Shown here: positions 1 to 64,000 of the stretch, piece after piece
How the letters are laid out: each line of letters opens with the position of its first letter
Position numbering within the stretch: position 1 is the first letter of the stretch
From: Heterodontus francisci
Lineage: Eukaryota
Reading direction: 5' to 3'
Assembly: GCF_036365525.1 (NCBI RefSeq)
Contig: NC_090399.1
Coordinates: 67,078,862-67,142,861 of the forward strand
Length of the DNA: 64,000 nt
Notes under the pieces: generated by a model
Databases searched by the model: none
Told to the model about the DNA's origin: nothing
What the model saw: the letters and a program-made list of their open reading frames with translations, nothing else
Program-made: the position numbers and the translations under genes

Positions 1-1707
1 CTCTTCCTGCCTCCTCCTCTTCCTCTTTGCCTCCTCCTGTCCTCCTCCTCTTCTCCTCTTCTCCTCCTCCTCTTCCTGCCTTCTCTTCTCCTCCTCCTCT
101 TCCTTTCCACTCCTCTTCGTCTCCTCTTCTTCTCCCTCCTCCTCTTCTCCTCGCCTCTTCCTGCCTCCTCCTCTACCTCCCTTTTCTTCTCCTCCTCTTC
201 TTTCCCACTCCTCTTCTCCTCCTCCTCCACTCCCTCCGCCTTCTCCTCCTCTTCCTTCCCACTCCTCTTCGCCTCCTCCTCTTCTTCCTGCCTCCTCCTC
301 TTCTCCTCCTCCTCTTCCTGCCTCCTCTTCCTCTGTGCCTTCTCCTCCTCCTCTTCCTGCCGCCTCTTCTCCTCCGCCTCTTCTTCCTCCTCCTCGTCCC
401 CTCCTCCTCTTTTCCTCCTCCTATGCCTGCTCCTCCTCTTCCTGCCTCCCCCTCCTGCCTCCTCCTCTTCTTCCTGCCTCCTCCTCTTCCTCCGTGTCTT
501 CTCCTCCTCCTCTTCCTGCCTCCTCCTCTCCTCCGTGTCTTCTCCTACACCTCTTCTCCCCCTCCTCTTCTCCTCCTCCTTCGGTTTTCCTCCTATTCGT
601 TTTCTCCTCCTCTTTTCCTCCTCCTCTTCCTGCCTCCTCCTCTCCTCCGTGTCTTCTCCTACTCCTCTTCTCCTCCTCCTTCGGTCTTCCTGCTCCTCGT
701 CCCCTCCTCCGCTTTTCCTCCTCCTATTCTCCTCCTTCTTTACTCCCCCCCTCTTTGCCTGCTCCTCTTCTTCTCCTCCTCTTCCTGCCTCCTCCTCTTC
801 CTGCCTCCTCCGCTTCTCTTCCTCCTCCGCTCCTCCGCTTCCTATTCCTGCATCCTCCTCTTCTTCCTCTTCCTCTTCTTCCTCCTCCTCTTGCTGCCTC
901 CTCTTCTCCTCATCCTCCTCCTCTTCACCTCCTCTTCTCCTCTTCCTGCCTCCTCTTCTCCTGCTCCGCTTCTCCTCCTTCTCTTGTCTTCCTCCTCTTC
1001 TCCTCCTCTTCTCCTCTTCTTCTTCCTCCTCCTCTTCTTCCTCCTCTGCTTCCTGTCTCCTCATCTCCTCCTCTTGCTGCCTCCTTTTCTCGTCCTCCGC
1101 TTCACCTCCTCCTCCTTTTGTCCTCCTCTTATCCTCCTCCTCATCTCCTCCTCCCCTTCCCGCCTCCTCTTCCCGCCCACTCCTCTTCTCCTCCAACTCA
1201 TCTACTCCTCCTCTACTCCTCCTTCTCTCCCTGCCTCCTCCTCTTCCTGCCACCCCCTCTACCTTCCTCCTCTTCCTACCTCCTCCTCTTCCCATCTCCT
1301 CCGCCTCGTCCTGTATCCTCCTCTCCTCCTCCTGTTCTTCCTCCTACTCTTCTCCTCCTCCTCTTCTTCCTCCTTCTCTTCTCTGCTTCCTCTTCCTGCC
1401 TCCTCATCCAGCTGCCGCCTCCTCTTCATCCTCTTCCTCTTCTCCTGCTCCTCTTCCTGCCTCATCCTCTACCTGCCTCCTCCTCTTCCTGCCACCTCCT
1501 CTACCTGCTTCCTCCCCTTCCTGCCTCCTCCTCTTCTACTCCTCCTCCTCTTCCTCTTCCTCTTCCTGTCTCATCCTCTTCCTGCCTCCTCCTCTACCTG
1601 CCTCCTCCTCTTCTTTCTTCTACTCTCATCCCTAATCATCTTCCCGCCTCCTCCTCTTCCTCCTACTCTTCTCCGTCCTCCACCTCTTCCTCCTCCTCTT
1701 CTCCTGT

Positions 1708-2062
1708 GGGGGCGGCACAGTGGCGCAGTGGTTAGCACTGCAGCCTCACAGCTCCAGCGACCCGGGTTCAATTCTGGGTACTGCCTGTGTGGAGTTTGCA
1801 AGTTCTCCCTGTGTGTGCGTGGGTTTCCTCCGGGTGCTCCGGTTTTCTCCCACATGCCAAAGACTTGCAGGTTGATAGGTAAATTGGCCATTAGCAATTG
1901 CCTCCAGTGGTAGGTGGTAGGGAAATATAGGGACAGGTGGGGATGTGGAAGGAATATGGGATTAGTGTAGGATTAGTATAAATGGGTGGTTAATGGTAGG
2001 CACAGACTCGGTGGGCCGAAGGGCCTGTTTCAGTGCTGTATCTCTAAACTAAACTAAACTAA
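1708..2062 (+). mobile_element. tRNA-derived V-SINE (HE1-like), copy 1
   Basis: Pol III A box TGGCGCAGTGG (1721-1731), B box GGTTCAATTC (1765-1774), V-domain-like GTGTGGAGTTTGCA..TGCGTGGGTTTCCTCCGGGTGCTCCGG, CR1-type tail TGGGCCGAAGGGCCTGTTTCAGTGCTGTA + (CTAAA)n. Confidence 0.88.
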
Positions 2063-2262
2063 CCATCTTCCTGTCTCCTCCTCTTCTCCCTNNNNNNNNN
2101 NNNNNNNNNNNNNNNNNNNNNNNNNNNNNNNNNNNNNNNNNNNNNNNNNNNNNNNNNNNNNNNNNNNNNNNNNNNNNNNNNNNNNNNNNNNNNNNNNNNN
2201 NNNNNNNNNNNNNNNNNNNNNNNNNNNNNNNNNNNNNNNNNNNNNNNNNNNNNNNNNNNNNN

Positions 2263-2774
2263 AACAAAGAACAAAGAACAGTACAGCACAGGAACAGGCC
2301 ATTCGGCCCTCCAAGCCTGCGCCGATTTTGCTGCCTGCCTAAACTAACACCTTCTGCACTTCCGGGGCCCATATCTCTCTATTCCCATCCTATTCATGTA
2401 TTTGTCAAGATGTCTCTTAAACATCGCTATCATACCTGCTTCCACCACCTCCCCCGGCAGCAAGTTCCAAGCACTCACCACCCTCTGTGTAAAGAACTTG
2501 CCTCGCACATCCCCTCTAAACTTTGCCCCTCTCACCTTAAACCTATGTCCCCTAGTAACTGACTCTTCCACCCTGGGAAAAGGCTTCTGACTATCCACTC
2601 TGTCCATGCTGCTCATAACTTTGTAAACCTCTGTCATGTCGCCCCTCCACCTCTGTCGTTCCAGTGAAAACAATCCGAGTTTTTCCAACCTCTCCTCATA
2701 GCTAATGCCCTCCAGACCAGGCAACATCCTGGTAAACCTCCTCTGTACTCTCTCCAAAGCCTCCATGTCCTTCT
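2263..2774 (-). mobile_element. CR1 LINE 3' fragment (5'-truncated), copy 1
   Basis: Translates ALERVQRRFTRMLPGLEGISYEERLEKLGLFSLE..FFTQRVVSAWNLLP (CR1 ORF2 C-terminus); AACAAAG-repeat tail. Confidence 0.93.
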
Positions 2775-5029
2775 TCTCTTTCTCCTCTTCCTGCCTCCTC
2801 CTCTTCTTCTCTTTTTCCTCTTCCTGCCTCCTCATCTTCTCCCGCTCTTCTTCCACCTCTTCTTCTCCTCTTCTTACCTCCTCTTCTTGTTCCTCCGCGC
2901 TTCTCTTCCTCCACTTTTTCCTCCTCCTCTTCTTCCTCCACGTCTTCTCCCTACTCCTTTTCCTGCCTCCTCCTCATCTCCCTAGTCATCTTCCTTCCTC
3001 CTCCTCTTCCTGCCTTCTCCTCATCTTCCTCCTCCTGTTATTCCTCCTCTTTCTGCCTCTTTTCCCCCCCCCTCCGCTCCTTCTCCTTTCCTCCCCCTCC
3101 TCTACTCCTCCTCCCCTTCCTGCCTCCTCTTCTCCTTCTCCAATTCCTCCTCCTCCTCTTCCTGCTCCACTTCCTGCCACCTCCTCGTCTCCCCCTCCTC
3201 TTCTCCTCCTCCTCCCTGCCACCTCCTCTTCTCCTCCAATTCCTCCTCCTCCTCTTCCTGCCTCCTCTTTTCCTCTTCCTCTTCTCTTCCTGCCTCCTCT
3301 TCTCCTCCTCCACTGCCTGCCTCCTCCTCTTCTCCTCCTTGCTCTTCCTCCTCTTCCTGCCTCCTCCTCTTCCTCTTTGCCTCCTCCTGTCCTCCTCCTC
3401 TTCTCCTCTTCTCCTCCTCCTCTTCCTGCCTTCTCTTCTCCTCCTCCTCTTCCTTTCCACTCCTCTTCTTCTCCCTCCTCCTCTTCTCCTCGCCTCTTCC
3501 TGCCTCCTCCTCTACCTCCCTTTTCTTCTCCTCCTCTTCTTTCCCACTCCTCTTCTCCTCCTCCACTCCCTCCGCCTTCTCCTCCTCTTCTTTCCCACTC
3601 CTCTTCGCCTCCTCCTCTTCTCCTCTTCTTCCTGCCTCCTCCTCTTCTCCTCCTCCTCTTCCTGCCTCCTCCTCTTCCTCTGTGCCTTCTCCTCCTCCTC
3701 TTCCTGCCGCCTCTTCTCCTCCGCCTCTTCTTCCTCCTCCTCGTCCCCTCCTCCTCTTTTCCTCCTCCTATGCCTGCTCCTCCTCTTCCTGCCTCCCCCT
3801 CCTGCCTCCTCCTCTTCTTCCTGCCTCCTCCTCTTCCTCCGTGTCTTCTCCTCCTCCTCTTCCTGCCTCCTCCTCTCCTCCGTGTCTTCTCCTACACCTC
3901 TTCTCCCCCTCCTCTTCTCCTCCTCCTTCGGTCTTCCTCCTCCTCGTCCCCTCCTCCTCTTTTCCTCCTCCTCTTCCTGCCTCCTCCTCTCCTCCGTGTC
4001 TTCTCCTACTCCTCTTCCTGCCTCCTTCGGTCTTCCTGCTCCTCGTCCCCTCCTCCGCTTTTCCTCCTCCTATTCTCCTCCTTCTTTACTCCCCCCTCTT
4101 CGCCTGCTCCTCTTCTTCTCCTCCTCTTCCTGCCTCCTCCTCTTCCTGCCTCCTCCGCTTCTCTTCCTCCTCCGCTCCTCCGCTTCCTATTCCTGCCTCC
4201 TCCTCTTCTTCCTCTTCCTCTTCTTCCTCCTCCTCTTGCTGCCTCCTCTTCTCCTCATCCTCCTCCTCTTCACCTCCTCTTCTCCTCTTCCTGCCTCCTC
4301 TTCTCCTGCTCCGCTTCTCCTCCTTCTCTTGTCCTCCTCCTCTTCTCCTCCTCTTCTCCTCTTCTTCTTCCTCCTCTGCTTCCTGTCTCCTCATCTCCTC
4401 CTCTTGCTGCCTCCTTTTCTCGTCCTCCGCTTCACCTCCTCCTCCTTTTGTCCTCCTCTTATCCTCCTCCTCATCTCCTCCTCCCCTTCCCGCCTCCTCC
4501 TCTTCCCGCCCACTCCTCTTCTCCTCCAACTCATCTACTCCTCCTCTACTCCTCCTTCTCTCCCTGCCTCCTCCTCTTCCTGCCACCCCCTCTACCTTCC
4601 TCCTCTTCCTACCTCCTCCTCTTCCCATCTCCCTCCGCCTCGTCCTGTATCCTCCTCTCCTCCTCCTGTTCTTCCTCCTACTCTTCTCCTCCTCCTCTTC
4701 TTCCTCCTTCTCTTCTCTGCCTCCTCTTCCTGCCTCCTCATCTAGCTGCCGCCTCCTCTTCATCCTCTTCCTCTTCTCCTGCTCCTCTTCCTGCCTCATC
4801 CTCTACCTGCCTCCTCCTCTTCCTGCCACCTCCTCTACCTGCTTCCTCCCCTTCCTGCCTCCTCCTCTTCTACTCCTCCTCCTCTTCCTGTCTCATCCTC
4901 TTCCTGCCTCCTCCTCTACCTGCCTCCTCCTCTTCTTTCTTCTACTCTCCTCCCTAATCATCTTCCCGCCTCCTCCTCTTCCTCCTACTCTTCTCCGTCC
5001 TCCACCACTTCCTCCTCCTCTTCTCCTGT

Positions 5030-5387
5030 GGGGGCGGCACAGTGGCGCAGTGGTTAGCACTGCAGCCTCACAGCTCCAGCGACCCGGGTTCAATTCTGGG
5101 TACTGCCTGTGTGGAGTTTGCAAGTTCTCCCTGTGTGTGCGTGGGTTTCCTCCGGGTGCTCCGGTTTCCTCCCACATGCCAAAGACTTGCAGGTTGATAG
5201 GTAAATTGGCCATTAGCAATTGCCTCTAGTATAGGTAGGTGGTAGGGAAATATAGGAACAGGTGGGGATGTGGAAGGAATATGGGATTAGTGTAGGATTA
5301 GTATAAATGGGTGGTTAATGGTCGGCACAGACTCGGTGGGCCGAAGGGCCTGTTTCAGTGCTGTATCTCTAAACTAAACTAAACTAA
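5030..5387 (+). mobile_element. tRNA-derived V-SINE (HE1-like), copy 2
   Basis: Near-identical to 1708-2062. Confidence 0.88.
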
Positions 5388-5587
5388 CCATCTTCCTGTC
5401 TCCTCCTCTTCTCCCTNNNNNNNNNNNNNNNNNNNNNNNNNNNNNNNNNNNNNNNNNNNNNNNNNNNNNNNNNNNNNNNNNNNNNNNNNNNNNNNNNNNN
5501 NNNNNNNNNNNNNNNNNNNNNNNNNNNNNNNNNNNNNNNNNNNNNNNNNNNNNNNNNNNNNNNNNNNNNNNNNNNNNNNNNNNNNNN

Positions 5588-6101
5588 AACAAAGAACAAA
5601 GAACAGTACAGCACAGGAACAGGCCATTCGGCCCTCCAAGCCTGCGCCGATTTTGCTGCCTGCCTAAACTAACACCTTCTGCACTTCCGGGGCCCATATC
5701 TCTCTATTCCCATCCTATTCATGTATTTGTCAAGATGTCTCTTAAACATCGCTATCATACCTGCTTCCACCACCTCCCCCGGCAGCAAGTTCCAAGCACT
5801 CACCACCCTCTGTGTAAAGAACTTGCCTCGCACATCCCCTCTAAACTTTGCCCCTCTCACCTTAAACCTATGTCCCCCCTAGTAACTGACTCTTCCACCC
5901 TGGGAAAAGGCTTCTGACTATCCACTCTGTCCATGCTGCTCATAACTTTGTAAACCACTATCATGTCGCCCCTCCACCTCTGTCGTTCCAGTGAAAACAA
6001 TCCGAGTTTTTCCAACCTCTCCTCATAGCTAATGCCCTCCAGACCAGGCAACATCCTGGTAAACCTCCTCTGTACTCTCTCCAAAGCCTCCATGTCCTTC
6101 T
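5588..6101 (-). mobile_element. CR1 LINE 3' fragment, copy 2 (frameshifted)
   Basis: Near-identical to 2263-2774, with a lengthened C-run near 5875 that shifts the frame. Confidence 0.93.
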
Positions 6102-8347
6102 TCTCTTTCTCCTCTTCCTGCCTCCTCCTCTTCTTCTCTTTTTCCTCTTCCTGCCTCCTCATCTTCTCCCGCTCTTCTTCCACCTCTTCTTCTCCTCTTC
6201 CTACCTCCTCTTCTTGTTCCTCCGCGCTTCTCTTCCTCCACTTTTTCCTCCTCCTCTTCTTCCTCCACGTCTTCTCCCTACTCCTTTTCCTGCCTCCTCC
6301 TCATCTCCCTAGTCATCTTCCTTCCTCCTCCTCTTCCTGCCTTCTCCTCATCTTCCTCCTCCTGTTATTCCTCCTCTTTCTGCCTCTTTTCCCCCCCCCT
6401 TCGCTCCTTCTCCTTTCCTCCCCCTCCTCTACTCCTCCTCCCCTTCCTGCCTCCTCTTCTCCTCCTCCAATTCCTCCTCCTCCTCTTCCTGCTCCACTTC
6501 CTGCCACCTCCTCGTCTCCCCCTCCTCTTCTCCTCCTCCTCCCTGCCACCTCCTCTTCTCCTCCAATTCCTCCTCCTCCTCTTCCTGCCTCCTCTTTTCC
6601 TCTTCCTCTTCTCTTCCTGCCTCCTCTTCTCCTCCTCCACTGCCTGCCTCCTCCTCTTCTCCTCCTTGCTCTTCCTCCTCTTCCTGCCTCCTCCTGTCCT
6701 CCTCCTCTTCTCCTCTTCTCCTCCTCCTCTTCCTGCCTTCTCTTCTCCTCCTCCTTTTCCTTTCCACTCCTCTTCTTCTCCCTCCTCCTCTTCTCCTCGC
6801 CTCTTCCTGCCTCCTCCTCTACCTCCCTTTTCTTCTCCTCCTCTTCTTTCCCACTCCTCTTCTCCTCCTCCTCCACTCCCTCCGCCTTCTCCTCCTCTTC
6901 CTTCCCACTCCTCTTTGCCTCCTCCTCTTCTCCTCTTCTTCCTGCCTCCTCCTCTTCTCCTCCTCCTCTTCCTGCCTCCTCCTCTTCCTCTGTGCCTTCT
7001 CCTCCTCCTCTTCCTGCCGCCTCTTCTCCTCCGCCTCTTCTTCCTCCTCCTCGTCCCCTCCTCCTCTTTTCCTCCTCCTATGCCTGCTCCTCCTCTTCCT
7101 GCCTCCCCCTCCTGCCTCCTCCTCTTCTTCCTGCCTCCTCCTCTTCCTCCGTGTCTTCTCCTCCTCCTCTTCCTGCCTCCTCCTCTCCTCCGTGTCTTCT
7201 CCTACACCTCTTCTCCCCCTCCTCTTCTCCTCCTCCTTCGGTCTTCCTCCTCCTCGTCCCCTCCTCCTCTTTTCCTCCTCCTCTTCCTGCCTCCTCCTCT
7301 CCTCCGTGTCTTCTCCTACTCCTCTTCTCCTCCTCCTTCGGTCTTCCTGCTCCTCGTCCCCTCCTCCACTTTTCCTCCTCCTATTCTCCTCCTTCTTTAC
7401 TCCCCCCCTCTTCGCCTGCTCCTCTTCTTCTCCTCCTCTTCCTGCCTCCTCCGCTTCTCTTCCTCCTCCGCTCCTCCGCTTCCTATTCCTGCCTCCTCCT
7501 CTTCTTCCTCTTCCTCTTCTTCCTCCTCCTCTTGCTGCCTCCTCTTCTCCTCATCCTCCTCCTCTTCACCTCCTCTTCTCCTCTTCCTGCCTCCTCTTCT
7601 CCTGCTCCGCTTCTCCTCCTTCTCTTGTCCTCCTCCTCTTCTCCTCCTCTTCTCCTCTTCTTCTTCCTCCTCCTCTTCTTCCTCCTCTGCTTCCTGTCTC
7701 CTCATCTCCTCCTCTTGCTGCCTCCTTTTCTCGTCCTACGCTTCACCTCCTCCTCCTTTTGTCCTCCTCTTATCCTCCTCCTCATCTCCTCCTCCCCTTC
7801 CCGCCTCCTCCTCTTCCCGCCCACTTCCTCTTCTCCTCCAACTCATCTACTCCTCCTCTACTCCTCCTTCTCTCCCTGCCTCCTCCTCTTCCTGCCACCC
7901 CCCTCTACCTTCCTCCTCTTCCTACCTCCTCCTCTTCCCATCTCCTCCGCCTCGTCCTGTATCCTCCTCTCCTCCTCCTGTTCTTCCTCCTACTCTTCTC
8001 CTCCTCCTCTTCTTCCTCCTTCTCTTCTCTGCCTCCTCTTCCTGCCTCCTCATCTAGCTGCCGCCTCCTCTTCATCCTCTTCCTCTTCTCCTGCCCCTCT
8101 TCCTGCCTCATCCTCTACCTGCCTCCTCCTCTTCCTGCCACCTCCTCTACCTGCTTCCTCCCCTTCCTGCCTCCTCCTCTTCTACTCCTCCTCCTCTTCC
8201 TCTTCCTGTCTCATCCTCTTCCTGCCTCCTCCTCTACCTGCCTCCTCCTCTTCTTTCTTCTACTCTCCTCCCTAATCATCTTCCCGCCTCCTCCTCTTCC
8301 TCCTACTCTTCTCCGTCCTCCACCTCTTCCTCCTCCTCTTCTCCTGT

Positions 8348-8705
8348 GGGGGCGGCACAGTGGCGCAGTGGTTAGCACTGCAGCCTCACAGCTCCAGCGA
8401 CCCGGGTTCAATTCTGGGTACTGCCTGTGTGGAGTTTGCAAGTTCTCCCTGTGTGTGCGTGGGTTTCCTCCGGGTGCTCCGGTTTCCTCCCACATACCAA
8501 AGACTTGCAGGTTGATAGGTAAATTGGCCATTAGCAATTGCCTCTAGTATCGGTAGGTGGTAGGGAAATATAGGGACAGGTGGGGATGTGGAAGGAATAT
8601 GGGATTAGTGTAGGATTAGTATAAATGGGTGGTTAATGGTCGGCACAGACTCGGTGGGCCGAAGGGCCTGTTTCAGTGCTGTATCTCTAAACTAAACTAA
8701 ACTAA
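8348..8705 (+). mobile_element. tRNA-derived V-SINE (HE1-like), copy 3
   Basis: Near-identical to copies 1 and 2. Confidence 0.88.
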
Positions 8706-8905
8706 CCATCTTCCTGTCTCCTCCTCTTCTCCCTNNNNNNNNNNNNNNNNNNNNNNNNNNNNNNNNNNNNNNNNNNNNNNNNNNNNNNNNNNNNNNNNNN
8801 NNNNNNNNNNNNNNNNNNNNNNNNNNNNNNNNNNNNNNNNNNNNNNNNNNNNNNNNNNNNNNNNNNNNNNNNNNNNNNNNNNNNNNNNNNNNNNNNNNNN
8901 NNNNN

Positions 8906-9419
8906 AACAAAGAACAAAGAACAGTACAGCACAGGAACAGGCCATTCGGCCCTCCAAGCCTGCGCCGATTTTGCTGCCTGCCTAAACTAACACCTTCTGC
9001 ACTTCCGGGGCCCATATCTCTCTATTCCCATCCTATTCATGTATTTGTCAAGATGTCTCTTAAACATCGCTATCATACCTGCTTCCACCACCTCCCCCGG
9101 CAGCAAGTTCCAAGCACTCACCACCCTCTGTGTAAAGAACTTGCCTCGCACATCCCCTCTAAACTTTGCCCCTCTCACCTTAAACCTATGTCCCCCCTAG
9201 TAACTGACTCTTCCACCCTGGGAAAAGGCTTCTGACTATCCACTCTGTCCATGCTGCTCATAACTTTGTAAACCACTATCATGTTGCCCCTCCACCTCTG
9301 TCGTTCCAGTGAAAACAATCCGAGTTTTTCCAACCTCTCCTCATAGCTAATGCCCTCCAGACCAGGCAACATCCTGGTAAACCTCCTCTGTACTCTCTCC
9401 AAAGCCTCCATGTCCTTCT
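8906..9419 (-). mobile_element. CR1 LINE 3' fragment, copy 3 (frameshifted)
   Basis: Near-identical to copy 2, frameshifted at the same C-run. Confidence 0.93.
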
Positions 9420-12400
9420 TCTCTTTCTCCTCTTCCTGCCTCCTCCTCTTCTTCTCTTTTTCCTCTTCCTGCCTCATCTTCTCCCGCTCTTCTTCCACCT
9501 CTTCTTCTCCTCTTCCTACCTCCTCTTCTTGTTCCTCCGCGCTTCTCTTCCTCCACTTTTTCCTCCTCCTCTTCTTCCTCCACGTCTTCTCCCTACTCCT
9601 TTTCCTGCCTCCTCCTCATCTCCCTAGTCATCTTCCTTCCTCCTCCTCTTCCTGCCTTCTCCTCATCTTCCTCCTCCTGTTATTCCTCCTCTTTCTGCCT
9701 CTTTTCCCCCCCCCCTCCGCTCCTTCTCCTTTCCTCCCCCTCCTCTCCTCCTCCTCCCTGCCACCTCCCCTTCTCCTCCTCCAATTCCTCCTCCTCCTCT
9801 TCCTGCCTCCTCTTCTCCTCCTCCACTGCCTGCCTCCTCCTCTTCTCCTCCTTGCTCTTCCTCCTCTTCCTGCCTCCTCCTCTTCCTCTTTGCCTCCTCC
9901 TGTCCTCCTCCTCTTCCTGCCTTCTCTTCTCCTCCTCCTCTTCCTTTCCACTCCTCTTCGTCTCCTCTTCTTCTCCCTCCTCCTCTTCTCCTCGCCTCTT
10001 CCTGCCTCCTCCTCTACCTCCCTTTTCTTCTCCTCCTCTTCTTTCCCACTCCTCTTCTCCTCCTCCTCCACTCCCTCCGCCTTCTCCTCCTCTTCCTTCC
10101 CACTCCTCTTCGCCTCCTCCTCTTCTCCTCCTCTTCTTTCTGCCTCCTCCTCTTCTCCTCCTCCTCTTCCTGCCTCCTCCTCATCCTCTGTGCCTTCTCC
10201 TCCTCCTCTTCCTGCCGCCTCTTCTCCTCCGCCTCTTCTTCCTCCTCCTCGTCCCCTCCTCCTCTTTTCCTCCTCCTCTTCCTGCCTCCCCCTCCTGCCT
10301 CCTCCTCTTCTTCCTGCCTCCTCCTCTTCCTCCGTGTCTTCTCCTCCTCCTCTTCCTGCCTCCTCCTCTCCTCCGTGTCTTCTCCTACACCTCTTCTCCC
10401 CCTCCTCTTCTCCTCCTCCTTCGGTCTTCCTCCTCCTCGTCCCCTCCTCCTCTTTTCCTCCTCCTCTTCCTGCCTCCTCCTCTCCTCCGTGTCTTCTCCT
10501 ACTCCTCTTCTCCTCCTCCTTCGGTCTTCCTGCTCCTCGTCCCCTCCTCCGCTTTTCCTCCTCCTATTCTCCTCCTTCTTTACTCCCCCCCCTCTTCGCC
10601 TGCTCCTCTTCTTCTCCTCCTCTTCCTTCCTCCTCCTCTTCCTGCCTCCTCCGCTTCTCTTCCTCCTCCGCTCCTCCGCTTCCTATTCCTGCCTCCTCCT
10701 CTTTCTCCTCTTCCTCTTCTTCCACCTCCTCTTGCTGCCTCCTCTTCTCCTCATCCTCCTCCTCTTCACCTCCTCTTCTCCTCTTCCTCCTCCTCTTCAC
10801 CTCCTCTTCTCCTCTTCCTGCCTCCTCTTCCTGCCTCCTCTTCTCCTGCTCCGCTTCTCCTCCTTCTCTTGTCCTCCTCCTCTTCTCCTCCTCTTCTTCC
10901 TCCTCCTCTTCTTCCTCCTCTGCTTCCTGTCTCCTCATCTCCTCCTCTTGCTGCCTCCTTTTCTCGTCCTCCGCTTCACCTCCTCCTCCTTTTGTCCTCC
11001 TCTTATCCTCCTCATCTGCTCCTCCCCTACCCGCCTCCTCCTCTTCCCGCCCACTCCTCTTCTCCTCCAACTCATCTACTCCTCCTCTACTCCTCCTTCT
11101 CTACCTGCCTCCTCCTCTTTTCCTCTGCCTCATCTACACCTCCTCTTCTCCTCTTCCTCCTCTTCCTACCTCCTCCTCTTGGACTCCTCATCTCCTCCGC
11201 CTCTTCCTGTCTCCTCCTCTTCTACTCCTCGTCTCCTCCTCCTCCTCTGCCTGCCTCCGCTTTTCCTCCCCCTCTTCTCCTCCTCCTCTTTTACTCCTCC
11301 TCTTCCTGCCTCCTCCTCTTCCTGTCTCCTCCTCTTCCTGTCTCCTCCTGCCTCCTCCTCTCCTCTACCTGGCACCTCTNNNNNNNNNNNNNNNNNNNNN
11401 NNNNNNNNNNNNNNNNNNNNNNNNNNNNNNNNNNNNNNNNNNNNNNNNNNNNNNNNNNNNNNNNNNNNNNNNNNNNNNNNNNNNNNNNNNNNNNNNNNNN
11501 NNNNNNNNNNNNNNNNNNNNNNNNNNNNNNNNNNNNNNNNNNNNNNNCTCCTCATCTGGCCTCCTCTACTTGCCTTCTCCCCTTCTTCCTCCTCCACTTC
11601 TTCCTCCTCCTCTATTTCCTGCCTCCTCCTCTTCTCCTCCTCCTTTTCCTGCCTCCCTGCCTCCTCCTATTCCTGCCTCCTCCTTCACTTCTCCTCTTCT
11701 TCTCCTCCTCCTCCTCCTGCCTCCTCCTCTTCTCCTCCTCTTCCTGCCTCTTCTTCCTGCCTCCTCCTCTTTTCCTCTTCTCCTTCCTGCCTCCTCCTCT
11801 TCTTCCTCCTCCTCCCTTCCTGCCTCCTCCTCACCGCCTCCGCTTCTGCTCTTCTCCTCCTCCTGTTCCTCCTCCTCCTCCTCTTCTTTACCTGGCTCCT
11901 CCTCCTCTTTCTGCCTCCTCTTCTCCTCCTCCTCTTCTCCTCTTCCTCTTCCTGACTCCTCCGCTTCTCATCCTCCTCTACCTGCCTTCTCTTCTCCTCC
12001 TCTTCCTTCCCACTCCTCTTCGCCTCCTCCTCCTCTCCTCCATCTCCTCTTCCTCCTCCTCTTCCTGCCTCCTCTTCTCCTCCTGCTCTTCGGCTCCTCC
12101 TCTTCATGCCTCCTCCTCTTCCTACCTCCTCCACTTCTCCTCCTCCTCCCTCCTCCTCCTCCCCTTCCTGCCTCCCCCTCTTCTACTTTTCCTCCTCTTC
12201 CTCTACCTATCTCATCCTCTTCCTGCATCCTCCTCTACCTGCTTCCTCCACTTCGCCTCCTCTTCTTCCTCCTTCTCTTTTTCCTCCTCCTCCTCTTCTT
12301 CCACCTCCTCTTCTTCCTCCTCCTCTTCTTCCTCCTCCTCTTCTTCCTCCTCCCTTCCTGCCTCCTCCTCACCGCCTCCGCTTCAGCTCTTCTCCTCCTC

Positions 12401-13559
12401 CTTTTGCCCTCCTCCTCTTCTCCTCCTCCCCTCCTGCCTCCTCTTCTCCTCCGCCTCATCTACTCCTCCTCTTCTCCTCCTCCTCTTCTTCCACCTCCTC
12501 TTCTTCCTCCTCCTCTTCTTCCTCCTCCTCTTCCTGCCTCCTCCTCACCACCTCCGCTTCTGCTCTTCTCCTCCTCCTGTTCCTCCTCCTCCTCCTCTTC
12601 TCTACCTGGCTCCTCCTCCTCTTCCTGCCTCCTCTTCCTGACTCCTCCGCTTCTCATCCGCCTCTACCTGCCTTCTCTTCTCCTCCTCCTCTTCCTTCCC
12701 ACTCCTCTTCTCCTCCTCTCCTCCATCTCCTCTTCCTCCTCCTCTTCCTGCCTCCGCTTTTCCTCCCCCTCTTCTCCTCCTGCTCATCGGCTCTTCCTCT
12801 TCATTCCTCCTCTTCCTGCCTCCTCCTCTTCCTACCTCCTCCACTTCGCCTCCTCCTCCTCTTCCTCCCTCTTCCCCCTCCTCTTCCACTTCCTGCCTCC
12901 TCCTCCTCCTCTTGCTGCCTCCTCCTTGTCCGCTTCCTCTTGTCCGCCTCCCCCTCCTCTTCTCCTTTTGTCCTCCTCTACTCCTCCTCCTCTTCCCGCC
13001 TTGTCCTCTTCTCCTCCACCTCATCTACTTCTCCTCTACTCCTCCTCCTCTTCGTGCCTCCACCGCTTCTCCTCCTCTTCTACCCCTCCCCTTCTACTCC
13101 TTCTCTTCCTGCCTCCTCCGCTTCTCCTCCTCCTCTATCTGCCTTCTCTTCTCCTCCTCTCCTCCTCTTCGCCTCCTCCTCTCCTCCTCCTCCTGCCTCC
13201 TCCTCTCCTCTACCTGGCTCCTCCTGTTCTTCCTCCTCTTCTCCTCCTCCTCTTCCTCCTACTCTTCTCCTCCTCCTCTTCCTGCGTCTTCCTCTTCCTG
13301 CCTCCTCCTCCTCCTGCCTCCTCCTCTCCTCTACCTGGCTCCTCCTGTTCTTCCTCCTCTCCTTCTCACTCCTCTTCGCCTCCTCCTCCTCTTTCTGCCT
13401 CTTTTCCTCCTCCTATGCCTGCTCCTCTTCTTCCTGCTTCCTCCTCCTGCCTCCTCCTCCTCTCCTCCATATCCTCTTCCTCCTCCTCCTCTTCCTGCCT
13501 CCGCTTTTCCTCCCCCTCTTCTCCTCCTGCTCTTCAGCTCCTCCTCTTACTGCCTCCTC

Positions 13560-16500
13560 CTCTTCCTACCTCCTCCGCTTCTCCTCCTCCTCCTCTTCAT
13601 CCCTCCTCCTCCTCCTCCTCTTCCTGCCTCCTCCTCCTCTCCTCCGCCTCATCTACTCCTCCTCTTCTTCCTGCCTCCACCTCTTCCTGCCTCCTCCTCT
13701 TGGACTCCTCGTCTTCTCGTCCTTCTCTTCCTACCTTCTCCTCTTCCTTCCTCCTCCGCTTCTCCTCCTCCTCCTCTTCCTGCCTCCACTTTTCCTCCCC
13801 CTCTTCTACTCCTCCTCTTCTACTCCTTCTCTTCTACTCCTCTTCCTACCTCATCCTCTTCTACTCCTCATCTCCTCCTCCTCTTCCTGCGTCCTCGTCT
13901 TCCTGCCTCCTCCTCGCCTCCTCCTCCTCCACTTCCTGCCTCCTCCTCCTCCTCTTCTCCTCCTCCTTTTGTCCTCCTCCTCTCCTCCTCTTCCCGCCTC
14001 GTCATCTTCTCCTCCGCCTCATCTACTCCTCCTCATCTCCTCCACCTCTTCCTGTCTCCTCCTCTTCTACTCCTCGTCTTCTCGTCCTCCTCTTCCTATC
14101 TTCTCCTCTGCTTCTCCTCCTCCTCCTCTTCCTGCCTCCACTTTTCCTCCCCCTCTTCTACTCCTCCCCTTCTACTCCTTCTCTTCTACTCCTCCTCTTC
14201 CTACCTCATCCTCTTCTCCTCCTCATCTCCTCCGCCTCTTCTCCTCCCCCTCTTCCTGCCTCCTCATCTTCTTCGTCCTCTTCTTCCTCCTCCTCCTCCT
14301 CTTTGCCTCCACGTCTTCCTGCCTCCTCCTCTTCCTCCCTCCTCCTCTTCTTCGTCCTCTTCTTCCTCCTCTCCTCTACCTGGCTCCTTCTCTTCTTCTC
14401 CTCCTCCTCTTCTTCCTCCTCCTCCTCTTCTTCGTCCCCTTCTTCCTCCTCCTCCTCTTTGCCTCCTCGTCTTCCTGCCTCCTCGTCTTCCTACATCCTC
14501 CTCTTCTCCTCCTCCTCCTCCTCCTCTTCCTGCCTCCTCCTCCTCCTGCCTCCTCCTCTCCTCTACCTGGCTCCTCCTGTTCTTACTCCTCTCCTCCTCC
14601 TCCTCTTCCTGCCTCCTCCGCTTCTCCTCCTCCTCTATCTGCCTTCTCTTCTCCTCCTCTCCTCCTCTTTGCATCCTCCTCTTCTCCTCCTCCTCTTCCT
14701 CCTCCTCCTGCGTCCTCCTTCTCCTGCCTCCTCCTCTCCTCTACNNNNNNNNNNNNNNNNNNNNNNNNNNNNNNNNNNNNNNNNNNNNNNNNNNNNNNNN
14801 NNNNNNNNNNNNNNNNNNNNNNNNNNNNNNNNNNNNNNNNNNNNNNNNNNNNNNNNNNNNNNNNNNNNNNNNNNNNNNNNNNNNNNNCCTCTACCTGGCT
14901 CCTCCTGTTCTCCCTCCTCTCCTCCTCCTCCTCTTCACATCCTCCTCCTCTTCTCCTCCTCCTCTTCCTCCTCCTCCTGCGTCCTCCTCCTCCTGCCTCC
15001 ACCTCTCCTCTACCTGGCTCCTCCTGTTCTTCCTCCTCTCCTCCTCCTCCTCTTCTTCCTGCCTCCTCCGCTTCTCCTCCTCCTCTATCTGCCCTCTTCT
15101 CCTCCTCTCCTCCTCTTCGCCTCCTCCTCTCCTCCTCCTCCTGCCTCCTCCTCTCCTCTACCTGGCTCCTCCTGTTCTTTCTCCTCTTCCTCCTCTTCTC
15201 CTCCTCCTGCGTCTTCCTCTTCCTGCCTCCTCCTCCTCCTCTCAACCTCCTCCTCTCCTCCTCCTCCTGCCTCCTCCTCTCCTCTACCTGGCTCCTCCTG
15301 TTCTTCCTCCTCTCCTTCTCACTCCTCTTCACCTCCTCCTCTTTCTGCCTCCTCTTTTCCTCCTCCTAAGCCTGCTCCTCTTCTTCCTGCTTCCTCCTCC
15401 TGCCTCCTCCTCCTTTTCCTGCCTCCGCTTTTCCTCCCCCTCTTCTCCTGCTCTTCAGCTCCTCCTCTTCCTGCCTCCTCCTCTTCCTACCTCCTCCGCT
15501 TCTCCTGCTCCTCCTCTTCGTCCCTCCTCCTCCTCCTCTTCCTGCCTCCTCCTCCTCCTCTTCCTGCCTCCTCTTCTCCTCCGCCTCATCTACTCCTCCT
15601 CTTCTCCTCCTCCTCTTCCTGCCTCCTCCTCTTGGACTCCTCATCTCATCCACCTCTTCCTGTCTCCTCCTCGTCTTCTCGTCCTTCTCTTCCTACCTTC
15701 TCCTCTTCCTTCCTCCTCCGCTTCTCCTCCTCCTCCTCTTCCTGCCTCCACTTTTCCTCCCCCTCTTCTACTCCTCCTCTTCTACTCCTTCTCTTCTACT
15801 TCTCCTCTTCCTAACTCATCCTCTTCTCCTCCTCCTCATCTCCTCCGCCTCTTCCTGTCTCCTCCTCCTCGCCTCCTCCTCCTCCTCTTCCTGCCTCCTC
15901 CTCCTCTTCTCCTCCTCCTTTTGTCCTCCTCCTCTTCCCGCCTCGTCATCTTCTCCTCCGCCTCATCTACTCCTCGTCTTCTCGTCCTCCTCTTCCTACC
16001 TTCTCCTCTGCTTCTCCTCCTCCTCCTCTTCCTGCCTCCACTTTTCCTCCCCCTCTTCTACTCCTCCCCTTCTACTCCTTCTCTTCTACTCCTCCTCTTC
16101 CTACCTCATCCTCTTCTCCTCCTCCTCATCTCCTCCGCCTCTTCTGCCTCCTCCTCTTCTGCCTCCTCTTCCTGTCCTCTTCATCTTCTCCTCCTCTTCT
16201 TCCTCCTCCTCTTGTCCTCTTCTCCTCCCCCTCTTCCTGCCTCCTCCTCTTCTTCGTCCTCTTCCTCCTCCTCCTCTCCTCCTCCTCTTTGCCTCCACAT
16301 CTTCCTGCCTCCTCCTCTTCCTCCGTCCTCCTCTTCTTCGTCCTCTTCTTCCTCCTCTCCTCTACCTGGCTCCTTCTCTTCTTCTCCTCCTCCTCTTCTT
16401 CATCCTCTTCTTCCTCCTCTCCTCTACCTGGCTCCTTCTCTTCTTCTCCTCCTCCTCTTCTTCCTCCTCCTCCTCTTCTTCGTCCGCTTCTTCCGCCTCC

Positions 16501-19500
16501 TCCTCTCCTCCTCCTCGTCTTCTTGCCTCCTCGTCTTCCTGTCTCCTCCTGTCCTACTCCTCCTGCCTCCTCCTCTCCTCTACCTGGCACCTCCTCTTCC
16601 TCTAATCCTCCTTCTCTTCTTCCTCCTCCTCTTCTTCCTCCTCCTCTTCTTCTTCTCCTCCCCTCCTCTTCTCCTCCTCCTCATCCCCTCCTCCTCTTCC
16701 GGCCTCCTCTTCTTGCCTCCTACTCTTCTGCTCCTCCTCTTCCTGCCTCCTCTTCCTCCTCCTCTTTTTCCTCCTCCTCTTCCTGCCTCCTCCTCTTCCT
16801 GCCTCCTCCTCTTCCTGCCTCCCTGCCTCCTCCTATTCCTGCCTCCTCCTCTTCTCCTCCTCCTCTTCCTCTTCCTGCCTTCCCTCTTCTCCTTGTCATC
16901 TTCCTACCTCCTCTTCTTCCTGCCTCCTCCTATTCTCCTCCTGCTCCTCGTCCTGCCTCTTCCTCTTGTCCTCCTCCTCTTCCTGCCTCCTTCTCTTCTC
17001 CTCCTCCTGCCTCTTCTTCCTGCCTCCTCCTCTTCGCCTCCTCCTCTTCCTGCCTCCTCCTCTTCTTCTCCTCCTCCCCTTCCTGCCTCCGCCTCTTCTT
17101 CCTCCTCCTCTTGTCCTCCTCTTCCTGCCTCCTCCTCCTCTCCTCCTCCTCTTCACCTCCTCGTCTTCCTGCCTCCTCTCCTCCTCCACCTGCCTCCTCC
17201 TCTCCTCTACCTGACTCCTCCTGTTCTTCCCCCTCTCCTCCTCCTCTTCTCCTCCTCCTCTTCTTCATTCTCCCCTTCTTCCTCCTTCTCTTCCTGCTTG
17301 CTCCTCTCATCCTCCTCCTGCCTCCTCCTCTCCTCTACCTGGCTCCTCCTGTTCTTCCTCCTCTCCTCCTCCTCCTCTTCGTCCTCCTCCTACTCTTCCC
17401 CTCCTCCTCTTCTCTTCCTCTTCTTCATCCTCCCCTTCATCCTCCTCCCCTTCTTCCTCCTTCTCTTCCTGCCTCCTCCTCTTCCTGTCTCCTCCACTTC
17501 GCCTTCTCCTTTTCCTTCCTCCTCCTCTTCTTCATCCTCCCCTTCTTCCTCCTCCTCTTCCTGCCTCCTCCTTTTCCTTTTACCTTCTCTTCTTCCTCCT
17601 CCTCTTCTCCACCTCCTCTTCTTCTCCCCNNNNNNNNNNNNNNNNNNNNNNNNNNNNNNNNNNNNNNNNNNNNNNNNNNNNNNNNNNNNNNNNNNNNNNN
17701 NNNNNNNNNNNNNNNNNNNNNNNNNNNNNNNNNNNNNNNNNNNNNNNNNNNNNNNNNNNNNNNNNNNNNNNNNNNCTCTTCCTCCTCTTCTCTTCTCCTC
17801 CTCCTCTTCTCTTCTCCTCCTCCTCCTCTTCTCTTCTTCTTCCTCCTCTTCTCCTGCTCCTCTTCTTCCTCCTCTTCTCCTCCTCTTCTGCCTCATCCTG
17901 TTCTCTTCCTCCTCTTCTCTTCTCCTCCTCCTCTTCTCTTCTCCTCCTCCTCCTCTTCTCTTCTTCCTCCTCTTCTCCTCCTCCTCTTCTTCCTCCTCTT
18001 CTCCGCCTCTTCTTCCTCCTCCTCCTGCGTTCTCCTCTTCCTCCTCCTCCTCGCCCCCTCCTCTTTGCCTCCTCGTCTTCCTGTCTCCTCCTCTCCTCCT
18101 CCTCTTCTCTACCTGGCTCCTCCTCTTCTCTACCTGGCTCCTCCTCTTCTTCCTCCTCCTGATCCTCCTCTTCTTTTCCTCCTCCTCTTCTCCTCTTCTT
18201 CCTCCTCCTCTTCTTCCTCCCCCTCCTCTTCTCCTTTCCTCCTCCTCTTCTCCTCTTCTTGCCTCCACCTCTCCTCTACCTGGCTCCTCCTCTTCTTCCT
18301 AATCCTCCTCCTCTTCCTACCTCCTCCGCTTCTCCTCCTCCTCCTCTTCATCCCTCCTCCTCCTCCTCCTCTTCCTGCCTCCTCCTCCTCTCCTCCGCCT
18401 CATCTACTCCTCCTCTTCTTCCTGCCTCCACCTCTTCCTGCCTCCTCCTCTTGGACTCCTCGTCTTCTCGTCCTTCTCTTCCTACCTTCTCCTCTTCCAT
18501 CCTCCTCCGCTTCTCCTCCTCCTCCTCTTCCTGCCTCCACTTTTCCTCCCCCTCTTCTACTCCTCCTCTTCTACTCCTTCTCTTCTACTCCTCTTCCTAC
18601 CTCATCCTCTTCTCCTCCTCCTCTTCCTGCGTCCTCCTCTTCCTGCCTCCTCCTCCTCTCCTCCTCTTCGCCTCCTCGTCTTCCTGCCTCCTCCTCGCCT
18701 CCTCCTCCTCCACTTCCTGCCTCCTCCTCCTCCTCTTCTCCTTCTCCTTTTGTCCTCCTCCTCTCCTCCTCTTCCCGCCTCGTCATCTTCTCCTCCGCCT
18801 CATCTACTCCTCCTCATCTCCTCCACCTCTTCCTGTCTCCTCCTCTTCTACTCCTCGTCTTCTCGTCCTCCTCTTCCTATCTTCTCCTCTGCTTCTCCTC
18901 CTCCTCCTCTTCCTGCCTCCACTTTTCCTCCCCCTCTTCTACTCCTCCCCTTCTACTCCTTCTCTTCTACTCCTCCTCTTCCTACCTCATCCTCTTCTCC
19001 TCCTCCTCATCTCCTCCGCCTCTTCTCCTCCCCCTCTTCCTGCCTCCTCATCTTCTTCGTCCTCTTCTTCCTCCTCCTCCTCTCCTCCTCCTCTTTGCCT
19101 CCACGTCTTCCTGCCTCCTCCTCTTCCTCCCTCCTCCTCTTCTTCGTCCTCTTCTTCCTCCTCTCCTCTACCTGGTTCCTTCTCTTCTTCTCCTCCTCCT
19201 CTTCTTCCTCCTCCTCCTCTTCTTCGTCCCCTTCTTCCTCCTCCTCCTCTTTGCCTCCTCGTCTTCCTGCCTCCTCGTCTTCCTACATCCTCCTCTTCTC
19301 CTCCTCCTCCTCCTCTTCCTGCCTCCTCCTCCTGCCTCCTCCTCTCCTCTACCTGGCTCCTCCTGTTCTTACTCCTCTCCTCCTCCTCCTCTTCCTGCCT
19401 CCTCCGCTTCTCCTCCTCCTCTATCTGCCTTCTCTTCTCCTCCTCTCCTCCTCTTCGCATCCTCCTCTTCTCCTCCTCCTCTTCCTCCTCCTCCTGCGTC

Positions 19501-22500
19501 CTCCTTCTCCTGCCTCCTCCTCTCCTCTACNNNNNNNNNNNNNNNNNNNNNNNNNNNNNNNNNNNNNNNNNNNNNNNNNNNNNNNNNNNNNNNNNNNNNN
19601 NNNNNNNNNNNNNNNNNNNNNNNNNNNNNNNNNNNNNNNNNNNNNNNNNNNNNNNNNNNNNNNNNNNCCTCTACNNNNNNNNNNNNNNNNNNNNNNNNNN
19701 NNNNNNNNNNNNNNNNNNNNNNNNNNNNNNNNNNNNNNNNNNNNNNNNNNNNNNNNNNNNNNNNNNNNNNNNNNNNNNNNNNNNNNNNNNNNNNNNNNNN
19801 NNNNNNNNNNNNNNNNNCCTCTACCTGGCTCCTCCTGTTCTCCCTCCTCTCCTCCTCCTCCTCTTCACATCCTCCTCCTCTTCTCCTCCTCCTCTTCCTC
19901 CTCCTCCTGCGTCCTCCTCCTCCTGCCTCCACCTCTCCTCTACCTGGCTCCTCCTGTTCTCCCTCCTCTCCTCCTCCTCCTCTTCACATCCTCCTCCTCT
20001 TCTCCTCCTCCTCTTCCTCCTCCTCCTGCGTCCTCCTTCTCCTGCCTCCTCCTCTCCTCTACCTGGCTCCTCCTGTTCTCCCTCCTCTCCTCCTCCTCCT
20101 CTTCACATCCTCCTCCTCTTCTCCTCCTCCTCTTCCTCCTCCTCCTGCGTCCTCCTCCTGCCTCCACCTCTCCTCTACCTGGCTCCTCCTGTTCTCCCTC
20201 CTCTCCTCCTCCTCCTCTTCACATCCTCCTCCTCTTCTCCTCCTCCTCTTCCTCCTCCTCCTGCGTCCTCCTCCTGCCTCCACCTCTCCTCTACCTGGCT
20301 CCTCCTGTTCTTCCTCCTGTCCTCCTCCTCCTCTTCTTCCTGCCTCCTCCGCTTCTCCTCCTCCTCTATCTGCCCTCTTCTCCTCCTCTCCTCCTCTTCG
20401 CCTCCTCCTCTCCTCCTCCTCCTGCCTCCTCCTCTCCTCTACCTGGCTCCTCCTGTTCTTTCTCCTCTTCCTCCTCCTCCTCTTCTCCTCCTCCTGCGTC
20501 TTCCTCTTCCTGCCTCCTCCTCCTCCTCTCAACCTCCTCCTCTCCTCCTCCTCCTGCCTCCTCCTCTCCTCTACCTGGCTCCTCCTGTTCTTCCTCCTCT
20601 CCTTCTCACTCCTCTTCACCTCCTCCTCTTTCTGCCTCCTCTTTTCCTCCTCCTAAGCCTGCTCCTCTTCTTCCTGCTTCCTCCTCCTGCCTCCTCCTCC
20701 TTTTCCTGTCTCCGCTTTTCCTCCCCCTCTTCTCCTGCTCTTCAGCTCCTCCTCTTCCTGCCTCCTCCTCTTCCTACCTCCTCCGCTTCTCCTGCTCCTC
20801 CTCTTCGTCCCTCCTCCTCCTCCTCTTCCTGCCTCCTCCTCCTCCTCTTCCTGCCTCCTCCTCCTCCTCTTCCTGCCTCCTCTTCTCCTCCGCCTCATCT
20901 ACTCCTCCTCTTCTCCTCCTCCTCTTCCTGCCTCCTCCTCTTGGACTCCTCATCTCATCCACCTCTTCCTGTCTCCTCCTCGTCTTCTCGTCCTTCTCTT
21001 CCTACCTTCTCCTCTTCCTTCCTCCTCCGCTTCTCCTCCTCCTCCTCTTCCTGCCTCCACTTTTCCTCCCCCTCTTCTACTCCTCCTCTTCTACTCCTTC
21101 TCTTCTACTTCTCCTCTTCCTAACTCATCCTCTTCTCCTCCTCCTCATCTCCTCCGCCTCTTCCTGTCTCCTCCTCCTCGCCTCCTCCTCCTCCTCTTCC
21201 TGCCTCCTCTTCCTCTTCTCCTCCTCCTTTTGTCCTCCTCCTCTTCCCGCCTCGTCATCTTCTCCTCCGCCTCATCTACTCCTCGTCTTCTCGTCCTCCT
21301 CTTCCTACCTTCTCCTCTGCTTCTCCTCCTCCTCCTCTTCCTGCCTCCACTTTTCCTCCCCCTCTTCTACTCCTCCCCTTCTACTCCTTCTCTTCTACTC
21401 CTCCTCTTCCTACCTCATCCTCTTCTCCTCCTCCTCATCTCCTCCGCCTCTTCTGCCTCCTCCTCTTCTGCCTCCTCTTCCTGTCCTCTTCATCTTCTCC
21501 TCCTCTTCTTCCTCCTCCTCTTGTCCTCTTCTCCTCCCCCTCTTCCTGCCTCCTCCTCTTCTTCGTCCTCTTCCTCCTCCTCCTCTCCTCCTCCTCTTTG
21601 CCTCCACATCTTCCTGCCTCCTCCTCTTCCTCCGTCCTCCTCTTCTTCGTCCTCTTCTTCCTCCTCTCCTCTACCTGGCTCCTTCTCTTCTTCTCCTCCT
21701 CCTCTTCTTCGTCCTCTTCTTCCTCCTCTCCTCTACCTGGCTCCTTCTCTTCTTCTCCTCCTCCTCTTCTTCCTCCTCCTCCTCTTCTTCGTCCGCTTCT
21801 TCCGCCTCCTCCTCTCCTCCTCCTCGTCTTCTTGCCTCCTCGTCTTCCTGTCTCCTCCTGTCCTACTCCTCCTGCCTCCTCCTCTCCTCTACCTGGCACC
21901 TCCTCTTCCTCTAATCCTCCTTCTCTTCTTCCTCCTCCTCTTCTTCCTCCTCCTCTTCTTCTTCTCCTCCCCTCCTCTTCTCCTCCTCCTCATCCCCTCC
22001 TCCTCTTCCGGCCTCCTCTTCTTGCCTCCTACTCTTCTGCTCCTCCTCTTCCTGCCTCCTCTTCCTCCTCCTCTTTTTCCTCCTCCTCTTCCTGCCTCCT
22101 CCTCTTCCTGCCTCCTCCTCTTCCTGCCTCCCTGCCTCCTCCTATTCCTGCCTCCTCCTCTTCTCCTCCTCCTCTTCCTCTTCCTGCCTTCCCTCTTCTC
22201 CTTGTCATCTTCCTACCTCCTCTTCTTCCTGCCTCCTCCTATTCTCCTCCTGCTCCTCGTCCTGCCTCTTCCTCTTGTCCTCCTCCTCTTCCTGCCTCCT
22301 TCTCTTCTCCTCCTCCTGCCTCTTCTTCCTGCCTCCTCCTCTTCGCCTCCTCCTCTTCCTGCCTCCTCCTCTTCTTCTCCTCCTCCCCTTCCTGCCTCCG
22401 CCTCTTCTTCCTCCTCCTCTTGTCCTCTTCTTCCTGCCTCCTCCTCCTCTCCTCCTCCTCTTCACCTCCTCGTCTTCCTGCCTCCTCTCCTCCTCCACCT

Positions 22501-23610
22501 GCCTCCTCCTCTCCTCTACCTGACTCCTCCTGTTCTTCCCCCTCTCCTCCTCCTCTTCTCCTCCTCCTCTTCTTCATTCTCCCCTTCTTCCTCCTTCTCT
22601 TCCTGCTTGCTCCTCTCATCCTCCTCCTGCCTCCTCCTCTCCTCTACCTGGCTCCTCCTGTTCTTCCTCCTCTCCTCCTCCTCCTCTTCGTCCTCCTCCT
22701 ACTCTTCCCCTCCTCCTCTTCTCTTCCTCTTCTTCATCCTCCCCTTCATCCTCCTCCCCTTCTTCCTCCTTCTCTTCCTGCCTCCTCCTCTTCCTGTCTC
22801 CTCCACTTCGCCTTCTCCTTTTCCTTCCTCCTCCTCTTCTTCATCCTCCCCTTCTTCCTCCTCCTCTTCCTGCCTCCTCCTTTTCCTTTTACCTTCTCTT
22901 CTTCCTCCTCCTCTTCTCCACCTCCTCTTCTTCTCCCCNNNNNNNNNNNNNNNNNNNNNNNNNNNNNNNNNNNNNNNNNNNNNNNNNNNNNNNNNNNNNN
23001 NNNNNNNNNNNNNNNNNNNNNNNNNNNNNNNNNNNNNNNNNNNNNNNNNNNNNNNNNNNNNNNNNNNNNNNNNNNNNNNNNNNNCTCTTCCTCCTCTTCT
23101 CTTCTCCTCCTCCTCTTCTCTTCTCCTCCTCCTCCTCTTCTCTTCTTCTTCCTCCTCTTCTCCTGCTCCTCTTCTTCCTCCTCTTCTCCTCCTCTTCTGC
23201 CTCATCCTGTTCTCTTCCTCCTCTTCTCTTCTCCTCCTCCTCTTCTCTTCTCCTCCTCCTCCTCTTCTCTTCTTCCTCCTCTTCTCCTCCTCCTCTTCTT
23301 CCTCCTCTTCTCCGCCTCTTCTTCCTCCTCCTCCTGCGTTCTCCTCTTCCTCCTCCTCCTCGCCCCCTCCTCTTTGCCTCCTCGTCTTCCTGTCTCCTCC
23401 TCTCCTCCTCCTCTTCTCTACCTGGCTCCTCCTCTTCTCTACCTGGCTCCTCCTCTTCTTCCTCCTCCTGATCCTCCTCTTCTTTTCCTCCTCCTCTTCT
23501 CCTCTTCTTCCTCCTCCTCTTCTTCCTCCCCCTCCTCTTCTCCTTTCCTCCTCCTCTTCTCCTCTTCTTGCCTCCACCTCTCCTCTACCTGGCTCCTCCT
23601 CTTCTTCCTA
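13560..23610. repeat. Second higher-order duplication inside the pyrimidine tract (~4.7-5.3-kb unit, 2 copies), with a nested ~120-bp tandem sub-repeat near 19820-20300
   Basis: Matching ORF-track peptides offset by 5309 bp (16289/21598, 17390/22699); 146-N runs at 17630 and 22939; boundaries approximate. Confidence 0.85.
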
Positions 23611-23986
23611 ATCCTCCTCTTCTTCCTCCTTCTCCTCGTCTCCTCTTCTTCTTCCTCCTCCTCCTCTTCTCCTCTTTTCCTCCTCCTCCTCTTCTCCTCT
23701 TTTCCTCCTCCTCCTCTTCGCCTCCTCCTCTCCTCCTCTTCTTCCTCCTCTTTTCCTCCTCCTCCTCTTCTCCTCCTTTTCTCCTCCTCTTCTCCTCCCC
23801 CTCTTCCTCCTCCTCCTCTTCTCCTCCTCCTCCTCTTCGCCTCCTCCTNNNNNNNNNNNNNNNNNNNNNNNNNNNNNNNNNNNNNNNNNNNNNNNNNNNN
23901 NNNNNNNNNNNNNNNNNNNNNNNNNNNNNNNNNNNNNNNNNNNNNNNNNNNNNNNNNNNNNNNNNNNNNNNNNNNNNNNNNNNNNN

Positions 23987-26165
23987 CAGAGGTAGCCATT
24001 GAGTACCTGCTTCCCAGGGCTGCATTCTGCTGTTGGTGAGGTTATGAATGACCACTATGAAACTGGACACACGCTCTGTTGCGTTGTGGTGGGCTCCTCT
24101 TGCTCCCTCGCCTGCTCCTGGCAGCGGAACCGTTACTTCAGGGTGCCAATGGTTTACTCCATGACGTTCCTGGTGGCAGCATGGCTCCCACTGCAGGCAC
24201 CATGCCGTTGCCTGACTGGCAGTGGATGGGTGTCATTGCCCGGGTGTACAGCGGGTATCTCATCACCCAGCAGCCAGCCTCTGCTTTTTCATGGTGTCTC
24301 AAAGATGGCTGGTATGGCTGACTGCCGCTGGGTGAAGGTGTCTGGGCTGCTTCCAAGAGAGCAGGCATTCACTGAGAGGATCTTTCCATCATGTTCACAA
24401 ACTAACTGGAGCTGATAGAGCGGTAGCCTTTACAGTCATCCCCGTGAACATGTGGGGCCCACAGAGCCACATGTATACAGTCAATTGCTCCCTGCACATT
24501 GAGCATCTCCTCAGCCTGGCTAATCCACGTGCTGCCTCACTCTGCTTCTCTCTGGTCAGTGAGAAGACCATCGTCCCCTCTCTTTCTATACAGGCCGTCT
24601 GTCACCTCCCTGATACAGTGAAGGGTGGTGAACTGCGAGATGTTGCTGATGTCGCCTGTTCCCACCGGGAAGGATTCACTGACGTAGAAATTGTGGGTAA
24701 ATGTGACCTTAATGGCCAATGGCAGAGTCGACCTGTGAGAACAAAGAGTACAGCACAGGAACAGGCCATTCGGCCCTCCTAGCCTGCGCCGATCTTGATG
24801 TCTGCCTAAACTAACACCTTCTGCACTTCCGGGGCCCATATCCCTCTATTCCCTTTCTATTCATGTATTTGTCAAGATGTCTCTTAAATGTCGTTATCGT
24901 ATCTGCTTCCACCACCTCCCCTGGCAGCAAGTTCCAGGCACTCACCACCCTCTGTGTAAAGAACTTGCCTCGCACATCCCCTCTAAACTTTGCCCCTCTC
25001 ACCTTAAACCTATGTCCCCTAGTAACTGACTCTTCCACCCTGGGAAAAAGCTTCTGACTATCCACTCTGTCCATGCCGCTCATAACTTTGTAAACCTCTA
25101 TCATGTCACCCCTCCACCTCCGTCGTTCCAGTGAAAACAATCCGAGTTTATCCAACCTCTCCTTATAGCTAATGCCCTCCAGACCAGGAAACATCCTGGT
25201 CAACCTCTTCTGTACCCTCTCCAAAGCCTCCACATCCTTCTGGTAGTGTGGCGACCAGAATTGCACGCAATATTCTAAGTGTGGCCAAACTAAAGTTCTG
25301 TACAGCTGCAGCATGACTTGCCAATTTTTATACTCTATGCCCCGACCGATGAAGGCAAGCATGCCGTATGCCTTCTTGACTACCTTATCCACCTACGTTG
25401 CCACTTTCAGTGACCTGTGGACCTGTACACCCAGATCTCTGCCTGTCAATACTCCTAAGGGTTCTGCCATTTACTGTATACTTCCCACCTGCATTAGACC
25501 TTCCAAAATGCATTACCTCACATTTGTCCGGATTAAACTCCATCTGCCATTTCTCCACCCAAGTCTCCAACCGATCTATATCCTGCTGTATCCTCTGACA
25601 ATCCTCATCACTATCCGCAACTCCACCAACCTTTGTGTCGTCTGCAAACGTACTGATCAGACCAGCTACATTTTCCTCCAAATCATTTATATATACTACA
25701 AACAGCAAAGGTCCCAGCACTGATCCCTGCGGAACACCACTAGTCACATCCCTCCATTCAGAAAAGCACCCTTCCACTGCTACCCTCTGTCTTCTATGAC
25801 CGAGACAGTTCTGTATCCATCTTGCCAGCTCACCTCTGATCCTATGTGAGGTTGGAGGTCAAGTTGTAGGAGGTGGCACAGTTCAGTCACCACCTGCTTG
25901 GTGAAACCCACGCACCTTGCCCACTGCTCCTGCTGCAATGGAGGCTGCAGAATTGCTCCCTAAAAATCCTCGGTGTGTTGGGCCTTCTATTGAGAGCCCT
26001 CTCCATCATCATTCTGCAGAGAACTTCCCCTGGCAGACTGAGCTCCATTTCCAAATCATTCTGCAGCTCAGGAGGGCCTGCAGCTATCGCCCCCACTACT
26101 TTAGCAGACTTTCCCTCGACAGGGCTGCAAACTCCTCTGACCTCCTCGGCAGGATCCAGCATCGC
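23987..26165 (-). pseudogene. PIF/Harbinger (HARBI1-like) DDE transposase pseudogene, split by a CR1 insertion
   Basis: Minus-strand motifs RALNRRPNTPRIFREQF, VVTELCHLLQLDLQP|HRSTLPLAIKV..GDISNISQ..CIREVTDGL, QGAIDCIHV (24468-24494), WLLGDE, NVME*TIGTLK*RFRC, IHNL; has stops and frameshifts; 5' limit approximate. Confidence 0.88.
24740..25844 (-). mobile_element. CR1 LINE, 5'-truncated (~1.1 kb), same subfamily as the fragments in the 3.3-kb unit
   Basis: RT motifs GVPQGSVLGPLLF and FADDTK; C-terminus HLEYCVQFWSP; flanked by TGTGAG at 24734-24739 and 25845-25850; removing it restores the Harbinger frame DLQPHRSTLP. Confidence 0.95.
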
Positions 26166-27113
26166 TCCCTTGACGATCTAAAGAGGTAGCAAAACTCCTC
26201 CGAGAACACATCACACGTCAACTAACTCGGCACGAGCAGAGTTAAGTCAAAACCCCCTCACCTGTAAGTTGCAGGGGAAGGGGTGGTGGGGGGGGGGGGG
26301 GGGGGGGTTCCTCGTACAGCTGAACCCATGTGATTATGACAGGGTGTTAACTGGACCTGTGTGCTCCAAAATGGCAGACCATGTGGCAAATCATTGCCGT
26401 GAACATCTGCCCAATTCTGCACACTTATATTGAACACACATCCGTCAGAACGCGCCATGCAGAGCTTCTGTAGCACTGGCACCTGCAGTGTTACCGAAAC
26501 CAATTTCATGGGAATTTTATCTGCACCGTTACGACGCTGGATCTTATTGTTACACAGGGGATGATACAAGCTGAAATAACAGGTCTAAACAAACCATCTA
26601 CAGCAACAATCATCACACATTGTTCACACTCCCTTCACAAAGTGAACCTGTTCATATCTTCTACTTGACCACATTCACTCTGAGATAGATCAGCCAGTTC
26701 GTCCCAGTCAGTGCAGATCCTTTTCCTTCACTGAAACTGCTTGTACAACCTCCTGTCTCAAACTGACCCAGTTTACAAACCTATTGTGATGTCTCATCTC
26801 ACTGTGAGGGTCAGTGTGAGGGTCAGGCTTGTCCTGTGATCACAGGCTTTGAGCTGTCCAGTTAAAGGGGCCTCAGCTTGGGCTGCTTGGCTTTGAATCG
26901 AACCTTGTTTTTTTTTTCCTTTATTTTTGATTCCTAATCAGAGAGCAGCCAACCCCATTTTTTTTTCTTTTTTGTTTTCCAAGGTGGCTTTTATACCCCA
27001 GGCCCCTTTTATATTTTTCATGTCAAGGGGGCCTTTATTCCTCAGGCCCCCTTTATATACATAATTAAATTTTTTAAATAACTTTATTAAAAACAGATAA
27101 ATAAACAGAAAAC

Positions 27114-30100
27114 TCAAATTAAAATGCCATTCTCGGCGTCGACAATGCACTCCAGTCCCTGCGGTGCCCACCGGTCGCGGAAGGCCTCAACCGTACCGGC
27201 GGACACCGCATGCTCGTTCTCCAGGGACACCCGGGCGCGAACGGAACCGCGGAAGAGGGGCAGGCAATCGGGGAGGGCGGACCCCCCTGATGGCCCGCAA
27301 CCTGGACCTGTTAATTGCCACCTTGGCCTGGCCCAGAAGCAGACCGACGAGCAGATCCTCCTCCCATCCCATGCACTCCCTCACCGGGTGCCCAAAGATC
27401 AGGAGCGTGGGACTGAAGTACAGCCAGAACTTGAGGAGCAGCCCCTTCAAATACTCAAAGAGGGGCTGCAACCTCGCACACTCCGTATAAACGTGGAACA
27501 CAGACTCGTCCAGGCCGCAGAAAGTACAGGTGGCCTGGGAGTCCATGAAAAGTCTATTGCACGGGACTGCCCTGTGCAACACCCTCCACCCCAGGTCCCC
27601 AAAGTAAAGGGGGAGGACTCCCGCGTAGAGAGACCTCCATCGGGGTTTCCCCTCGCCGCCAGATGGTAACGCGGTCCGCCAGGGCATGTCTGGCCGGCTG
27701 ACGAGGGCCAGGAAGTGGAGAGTGTGTAGTAGCAGCCCGTACAGGAAACCCCTCCGCACCGATTGGAATGGCATGGAGGGCATTTCCGAAAGGCGGCTCG
27801 GGTTGTGCGGCACCGGCTCCCGAGGAGGGTTTCGGGGCCTGGGTTCGATGAGCAGTGAGGGGCCACCCGCAGTGAGGGGCGTCCCGGGGACTTCGGCTAC
27901 TCCTCCGCCCGCCGGTCCGACCCGGAGTCGGCCGCCCGGACAGCCGAGGCGCTCTCCTCCGCCGGCGGGGGAGCGCCCTGACTGGAGGCGACCATGTTCC
28001 AGACTCGGAAAAGATCCCGGTAAAAGACAGGCAACTCCCTCAGAGAGGCGCGGCTAATGGACTCCGCCGGGAGCTGCGTGTCGTCTTGAAGGCAGTGACA
28101 CTGGCGGAAAAAATACGTCTCCAGCGCACACCATCTAGGAGGACGCTCGACGTACAGGTATCTCTGCAGGGTCCGAAGGCGGAGAGTCGTAGCCGGGGTG
28201 AGGACGCACACCAGCGACTGGCCGCCCTCCTCAATCGGGAGACTCAGGACCGCGGCTGAGACCCAGTGTTTCCTCTTGCCCCAGAAGAAATTGACAAGCT
28301 TCTTCTGGATCTTGGTGGCAAATACAGGGAGCGGGGCCAAAGTGACCAACCGGTACCACAACATGGAGGCCACCAGTTGGTTTATGACCAGCGCTCGGCC
28401 CCTGTAGGAAAGCACTTGGAGCAGTCCTGTCCAGCGCCCCAGCCGAGTGGTGACTTTTGCCTCCAACTCCTGCCAGGCTTCCTCAGCGGGGCTAAGGTGG
28501 ACTCCCAGATAGAGGAGGTGCATGGTGCTCCACTCAAAAGGTGTCATCTCCTCCGGCAGGGAGTCCACCCGCCACTGACCCACCAGGAGTCCGGAACATT
28601 TTTCCCAATTGATCTTCGCGGAGAAAAGGTCTGCTGGCAGTCGCGCATCCTCCGCAAGTCAACGGGATCTGTGACCGCGAGGAGCACGTCGTCGGCGTAA
28701 GCCGAGAGGACGACCCGCATGGCCAGCTCGCGCAGAGCCAATCCCGTCAACCTCCTGCGAAGCAGGCACAGGAAGGCCTCCACGCAGATGGTATACAATT
28801 GGCCGGACATGGGGCATCCCTGACGCACTCCTCTCCCAAAGCGAAGGGGCACCGTCAAGGCGTTAACCTTGATTGGACACTCTGCGGCGGCGTATAAAAG
28901 TCGGACCCGGGCCACTAAATGCGGCCCGAGTCCGAAAGCGCGCAGAGTCCCGAAAAGGTATTCGTGATCCAACCTGTCGAACGCCGTCTCCTGATCGAGG
29001 GAGAGAAAGGCGACCGACTGACCAGTCCTCTGGGAAAGATGGATCAGGTCCCGGACCAGGTGGATGTTGTCCTGGATGGCCAGGACCGTGTAAGACTGGT
29101 CAGGGTGGATCATGTGGGCCAGCACGGAGCCCAGGCGGGTAGACATAGCCCGGGCAAAGATCTTATAATCTGTGCTGAGGAGGGAGACCGGACGCCAGTT
29201 TTTAAGCAGGTGGAGATCGCCCCTCTTCAGCAGCAGGACGAAGACCGCCCTGCGCCACGAGAGGGGCATCTCCCCGGTCGCCAGGCTTTCCCCCAGGACC
29301 TGTGCGTAATCTTCCCCCAGGACGTCCCAGAACGCCCTGAGGAACTCCACGGTCAACCCATCCAGCCCTGGGGATTTGCCCCTCGAGAGCTGGTGGAGGG
29401 CGCCAGTCAGCTCCGCCAACGTGAGCGGAGCCTCCAATCCTTCGGCGCCCTCCGGGCTGACCAGCGGCAGGTCCTCCCACAAAACTCTGCGCGCATCCTC
29501 GCTGGACGGATTCGGAGAGAACAATGCACTGTAATAAGTACGGATCAGGAGGCCCATTCCCTTGGATCTGTGATGGAGGATCCGTCGTCGGCCAGCAGCT
29601 CGATGAGCTGCTTACGGACCCCCCGCCATTTTTCCAGCGTGTAGAAGAAGGGTGAGGCGCGGTCCAAATTTTCCAGGATCTGGATCCGCGACCTCACGTA
29701 CGCGCCTCGGGACCCTATGAGCTGCAGGTCCCTCAGCGCGCCCTTCTTCTCTTTGTACACCTGCCACAGGGCCGGGTCCACGACGGCATGACCGAGGCGG
29801 GACTCCAAGTCGAGCACCTCCCTCTCAAGGCGCCCGATCGCGGCCTCCCGCCTCTTGGTCGACCCCTTCGCGTACTCCTGACAGAAGACGCGGATGTGAG
29901 TCTTGCCCACATCCCACCATAGCCTCAAGGAGGGGAAGCCCCCCTGCTTCCTACTCCAGTCGGCCCAGAATCGACGGAACGAGTCCCGAAATCCTTCGTC
30001 CTCCAGCAGCCGGTTGTTAAAGTGCCAGTACACGGACCCCGCCCGCGTGCAGAGCGGAGTGGACCCCGCCCGCGTGCGGAGCGGAGTAAACTCCGCCCAC

Positions 30101-30788
30101 ATCAGGTGGTGGTCCGAGCACGGCACCAGCCGCATGGAGGCCGCCGAGATACGGGAGACGTACGCTTGCGAAAAGTAGAGGCAGTCGATTCAGGACCCTC
30201 CTCCTCCAGACCTCCATGTGAAGGCGCTGGAGTTGAGATGGAGATTCCGCCAGATGTCCACCAAGTTGAGGGAGCAGATCAGTTTACTCAACTTCTCCAC
30301 CGATGTCTGGCCCCGCTGGGGACCGGAGCGATCCCCCACCTCGAGGGTGTTTTTAAAATCCCCCCCCCGAGGATAATGCACTCGCCGCTATCGATGGAGC
30401 TCAAGAGAGCGGACACTTCTTCAAAGAAGCGCGCTTGCAACGCGCCAGGCCTGGGCGCGTACACGTTCACAAAGTGGAGCGGCATGCTACCCAGGCGAAC
30501 GGCGAGGTGGAGCAAGCGGCTCGGCACTAGCTCCTTGACCCCCAAGATCTCCGGCTGAAAAGTCGGGGCCAACAAGATAGCCACCCCAGTAGAAATAGGG
30601 GTGAGGTGACTCATGTAGACCCCACCCTGCCACTCCAGGAGCCAGGTAGCTTCGTCTCCCGGAACGGTGTGGGTTTCCTGCAGAAAGCTCACCGCGTATC
30701 TCCCTTCCCTGAGGACTGAGAGATTGTGAAATCTGCGGTGAGACCCCCTGCTGCCGTTGATGTTGAGGCTGGCTATGGTTATCTTCAT
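27114..30788 (-). pseudogene. Tx1 ORF2 (APE endonuclease-reverse transcriptase), frameshifted
   Basis: MKITIASLNINGSRG..FLQETH, SDHH, WHFNNRLL, KSPGLDGLTVEF, WRPVSLLSTDYKI, GVRQGCPMS, YADD, CTFCGLDESVFHVYTEC, spread over several frames. Confidence 0.92.
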
Positions 30789-30820
30789 GTCAAAGGTACT
30801 TAAAACCCGTCACCAACACC

Positions 30821-32858
30821 TCACTGTGAGGAGGGATTGGAAGTGCACCTGGCCTTCCACTCCCCCAGCAACCCATTGAGGAACACATTAAAACGGCGCC
30901 TCTCAACCAGTTTCACGTCCGTGCCCTTGCCCGCTTTCTTGAGGGCGGCACGGACGGACTGAATGATTAGCGCCAGACATGAGCAACGGCTGAGGGCCAG
31001 CTGAACTTTATTGCGGCAACTCCTGCATGCCGCGTGGAAATCCCGGAGTTCTGCCGTGGGGATGAGAGGAGACTCGGTGGGAGGAACGAGGGACTCCACC
31101 ACCTCACTGGCGATGGAATCAAGGTCATCCTCCGTGCCCCACACCGAATCCCCATCCTCCTCCGGAGGTCATCACGGCCAGCGGCCGACCCACCCACCAC
31201 ACACTGTGGGACGGAAGTCCCGGCCGCGCCAATTGGTCCCGCCTCCGTCACGATCCCACCCCCAGGATCGATGGCGGAGGAGTCCTTTCTGGGTTCTACT
31301 GTGAAACTGGTGTCTGTGGGCGGCAGCGGTTCAGGACCCCCCTCCACCTCCGTCCCCAGGCCAATGAGCGGTCCAGGGGAGACAGAAGTTCACGACTCCG
31401 GAAATCCAGCCGGAGCCGAGACCGGAGGCGGAGACAGCATCCACAGGCCCAGCAGATGGGGCAGCATTTTCAGCTATAACCAGGTCGGGTGTCTCCTGGT
31501 TGTCAGTGGTTTCTGGCTGGGAGGGTCGACCCTTTGGGGACTCGTCCTCCCCTCCACTCAGGGCACCCGACCCAATGGCAAAATGGGAGGCTTCTCCAGA
31601 AGCATCCCCAGACTCCCCCACCACAATTAGGGCTTTACTTGCTCCCACAGGAGGGGCTGCATGTAGAGGAGCCTCCCCCTCCCCTCCATCCTGAGGAATA
31701 GGGAGCTCCTGCCCAGACTTTGCAGCCTTGATGGTGGTGGTGGCAGGGAGAACCTGGGGACCTGAAATAGGAGACAGCTCCCCTCCAACAGATGGGCCCT
31801 GCACCTCAGGGCCCTGTGTTACCTCTGTGGAGCGGTGCCTTCTCCTCTTTTTCCCGCTAGGGCGCAGAGGCTCAGAGACCTCCATGCCATCAGAGGCCTC
31901 CGCCTCCGTCTCCGTACCCTCCTTTTTTTTAGTTACTCTGGGCCTGAGACCAGCCCTGGGACAGGTGGAATCTCATTGGAGCAGGCCTTGGGCTGAACCC
32001 AGGCTCGGGTTGTGTCATGGCGTCCAGGGGACGAGCCTCTCGGTGTTTACTTTTCCTCCGCGCCTTCCTTCCACTTGGACGGGCACTGCCCTCCCCGCTG
32101 GAGGCTGTGAAAACCACAGCCTCTGGAACCGACTGAGTGATGTATGTTGGATGTGAGGGGGGAGTGGGAGGAGGTGCAGTGGCGCCACTCTGGGCCGCCG
32201 AGGTGGAACTGGCGGCCGGGAGGTTGGGGCAGTTCTTACGAACATGCCTCACCCCCTTGCAGACGTGGCACCGCGCACCGTCCGAGGTCCAAAGGACGCG
32301 GTAGGCCGTCCCCTGGAACTCCACACTGAAGTGGCCCTCCAAGACCTCCTCCCGCACCAGCTGCATAAATACCTGGCGGCGGAAGGAGTAGACATGTCGG
32401 AGGCTGTGCTCCCGAAGACCGAGCGGGACTGGGGTGATCCCTGACCTCACCTCCCCCAGATGGTGCAGGTGGGGGAGGAGAAGCTCACTGGGAATGAAGG
32501 GAAGGATGTTTGATAACATTATCCGCTGTGCAGTGGCCCCCAGAGAGTCCACCGGCAGGAAAGTCCCACCCACAGTGAGCCCTTTACTCAGGGCCAGGGA
32601 CACGGCCCACTCGGTCTTCAGGAAGAACACAGCCTTCACACAGTACATTTTTGAGGCTGCCACAATGGCCGAGGGGCCGACAACCTCGGCCATCGCCTTT
32701 ACACAGGCCTCTATAGACATATTGGGGTGGGGATAGCTCTTTACCTCATGACTCGAAGTAATTAATTTGAAAGGTGACGGGGTCACATGGGTGGCCACAG
32801 AGGCTACAGCCGCATAGTTATGAGAGGGCCCCGCCACCGGTGATGATGGGCTTGCCAT
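30821..32858 (-). pseudogene. Tx1 ORF1 (gag-like nucleic-acid-binding protein), frameshifted
   Basis: MASPSS..VGPSAIVAASKM..AVFFL..SNILPFI..SFRRQVFM; CX2CX4HX4C knuckle CHVCKGVRHVRKNC; ends 32 bp before the ORF2 ATG. Confidence 0.88.
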
Positions 32859-33530
32859 GGCTCAAGAGCCAAACCCACCCCAAAATTGTGGGCTTGCACA
32901 CTGAACAACAAAAGATTCACAGAAGATATTGAATATGTATTAAAAAAAAACAAACAACAGGTTAGGGGAGAGGCTGAGGGAATAGAGGAGAGGTAACGAC
33001 AGATGGTAAGGGATGACTTGCTTTTTGGAGGTGGTGCTCACAGCACACTTGAAACAGTCTTTGCACTTGGTCTTCCAGTCTTCTGGTTGGGGGAGGCGTC
33101 TTCACCTGGGTCAGCTGAAGCTGCCCAGACACTATCTATCACCTTCCAACTGTTTAGCCAGGCAGCTTCAGCTGACCCAGGCTGGGCAATTGGGGTGGGG
33201 AGGGAGCTTCCCTGTGTGCTTGTTGCAGCAGCACAGATTCCTGCTGAATTGGCAGCCCCACCCCTTGATGTTCTGGGCACTTGTTCCTCCCCCAGCAGTC
33301 CAAAGTAAATTACTGGTGTTCAGCAAACACCTCCAGACAAAGCCTTGTTTCCAACAAAAAGTATCTCTTTCTTCTCTTTAATGGTGATTGTTGTTGAAGC
33401 TTTCCCTCTGCTTGGTTGTAACTGCTATCCCTTGCTCAGTGCAGCTCCTTCTCTCCACCTCCGCCACCAGCAGTCTCAGCTGAGGCTCGTTGCTGCAATC
33501 AGCAGTCAACACTTGAATTAGCCAGCAGCC

Positions 33531-33606
33531 AACCCATGATGCGTATGCCCGAGGAGTGTTTGATGGGGACAGTTTAGAGGGAGCTTTATTCTGTATCTAA
33601 CCCCCG
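33531..33606. repeat. Single (partly degenerate) monomer of the ~70-bp minisatellite separating the two Tx1 copies
   Basis: GGAGTGTTTGATGGGGACAGTTTAGAGGGAGCTTTATTCTGTATCTAACCCCCG matches the units at 40235-40520. Confidence 0.88.
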
Positions 33607-33847
33607 TTTTTTTTTCAAAGGTTTTTGCAGTTTCTCCTCAGCTCTCCCTCTCCAGCAGCACCTCCAGCAACTGACTGCAGCACTGTCAGCTGCACCTTGT
33701 TGCTGCACTCAACATTCAGAGAGCAGCGAACCCCATTTTTAAAAATATTTTTCACGTCGACGGGGCCTTTATTCATCAGGCCCCCTTTATATACATATTC
33801 ACAGTTTTAAAATAACTTTATTAAAACCAGATAAATAAACAAAAAAC

Positions 33848-36800
33848 TCAAATTAAAATGCCATTCTCGGCGGCGACGATGCACTCCAGTCCCTGTGGTG
33901 CCCACCGGTCGCGGAAGGCCTCAAACGTACCGGCGGACACCGCATGCTCCTTCTCCAGGGACACCCGGGCGCGAACGTAACCACGGAAGAGGGGCAGGCA
34001 ATCGGGGAGGACGGACCCCCCGACGGCCCGCAACCTGGACCTGTGAATTGCCACCTTGGCCAGGCCCAGGAGCAGACCGACGAGGAGATCCTCCTCCCGG
34101 CCCAAGCCCCTCCGCACCGGGTGCCCAAAGATCAGGAGCGTGGGACTGAATTGCAGCCAGAATTTGAGGAGCAGCCCCTTCAGATACTCAAATAGGGGCT
34201 GCAACCTCGCACATTCCGTATAAATGTGAAACACGGACTCGTCCTGGCCGCAGAAAGTACAGGCAGCCTGGGAGTCCGTGAACCTACTTAAAAGCCTATT
34301 GAACGGGACTGCTCTGTGCAGCATCCTCCACCCCAGGTCCCCGATGTAAAGGGGGAAGACTCCCGCATAGGGAGACCTCCATCGGGGTTTCCCCTCGCCG
34401 CCAGATGGCAACGCGAACCACCAGGGCGTGTCCGGCCGGCTGACGAGGGCGAGGAAGTGGAGAGTGTGCAGGAGCAGCCCGTACAGGAAACCCCTCCGCT
34501 CCAATTGGAATGGCACAGAGGGCATTTCCGAGAGGCGGCTCAGGTTGTGCGGGACCGGCTCCCAAGGAGGGTTTCGGGGCCTGGGTCCGATGAGCAGTTC
34601 CGGCCGAGCGGGTGTCAGCTCGGCCGGGATCGCTCCACACTCCCGAGCCCCTTCGCCACCCGCAGTGAGGGGCGTCCCACGGGTTTCGGCCAGTCCTCCG
34701 CCTGCCGGACCGTCCCCGGAGTCGGCCGCCCGGACAGCCGAGGCGCTCTCCTCCGCCGGCGGGGGAGCGCCCTGACTGGAGGCGACCATGTTCCAGACTC
34801 TGAATAGTTCCCGGTAAAAGACAGGCAACTCCCTCAGAGAAGCGCAGCTAATGGACTCCACCGGGAGCTGCGTGTCGTCTTGAAGGCAGAGACACTGGCG
34901 GAAAAAATACGTCTCCAGCGCACACCATCTGGGAGGACGCTCGACGTACAGGTATCTCTGCAGGGTCCGAAGGCAGAGAGTCGCAGCGTGGGTGCGGACA
35001 CACACCAGCGACTGGCCGCCCTCCTCCATCGGGAGACTCAGGACCGCGGCAGAGACCCAGCGTTTCCTCTTGCCCCAGAAGAAATCGACGAGTTTCTTCT
35101 GGATCTTGGTGGCGAATACAGGGGGCGGGGCCAAAGTGACCAACCAGTACCACAGCATGGAGGCCACCAGTTGGTTTATGACCAACGCTCGGCCCCTGTA
35201 GGAAAGCACTCGGAGCAGTCCTGTCCAGCGCCCCAGCCGAGCGGTGACTTTCGCCTCCAACTCCTGCCAGTTTGCCGGCCAGGCTTCCTCAGTGGGGCTA
35301 AGGTGGACTCCCAGATAGAGGAGGTGCGTGGTGCTCCACGCAAAAGGTGTCATCTCCTCCAGCAGGGAATCCACCCGCCATTGACCCACTAGGAGTCCGG
35401 AACATTTCTCCCAATTGATCCTCGCAGAGGACGCGGCAGAAAAGGTCTGCTGGCAGTCGCGCATCCTCCGCAAGTCAACAGGATCTGTGATTGCGAGGAG
35501 CACGTCGTCGGCGTAAGCCGTGAGGACGACCCGCATGGCCGGCTCGCTCAGAGCCAATCCCGTCAACTTCCTGCGAAGCAGGCACAGGAAGGGCTCCACG
35601 CAGATGGTACACAATTGGCCGGACATGGGGCATCCCTGACGCACTCCTCTCCCAAAGCGAAGGGGCACCGTCAAGGATTCATTAACTTTGACTAGACACT
35701 CTGCGGCGGCGTATAAAAGTCGGACCCGGGCCACGAGTCCGAAAGCGCGCAGAGTCCCGAAAAGGTATTCGTGATCCACCCTGTCGAACGCATTCTCCTG
35801 ATCGAGGGAGAGAAAGGCGACCGACTGACCAGTCCTCTGGGAAAGATGGATCAGGTCCCGGACCAGGTGGATGTTGTCTTGGATGGGATGGACCGGCCCG
35901 GGACCATGTAGGACTGGTCGGGGTGGATCATGTGGGCCAGCACGGAGCCCAGGCGGGTAGACATAGCCCGGGCAAAGATCTTATAATCCGTGCTGAGGAG
36001 GGAGACCGGAAGCCAGTTTTTAATCAGGCGGAGATTGCCCCTCTTCAGCAGCAGGACGATGACCGCCAGGCTTTCCCCCAGGACCCGTGAGTAATCGTCC
36101 CCCAGGATGTCCCAGAATGCCCTGAGGAACTCCACGGTCAACCCATCCAGCCCTGGGGATTTGCCCCTCGAGAGCTGGTGGAGGGCACCAGTCAGCTCCG
36201 CCAATATGAGCGGAGCCTCCAATCCTTCGGCGCCCTCCGGGCTGACCTGCGGCAGGTCCTCCCACAAAACTCTGCGCGCATCCTCTCTGGACGGATCCAG
36301 AGAGAACGCACTGTAATAAGTACGGAACAGGAGGCCCATTCCCTCCGGATCCGTGATGGAGGATCCGTCGTCGGCCAGCAGCTCAATGAGCTGCTTACGG
36401 ACCCCCCGCCATTTTTCCAGCAAGTAGAAGAAGGGTGAGGTGCGGTCCAAATCTTCCAGGATCTGGATCCGTGACCTCACGTACGGGCCTCAGGACCCTA
36501 TGAGCTGCAGGTTCACTCAGCGCGCCCTTCTCTTTGTACACCTGCCACAGGGCCGGGTCCACGACGGCATGACCGAGGCAGGACTCCAAGTCGAGCACCA
36601 CCCTCTCTCGGCGCCCGATCTCGGCTTCCGGCCTCTTGGTCGACCCCTTTGCGTACTCCTGACAGAAGACGCGGGTGTGAGTCTTGCCCACATCCCACCA
36701 TAGCCTCAAGGAGGGGAAGCCCCCCTGCTTCCTTCTCCAGTCGGCCCAGAATCGACAGAACGAGTCCCGAAATCGCTCGTCCTCCAGAAGTTGGTTGTTA

Positions 36801-37545
36801 AAGTGCCAGTAAGCGGACCCCGCCCGCGTGCGGAGCGGAGTGAACTCCGCCCACACCAGGTGGTGGTCCGAGCACGGCACCAGCCGCATGGAGGCCGCCG
36901 AGACGTGGGAGACGTACGCCTGCGAAAAGTAGAGGCGGTCGATTCGCGACCCCCCTCCTCCAGACCTCCACGTGAAGGCGCTGGAGTCGGGATGGAGATT
37001 CCGCCAGACGTCCACCAAGTTAAGGGAGCTGATCAGTCCTCTCAACCTCTCCACCGACGCTTGGCCGCGCTGGGGACCGGAGCGATCCCCCACCTCGAGG
37101 GTGCAGTTAAAATCCCCCCCGAGGATGATGCACTCGCCGCTTTCGATGGAGCTCAAGAGAGCGGACACTTCTTCAAAGAAGCGCGCTTGCAACGGGCCGG
37201 GCCGGGCCTGGGCGCGTACACGTTCACAAAGTGGAGCGGCACGCTACCCAGGCGAACGGCGAGGTGGAGCAAGCGGCCCGGCACTAGCTCCTTGACCCCC
37301 AAGATCTCCGGCTGAAAAGTCGGGGCCAACAAGATAGCCACCGCACTAGAAATAGGGGTGAGGTGACGCATGTAGACCCCACCCTGCCACTCCAGGAGCC
37401 AGGTGGCTTCGTCTCCCGCAACGGTGTGGGTTTCCTGCAGAAAGCTCACCGCGTATCTCCCTTCCCTAAGGACTGAGAGATTGTGAAATCTGCGGTGAGA
37501 CCCCCTGCTGCCGTTGATGTTGAGGCTGGCTGTGGTTATCTTCAT
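33848..37545 (-). pseudogene. Tx1 ORF2 (APE-RT-Zn), frameshifted; C-terminal 643 aa uninterrupted
   Basis: MKITTASLNING, GGDFN, SRIDRLY, SDHH, YADD, YLGV, CTFCGQDESVFHIYTEC. Confidence 0.93.
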
Positions 37546-37577
37546 GTCAAAGGTACTTAAAACCCGTCACCAACAGC

Positions 37578-39604
37578 TCACTGTGAGGAGGGAGTGGAAG
37601 TGCACCTGGCCCTCCACTCCCCCAGCAACCCATTGAGGAACACATTAAAACGGCGCCTCTCAACCAGTTTCACGCCCGTGCGCTTGCCCGCTTTCTTCAG
37701 GGCGGCACGGATGGACTGTATGATCAGCGCCAGATTCGACCAACGACTGAGGGCCAGCTGAACTTTATTGCGGCAACCCCTGCAAGCCGCGAGGAAATCC
37801 CGGAGTTCCGCCGTGGGGATTCGGTGGGAGGCACGAGGGACTCCACCACCTCACTGGTGATGGAATCAAGGTCATCCTCCGTGCCCCACACCGAATCCCC
37901 ATCCTCCTCCGGGTCGTCACCGCCAGCGGCCGACACATCCACCACACACTGTGGGGCGGACGTCCCGGCCGCGCCAGCTGGTCCCGCCTCCGTCACGATC
38001 CCACCCCCAGGATCGATGGTGGAGCAGTCCTTTCTGGGTTCTACTGTGAAACTGGAGCCTGTGGGTGCCAGCAGTTCAGGACCCCCCCTCCACCTCCATC
38101 CCCAGGGCAATGAGTGGTCCAGGGGAGACAGAAGTTCCGACTCCGGAAATCCAGCCAGAGCCGAGACTGGTGGAGGAGGAGAGAGGAGGCCATCTCCAGC
38201 TCCACCAGCACCCACAGGCTCAGCAGATGGGGCAGCATTCTCAGTTATAACCGGGTCGGGTGTCTCCTGGTTGGTGGTGGACTCCGGCTGGGAGGGCCGA
38301 CCCTCTGGGGCCTCGCCCTCCCCTTCACTCAGGGCACCCGACCCAGTAGCAATGGCAGAATGGGCGGCGTCCCCAGGCTCCCCCACCACAAGCAAGGCCC
38401 CACTTACTCCTTCAGGAGGCGCCTCAAGTACCGGGGCCTTCCCCTCCCCTCCATCCTGAGGAATAGGGTGCTCCTGCCTGGACTTTGTAGCCTTGTTGCT
38501 GGCGGAAGGGGAAACCTGGGGACCCGAAACAGGAGACAGCTCCCATCAAACAGATGGGCCCTGCGCCTCAGGGCCCCTCGTTACCTCAGTGGAGGGGTGC
38601 CTTCTCCTCTTTTTCCCACTAGGGCGCAGAGGCTCAGAGACATCTGTGTCATCAGAGGCCTCCGCCTCCTCCTTCTTTTTAGTCACCCTGGGCCTGAGCC
38701 CAGCCCTGGGACAGGTGGATTCCGTGAGAACGGGCTTTGGGCTGAGCTCAGGCTCAGGTTGTTTCAATGTGTCCAGGGGACGCGCCTCTTGATGTTTCTT
38801 TTGCCTCCGTGTCTTCCTTCCACACGGACGGGCTCTCCCCTCCCCGCTGGAGGCTGTGAAAACCACAGCCTCCGGAACCGACTGAGCGGTGTCTGTTGGA
38901 TGTGTGGTGGGAGTGGGAGGAGGTGCTGTGGAACCACTCTGGGCCGCCGAGGTGGAGCTGGCGGCCAGGAGGTTGGGGCAGTTTTTACGAACATGCTTCA
39001 CCCCCGTGCAGACGTGGCACGCGCCCCGTCCGAGGTCCAAAAGACGCGGTAGGCCGTCCCCTGGAACTCCACATTAAATTGGCCTTCCAAGTCCTCCTCC
39101 CGCGCCAGCTGCATAAATACCTGGCGGCGTAAGGAGTAGACATGTTGGAGGCTGTGTTCCCGAAGACCCAGCCGGACTGGGGTGATCCCTAACCTCACCT
39201 CCCCCAGATGGTGTAGATGGGGGAGGAGGAGCTCACTGGGAATGAAGGGTGGGACGTTTGATAACATTATCCGCTGCGCAGTGGCCCCCAGAAGGTCCAC
39301 CGGCAGGAAGAATCCCCCCACAGTGAGCCCCTTACTCAGGGCCAGGGACACGGCCCGCTCGGTCTTTAGAAAAAACACAGCCTTCCCATACATCTTTGAG
39401 GCCGCAACAATGGCCGAGGGGCCGACAACCTCGGCCATTGCCTTCACACAGTCCTCAATGGACATGTTGGGGTGGGGATAGCTCTTCACCCCATGGCTGG
39501 ATGTTATTAATTTAAAGGGTGACGGGGCTACGTGGGCAGCCACAGAGGCTGCAGCTGCATAGGTTGTAGAGGGCCCCGCCACCTGTAATGAAGGGCTTGC
39601 CAAT
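37578..39604 (-). pseudogene. Tx1 ORF1, frameshifted, ATG lost (TTG at the homologous position)
   Basis: ASPSLQVAG..AASKMYGKAVFFL..SNVPPFIP; CHVCTGVKHVRKNC knuckle. Confidence 0.87.
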
Positions 39605-40234
39605 TGTCTAAGAGCTAACCCACCCCAAATTGTAGGCTTGAAAATAACTTTAAGATGCACAAAACAAACAAACAACAGGTTAGGGGAGAGGCTGAGGGAA
39701 TAGAGGAGAGGGAAAGACAGGCTGTCAGGGATGACTTTCTTTTCCTTTCTGGAGGTGGTACACACAGCACACTTGAAACAGTCTCTGCCAGCACACGGTC
39801 TTCCGGTCTTCTGGTTGGGGGAGGCGTCTTCACCTGGGTCAGCTGAAGCTGCCCAGGCACTATCTATCACCTTCCAACTGTTTAGCAGGGCAGCTTCAGC
39901 TGACTCAGGCTGGGCAATTGAGGTGGGGAGGGAGCTTCCCTGCAACTTTAGTGCAACTGCACAGCTCCCTGCAGAATTGTATAGCCCCCACCCCTTGTTC
40001 TTCTGGCCTCTTCCACCTCCCACAGCAGACCAAATGAAATGAGTCTGGTGCTCAACACCCACCTCGAAATACAGGCTTATTCCAAAAGTCTCTCCTCCTC
40101 TGCAGCAAATGTTGTTCAAAGTTTTTACAGCTTCTCCTCAGCTCTCCCTCTCCAGCAGCACCTCCAGCAACTGACTGCAGCACTGTCAGCTGCACCTCAT
40201 TGATGCACTTTGGAGTCCCAATTAGGAAGCAGCC

Positions 40235-40525
40235 AACCCCAGTGCTGTACCTGTCCTGGGCAGTGTTTGATGGGGGACAGTGTAGAGTTTGCTTTACTCT
40301 GTATCTAACCCCCGTGCTGTACCTGTCCTGGGGAGTGTTTGATGGGGGACAGTGTAGAGTTTGCTTTACTCTGTATCTAACCCCCGTTTTTTTTTTTTCT
40401 TTTTGTAGAGGGAGCTTTACTCTGTATCTAACCCCCGTGCTGTACCTGTCCTGGGAGTGTTTGATGGGGGACAGTGTAGAGTTTGCTTTACTCTGTATAT
40501 AACCCCAGTGCTGTATCTGTGCTGT
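40235..40525. repeat. ~70-72-bp minisatellite (about 4 units), the apparent Tx1 target
   Basis: Unit AACCCCCGTGCTGTACCTGTCCTGGGAGTGTTTGATGGGGGACAGTGTAGAG(TTTG/GGAG)CTTTACTCTGTATCT; starts at 40235, 40307, 40379, 40430, 40501. Confidence 0.93.
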
Positions 40526-40691
40526 AACATGTGGGCTGGCAGTTGTTGTGCCGAGCTGATTATCGGAATCTCTCTGCCTGTGTCGGGGTGTGGAGGAGGA
40601 GGGACAGGGACAGGGGTGGGGCAGCTGCTGGAATCTGTGGTTTAGGCAGTGCAGCAGAGCAGTGAGCTGTGAAAGGAGCTGCAGATTTGCG

Positions 40692-40769
40692 ATGGCCAGC
40701 GATCCTCGGAAGATCCAATTCACGGAACCAGTGCTGGATTTAGGGCTGGACCCACGGATGGCGGAGCAG
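40692..40769 (+). CDS. PPP1R1A: First coding exon of a protein phosphatase 1 inhibitor-1/DARPP-32 family gene (PPP1R1A-like)
   Basis: MASDPRKIQFTEPVLDLGLDPRMAEQ resembles the inhibitor-1 N-terminus (SPRKIQFTVPLLEPHLDPEAAEQ), including the KIQF PP1-docking motif; followed directly by a phase-0 donor CAG|GTAACG; good Kozak context GCGATGG. Paralog assignment (1A vs 1B/1C) is tentative; later exons not found in the window. Confidence 0.78.
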
Positions 40770-40959
40770 GTAACGGGATCATTCCCAGCACGACCACAGC
40801 ATATAGAACACACACTCGTGGCTAGCAAATAGATTTTAAAAAGAACTGAAGTCTGTGTTTCAATGGTGTCATATGTGATTTACTTAAACTTGGGACATTT
40901 TCTGCTTCTCCATCCTCTGGGCCAAGTAAATGTTTCTCTCTGTTCACACTTTTTAATTA

Positions 40960-41290
40960 GATAGAGAGGAACAGTTTCCAGTGGCAGGAGGGTCAGTCAC
41001 CAGAAGACACAGATTTAAGGTCATTGGTAAAAGAACTGGAGAGGACATGAGGAACAATTTGTGTTCCGCAGTCAGTTGTTGTGATCTGGAACGCGCTGCC
41101 TGAAAGGGCAGTGGAAGCAATTCAATAGGAACCTTCAAAAGGGAACTAGATAAAGTCTCAAAGGGGGAAGATTTACAGGACTGTGGGGGAAGAGGAGGTA
41201 AGTGGTTTTTATTGGACAGCACTTTCAACGAGCCAGAAGCAGCATAGTGGGCCGAATGACCTCCTTTTGCTCTGTGTGATTCTCTGATTG
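40960..41290 (+). mobile_element. Old CR1 3' fragment
   Basis: GGGTCAGTCACCAGAAGACACAGATTTAAGG..TGGAACGCGCTGCCTGAAAGGGCAGTGGAAGCA..GGGCCGAATGACCTCCTT tail. Confidence 0.8.
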
Positions 41291-41319
41291 TACCGTATAA
41301 TATCAGTGTGCTAACGTAC

Positions 41320-41670
41320 AGGTTTGTTCTCCTTCGAGCAGAGGAGGTTTATTAAACGTGTTCAAAATCATGGAGGTTTTTGACCGAGTAAATAAGGAGA
41401 AACTGTTTCCAGTGGTAGTGGGGTGAGTCACCAAAGGACACAGATGGAAGATCTTTGGTAAAAGTAGTAGAGGCAATGTGAGGAAACTTTATTTTTTAAC
41501 GCAGTGAGTTGTTAGAACCGTGAATGCAGGGTTTGAAAAAGTGGTGGAAGCAAATTCAATAGGAACTTTCAAAGGGCAATTGGATAAAATCCTTGAAGGA
41601 AAATATTCACAGGGCTATGGGGGAGGAGCGGGGAAGTGGGCAGAGAACGATGGGCTGAATGGCCTCCTAT
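41320..41670 (+). mobile_element. Old CR1 3' fragment (second)
   Basis: TTGTTCTCCTTCGAGCAGAGGAGG..TTCAAAATCATG..GATGGGCTGAATGGCCTCCT. Confidence 0.75.
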
Positions 41671-42790
41671 TACTGGGGTTTGTATGAACAATCCTCCATT
41701 GTTTCAGCTGACAAATGGCCTTTTGTGACTGCACATATCCCAAAATGACTCTTCACTCCGGTCCTTTTCAATCATTAACTAACTGGCTCCAACCTTCCCC
41801 CCACAAGGACCATCAAACCACATCAAACCTCTCCTGATGGCTGTCAATTCCAGCATTTATAGACTAATACAGCTCTGGGGGAGGCCATTCGGCCCACTGT
41901 GCCTGTGCTGGCTCTTTGGCGGATCTACCATGGGTGCTTCATTGTATTAACTGGGGATTCAGCTGAGCTTATATGTACAGGAGCCAGCTGAAAGGTGGGT
42001 GTCGGATTGGCGGTGAACGATATTTAACATAAATAAAAGCTTATCAATGTAAAAAGACAAGGCTCCAGTTACATTCTTCACCGCCCAGCTAGATGAAATA
42101 TAGCAGAATGTATCAAATTAATCCACTCCCCTGTTCTTTCCCCATAGCCCTTCAAACTTTAACCCTCTTTAAGTACATACACAATTCGAATAAGCTTGTA
42201 AAGAGAGTGAGGGATACAGGAATTCAAAACTGACAGGACATTAAAAAAAATTGAAGTTCAGTGTGGTGATCATGGGTGTACTGGGGAAAGAGTTTGTAAC
42301 GCGGAGGGCCGTCTTGAAACACTCGGTTTAATTTAAGCTGCCTCTCCAAATGATTTTCCCACCAAACGAAAGTGACCTGTAAAAGGGCTGACTGTTGACT
42401 GACTGCAGTTAAATGAATGTGGGAGCCTGCATTCTGGGACCTGTACAATTACGTTGTGACGCAAACTCATGTTTCTGCAAGATTTTTAATCGTTTGTCTT
42501 ATCTTTACTGCACATCTTACAAGGCTTTTTTTCTATTTAATGTCCCTACCCTCATGACTTTAAAAAGGCTTCCAGTATTCTGGGCACCAGTCCTGTTAGG
42601 AGCAGTAGTCTGTCAACTGCCTCCTGTCTAAACACAGCACAATTCATTAACCCCTAAGCTGCAAGGGACAGGCTGAAACATTGGTGAAAAAGACTATTTA
42701 AAAGCATGAGGGAAAGGACAGTGTGAAGACAAACAGGCACACACCCCTGCTCACCCACACTGACATTTAATGTGAAAATGGACAGTTTGA

Positions 42791-42985
42791 ACACACACAC
42801 ACACACACAAACATACATACACACCCTGCTCTCCCACACACACACACACAACATACTCACACATGCACACACGCATACACACATAAACATACACACCCTG
42901 CTCTCACACCCACAGACACAGACATGCTTCTCACACACACATTCCCTGCTCACACACGCACATACAAACACACACACACACGTTG

Positions 42986-43055
<70 letters not shown>

Positions 43056-43112
43056 GCTCTTTCTCTGCCCCCCTCTCCCGCCCCACGCACACACACACCC
43101 TGCTCTCACACA
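42791..43112. repeat. (CA)n microsatellite with interspersed CACCCTGCTCTC motifs
   Basis: Pure CA run ~42988-43052 within a degenerate CA-rich block. Confidence 0.95.
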
Positions 43113-43177
43113 CTGTGACATTCAGTATAAGAAAGGGCAGTCACTGACTCCAGTTTTGCTCGGGCTCCTTGATGCCA

Positions 43178-43534
43178 CACTCAGTCAAATGCTGCCTTAA
43201 TGTCAAGGGCAGTCACTCTCACCTCACCTCTTGAGTTCAGCTCTTTTGTCCATGTTTGAACCAAGGCTGTAATGAGGTCAGGAGCTGAGTGGCCCTGATG
43301 GAACCCAAACTGGACGTCACTGAGCAGATTATTGTGAAGCAAGTGCTGCTTGATAGCACTGTCAACGACACCTTCCATCGCTTTACTGATGATCAGGCGT
43401 AGACTGATGGAGCGGTAATTGGCCGGGTTGTATTTGTCCTGCTTTTCTGTGTACAGGACATTCTACATTGTCGGGCAGCTGCCAGTGTTGTAGCTGTACT
43501 GGAACAGCTTGGCTAGGGACATGGCTAGTTCTGG
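43178..43534 (-). mobile_element. Old LINE (CR1/L2 group) RT fragment
   Basis: YRSISLRLIISKAMEG..QFGFHQGHSAPDLI..VTALDIKAAFD. Confidence 0.82.
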
Positions 43535-44706
43535 TGAGGAGGATAGTAGCTGAATCCAGGAGGACATAGACAGACCGGAAAATTGGGCAGATGAAGTTTA
43601 ACGCAAAGAATCGTGAAGTGATGCATTTTGACAGGGGGAATGAGGAGAGACAACATGAAAGAAATGGAACAATATTAAGGTGGGTGCAGGAGTAGGGAAA
43701 CTGGAAGTGTACTTAGATAAATCTTTCAAACTGGCAGAGCACGTTGTGAAGGCTGGGAAAACAAGGTGTGTCCTTCGCTTTATAAATGGGCGAATGGAGT
43801 ATAAAAGGCAGGCACTTAAACTAAACCTTTATAAAATAGTGGGTAGGTCTCAGCTGGAAGATTGTACCCAATTCGACACCACACTCTGAGGAGGGAAGTC
43901 AAGGCCTGAGAGAAGGTGCAGAGGCTGATTACTAGACTGGTTCTAGGAAGGAAAGGCTTCAGTTCCTGGCAAGATGAGTGAAACCAGGATTGTTCTCCTC
44001 AGAACAGAGAAGGTGAAGAGGAAAGGAGATTTGATAGGGACTTTCAAAATAATGAAGGGCTCTTACAGAGCAGGGTTGTCCAAACTTTTTGGGCCGAGGG
44101 CCGCGTTATAATTTTTGCTCGGCCCAAAGGGGCCGGTGAGCAAATTTCGAAAGATAAAGGCACTAAAAATTTATTGTATTACTAAAAACAGCAAGAAATG
44201 GGCATTTTTGTGAAGAAGCTTTAAATGAGAAGTCTAATTTCACAGCTGACAACTGCCGACATTGGGAACAGTCGTTTCCCAACCGACTCGGGATTTTCCG
44301 GCGTGCTTTTTGAAAAAAAACTCAGAACCTACTGGAAAACCCCTAGTCCGTTGGGAAACGACTGTTCCCAATGTCAGCAGCTGTCAGCTGTGAAACTGAC
44401 GGCGATCTTTTTAAAAAGGCCACTCTAAGAGGAAGACGACAAGAGGAAATTTTCCATCTCCAGTCACGGTGAGGACGAGGAATGGCCCCAGGAACAGTTT
44501 ACACCCGCGGGCCGAATGGAAACGTTTGGCAGGCCGGATTCTGGCCTGTGGGGACAACTGTGTTATTGAGTCAATCAGGGGAAACAGGTTCCATCGACAG
44601 AAGAGTCGGTAACCGGAAGGACACAGAATAAAGGTAAATTACAAACAAGTCCGAGGTGAAGTGAGGAAAGATTTTTGACAGCAAATTTTTATGATCTGGA
44701 ATGCTA
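43535..44706 (+). mobile_element. Old degraded CR1 ORF2 3' part, interrupted by a hAT MITE
   Basis: QEDIDR..QMKFNAK..EVMHF, MEYKRQALKLNLYKIVGRSQLEDCTQF, FKIMKG, resuming after 44570. Confidence 0.78.
44071..44562. mobile_element. Non-autonomous hAT (Charlie-like) MITE with an internal inverted repeat
   Basis: Left TIR CAGGGTTGTCCAAAC, degenerate right TIR GGACAACTGTG, imperfect 8-bp TSD TTACAGAG/TTATTGAG, subterminal GGGCCG motifs. Confidence 0.72.
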
Positions 44707-44709
44707 TAT

Positions 44710-45290
44710 CCAATGCCTTCAGTCGTTTCTTGCTATCCCGTGGAGTGAATCGAATTGGCTGAAGACTGAAATCTGTGTTGCTGGGGACCTCAGGAGGAGA
44801 CTGAGATTGATCATTCACTTGGCATTTCTGGCTGAAGATTTTTGCTAATTCTTCAGCCTTGGCTTTTGCACTGATGTGCTGGGCTCCTCAGGATGGGAAT
44901 GTTTGTGGAGCCTTCTTCTCCGGTTAGTTGTTTAATTGTCCACCACCATTCATAGACTGGATGTGGCAGGACTGCAGAGCTTAGATCTGATCCATTGGTT
45001 GTGGGATCGCTCAGCTCTGTCTTTAACATGCTGCTTCTGTTTGAGAGCATGTTGTGTTGTAGCTTCACCAGGTTGACACCTCATTTTGAGGTATGCCTGG
45101 TGCTGCTCCTGGCATATCCTCCAGCACTCTTCATTGAACCAGGGTTGGTCTCCTGGCTTGATGGTTATGGTAGAGTGGGGGATATGCCGGGCCATGAGGG
45201 TACAGCTTGTGGTTGAGTACAATTCTGCTGCTGCTGATGGTCCACAGTGCCTCGTGGATGCCCAGTTTTAAGTTGTTGGATCTGCTCTTA
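44710..45290 (-). mobile_element. Upstream part of the old LINE seen at 43178-43534
   Basis: HIPHSTITIKPGDQPWFNEEC..EQHQAYLKMR..WWWTIKQLTG (APE-RT linker region). Confidence 0.75.
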
Positions 45291-45339
45291 ATCTCTGCCT
45301 TCGAATTGTGACACTTCTCCTCCTTAATCCAGAGCTGGT

Positions 45340-45930
45340 TGAGCAGAAAATTCCTTCAGCTAAATTTTGGGAAGACCAAAGCCATTGTCTTCAGTTCCCG
45401 CTCCAAACTGCATTCCTTAGCCACCGATTCCATCCCTCTCCCTGGCAACTGTCTGAGGCTGAACTAGACTGTTCACAACCTCGGGGTCATATCTGACCTG
45501 GAGTTAAGCCTCCAACCCCATAAACTCTCCACCACTCAGACCGCCTACTTCCACCTCTGTAAAATCCACCGACTCTGCTCCTGTCTCCGCTCATTTATTG
45601 CGGAAAAACCTCATTCCTGCCCTTGTTACCTCCAGATTCAGCTTTTCCAATGCACTCCTGGCTGACCTCTCACCTCGCCCCATTATAAACCTGAGGTCAC
45701 ACAAAACTCCGCTACCTGTGTCCTAACTCACACTGAGTCCCGTTCCCCTCTCACCCCTGTGCTCACTGACCTACACTGGCTCCCGGGTAAACAACGCATT
45801 GAATTTAAAATTCTCATCCTTGTTTTCAAATCCCTCCATGGTCTCGCCCCTCCCTATCCCTGTAATCTCCTCCAGCCCTACAACCCTCTGAGAAAGCTGC
45901 ACTCCACTAACTTTGGCCTCTTGAGCAACC
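45340..45930 (+). mobile_element. L2 LINE ORF2 C-terminal fragment
   Basis: LQLNFGKTKAIVF, NLGV, AYFHL, LVTSR, TPVLTDLHWLP..RIEFKILILVFKSLHGLAPPY. Confidence 0.88.
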
Positions 45931-46085
45931 CTGAAAGTGAAAGGGGGAGGGGAGATGGAGAGCAATAATCATGGTGAAAGCACCAAATAGTTCCTCTGGA
46001 TTTCCAACTTGTGATTTCTTTTTCAAATTAACTTGCATGCTTGTTTTCTTGCCTGTAGGTGGAAGGTATGACTTAGGTTCAAATG

Positions 46086-46546
46086 GTGGGGAAGAGGAGT
46101 GAAAGGTGGAGGGGAGTGAGAGGGAAGGGGTGGTAAGGAGTGTGGAGGGGGAAGCAAGGGGGAGGAGAGACTGAGGGAGGAGGTAGAGAGAGGCAGAAGG
46201 GCTAAGGGAAAGTGGCAGACAGGAATGAGGGGAGGAGACAGTGGAATGGAGAAGGAGGGAAGGACAGTGGAGGTGGAGGATTGAAAGAGGGTGAGGAGGA
46301 GGAGGGGAAGAAGATGAGAGGAGAGAGGGGCAAAATGGTAGAGAGCAAAAGGGAGAGGAGAGGAGGAACAAGGGGGAGAGGATGGGGGAGACGGAGAGAG
46401 GTGGAGGGGAAGGTGAGAGGGGGGAAAGTGGGGAGGAGGAGGAGAGGAGATGTGGAGAGAGAAGAAGGAGAAAGGAGGGGAGAGATGAGGAAGAGAGGGC
46501 AGAGGGAGAGATAAGAGGAGGAGAGGGGAGGTGGAGAGGAGAGGAA
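46086..46546. repeat. G/A-rich polypurine low-complexity tract
   Basis: Almost only G/A on +. Confidence 0.9.
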
Positions 46547-47660
46547 GTACTGAGGGCAGACTGCATTATCGGACAGTGAGTACTGAATGCATTCTGCACT
46601 GTCAGTGGGTCAGTACTGAGGTAGTGCTGCATTTTCAGAGGTTCAGTGCTGAGGGAGCCCTGCACTGTCAGGGTCAGTACTGAGGGAGTGCTGCACTGTC
46701 GGAGAGTCAGTGCTGACGGAGTGCTGCACTGTCGGAGGGTCAGTACTGAGGGAGTGCTGCACTGTCGGAGGGTCAGTACTGAGGGAGTGCTGCACTGTCG
46801 GAGAGTCAGTGCTGACGGAGTGCTGCACTGTCGGAGGGTCAGTACTGAGGGAGTGCTGCACTGTCGGAGGGTCAGTACTGAGGGAGTGCTGCACTGTCGG
46901 AGGGTCAGTACTGACGGAGTGCTGCACTGTCGGAGGGTCAGTACTGAGGGAGTGCTGCATTGTCGGAGGGTCAGTACTGAGGGAGTGCTGCACTGTCGGA
47001 GGGTCAGTACTGAGGGAGTGCTGCACTGTCGGAGGGTCAGTGCTGACGGAGTGCTGCACTGTCGGAGGGTCAGTACTGACGGAGTGCTGCACTGTCGGAG
47101 GGTCAGTACTGAGGGAGTGCTGCATTTTCGGAGGGTCAGTACTGAGGGAGTGCTGCACTGTCGGAGGGTCAGTACTGAGGGACTGCTGCACTGTCGGAGG
47201 GTCAGTACTGACTGAGTGCGGCACTGTCGGAGGGTCAGTACTGAGGGAGTGCTGCACTGTAGGAGGGTCAGTACTGAGGGAATGCTGCCCTTTCGGAGGG
47301 TCAGTACTGAGGGTGTGCTGCACTGTCGGAGGGTCAGTACTGAGGGAGTGCTGCACTGTCGGAGGGTCAGTACTGAGGGAGTGCTGCACTGTCGGAGGGT
47401 CAGTACTGAGGGAGTGCTGCACTGTCGAAGGGTCAGTACTGAGGGAGTGCTGCACTGTCGGAGGGTCAGTACTGAGGGAGTGCTGCCCTGTCGGAGTGTC
47501 AGTCCTGAGGGAGTGCTGCCCTGTCGGAGTGTCAGTCCTGAGGGAGTGCTGCCCTGTCGGAGGGTCAGTACTGAGGGAGTGCTGCCCTGTCGAAGGGTCA
47601 GTACTGAGGGAGTGCTGCACTGTCGGAGGGTCAGTACTGAGGGAGTGCTGCACTGTTGGA
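46547..47660. repeat. 33-bp minisatellite GGAGGGTCAGTACTGAGGGAGTGCTGCACTGTC (~30 clean units plus degenerate left units)
   Basis: Direct tandem repetition with an 11-codon period in the ORF track. Confidence 0.97.
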
Positions 47661-47912
47661 GGTGCCATCTTTCAGCTGAGACATTAACCTGTCTGTCCTC
47701 CCAGGTGCTGGTAAAAAAACCCACGGATACTATTCTAAGTATAAGATACTAAAACAAATGAGATGATGATTAGCACATTGCTATGTTTGGAATCTTACTA
47801 TATGCAAATTGGTTGCTGAGTTTCCTAAAACGTAACAGTGATGACATTTGCAAATTAGTTCACTTCCTGTAAAACACTCTGGCATGTCTTGTGATAAGGA
47901 AAGCTCTGAGAT
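47628..47912 (+). mobile_element. DeuSINE (SacSINE1/AmnSINE-like) remnant
   Basis: AGTACTGAGGGAGTGCTGCACTGTTGGAGGTGCCATCTTTCAGCTGAGACATTAA (recalled Deu-domain start) and 3' part CACATTGCT..GCAAATTGGTTGC..AACAGTGA..TGTAAAACACT. Confidence 0.7.
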
Positions 47913-50900
47913 AACAGGGAGATTTTCAAGCAACGGAATATTGTTCAGAATTGTGTTGGAGAGACTCGAAGTATTCTGTCCTCAAATACTTCATGGTCCA
48001 AATCTGTTAATGTGATTAAAAGTGCTGAGCCCTGCAGCAGTCACACTACATATGACCAGCAGATCCCAAGCAGTGCACATTGTTCAAAAGAGAGCCTCAA
48101 CATTGAACACTGGTAAGATATTGAACCACAGGGTGGGAGTTGGTGCGAGCAAGGGGGCATTACAGTGTAGTATGATCCAATTCACCGGGAACAGGAACCA
48201 TGAGCTCCCCCTTCCCCTCTCCATCACAGCCAGGCCCAAGACTCTGCGCTTCCCTCTTCCCCAATCCGATTATCCAACTCAACACTGGCTGGCAATAGGA
48301 ACGCAGAGAACAAACACAGAAACAATGTTTACAGAGCTTTGGAGCCCTTCTCTGCCTCACTGCAGGTTCTTTCAGGACAATGATCTTGAAGATGCAGCCA
48401 CTGTGACACATCAGCAACATATTCCCAAAGCTACATGCTGGTCAGTGTCAAACCCCTACATATATACCGTTCCATTCACTAAAGAATTCAATAAACAGCC
48501 CATTCAGTCACTCTGATGGAAAGAGCTGATAAACAATTATTTCTCCACCTGCATATCATTGTGGGGGCACTGTCATTCAAAACATATCAATGAAAAATTA
48601 ACACTAAGTGTAAATAACATGAACTCCTCGATTAGAATCCAGTCAGTAACTCACTCCCGAGTATCCGTTACTCTATAAAGCCCCAAACCCCTCGATTAGA
48701 TTCTAGTCGTAACTGACTCCCGGGTATCTGTTATTCTATATATAAACCCCCTGAACCCCTCAATTAGATTCCAGTCTCTAACTCACTCCCATGTATCTGT
48801 TATTATGGATATAAAACCCCCAAACCCCTCGATTAGATTCCAGTCTGTAACCCACTCCCGGGTATCTGTTATTCTATATATAAACCACCCGAGCCCCTCG
48901 ATTAGATTCCAGTCTGTAACTCACTCCCATGTATCTGTTATTATGGATATAAAACCCCCAAACCCCTCGATTAGATTCCAGTCTGTAACTCACTCCCGGA
49001 TATCTGTTATTCTATATATAAACCACCCGAGCCCCTCGATTAGATTCCAGTCTGTAACTCACTCCCGGGAATCTGTTATTATGTATTTTAAACCCCCGAA
49101 CCTCTCTATTACTCTCCAGTCTGTAACCTACTCCCGGGTATCTGTTATTCTACATATAAACCACCCGAGACCTTCGATTAGATTCCAGTCTGTTATCCAC
49201 TCCCGGCTATCTGATATTCTATATATAAACCACCCGAACCCCTCGATGAGATTCCAGTCTGTAACTCACACCCGGGTATCTGACATTCTATATATAAACC
49301 ATCCGAGCTCCTCGATTGGATTCCAGTCTGTAACTCACTCCCGGGTATCTGATATTCTATATATAAACCACCCGAACCCCTCGATGAGATTCCAGTCTGT
49401 AACTCACTCCCGGCTATCTGATATTCTATATATAAACCATCCGAGCCCCTCGATTGGATTCCAGTCTGTAACTCACTCCCGGGTATCTGATATTCTATAT
49501 ATAAACCCCCGAAACCCCTCGATTGGATTCCAGTCTGTAACTCACACCCGGGTATCTGATATTCAATATCTAGACCACCCGAGCCCCTCAATTGGATTCC
49601 AGTCTGTAACTCACTCCCGGGTATCTGTTATTCGATATATAAACACCCCGAGCCCCTCGATTAGATTCCAGTCTGTAACTCACTCCCGGGTATCTGTTAT
49701 TCTATATATAAACCATCCGAGCCCCTCGATTGGATTCTAGTCTGTAACTCACTCCCGGGTATCTGTTATTCTATATATAAACCCCCCGAACCCTTCGATT
49801 AGATTCCAGTCTGTAACTCACTCCCGGGTATCTGTTATTCCATATATAAACCCCCTGAACCCTTCGATTAGATTCCAGTCTGTTACTCACTCCCGGGTAT
49901 CTGTTATTCCATATATAAACCCCCTGAACCCTTCGATTAGATTCCAGTCTGTTACTCACTCCCGGGTATCTGTTATTCTATATATAAACCCCCCGAACCC
50001 TTCGATTAGATTCCAGTCTGTTACTCACTCCCGGGTATCTGTTATTCCATATATAAACCCCCTGAACCCTTCGATTAGATTCCAGTCTGTAACTCACTCC
50101 TGAGAATCTGTTATTCTGGAAATAAAACCCCTGAACCCCTCGACTAGATTCCAATCTGAAATTCACTCCCGGGAATCTGTTATTATGTATATAAAACCCC
50201 CGAACACTTCGATTAGATTCCAGTCTGTAACGCAGTCCCGGGTATCTGATATTCTATATACAAACCACCCGAGCCCCTCGATTAGATTCCAGTCTGTAAC
50301 TCACTCCCGGGTATCTGATATTCTATATATAAACCACCCGAACCCCTCGATTAGATTCCAGTCAGTAACTCACTCCCGGGAATCTGTTATTATGTATTTT
50401 AAACCCCCGAACCTCTCTATTAGATTCCAGTCTGTAACCCACTCCCGGGTATCTGTTATTCTATATACAAACCACCCGAGCCCCTCGATTGGATTCCAGT
50501 CTGTAACCCACTCCCGGGTATCTGTTATTCTATCTCCAAACCACCCGAGCCCCTCGATTGGATTCCAGTCTGTAACCCACTCCCGGGTATCTGATATTCT
50601 ATATATAAACATCCTGAACCCTTCGATTAGATTCCAGTCTGTAACCCACTCCCGGGTATCTGTTATTCTATATATAAACACCCTGAACCCTTCGATTAGA
50701 TTCCAGTATGTAACCCACTCCCGGGTATCTGTTATTCTATATATAAACACCCTGAACCCTTCGATTAGATTCCAGTCTGTAACTCACTCCCGGGTATCTG
50801 TTATTCTATATACAAACCACCCGAGCCCCTCGATTGGATTCCAGTCTGTAACCCACTCCCGGGTATCTGATATTCTATATATAAACATCCTGAACCCTTC

Positions 50901-53739
50901 GATTAGATTCCAGTCTGTAACCCACTCCCGGGTATCTGTTATTCTATATATAAACACCCTGAACCCTTCGATTAGATTCCAATCTGTAACCCACTCTCGG
51001 GTATCTGATATTCTATATACAAACCACCCGAGCCCCTCGATTGGATTCCAATCTGTAACTCGCTCCCGAGAATCTGTTATTATGTATATAAAACCCCCGA
51101 ACCCTTCGATTAGATTCTAGTCTGTAACTCACTCCCGGGTATCTGTTATTATGTATATAAAACCCCCAAACCTCTCGATTAGATTGCAGACCGTAACTCA
51201 CTCCCGAGAATCTGTTATTCTATATATAAATAACCCGAACCCCTCGATTAGATTCCAGTCTGTTACCCACTCCCGGGTATCTGTTATTCCATATATAAAC
51301 CCCCTGAACCCTTCGATTAGATTCCAGTCTGTAACTCACTCCCGGGTATCTGATATTCTACAAATAAACCACCCGAGCCCCTCGATTAGATTGCAGTCTG
51401 CAACTCACTCCCGAGAATCTGTTATTATGTATATAAAACCCCCGAACCCCTCGACTAGATTCCAATCTGTAACTCGCTCCCGAGAATCTGTTTTTTGTAT
51501 ATAAAACCCCCGAACACTTCGATTAGATTCCAGTCTGTAACGCAGTCCCGGGTATCTGATATTCTATATATAAACCCCCCGAACACCTCGATTAGATTCC
51601 AGTCTGTAACTCACTCCCGGGTATCTGATATTCTACATATAAACCCCCGAAACCCTCGATGAGATTCCAGTCTGTAACTCACTCCCGGGTATCTGATATT
51701 CTATATATAAACCACCCGAGCCCCTCGATTAGATTCCAGTCTGTAACTCACTCCCGGGTATCTGATATTCTGTATTTATACCACCCGAGCCCCTCGATTA
51801 GATTCCAGTCTGTAACTCACTCCTGAGAATCTGTTATTATGGATATAAACCCCCCAAACCCCTCGATTGGATTCCAGTCTGTAACTCACTCACGGGTATC
51901 TGATATTCTGTATATAAACCCCCGAAACCCTCGATTAGATTCCAGTCTGTAACTCACTCCCGAGAAGCTGTTATTCTGTATATTAAACCCCGAACCCCTC
52001 GACGAGATTCCAATCTGTAACTCGCTCCCGAGAATCTGTTATTATGTATATAAAACCCCCGAACACTTCGATTTGATTCCAGTCTGTAACGCAGTCCCGG
52101 GTATCTGATATTCTATATACAAACCACCCGAGCCCCTCGATTGGATTCCAGTCTGTAACTCACTCCCGGGTATATGTTATTCTATATATAAACCCCCCGA
52201 ACCCTTCGATTAGATTCCAGTCTGTTACCCACTCCCGGGTATCTGTTATTCTATATATAAATAACCCAAACCCCTCGATTAGATTCCAGTCTGTTACCCA
52301 CTCCCGGGTATCTGTTATTCCATATAAAAACCCCCTGAACCCTTCGATTAGATTCCAATCTGTAACTCGCTCCCGAGAATCTGTTTTTTGTATATAAAAC
52401 CCCCGAACACTTCGATTAGATTCCAGTCTGTAACGCAGTCCCGGGTATCTGATATTCTATATATAAACCACCCGAGCCCCTCGATTAGATTCCAGTCTGT
52501 AACTCACTCCTGAGAATCTGTTATTATGGATATAAACCCCCCAAACCCCTTGATTGGATTCCAGTCTGTAACGCACTCACGGGTATCTGATATTCTGTAT
52601 ATAAACCCCCGAAACCCTCGATTAGATTCCAGTCTGTAACTCACTCCCGAGAAGCTGTTATTCTGTATATAAAACCCCGAACCCCTCGACTATTTTCCAA
52701 TCTGTAACTCGCTCCCGAGAATCTGTTATAATGTCTATAAAACCCCCGAACACCTCGATTAGATTCCAGCCTGTAACGCAGTCCCGGGTATCTGTTATTC
52801 TTTATATAAAACCCTCCCCCAACCCCGAACACCTCGATTAGATTCCAGTCTGTAACTCACTCTCGGGTATCTGATATTCTATATATAAACCACCCGAGCC
52901 CCTCAATTAGATTCCAGTCTGTAACTCACTCCCGGGTATCTATTATTCTTTATATGAACTGCCCCCCCCCACCGAACCCCTCGATTAGATTCCAGTCTGT
53001 AACTCACTCCCGGGTATCTGTTATTCTTTCTATAAACCCCCCGAACCCTTCGATTTGATTCCAGTCTGTAACTCACTCCCGGGTATCTGATATTCTATAT
53101 ATAAACCACCCGAGCCCCTCGATTAGATTCCAGTCTGTAACGCACTCCCAGGTATCTGTTATTCGATATATAAACCACCCGAGCCCATCGATTGGATTGC
53201 AGTCTGTAACGCACTCCCGGGTATCTGTTATTATGTAGATAAAACCCCCGAACCCCTCGACTCGATTCCAATCTGTAACCCGCTCCCGAGAATCTGTTAT
53301 TATGTATATAAAACCCCCAAACCTCTCGATTAGATTCCAGTCTGTAATGGACTCCTGAGTATCTGTTATTATGTATATAAAACCCCCGAACCCCTCGATT
53401 AGATTCCAGTCTGTAACTCACTCCTGGGTATCTGTTATTATGTAAAAAAAACCCCGAACACCTCGATTAGATTCTAGTCTGTAACTCACTCCTGGGTATC
53501 TGTTATTATGTATATAAAACCCCGAACCCCTCAATGAGATTCCAGGCTGTAACTCACTCCCGAGAATCTGTTATTATGTATTTTAAACCCCCGAACCTCT
53601 CTATTAGATTCCAGTCTGTAACCCACTCCCGGGTATCTGTTATTCTATATACAAACCACCCGAGCCCCTCGATTGGATTCCAGTCTGTAACCCACTCCCG
53701 GGTATCTGATATTCTATATATAAACACCCTGAACCCTTC

Positions 53740-55983
53740 ATAGAACATAGAACATAGAACATACAGCACAGAACAGGCCCTTCGGCCCACAATGTTGTGC
53801 CGATCCTTTGTCCTCTGTCAAGGACAATTTAATCTATACCCCATCATTCTCCTTTATCCATATACCTATCCAAAAGCCTTTTGAAAGTCCCTAAAGTTTC
53901 TGACTCAACAACTTCCCCGGGCAAGGCATTCCATGCCTCGACCACTCTCTGGGTAAAGAACCTTCCCCTGACATCCCCCTTATATCTCCCACCCTTCACC
54001 TTAAATTTATGACCCCTTGTAACGCTTTGCTCCACCCGGGGAAAAAGTTTCTGACTGTCTACCCTATCTATTCCCCTGATCATCTTATAAACCTCTATCA
54101 TGTCACCCCTCATCCTTCTCCGTTCTAATGAGAAGAGGCCTAGAATGTTCAGCCTTTCCTCGTAAGACTTATTCTCCATTCCAGGCAACATCCTGGTAAA
54201 TCTCCTCTGCACCCTCTCCAAGGCTTCCACATCCTTCCTAAAATGAGGCGACCAGAACTGCACACAGTACTCCAAATGAGGCCTTACCAAGGTCCTGTAC
54301 AGCTGCATCATCACCTCACGGCTCTTAAATTCAATCCCTCTGCTAATGAACGCTAACACCCCATATGCCTTCTTCACAGCCCTATCCACTTGAGTTGCAA
54401 CTTTCAATGATCTATGCACATAGACCCCAAGGTCTCTCTGCTCCTCCACATGCCCAAGAACCCTACCGTTAACCCAGTATTTTGCATTCATGTTTGTCCT
54501 TCCAAAATGGACGACCTCACACTTTTCAGGGTTAAACTCCATCTGCCACTTTTCAGCCCAGCACTGCAACCTATCCAAGTCCCTTTGCAGACGACAATAG
54601 CCCTCCTCGGTATCCACAACTCCACCAACCTTTGTATCATCTGCAAATTTACTGACCCACCCTTCGACTTCCTCATCCAAGTCGTTAATAAAAATCACAA
54701 ACAGGAGAGGACCCAGAACTGATCCCTGCGGCACGCCACTGGTAACTGGGCTCCAGGCTGAGTATTTACCATCTAAGACCACTCTCTGCCTTCTATCAGT
54801 TAGCCAATTCTTAATCCAACTGGCCACATTCCCCACTATCCCATGCCTCCTGACTTTCTCCATAAGTCTACCATGGGGGACCTTATCAAATGCCTTACTA
54901 AAATCCATGTACACCACATCCACTGGTTTACCCTCATCCACTTGCTTGGTCACCTGCTCAAAGAATTCAATCAGGCTTGTGAGGCAAGACCTACCCCTCA
55001 CAAAACCGTGCTGACTGTCCCGAATCAAGCAGTGTCTTTCCAGATGCTCAGAAATCCTATCCCTCAGCACCTTTTCCATCAACTTGCCTACCACCGAAGT
55101 AAGACTAACTGGCCTGTAATTCCCAGGGTTGTTCCTATTCCCTTTCTTGAACAGGGGCACAACATTTGCCACCCTCCAATCACCTGGTACCACCCCCGTC
55201 AGCAGAGAAGATGAAAAGATCATTGCCAGCGGCTCTGCAATTTCATCCCTTGCTTCCCATAACATCCTTGGATATACCCCGTCAGGCCCGGGAGACTTGT
55301 CTATCTTCAAGTTATTCAAAAACCCCAACACATCTTCCCTCCTAACGAGCACTTCCTCGAGCTTACCAGTCTGCTTCCCACCGTCCTCTTCAGTAATACA
55401 CCCCTTCTCATTCGTAAATACCGAAGAGAAGTACTCATTCAAAACCTCACTTATCTCTTCCGGCTCAACACACAGTCTCCCGCTATTGTCCTTGACCGGA
55501 CCTACGGTCCCCTTAGTCATCCTCATATTTCTGACATACGCGTAAAAGGCCTTGGGGTTTTCTTTTATCCTACCCGCCAAGCATTTTTCATGCCCTCTCT
55601 TAGCTCTCCTAATCCCTTTCTTCAGATCCTTCCTGGCCATCTTGTATCCCTCCAGAGCTATGCCTGTGCCCTTTTTCCTCAACTTTATATACGCATCCTT
55701 CTTCTTCCTAACAAGACTCTCAACCTCTCTTGTCAACCACGGTTCCCTCACATGACCATCCCTTCCCTGTCTGACAGGGACATGCTTATCAATGGCCCCT
55801 ACTATCTGCTCCTTGAAAAAGTTCCACATTTCGACCGTGCCCTTCCCTGCCAGCATATGCTCCCAACTTATGCTCCTCAGTTCCTGCCTGACAGCATCAT
55901 ATCTACCCTTCCCCCAATTGTAAACCTTGCCCTGTTGCACATACCTATCCCTCTCCATTACCACAGTGAATGCTACAGAATTA
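53740..55983 (-). mobile_element. Young CR1 LINE, 5'-truncated, ORF2 remnant open for 706 aa
   Basis: KSPGPDG, NYRPVSLTS, QHGF, YMDFSKAFD, GVPQGSVLGP, FADDTK; tail (ATAGAAC)x3; inserted at CCCTTC|GATTAG with no evident TSD. Confidence 0.96.
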
Positions 55984-58900
55984 GATTAGATTCCAGTCTG
56001 TAACCCACTCCCGGGTATCTGTTATTCTATACATAAACACCCTGAACCCTTCGATTAGATTCCAGTCTGTAACTCACTCCCGGGTATCTGATATTCTATA
56101 TACAAACCACCCGAGCCCCTCGATTGGATTCCAGTCTGTAACCCACTCCCGGGTATCTGATATTCTATATACAAACCACCCGAGCCCCTCGATTGGATTC
56201 CAATCTGTAACTCGCTCCCGAGAATCTGTTATTATGTATATAAAACCCCCGAACCCTTCGATTAGATTCTGGTCTGTAACTCACTCCCGGGTATCTGTTA
56301 TTATGTATATAAAACCCCCAAACCTCTCGATTAGATTGCAGACCGTAACTCACTCCCGAGAATCTGTTATTCTATATATAAATAACCCGAACCCCTCGAT
56401 TAGATTCCAGTCTGTTACCCACTCCCGGGTATCTGTTATTCCATATATAAACCCCCTGAACCCTTCGATTAGATTCCAGTCTGTAACTCACTCCCGGGTA
56501 TCTGATATTCTACAAATAAACCACCCGAGCCCCTCGATTAGATTGCAGTCTGCAACTCACTCCCGAGAATCTGTTATTATGTATATAAAACCCCCGAACC
56601 CCTCGACTAGATTCCAATCTGTAACTCGCTCCTGAGAATCTGTTTTTTGTATATAAAACCCCCGAACACTTCGATTAGATTCCAGTCTGCAACGCAGTCC
56701 CGGGTATCTGATATTCTATATATAAACCACCCGAGCCCCTCGATTAGATTCCAGTCTGTAACTCACACGCGAGAAGCTGTTATTCTGTATATAAAACCCC
56801 GAACCCCACGACTAGATTCCAATCTATAACTCGCTCCCGAGAATCTGTTATTATGTATATAAAACCCCCGAACACTTCGATTAGATTCCAGTCTGTAACG
56901 CAGTCCCGGGTATCTGATATTCTATATATAAACCCCCCAAACCCCTCGATTGGATTCCAGTCTGTAACTCACTCCCGGGTATCTGATATTCTGTATATAA
57001 ACCCCCCGAACACCTCGATTAGATTCCAGTCTGTAACTCACTCCCGGGTATCTGATATTCTACATATAAACCCCCGAAACCCTCGATGAGATTCCAGTCT
57101 GTAACTCACTCCCGGGTATCTGATATTCTATATATAAACCACCCGAGCCCCTCGATTAGATTCCAGTCTGTAACTCACTCCCGGGTATCTGAAATTCTAT
57201 ATTTAAACCACCCGAGCCCCTCGATTAGATTCCAGTCTGTAACTCACTCCTGAGAATCTGTTATTATGGATATAAACCCCCCAAACCCCTCGATTGGATT
57301 CCAGTCTGTAACGCAGTCCCGGGTATCTGATATTCTGTATATAAACCCCCGAAACCCTCGATTAGATTCCAGTCTGTAACTCACTCCCGAGAAGCTGCTA
57401 TTCTGTATATAAAACCCCGAACCCCTCGACTAGATTCCAATCTGTAACTCGCTCCCGAGAATCTGTTATTATGTATATAAAACCCCCGAACACTTCGATT
57501 TGATTCCAGTCTGTAACGCAGTCCCGGGTATCTGATATTCTATATACAAACCACCCGAGCCCCTCGATTGGATTCCAGTCTGTAACTCACTCCCGGGTAT
57601 CTGTTATTCTATATATAAACCCCCCGAACCCTTCGATTAGATTCCAGTCTGTTACCCGCTCCCGGGTATCTGTTATTCTATATATAAATAACCCGAACCC
57701 CTCGATTAGATTCCAGTCTGTTACCCACTCCCGGGTATCTGTTATTCCATATAAAAACCCCCTGAACCCTTCGATTTGATTCCAGTCTGTAACTCACTCC
57801 CGGGTATCTGTTATTCTATATGCAAACCACCCGAACCCTTCGATTAGATTCCAGTCTGTTATCCACTCCCGGCTATCTGATATTCTATATATAAACCACC
57901 CGAACCCCTCGATGAGATTCCAGTCTGTAACTCACACCCGGGTATCTGACATTCTATATATAAACCATCCGAGCTCCTCGATTGGATTCCAGTCTGTAAC
58001 TCACTCCCGGGTATCTGATATTCTATATATAAACCACCCGAACCCCTCGATGAGATTCCAGTCTGTAACTCACTCCCGGCTATCTGATATTCTATATATA
58101 AACCATCCGAGCCCCTCGATTGGATTCCAGTCTGTAACTCACTCCCGGGTATCTGATATTCTATATATAAACCCCCGAAACCCCTCGATTGGATTCCAGT
58201 CTGTAACTCACACCCGGGTATCTGATATTCAATATCTAGACCACCCGAGCCCCTCAATTGGATTCCAGTCTGTAACTCACTCCCGGGTATCTGTTATTCG
58301 ATATATAAACACCCCGAGCCCCTCGATTAGATTCCAGTCTGTAACTCACTCCCGGGTATCTGTTATTCTATATATAAACACCCCGAGCCCCTCGATTGAA
58401 TTCTAGTCTGTAACTCACTCCCGGGTATCTGTTATTCTATATATAAACCCCCCGAACCCTTCGATTAGATTCCAGTCTGTTACTCACTCCCGGGTATCTG
58501 TTATTCCATATATAAACCCCCTGAACCCTTCGATTAGATTCCAGTCTGTAACTCACTCCTGAGAATCTGTTATTCTGGAAATAAAACCCCTGAACCCCTC
58601 GACTAGATTCCAATCTGAAATTCACTCCCGGGAATCTGTTATTATGTATATAAAACCCCCGAACACTTCGATTAGATTCCAGTCTGTAACGCAGTCCCGG
58701 GTATCTGATATTCTATATACAAACCACCCGAGCCCCTCGATTAGATTCCAGTCTGTAACTCACTCCCGGGTATCTGATATTCTATATATAAACCACCCGA
58801 ACCCCTCGATTAGATTCCAGTCAGTAACTCACTCCCGGGAATCTGTTATTATGTATTTTAAACCCCCGAACCTCTCTATTAGATTCCAGTCTGTAACCCA

Positions 58901-60435
58901 CTCCCGGGTATCTGTTATTCTATCTCCAAACCACCCGAGCCCCTCGATTGGATTCCAGTCTGTAACCCACTCCCGGGTATCTGATATTCTATATATAAAC
59001 ATCCTGAACCCTTCGATTAGATTCCAGTCTGTAACCCACTCCCGGGTATCTGTTATTCTATATATAAACACCCTGAACCCTTCGATTAGATTCCAGTATG
59101 TAACCCACTCCCGGGTATCTGTTATTCTATATATAAACACCCTGAACCCTTCGATTAGATTCCAGTCTGTAACTCACTCCCGGGTATCTGTTATTCTATA
59201 TACAAACCACCCGAGCCCCTCGATTGGATTCCAGTCTGTAACCCACTCCCGGGTATCTGATATTCTATATATAAACATCCTGAACCCTTCGATTAGATTC
59301 CAGTCTGTAACCCACTCCCGGGTATCTGTTATTCTATATATAAACACCCTGAACCCTTCGATTAGATTCCAGTATGTAACCCACTCCCGGGTATCTGTTA
59401 TTCTATATATAAACACCCTGAACCCTTCGATTAGATTCCAGTCTGTAACTCACTCCCCGGTATCTGTTATTCTATATACAAACCACCCGAGCCCCTCGAT
59501 TGGATTCCAGTCTGTAACTCACTCCCGGGTATCTGTTATTCTATATACAAACCACCCTGAACCCTTCGATTAGATTCCAGTCTGTAACCCACTCCCGGGT
59601 ATCTGATATTCTATATATAAACATCCTGAACCCTTCGATTAGATTCCAATCTGTAACCCACTCTCGGGTATCTGATATTCTATATACAAACCACCCGAGC
59701 CCCTCGATTGGATTCCAATCTGTAACTCGCTCCCGAGAATCTGTTATTATGTATATAAAACCCCCGAACCCTTCGATTAGATTCTAGTCTGTAACTCACT
59801 CCCGGGTATCTGTTATTATGTATATAAAACCCCCAAACCTCTCGATTAGATTGCAGACCGTAACTCACTCCCGAGAATCTGTTATTCTATATATAAATAA
59901 CCCGAACCCCTCGATTAGATTCCAGTCTGTTACCCACTCCCGGGTATCTGTTATTCCATATATAAACCCCCTGAACCCTTCGATTAGATTCCAGTCTGTA
60001 ACTCACTCCCGGGTATCTGATATTCTACAAATAAACCACCCGAGCCCCTCGATTAGATTGCAGTCTGCAACTCACTCCCGAGAATCTGTTATTATGTATA
60101 TAAAACCCCCGAACCCCTCGACTAGATTCCAATCTGTAACTCGCTCCCGAGAATCTGTTTTTTGTATATAAAACCCCCGAACACTTCGATTAGATTCCAG
60201 TCTGTAACGCAGTCCCGGGTATCTGATATTCTATATATAAACCCCCCGAACACCTCGATTAGATTCCAGTCTGTAACTCACTCCCGGGTATCTGATATTC
60301 TACATATAAACCCCCGAAACCCTCGATGAGATTCCAGTCTGTAACTCACTCCCGGGTATCTGATATTCTATATATAAACCACCCGAGCCCCTCGATTAGA
60401 TTCCAGTCTGTAACTCACTCCCGGGTATCTGATAT

Positions 60436-60665
60436 AAAAGCAAAATACTGCGGATGCTGGAAATCTGAAACAAAAACAAGAAATGCTGGATTCACTCAGC
60501 AGGTCTGGCAGCATCTGTGGAAAGAGGAGCAGAGTTAACGTTTCGGATCAGTGACCCTTCTTCGGGTGTTCCGAAGAAGGGTCACTGATCCGAAACGTTA
60601 ACTCTGCTTCTCTTTCCACAGATGCTGCCAGACCTGCTGAGTGAATCCAGCATTTCTTGTTTTTG
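60436..60665. mobile_element. 230-bp palindromic non-autonomous element (Penelope-like 3'-end/pLTR-derived) with a 17-bp TSD
   Basis: Arms 60471-60565 and 60571-60665 match at 94/95; TSD TCCCGGGTATCTGATAT at 60419-60435 and 60666-60682; empty site at 51752-51768. Confidence 0.8.
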
Positions 60666-62653
60666 TCCCGGGTATCTGATATTCTGTATTTATACCACCC
60701 GAGCCCCTCGATTAGATTCCAGTCTGTAACTCACTCCTGAGAATCTGTTATTATGGATATAAACCCCCCAAACCCCTCGATTGGATTCCAGTCTGTAACT
60801 CACTCACGGGTATCTGATATTCTGTATATAAACCCCCGAAACCCTCGATTAGATTCCAGTCTGTAACTCACTCCCGAGAAGCTGTTATTCTGTATATTAA
60901 ACCCCGAACCCCTCGACGAGATTCCAATCTGTAACTCGCTCCCGAGAATCTGTTATTATGTATATAAAACCCCCGAACACTTCGATTTGATTCCAGTCTG
61001 TAACGCAGTCCCGGGTATCTGATATTCTATATACAAACCACCCGAGCCCCTCGATTGGATTCCAGTCTGTAACTCACTCCCGGGTATATGTTATTCTATA
61101 TATAAACCCCCCGAACCCTTCGATTAGATTCCAGTCTGTTACCCACTCCCGGGTATCTGTTATTCTATATATAAATAACCCAAACCCCTCGATTAGATTC
61201 CAGTCTGTTACCCACTCCCGGGTATCTGTTATTCCATATAAAAACCCCCTGAACCCTTCGATTAGATTCCAATCTGTAACTCGCTCCCGAGAATCTGTTT
61301 TTTGTATATAAAACCCCCGAACACTTCGATTAGATTCCAGTCTGTAACGCAGTCCCGGGTATCTGATATTCTATATATAAACCACCCGAGCCCCTCGATT
61401 AGATTCCAGTCTGTAACTCACTCCTGAGAATCTGTTATTATGGATATAAACCCCCCAAACCCCTTGATTGGATTCCAGTCTGTAACGCACTCACGGGTAT
61501 CTGATATTCTGTATATAAACCCCCGAAATCCTCGATTAGATTCCAGTCTGTAACTCACTCCCGAGAAGCTGTTATTCTGTATATAAAACCCCGAACCCCT
61601 CGACTATTTTCCAATCTGTAACTCGCTCCCGAGAATCTGTTATAATGTCTATAAAACCCCCGAACACCTCGATTAGATTCCAGCCTGTAACGCAGTCCCG
61701 GGTATCTGTTATTCTTTATATAAAACCCTCCCCCAACCCCGAACACCTCGATTAGATTCCAGTCTGTAACTCACTCTCGGGTATCTGATATTCTATATAT
61801 AAACCACCCGAGCCCCTCAATTAGATTCCAGTCTGTAACTCACTCCCGGGTATCTATTATTCTTTATATGAACTGCCCCCCCCCACCGAACCCCTCGATT
61901 AGATTCCAGTCTGTAACTCACTCCCGGGTATCTGTTATTCTTTCTATAAACCCCCCGAACCCTTCGATTTGATTCCAGTCTGTAACTCACTCCCGGGTAT
62001 CTGATATTCTATATATAAACCACCCGAGCCCCTCGATTAGATTCCAGTCTGTAACGCACTCCCAGGTATCTGTTATTCGATATATAAACCACCCGAGCCC
62101 ATCGATTGGATTGCAGTCTGTAACGCACTCCCGGGTATCTGTTATTATGTAGATAAAACCCCCGAACCCCTCGACTCGATTCCAATCTGTAACCCGCTCC
62201 CGAGAATCTGTTATTATGTATATAAAACCCCCAAACCTCTCGATTAGATTCCAGTCTGTAATGGACTCCTGAGTATCTGTTATTATGTATATAAAACCCC
62301 CGAACCCCTCGATTAGATTCCAGTCTGTAACTCACTCCTGGGTATCTGTTATTATGTAAAAAAAACCCCGAACACCTCGATTAGATTCTAGTCTGTAACT
62401 CACTCCTGGGTATCTGTTATTATGTATATAAAACCCCGAACCCCTCAATGAGATTCCAGGCTGTAACTCACTCCCGAGAATCTGTTATTATGTATTTTAA
62501 ACCCCCGAACCTCTCTATTAGATTCCAGTCTGTAACCCACTCCCGGGTATCTGTTATTCTATATACAAACCACCCGAGCCCCTCGATTGGATTCCAGTCT
62601 GTAACCCACTCCCGGGTATCTGATATTCTATATATAAACACCCTGAACCCTTC

Positions 62654-64000
62654 ATAGAACATAGAACATAGAACATACAGCACAGAACAGGCCCTTCGGC
62701 CCACAATGTTGTGCCGATCCTTTGTCCTCTGTCAAGGACAATTTAATCTATACCCCATCATTCTCCTTTATCCATATACCTATCCAAAAGCCTTTTGAAA
62801 GTCCCTAAAGTTTCTGACTCAACAACTTCCCCGGGCAAGGCATTCCATGCCTCGACCACTCTCTGGGTAAAGAACCTTCCCCTGACATCCCCCTTATATC
62901 TCCCACCCTTCACCTTAAATTTATGACCCCTTGTAACGCTTTGCTCCACCCGGGGAAAAAGTTTCTGACTGTCTACCCTATCTATTCCCCTGATCATCTT
63001 ATAAACCTCTATCATGTCACCCCTCATCCTTCTCCGTTCTAATGAGAAGAGGCCTAGAATGTTCAGCCTTTCCTCGTAAGACTTATTCTCCATTCCAGGC
63101 AACATCCTGGTAAATCTCCTCTGCACCCTCTCCAAGGCTTCCACATCCTTCCTAAAATGAGGCGACCAGAACTGCACACAGTACTCCAAATGAGGCCTTA
63201 CCAAGGTCCTGTACAGCTGCATCATCACCTCACGGCTCTTAAATTCAATCCCTCTGCTAATGAACGCTAACACCCCATATGCCTTCTTCACAGCCCTATC
63301 CACTTGAGTTGCAACTTTCAATGATCTATGCACATAGACCCCAAGGTCTCTCTGCTCCTCCACATGCCCAAGAACCCTACCGTTAACCCAGTATTTTGCA
63401 TTCATGTTTGTCCTTCCAAAATGGACGACCTCACACTTTTCAGGGTTAAACTCCATCTGCCACTTTTCAGCCCAGCACTGCAACCTATCCAAGTCCCTTT
63501 GCAGACGACAATAGCCCTCCTCGGTATCCACAACTCCACCAACCTTTGTATCATCTGCAAATTTACTGACCCACCCTTCGACTTCCTCATCCAAGTCGTT
63601 AATAAAAATCACAAACAGGAGAGGACCCAGAACTGATCCCTGCGGCACGCCACTGGTAACTGGGCTCCAGGCTGAGTATTTACCATCTAAGACCACTCTC
63701 TGCCTTCTATCAGTTAGCCAATTCTTAATCCAACTGGCCACATTCCCCACTATCCCATGCCTCCTGACTTTCTCCATAAGTCTACCATGGGGGACCTTAT
63801 CAAATGCCTTACTAAAATCCATGTACACCACATCCACTGGTTTACCCTCATCCACTTGCTTGGTCACCTGCTCAAAGAATTCAATCAGGCTTGTGAGGCA
63901 AGACCTACCCCTCACAAAACCGTGCTGACTGTCCCGAATCAAGCAGTGTCTTTCCAGATGCTCAGAAATCCTATCCCTCAGCACCTTTTCCATCAACTTG
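62654..64000 (-). mobile_element. Duplicate of the CR1 at 53740 (cut by the window end)
   Basis: Same junction and the same translated protein, offset 8914 bp. Confidence 0.96.

Follow-up and report, generated by a model that had tools for sequence, protein, structure and literature searches.

Tx1-clade LINE insertions at one position of a ∼72-bp minisatellite in Heterodontus francisci

We analyzed a 64,000-nucleotide stretch of Heterodontus francisci (NC_090399.1, positions 67,078,862 to 67,142,861; hereafter the window), in which a minisatellite array of ∼0.4 kb, with a repeat unit of 71–72 bp, hosts two LINEs. After subtraction of both LINEs the array is short (394 bp, ∼5–6 units). On its right-hand side, TRF defines two 72-bp monomers of the GAGTTTGC type (40235..40378, + strand; period 72, 97% matches), the first core of which, AACCCCAG, forms the 5′ junction of copy 2. 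The array ends on the right with its last complete monomer plus a partial one (40430..40525, +). The single degenerate spacer monomer between the LINEs is of the GAGGGAGC type (33531..33606, +), contains the cores AACCCA (33531) and AACCCCCG (33599) and an AATAAA on the element strand, and is 75–76% identical to the three right-hand monomers. A degenerate monomer end with the degenerate core AACCTTG, located by matrix score, forms the 3′ flank of copy 1 (26881..26907, +) and matches a monomer end with four C at 18 of 27 positions. In the monomer, a poly(A)-signal hexamer (AGTAAA or AATAAA) occurs 8 nt past the site core, and the + strand folds into a stem-loop (z = −2.33, 3/200 shuffles) in which the loop coincides exactly with the variable TTTG/GGAG position. 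The array is followed, ∼170 bp downstream, by a first coding exon that is PPP1R1/DARPP-32-like (Pfam E = 2e-4, which does not reach the gathering score). Elsewhere, the window holds other large duplications and an assembly gap (∼23849–23986), and the kinship score between the 72-mer and a neighboring 69-bp repeat was reached by 20/500 shuffles.

Copy 1 (26908..33530, −) and copy 2 (33607..40234, −) are full-length but decayed Tx1-clade LINEs. Copy 1 comprises a 5′ UTR, ORF1 (∼30888–32858), ORF2 (∼27114–30788), and a 3′ UTR; in copy 2, ORF1 spans ∼37645–39603 and ORF2 33848–37545, the latter carrying APE, an RT with the YADD motif, and a C-terminal CCHC. Pfam detects Exo_endo_phos, RVT_1, and zf-RVT in ORF2 of the LINE copies, with RVT_1 and Exo_endo_phos found in copy 1. 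No Pfam family matched the ORF1 pieces; translation of copy 1 reveals a C-x2-C-x4-H-x4-C zinc knuckle (32229..32270, −), which in copy 2 is present beyond a frameshift. When compared with Tx1L ORF2 by tblastn, copy 1 aligns in six frame segments (40–59% identity) and copy 2 in four (44–53%), each with one in-frame stop, and copy 2 covers residues 1–1292 of the 1308 in Tx1L. To the left of copy 1, a search for one more, diverged element gave a best match of only E = 0.69.

The RT domain shares 62% identity with Tx1L over 304 residues. In an RT tree of 35 of 36 proteins (P0001 was dropped for its short overlap; midpoint root, without a named L1-clade outgroup), the copies and a Hemitrygon (stingray) protein (100/98) are sister to Xenopus Tx1L and turtle Tx1 proteins. 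The original prediction had assigned the elements to the Tx1 clade and suggested a phylogenetic placement: the Pfam domains, tblastn alignments, ORF1 knuckle, and RT tree bear out the assignment, and the RT groups with Tx1L with a joint support of 100/99. Poly(A) tails, the absence of LTRs, and 7–8-bp cores at both ends are LINE features. A head-like tag creates a 99-nt terminal repeat in copy 2, which has a poly(A) end and is not an LTR.

The poly(T) junctions number five (26908, 26958, 33607, 33736, and 40387) rather than the three first noted. They share the same orientation and phase, and all five tails follow the core AACCC(C)R of the target, in degenerate form at 26901. The junctions on which the original prediction was built are present in the sequence: TCTAACCCCCG is followed by T9 at 33606/33607, CAGCC-AACCCCAG-TGCTGTACC stands at 40235, the head of copy 1 meets the degenerate monomer at 33531, exactly one monomer and one core separate the copies (33531–33606), and the distance from 40235 to the T-tract at 40387 is two 72-bp monomers. 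The suggestion that the core recurs like a target site duplication holds for 40379/40430, a perfect 8-bp duplication and the only perfect one, but not for the LINE ends, where the cores are not identical (AACCCCCG versus AACCCCAG in copy 2, AACCTTG versus AACCCA in copy 1). The 3′ flank of copy 1 had been called only weakly target-like; it is more so than stated, with the monomer-end matrix score of the 20 nt left of AACCTTG beaten at only 2 of 30,848 background positions (27/30,888, 19/30,808, 89/30,768, and 6/30,688 with other lengths). The five junctions represent at least three and at most five events at this one locus. Three separate events at one phase of 72 have a probability of ∼2e-4 if the phase is exact and of 2e-3 at ±1.

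Among 98 tracts of T≥5 in the window (both strands), 5 are preceded by AACC[CT]1-3[AG], all of them in the LINE–array composite; this motif, which was defined after the junctions had been seen, occurs 215 times per 128,000 positions. The neighboring 69-bp repeat (∼167 copies) contains 109 AACCC+R sites, of which one has T as the next base and none has a T-tract. Insertion might nevertheless prefer the short motif AACCC..R^T, a chance insertion near an open promoter having seeded the pile-up, with most copies then lying outside the minisatellite. The single locus, the position of the array ∼170 bp upstream of the PPP1R1/DARPP-32-like exon, and the degenerate flank of copy 1 would fit such a history, as would the weak target preference (13–23%) given for the Tx1-mobilised SINEU-1/-2 (PMC4494074, excerpt). 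We regard it as unlikely, since the two LINEs and the 40387 insert occupy three different monomers rather than a single re-used site, none of the 14 AACCC+R+T motifs that remain when the 9 of the composite are taken from the 23 on both strands of the window has a tail, and the copy-1 flank is monomer-like for 20 nt beyond the core.

Both copies end in a second poly(A), the target core, and the head of another element. By sequence comparison, copy 1 carries a 33-nt head-like tag (GGCTGC...) with an outer poly(A) of 10 (26908..26950, −), which is identical to the copy-2 head at 20/26 positions and, in its first 13 nt, to the copy-2 tag at 12/13. It adjoins an internal core, AACCCCA, and the copy-1 internal poly(A) (26951..26973; T9-C-T6 on +), a junction that shares 24/25 nt with 33716–33740 of copy 2. 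The copy-2 tag consists of 113 nt of element head and an outer poly(A) of 9 (33607..33728, −; again from sequence comparison). Its segment 33611–33709 is 92.9% identical to the copy-2 head (40112–40209), yet its first 26 nt match that head at only 12/26 positions, and the tag is thus from a different subfamily. An internal core AACCCCA and a decayed internal poly(A) follow (33729..33752, +), with AATAAA on the element strand 17 nt before 33750. No recognisable poly(A) hexamer occurs within 60 nt in the copy-2 tag, and the AATAAA of the copy-1 tag is merely 2 nt before the tail. On balance, we slightly favor the 3′ tags being read-through products.

The third insertion (40379..40437, +) is composed of AACCCCCG, an 18-nt T-tract, 25 nt of a monomer end of the GAGGGAGC type, and AACCCCCG. 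Its 25-mer matches the local monomers at 22/25 and 21/25 positions and the spacer monomer at 23/25, and an AGTAAA is located 11 nt before the poly(A). These features make it a candidate orphan 3′ transduction produced by read-through, a reading to which we give even chances. Its T-tract (T12-C-T5-G) is similar to the internal tail of copy 1 (T9-C-T6-G), so that instead of a transduction the insert may be what a deletion left behind or an insertion of a tail alone.

Identity between the two copies is uneven, amounting to 65% in the head, 89% in ORF1, and 94% in ORF2. The dN/dS ratio between them is 0.50 for ORF2 (1170 codons, Fisher p = 5e-6) and 0.22 for ORF1 (189 codons, p = 2e-8), with the APE part alone (p = 0.12) and the RT part alone (p = 0.27) not significantly below 1. 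There are four different heads, each starting with (G/C)GCTGC directly after the core. The dN/dS values together with the unequal identity argue against duplication of one dead copy and show that copies 1 and 2 come from separate active lineages, so that their insertions are independent. Multiplication of one insertion by unequal exchange, segmental duplication, or mis-assembly, with the phase inherited, could be suspected from the large duplications and the assembly gap (∼23849–23986) in the window and from the internal junction common to both copies at 24/25 nt. We consider it very improbable: the purifying-selection signal and the uneven divergence already largely refute it, and the four different heads and a third insert with its own perfect duplication speak against it as well. 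Insertion at one monomer phase, as originally proposed, is thus borne out at one locus by repeated, independent events.

We think it probable that the locus arose by APE-guided insertion at AACCCCCG^TGCTG, head-to-tail stacking, and 3′ read-through. The APE of a Tx1L-related family would nick the monomer on its + strand, at ...TCTGTATCTAACCC(C)CG^TGCTGTACC, with an ambiguity of one T in the precise bond; reverse transcription would be primed at the nick on the element poly(A), and a 7–8-bp duplication of the core would close the insertion. A core would be left at both ends of each insertion, which would allow later copies to stack head to tail. Transcripts may often pass the element's own poly(A) site into adjoining sequence: read-through into the head of the next stacked element would yield the 3′ tags, and read-through into a monomer, with AGTAAA/AATAAA 8 nt past the core as poly(A) signal, the 40387 insert. 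In Tx1L, the nearest named relative whose target is known, the endonuclease confers strict site specificity (PMC1950540, excerpt), tandem insertions sandwiching a duplication have been described for the Tx1-mobilised SINEU-3 (PMC4494074, excerpt), and orphan 3′ transduction has been described for L1 (PMC3812793, excerpt). We infer that the endonuclease reads the site and that the hexamer is used; specificity for the minisatellite may be family-wide, the evidence coming from a single locus. The endonuclease hairpin loop of the copies (WRSGGGG) is glycine-rich and has 7 residues, compared with 11 in Tx1L, and specificity therefore cannot simply carry over from Tx1L. A loop of the same length as in the copies, that of R1Bm, was grafted in PDB 2v0s. 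LINE and minisatellite might even be self-reinforcing, with the monomer serving at once as landing site and poly(A) signal and the family seeding and spreading its own target arrays, which we doubt. If so, read-through transcripts would take the target elsewhere and explain minisatellite dispersal in cartilaginous-fish genomes, and stacked heads and tails would shuffle 5′ promoters between subfamilies.

The 72-mer itself could be an amplified piece of an older dispersed repeat, a SINE or a non-autonomous DNA transposon, that is the true target. Tx1L in Tx1D and Tx1-Mar in Mariner-N4 would be parallel cases, with the same mechanism and another target label; a DNA transposon is what the closest characterised relative targets (PMC4494074, excerpt), and the monomer has a stem-loop, as an RNA-derived piece might. 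It seems a rather remote prospect to us, because comparison of the sequences flanking the array on either side for terminal inverted repeats or a flanking duplication gave only short, chance-level matches (best E = 0.23), and all Rfam matches between 26000 and 41000 are below the gathering level (8 weak matches, best E = 0.12). We hold to the minisatellite monomer as the probable target.

Several other candidates were rejected. For an array inside a DNA transposon, the transposon ends were not found. Heads and tags fold like shuffles (z = −0.65 to +1.05) and Rfam returned nothing for them, contrary to a structured head or 5′ ribozyme, and 606–953 of 1000 shuffles score as well as the head does as an inverted copy of the target. 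The translated head gave 3 candidates in one protein search, none at E ≤ 10, and 3 hits in a second (E ∼3e-5), which on inspection are unrelated repeat-rich proteins. The translated monomers gave 1283 candidates, none at E ≤ 0.001; the best Atlas score, 0.82, is a lead only. None of these protein searches for a second locus turned up a protein that spans a junction. A search for stray host DNA in bacterial and archaeal genomes and plasmids found no junction, and these empty results do not count against specificity.

Tx1 families with site-specific insertion are known from earlier work, some of them targeting satellites, and switching of targets among repeats is the norm in the Tx1 clade. In the literature searched, which did not extend to Repbase, the usual place of such families, we found neither a description of this minisatellite as a Tx1 target nor a 22-nt string of the monomer, and a term search of the zebra shark genome paper (PMC10620051) did not return Tx1. 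The ∼72-bp minisatellite is thus probably a new Tx1 target of a known kind, and the family may already be named in Repbase Reports. The finding overturns nothing; it would extend the known Tx1 targets by a ∼72-bp minisatellite, for a lineage that adjoins Tx1L. A much shorter specificity loop beside Tx1L would provide a natural pair for studying how APE endonucleases change target. The locus also illustrates how copies of a site-specific LINE can pile up and, via read-through, take their own target along, a possible route of minisatellite dispersal.

Like Tx1L (Xenopus laevis, P14381, in Tx1D), the copies have two ORFs, the APE-RT-CCHC arrangement, and site-specific insertion into a repeat. They differ in target, in loop length (7 versus 11 residues), and in their 7–8-bp duplication; the Tx1L target duplication is longer. 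We rejected membership in the Tx1L family proper, as the loop is WRSGGGG rather than the 11-residue RDGH loop and the flanks consist of a 72-bp repeat and lack transposon ends. Crocodilian Tx1-Mar/SINEU-3 resemble our elements in that Tx1 machinery targets a fixed place in a repeat and tandem insertions enclose one target duplication, but there the target is Mariner-N4_AMi, the duplication has 16 bp, and the group clusters with Keno (PMC4494074, excerpt); proteins of this group are absent from our RT tree. Satellites are among the known Tx1 targets (the "Sat" families in Fig. 3 of PMC4494074, excerpt), and these share with our elements, as judged from the legend alone, a tandem-repeat target longer than a microsatellite. 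The core contains CTAACCC, as do telomeric repeats, the target of Tx1-1_ACar from anole (excerpts of PMC5537684 and PMC10088271). Its RT matches copy 1 at only ∼26/75 residues (∼35%, by eye), far below the 62% of Tx1L, and it is thus not the near relative; a telomere-derived specificity is rejected on this by-eye RT distance, and a telomeric array is absent at the junctions. Tx1 elements targeting microsatellites, U2, tRNA, or 5S (Kibi, Koshi, Keno, Dewa, and Mutsu) were likewise rejected, the flanks being 72-bp units without a gathering-level Rfam match. Under Kojima's criterion, a family is sequence-specific when >20% of its genomic copies are flanked by the same repeat (PMC4494074, excerpt); both copies in the window (2/2) are flanked by the minisatellite, the criterion itself counting genomic copies. 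Finally, nested poly(A)s, a carried flank, and 5′-truncated orphans recall 3′ and orphan transduction by L1 (PMC3812793, excerpt), but what is carried along here comes from the target of the element itself or from the head of the following one.

Copy 1 (26908-33530, minus strand) and copy 2 (33607-40234, minus strand) are Tx1-type LINEs that represent one element (86.8% identity across 6750 aligned columns) in the same orientation. In tblastn searches, Xenopus Tx1L ORF2 residues 1-1292 are matched in copy 2 by four frame segments, and most of this ORF is matched in copy 1 by six. Each copy contains one in-frame stop, and we thus regard both as dead but full length. We detected APE endonuclease, RT and zf-RVT domains (Pfam) and a CCHC knuckle in ORF1, and the Tx1-clade identity put forward in the original prediction holds in these structural tests as well as in the RT tree. 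The two copies share, in the 5' UTR, a conserved inverted repeat with ∼21-nt arms (33105-33181 and 39833-39909, minus strand), a possible promoter or RNA hairpin.

The sole named full-length matches in a search limited to proteins of 1244-3550 residues are Tx1L and sea-turtle proteins (45%), a Tetraodon pol-like protein (33%) and a stingray gene model with a Tx1 RT. In a tree of the RTs from both copies and 35 of the 36 proteins from this size-restricted search, the copies group with a Hemitrygon protein (support 100/98; 71% identity over 304 residues), and this trio joins Tx1L and the turtle proteins (100/99). The placement points to a cartilaginous fish as the probable host. A stingray protein annotated as 'von Willebrand factor A domain-containing protein 7-like' (XP_072896886.1) has ORF2 of the same Tx1 lineage as its first ∼500 residues and is probably a gene-model fusion. 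We take the repeats neighboring the LINEs to be typical of sharks.

Both LINEs reside in a short array of 71-72-bp monomers, and every junction named in the original prediction was found in the sequence. Read on the plus strand, the left part of this composite comprises a degenerate monomer end, AACCTTG, T10, a 33-nt tag (a piece of an element head, that is, its 5' start), AACCCCA, T9CT6 and the copy-1 body. The middle comprises AACCCA, one degenerate monomer, AACCCCCG, T9, a 113-nt tag, AACCCCA, a decayed T-tract and the copy-2 body; the right part comprises AACCCCAG, two monomers, AACCCCCG, an 18-nt T-tract, 25 nt of monomer end, AACCCCCG, one monomer and a partial monomer. The motif AACC[CT]1-3[AG], defined post hoc and occurring 215 times in 128,000 positions, precedes 5 of 98 tracts of at least five T on both strands of the window, and those five are the tails of the composite. 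The probability of three events at one phase of 72 is 2e-4 to 2e-3. The copy-1 flank had been considered only weakly target-like; instead, its likeness to a monomer end extends 20 nt beyond the AACCC(C)R target core. Over 20 nt, its score is reached at 2 of 30,848 background positions (27, 19, 89 and 6 of ∼30,800 at 15, 25, 30 and 40 nt, respectively), and the flank is best read as an eroded array edge. Neither LINE has identical cores at its two ends, which counts against a clean picture; CpG decay and monomer exchange could have produced the mismatch.

Comparison of the copies revealed uneven identity (head 65%, remaining 5' UTR 86%, ORF1 89%, ORF2 94%) and dN/dS values of 0.50 for ORF2 (1170 codons, p 5e-6) and 0.22 for ORF1 (189 codons, p 2e-8); values for the APE part or the RT part alone are not significant. 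A duplicated dead copy would be expected to diverge evenly and neutrally. The pattern is unlike this and indicates that the copies come from different active lineages and were independent insertions, each into its own monomer but at the equivalent bond.

After its own poly(A), each LINE has a core, the start of another element and one more poly(A). The copy-2 tag shares 92.9% identity with the copy-2 head over 99 nt, yet its first 26 nt differ, and the copy-1 tag matches the copy-2 head at 20 of 26 positions; thus there are four different heads, all of which begin with (G/C)GCTGC immediately after the core and mark a 5' junction at the target. Part of the evidence, namely the nested poly(A)s and an internal junction identical between copies at 24 of 25 nt, favors inheritance of the tags by read-through from a donor array, but the tags have no good poly(A) hexamer; alternatively, they are separate short insertions at a regenerated site.

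A third insertion (40379-40437, plus strand) lies between the two copies of a perfect AACCCCCG duplication; its monomer variant is GAGGGAGC, unlike the GAGTTTGC of adjacent monomers. Its monomer piece matches its neighbors at 21-22 of 25 positions and the spacer monomer between the LINEs (33531-33606) at 23 of 25. On the element strand, AGTAAA or AATAAA lies 8 nt past the core in five of five intact monomer ends, and the poly(A) of the insert begins 11 nt after this hexamer. Hexamer position, monomer variant and perfect duplication are as expected for a read-through cDNA cut short at the core. However, the T-tract resembles the internal tail of copy 1, which makes insertion of a tail alone, or a remnant left by deletion, roughly equally likely. 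Whichever of the three readings holds, priming must have occurred at the same bond.

A 69-bp repeat array (∼167 copies, 48621-62650), whose unit end resembles the 72-mer core (a score reached by 20 of 500 shuffles), contains 109 AACCC+R cores and 21 extended look-alikes. We found no tails at these cores in the window, and T follows just one of them, so recognition probably takes in bases right of the nick or an upstream stem-loop. Such a stem-loop lies directly upstream of the predicted nick site (40352-40377 and the corresponding positions in the other monomers; plus strand fold z -2.33), with the TTTG/GGAG variant exactly in its 4-nt loop. Two features interrupt the 69-bp array: an RT-encoding element (RVT_1), whose CATAGAA tail occurs at both 53739 and 62653, and a 96-nt inverted repeat that is nearly perfect (60470-60666).

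To the right of the 72-mer array, 40692-40769 (plus strand; MASDPRKIQF..., then a GT donor) is probably the first coding exon of a protein phosphatase inhibitor-1/DARPP-32 family gene (Pfam PF05395, E 2e-4, under the gathering score); a short motif scan found no later exons. As the exon lies ∼170 bp from the array, the LINE stack is head to head with the promoter region of this gene. An inverted repeat of 62 nt (44238-44395, 92% complementary) may lie inside a small non-autonomous DNA transposon. A 33-bp repeat (34 copies, 46546-47900) passes directly into sequence presumably resembling the shark Deu-domain SINE SacSINE1, and this minisatellite may have grown out of a SINE segment. On the left, a very long CT-rich (CTC/TCC) low-complexity array (1-23848; higher-order period ∼3.3 kb, LINE-like fragments included) stops at an assembly gap (∼23849-23986), and an unrelated RT fragment (RVT_1; 24811-25858, minus strand) lies ∼1 kb from copy 1.

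Protein searches returned no junction-spanning proteins for a second locus, and prokaryotic collections no stray host DNA with a second junction; family-wide specificity would rest on one locus and the behavior of relatives. The literature searched, with Repbase and Kojima and Fujiwara 2004 outside that search, contains no description of this minisatellite as a target, and the parts of PMC4640811, PMC5499810, PMC10620051, PMC4585706 and PMC7140322 matching our search terms have nothing on this Tx1 family. Satellite-targeting entries may bear on novelty: the Fig. 3 legend of PMC4494074 gives 'Sat, satellites' among known Tx1 targets.

The element works like a site-specific Tx1 element. Tx1L, Keno, Kibi/Koshi and the telomeric family were rejected as its identity. 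We consider it probable that this is a known kind of system with a new target; Tx1 families that target repeats are the rule, and a single locus supplies the evidence here. Target preference is common in the clade, as PMC4494074 describes: Tx1L targets Tx1D, Keno targets U2, Kibi and Koshi target microsatellites, and the targets in crocodilians are Mariner, Harbinger and LTR elements. The boldest reading, in which the element disseminates the target it uses, seems unlikely. L1 3' transduction and orphan transduction are known, and microsatellite mobilization by such transduction was called conceivable but unreported in the relevant part of a 2013 review (PMC3812793). In LINE endonucleases a hairpin helps set specificity, according to sections of PMC1950540 and PMC1919474; here it has 7 residues (WRSGGGG), compared with 11 in Tx1L and two more than here in L1, and equals in length the R1Bm graft in PDB 2v0s. 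The telomere-specific Tx1 of anole (portions of PMC5537684 and PMC10088271) has an RT that by eye is distant from that of our copies, and tandem insertion around one duplication has been described for SINEU-3 (in a part of PMC4494074).

Follow-up and report, generated by a model that had tools for sequence, protein, structure and literature searches.

Two stacked LINE copies and their appended heads

The window, i.e. the whole analysed stretch of 64,000 nt of Heterodontus francisci DNA (contig NC_090399.1), contains two full-length copies of a LINE, stacked head to tail and separated by one degenerate monomer of a ~70-bp repeat (Table 1). The two copies are ~87% alike, differ in their head (5' end) variants, and both encode fragments of an APE endonuclease and a reverse transcriptase (RT).

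Table 1. Coordinates of the stacked insertions and of other repeats in the window
Feature	Position	Strand	Remark
Target monomers upstream of copy 2	40241..40510	-	
Clipped monomer (32 nt) and A-tract	40387..40436	-	monomer counterpart of the appended head
Copy 2, full-length Tx1-clade LINE (assignment: see text)	33736..40240	-	ORFs frameshifted; own head starts at 40240
66-bp block in own head of copy 2	40132..40197	-	identical to 33632-33697
First A-tract of copy 2 (A5)	33736..33740	-	follows shortened 3' UTR
Appended short 5' head behind 3' end of copy 2, 119 nt	33616..33734	-	variant as in head of L041/L295
Second A-tract (A9)	33607..33615	-	closes appended head of copy 2
Single degenerate ~70-bp target monomer	33536..33606	-	between appended head of copy 2 and copy 1
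Copy 1, full-length Tx1-clade LINE (assignment: see text)	26958..33535	-	
Appended short head behind poly(A) of copy 1, 28 nt	26929..26956	-	
Second A-tract of copy 1, interrupted	26908..26928	-	followed by degenerate target-like site in non-repeat DNA
Second minisatellite	48621-62650		69-bp
LINE fragment	53844-55985		RT-bearing; interrupts second minisatellite
CT-rich blocks	1-23848		long, simple-repeat

Each copy is followed by an additional short head that is closed by a tail of its own. At the end of copy 2 the minus strand reads A5, T, the 119-nt head, A9 and then monomer; at the end of copy 1 it reads A-tract (26978-26958), T, the 28-nt head and the interrupted A-tract. The sequence-only reading had recognized this order at both 3' ends, and we confirm it, with the qualification that the first tract of copy 2 consists of five A's only; the 3' UTR of this copy is also ~30 nt shorter than in most relatives. 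Equally correct was the reported 66-bp identity between the appended head (33632-33697) and copy 2's own head, which is exact and cannot be extended further. In its first ~40 nt the appended head departs from the head of copy 2 and has diagnostic letters in common with that of another copy (L041/L295). The exact 66-mer was found at 6 of 29 other best-matching head loci, which marks the block as family-conserved. The presence of CTCTCTGA in both appended heads had been taken as a sign of a master element; this does not hold, as heads with CTCTCTGA occur at 17 of the 70 loci picked for a monomer-preceded head, and it is a common, ordinary head variant. Therefore neither the 66-bp block nor CTCTCTGA ties the appended piece to copy 2 or to a master element.

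On either side of the stack, the outer flanks (40490-40530 and 26890-26907) look like the two halves of one degenerate target site, a hint that the monomers between them arrived with the insertions. Both copies contain a ~63-nt near-palindrome in the 5' UTR (39840-39902 and 33112-33174), with weak miRNA-type matches, and a hairpin encloses the AATAAA of the copy 2 3' UTR (33765-33788).

A Tx1-clade family with a sharp target

Judged from its predicted protein and its target preference, the element family belongs to the Tx1 clade of LINEs. ORF2 of an intact family copy (L376) shows 50% identity to Xenopus Tx1 ORF2 at 100% coverage. Young relatives contain intact ORFs of 680 aa (ORF1) and 1245 aa (ORF2); the separate ORF1 gives a zf-CCHC match with an E value of 0.039, below the Pfam cut-off. 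In L374, L376 and their relatives both ORFs are intact and the bodies are 0.1-0.9% apart, which points to recent activity. An Rfam scan of heads and monomers for ribozymes or structured RNAs gave 8 weak matches, none at the gathering score. The processes seen here are known ones; the family itself was not found described in the open literature, and may be catalogued in Repbase or in subscription journals, which lay outside the search.

The insertion target is [C/T]GGGGTT, which is the start of the ~70-bp repeat and, nearly, of the element's own head, and copies consequently stack head to tail. A query of the 6.0-Gb genome with the 3' end of the element yielded 1057 candidates, 40 of which were scored. 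In 29 of 29 other 3' ends inspected by eye the A-tract runs into a GGG(G)TT/GGGATT-type site, and 2248 exact A-tract/monomer junctions were found, compared with none in the reversed control. Among ~26 of 40 loci covered, several 5'-truncated copies start after 11-14 nt of monomer start, i.e. an ordinary target-site duplication. Under strict patterns, 1172 heads are preceded by monomer and 242 by an A-tract.

Several further features of the family were observed. One common body is joined, at L300-L369, to four or more distinct 5' UTR types whose first ~10 nt are identical. Most monomer-preceded heads (56/70) have CT as their first bases, without the 11-14-nt duplication that is otherwise usual. 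L400, L402 and L416 carry an identical 11-nt monomer piece and A-tract before the same head type, as if this were a unit inherited on the 5' side, and at L169-L175 amplification of one unit of clipped monomer and A-tract has given a tandem array with about ten repeats of it. In the match lists, copies seem to cluster on small contigs and within ~20 Mb of the ends of large ones. The monomer target also harbours other A-tailed RNAs, among them a full-length copy of U5 snRNA (Rfam RF00020, model positions 1-117 of 117; L006, 1989-2099). Of the others, L183 is a SINE-like tail, L184, L052, L056 and L399 are mRNA-like 3' ends that contain AATAAA, and L204, L210 and L219 are short fragments lacking a signal; the ~35-nt piece at L189 (~1595-1635) has no Rfam match and looks like the head of a tRNA-type SINE.

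Appended heads are sporadic and variable

A short head is absent from 28 of 29 close relatives, and the one present sits behind a monomer fragment. In a survey of the first 100 of the 2248 exact A-tract/monomer junctions, an automatic rule assigned 35 to bare 3' ends, 46 to monomer fragments, 3 to heads and 16 to other sequences. Hand inspection of the last class revealed 4 further monomer fragments, one head and one truncation junction, giving 50 monomer fragments (7 of them from one amplified array), 4 heads, 10 others and the 35 bare 3' ends. The length of the appended heads ranges from 13 to 354 nt, and several variants are represented. Among full-length elements with a visible head of their own (L150 and L372 were left out, as no own head was recognized), the appended head was own-like in 2 of 11 (L148, L375); copying of the element's own 5' end is thus excluded for most cases (9/11).

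Inheritance in a lineage was not seen. The 8 copies labelled as short-head are dispersed over a tree of 80 bodies, with a mean distance of 0.038, compared with 0.036 overall; the labels were assigned automatically, and at least two (L416, L375_8097) are wrong. One young short-head copy has 13 nearest relatives differing at 1-8 of 900 nt, and its appended piece was carried by none of the 12 of them for which the 3' side was covered.

It had been proposed that read-through into a downstream tandem copy became fixed as an LTR-like terminal repeat and was passed down from a master element. The arrangement is indeed present in both copies of the window, the two own-like heads conform to it, and a few unrelated loci end the appended head at the same place (66-67 nt and 17-18 nt). 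Nevertheless, the rarity of heads in comparison with bare 3' ends, their inconstant length, their mostly foreign origin and the scatter of the bodies that carry them all contradict fixation and make such a repeat extremely improbable; the part of the proposal that survives is read-through, which is still the likeliest origin (see below). A fixed LTR-like repeat would have been the surprising claim, and it fails here. The accompanying idea that the appended head regenerates the GGGGTT target is accurate insofar as the head recreates the target site, but every ordinary 3' junction does likewise.

The alternative offered with that proposal, a separate head-only polyadenylated element, is right in one respect: solo heads with poly(A) do occur in monomer arrays (L133, L137, L138, L141, L060, L067), and around one of them (L138) no element match was found within 10 kb. 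These solo heads are 17-197 nt long and belong to several variants, so that the fixed length and single sequence of a SINE-like family descending from one master are not found. The short appended head is a variable, sporadic add-on, and represents neither a fixed terminal repeat nor a local accident.

Short pieces are enriched directly behind 3' ends

That the arrangement is not an accident of this locus follows from its frequency. A pattern for heads directly behind a 3' end detected 34 places, 19 of which stop at a second poly(A), while 14 continue and the remaining one is a truncated copy whose duplication derives from a head. Collapsing duplicated loci leaves 16 of 30 heads that stop. Among monomer-preceded heads (the first 70 of 1172), used as a control, 2 of 70 stop at a second poly(A) (19/34 vs 2/70, p 9e-10; 16/30 vs 2/70, p 1e-8). 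The 56% rate of short heads applies to copies with the longest 3' UTR: among heads behind any A-tract (the first 30 of 242), 4-5 were short, and directly behind a 3' end 1 of 7.

Monomers behave in the same way. Clipping and re-tailing within 66 nt affected 41/118 monomers behind a 3' end, 42/192 that follow another A-tract and 58/623 that follow monomer, in pooled loci that are not an unbiased sample; in the head-selected set the corresponding rates were 5/11, 2/25 and 6/125. Heads were clipped within 66 nt in 11 of 30 cases, the same as the monomer rate (p 0.83). The appended head is therefore one case of a general rule: the tail of the element is often followed by a short target-anchored piece and a second tail.

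These pieces do not derive from the adjoining target. The same head never directly follows an appended head (0/19), 7 of 21 monomer fragments exceed in length the monomer run that comes after them, and what follows a monomer fragment is often a head or a shorter run of monomer. The absence of a repeated head, together with the excess length of the fragments, shows that the piece is imported and is not a target-site duplication; all head-poly(A)-head cases (L127, L136, L140, L210/L317) likewise pair different variants.

Of 113 tails on clipped monomers, 49 start 7-17 nt past AGTAAA (p 1e-6 relative to a flat null; this null is crude, and the spacing is broad, 1-47 nt), and the element's own ends lie 7-17 nt past TATAAA in 126 of 137. 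Both motifs we take to be variant poly(A) signals. No recognizable signal precedes the second tail in the longer heads, including the 119-nt head of copy 2.

Origin of the appended pieces

The explanation that we prefer, and to which we would give an even chance, is 3' transduction, in which read-through carries along whatever lay downstream. Transcription would pass the short genomic A-tract of the element into the next sequence, and the transcript would end anew 7-350 nt further on, where it would be tailed. Reverse transcription would then begin at the new tail, and the whole transcript would be copied back as one unit. A donor flanked by monomer would deliver a monomer piece and a donor flanked by another copy a head piece, while solo pieces would represent the same events, curtailed on the 5' side. 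The observed order (element, poly(A), extra sequence, second poly(A), target) is that expected of transduction, and read-through with a new 3' end would account in one step for the enrichment behind 3' ends, for the equal clip rates of heads and monomers and for the independence of the piece from the local target.

Several findings count against this model and favour the separate insertion of short RNAs. No donor with the same 3' end and head variant was found: the 14 long heads that adjoin a 3' end provided no match to any of the 16 short events, in a comparison made by eye on 14 loci obtained with one strict pattern from one assembly. Searching with the variants of two young short heads recovered, apart from these two, 6 unrelated monomer-preceded heads and nothing else. 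Bodies that are nearly identical (1-8 differences in 900 nt) bear different appended pieces, so that transduction would need many donors. The head types are also skewed, one type accounting for 9/16 short events as against 4/70 monomer-preceded heads and the commonest for 0/16 as against 36/70. To these may be added the lack of a signal in the longer heads.

The main rival, though a less likely one, invokes short, prematurely ended, A-tailed 5' transcripts of the family, each retroposed in trans to the same target as a mini-insertion of its own and placed behind full elements by immediate re-use of the site or by a jump of the RT from the short to the full-length RNA. Such insertions would fit the skew and the missing donors; the solo heads, among them the isolated one at L138, agree with them, and the A-tailed U5 copy and mRNA-like fragments at the same target indicate that the machinery takes short RNAs. 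The enrichment of 19/34 over 2/70 would, however, require an extra coupling rule, and the model gives no reason why heads and monomers should be clipped at equal rates. Moreover, the base before the G-run and the downstream target base differ in ~7 of 20 cases (by eye), where a duplication should make them agree, CpG decay being a possible cause. The start of the head gives a similarly divided picture: CT is found in 2/16 short heads behind a 3' end compared with 56/70 monomer-preceded heads (p 7e-7), as separate insertion would have it, but compared with long heads in the same position (6/13) p is only 0.09. With 5/32 short and 7/30 long heads behind A-tracts beginning with CT (pooled), this feature discriminates weakly between transduction and separate insertion.

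The short head might alternatively be the stump of a once-complete downstream element, the rest of it deleted when poly(A) newly inserted at the 3' junction was joined to a cut near the 5' junction. This would require no donor, and tandem pairs with a common truncation point do exist (L065, L072, L161, L424); at L062 the appended piece repeats the copy's own 5'-truncation junction. Deletion should, however, be blind to head type, although the commonest type is missing from the short events, and it leaves the enrichment behind 3' ends unexplained. A loss of 6.5 kb would need to be as frequent as one of 70 bp, and an internal position of the element preceded the tail in 0 of 100 junctions (automatic rule). 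We therefore regard deletion as very unlikely.

Comparison with known systems

Like the Tx1-clade elements (Xenopus Tx1, Keno, Kibi, Koshi and Tx1-Mar), the family described here combines APE and RT in ORF2 with a strong target preference; it differs in that its target is both a ~70-bp repeat and its own head. Tandem insertions at one target have been reported for the Tx1-linked SINEU-3 (PMC4494074), while the available text of that paper makes no mention of clipped target pieces stacked one after another with a poly(A) at the end of each. The same source records A-tailed snRNA retrocopies, which resemble the short heads in that a short RNA with an A-tail is inserted by LINE machinery, as the U5 copy at the target exemplifies; such trans-mobilized retrocopies alone do not predict enrichment directly behind element 3' ends.

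According to PMC7265360, 3' transduction occurs in L1 and in the target-specific elements R7Ag and R1Bm, where downstream sequence and a second poly(A) likewise follow the element's own tail. The pieces found here are very short in comparison (7-350 nt) and correspond to the element's own target or to the head of a sister copy, and no donors were found for them.

The sequence-only reading had drawn a loose analogy with Drosophila HeT-A/TART. This holds for the head-to-tail arrays of non-LTR elements in one orientation, but not for the redundancy itself. HeT-A has its promoter in its own 3' UTR and TART contains perfect non-terminal repeats (PMC5537684); the redundancy in our family is sporadic, is located beyond the poly(A) and in most cases does not match the head of the copy itself. 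The Dictyostelium element TRE5-A also presents 5' UTR sequence again on its 3' side, in the form of a duplicated B-module, which is a fixed 290-bp segment inside the 3' UTR that seems dispensable (PMC3159450). The appended head differs from this fixed, internal module in being variable and in lying behind the tail.

Implications of the appended pieces

A target-specific vertebrate LINE that is able to insert before its own head produces sporadic terminal redundancy without fixing it, and such redundancy would be raw material for a possible evolution of HeT-A-like promoter sharing. A more far-reaching and rather unlikely reading is that the LINE spreads its own target repeat, through RNA with monomer on both ends, and that short heads serve as the promoter of the next copy. 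The degenerate outer flanks of the window's stack, together with the 23 of 70 monomer-preceded heads that sit exactly one monomer behind an A-tract, can be offered for the spreading of the repeat, and the short appended heads keep two ATTGG boxes. If this were true, the LINE would build its own landing pads and borrow its neighbour's promoter, and short heads would drive full-length transcription downstream. The large size of the family, its young copies with intact ORFs and its sharp target make it a tractable system for studying the formation of junctions and the LINE-borne spread of repeats.

The tandem 5'-truncated copies with a common truncation junction (L062, L065, L072, L161, L424) are an observation in their own right. 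Their bodies are 92-99% alike, and they may have originated by tandem duplication or by capture of a new cDNA by the old junction. The second piece at L062 consists of the junction, 41 nt and poly(A) only, and the same junction recurs on another contig with no element upstream.
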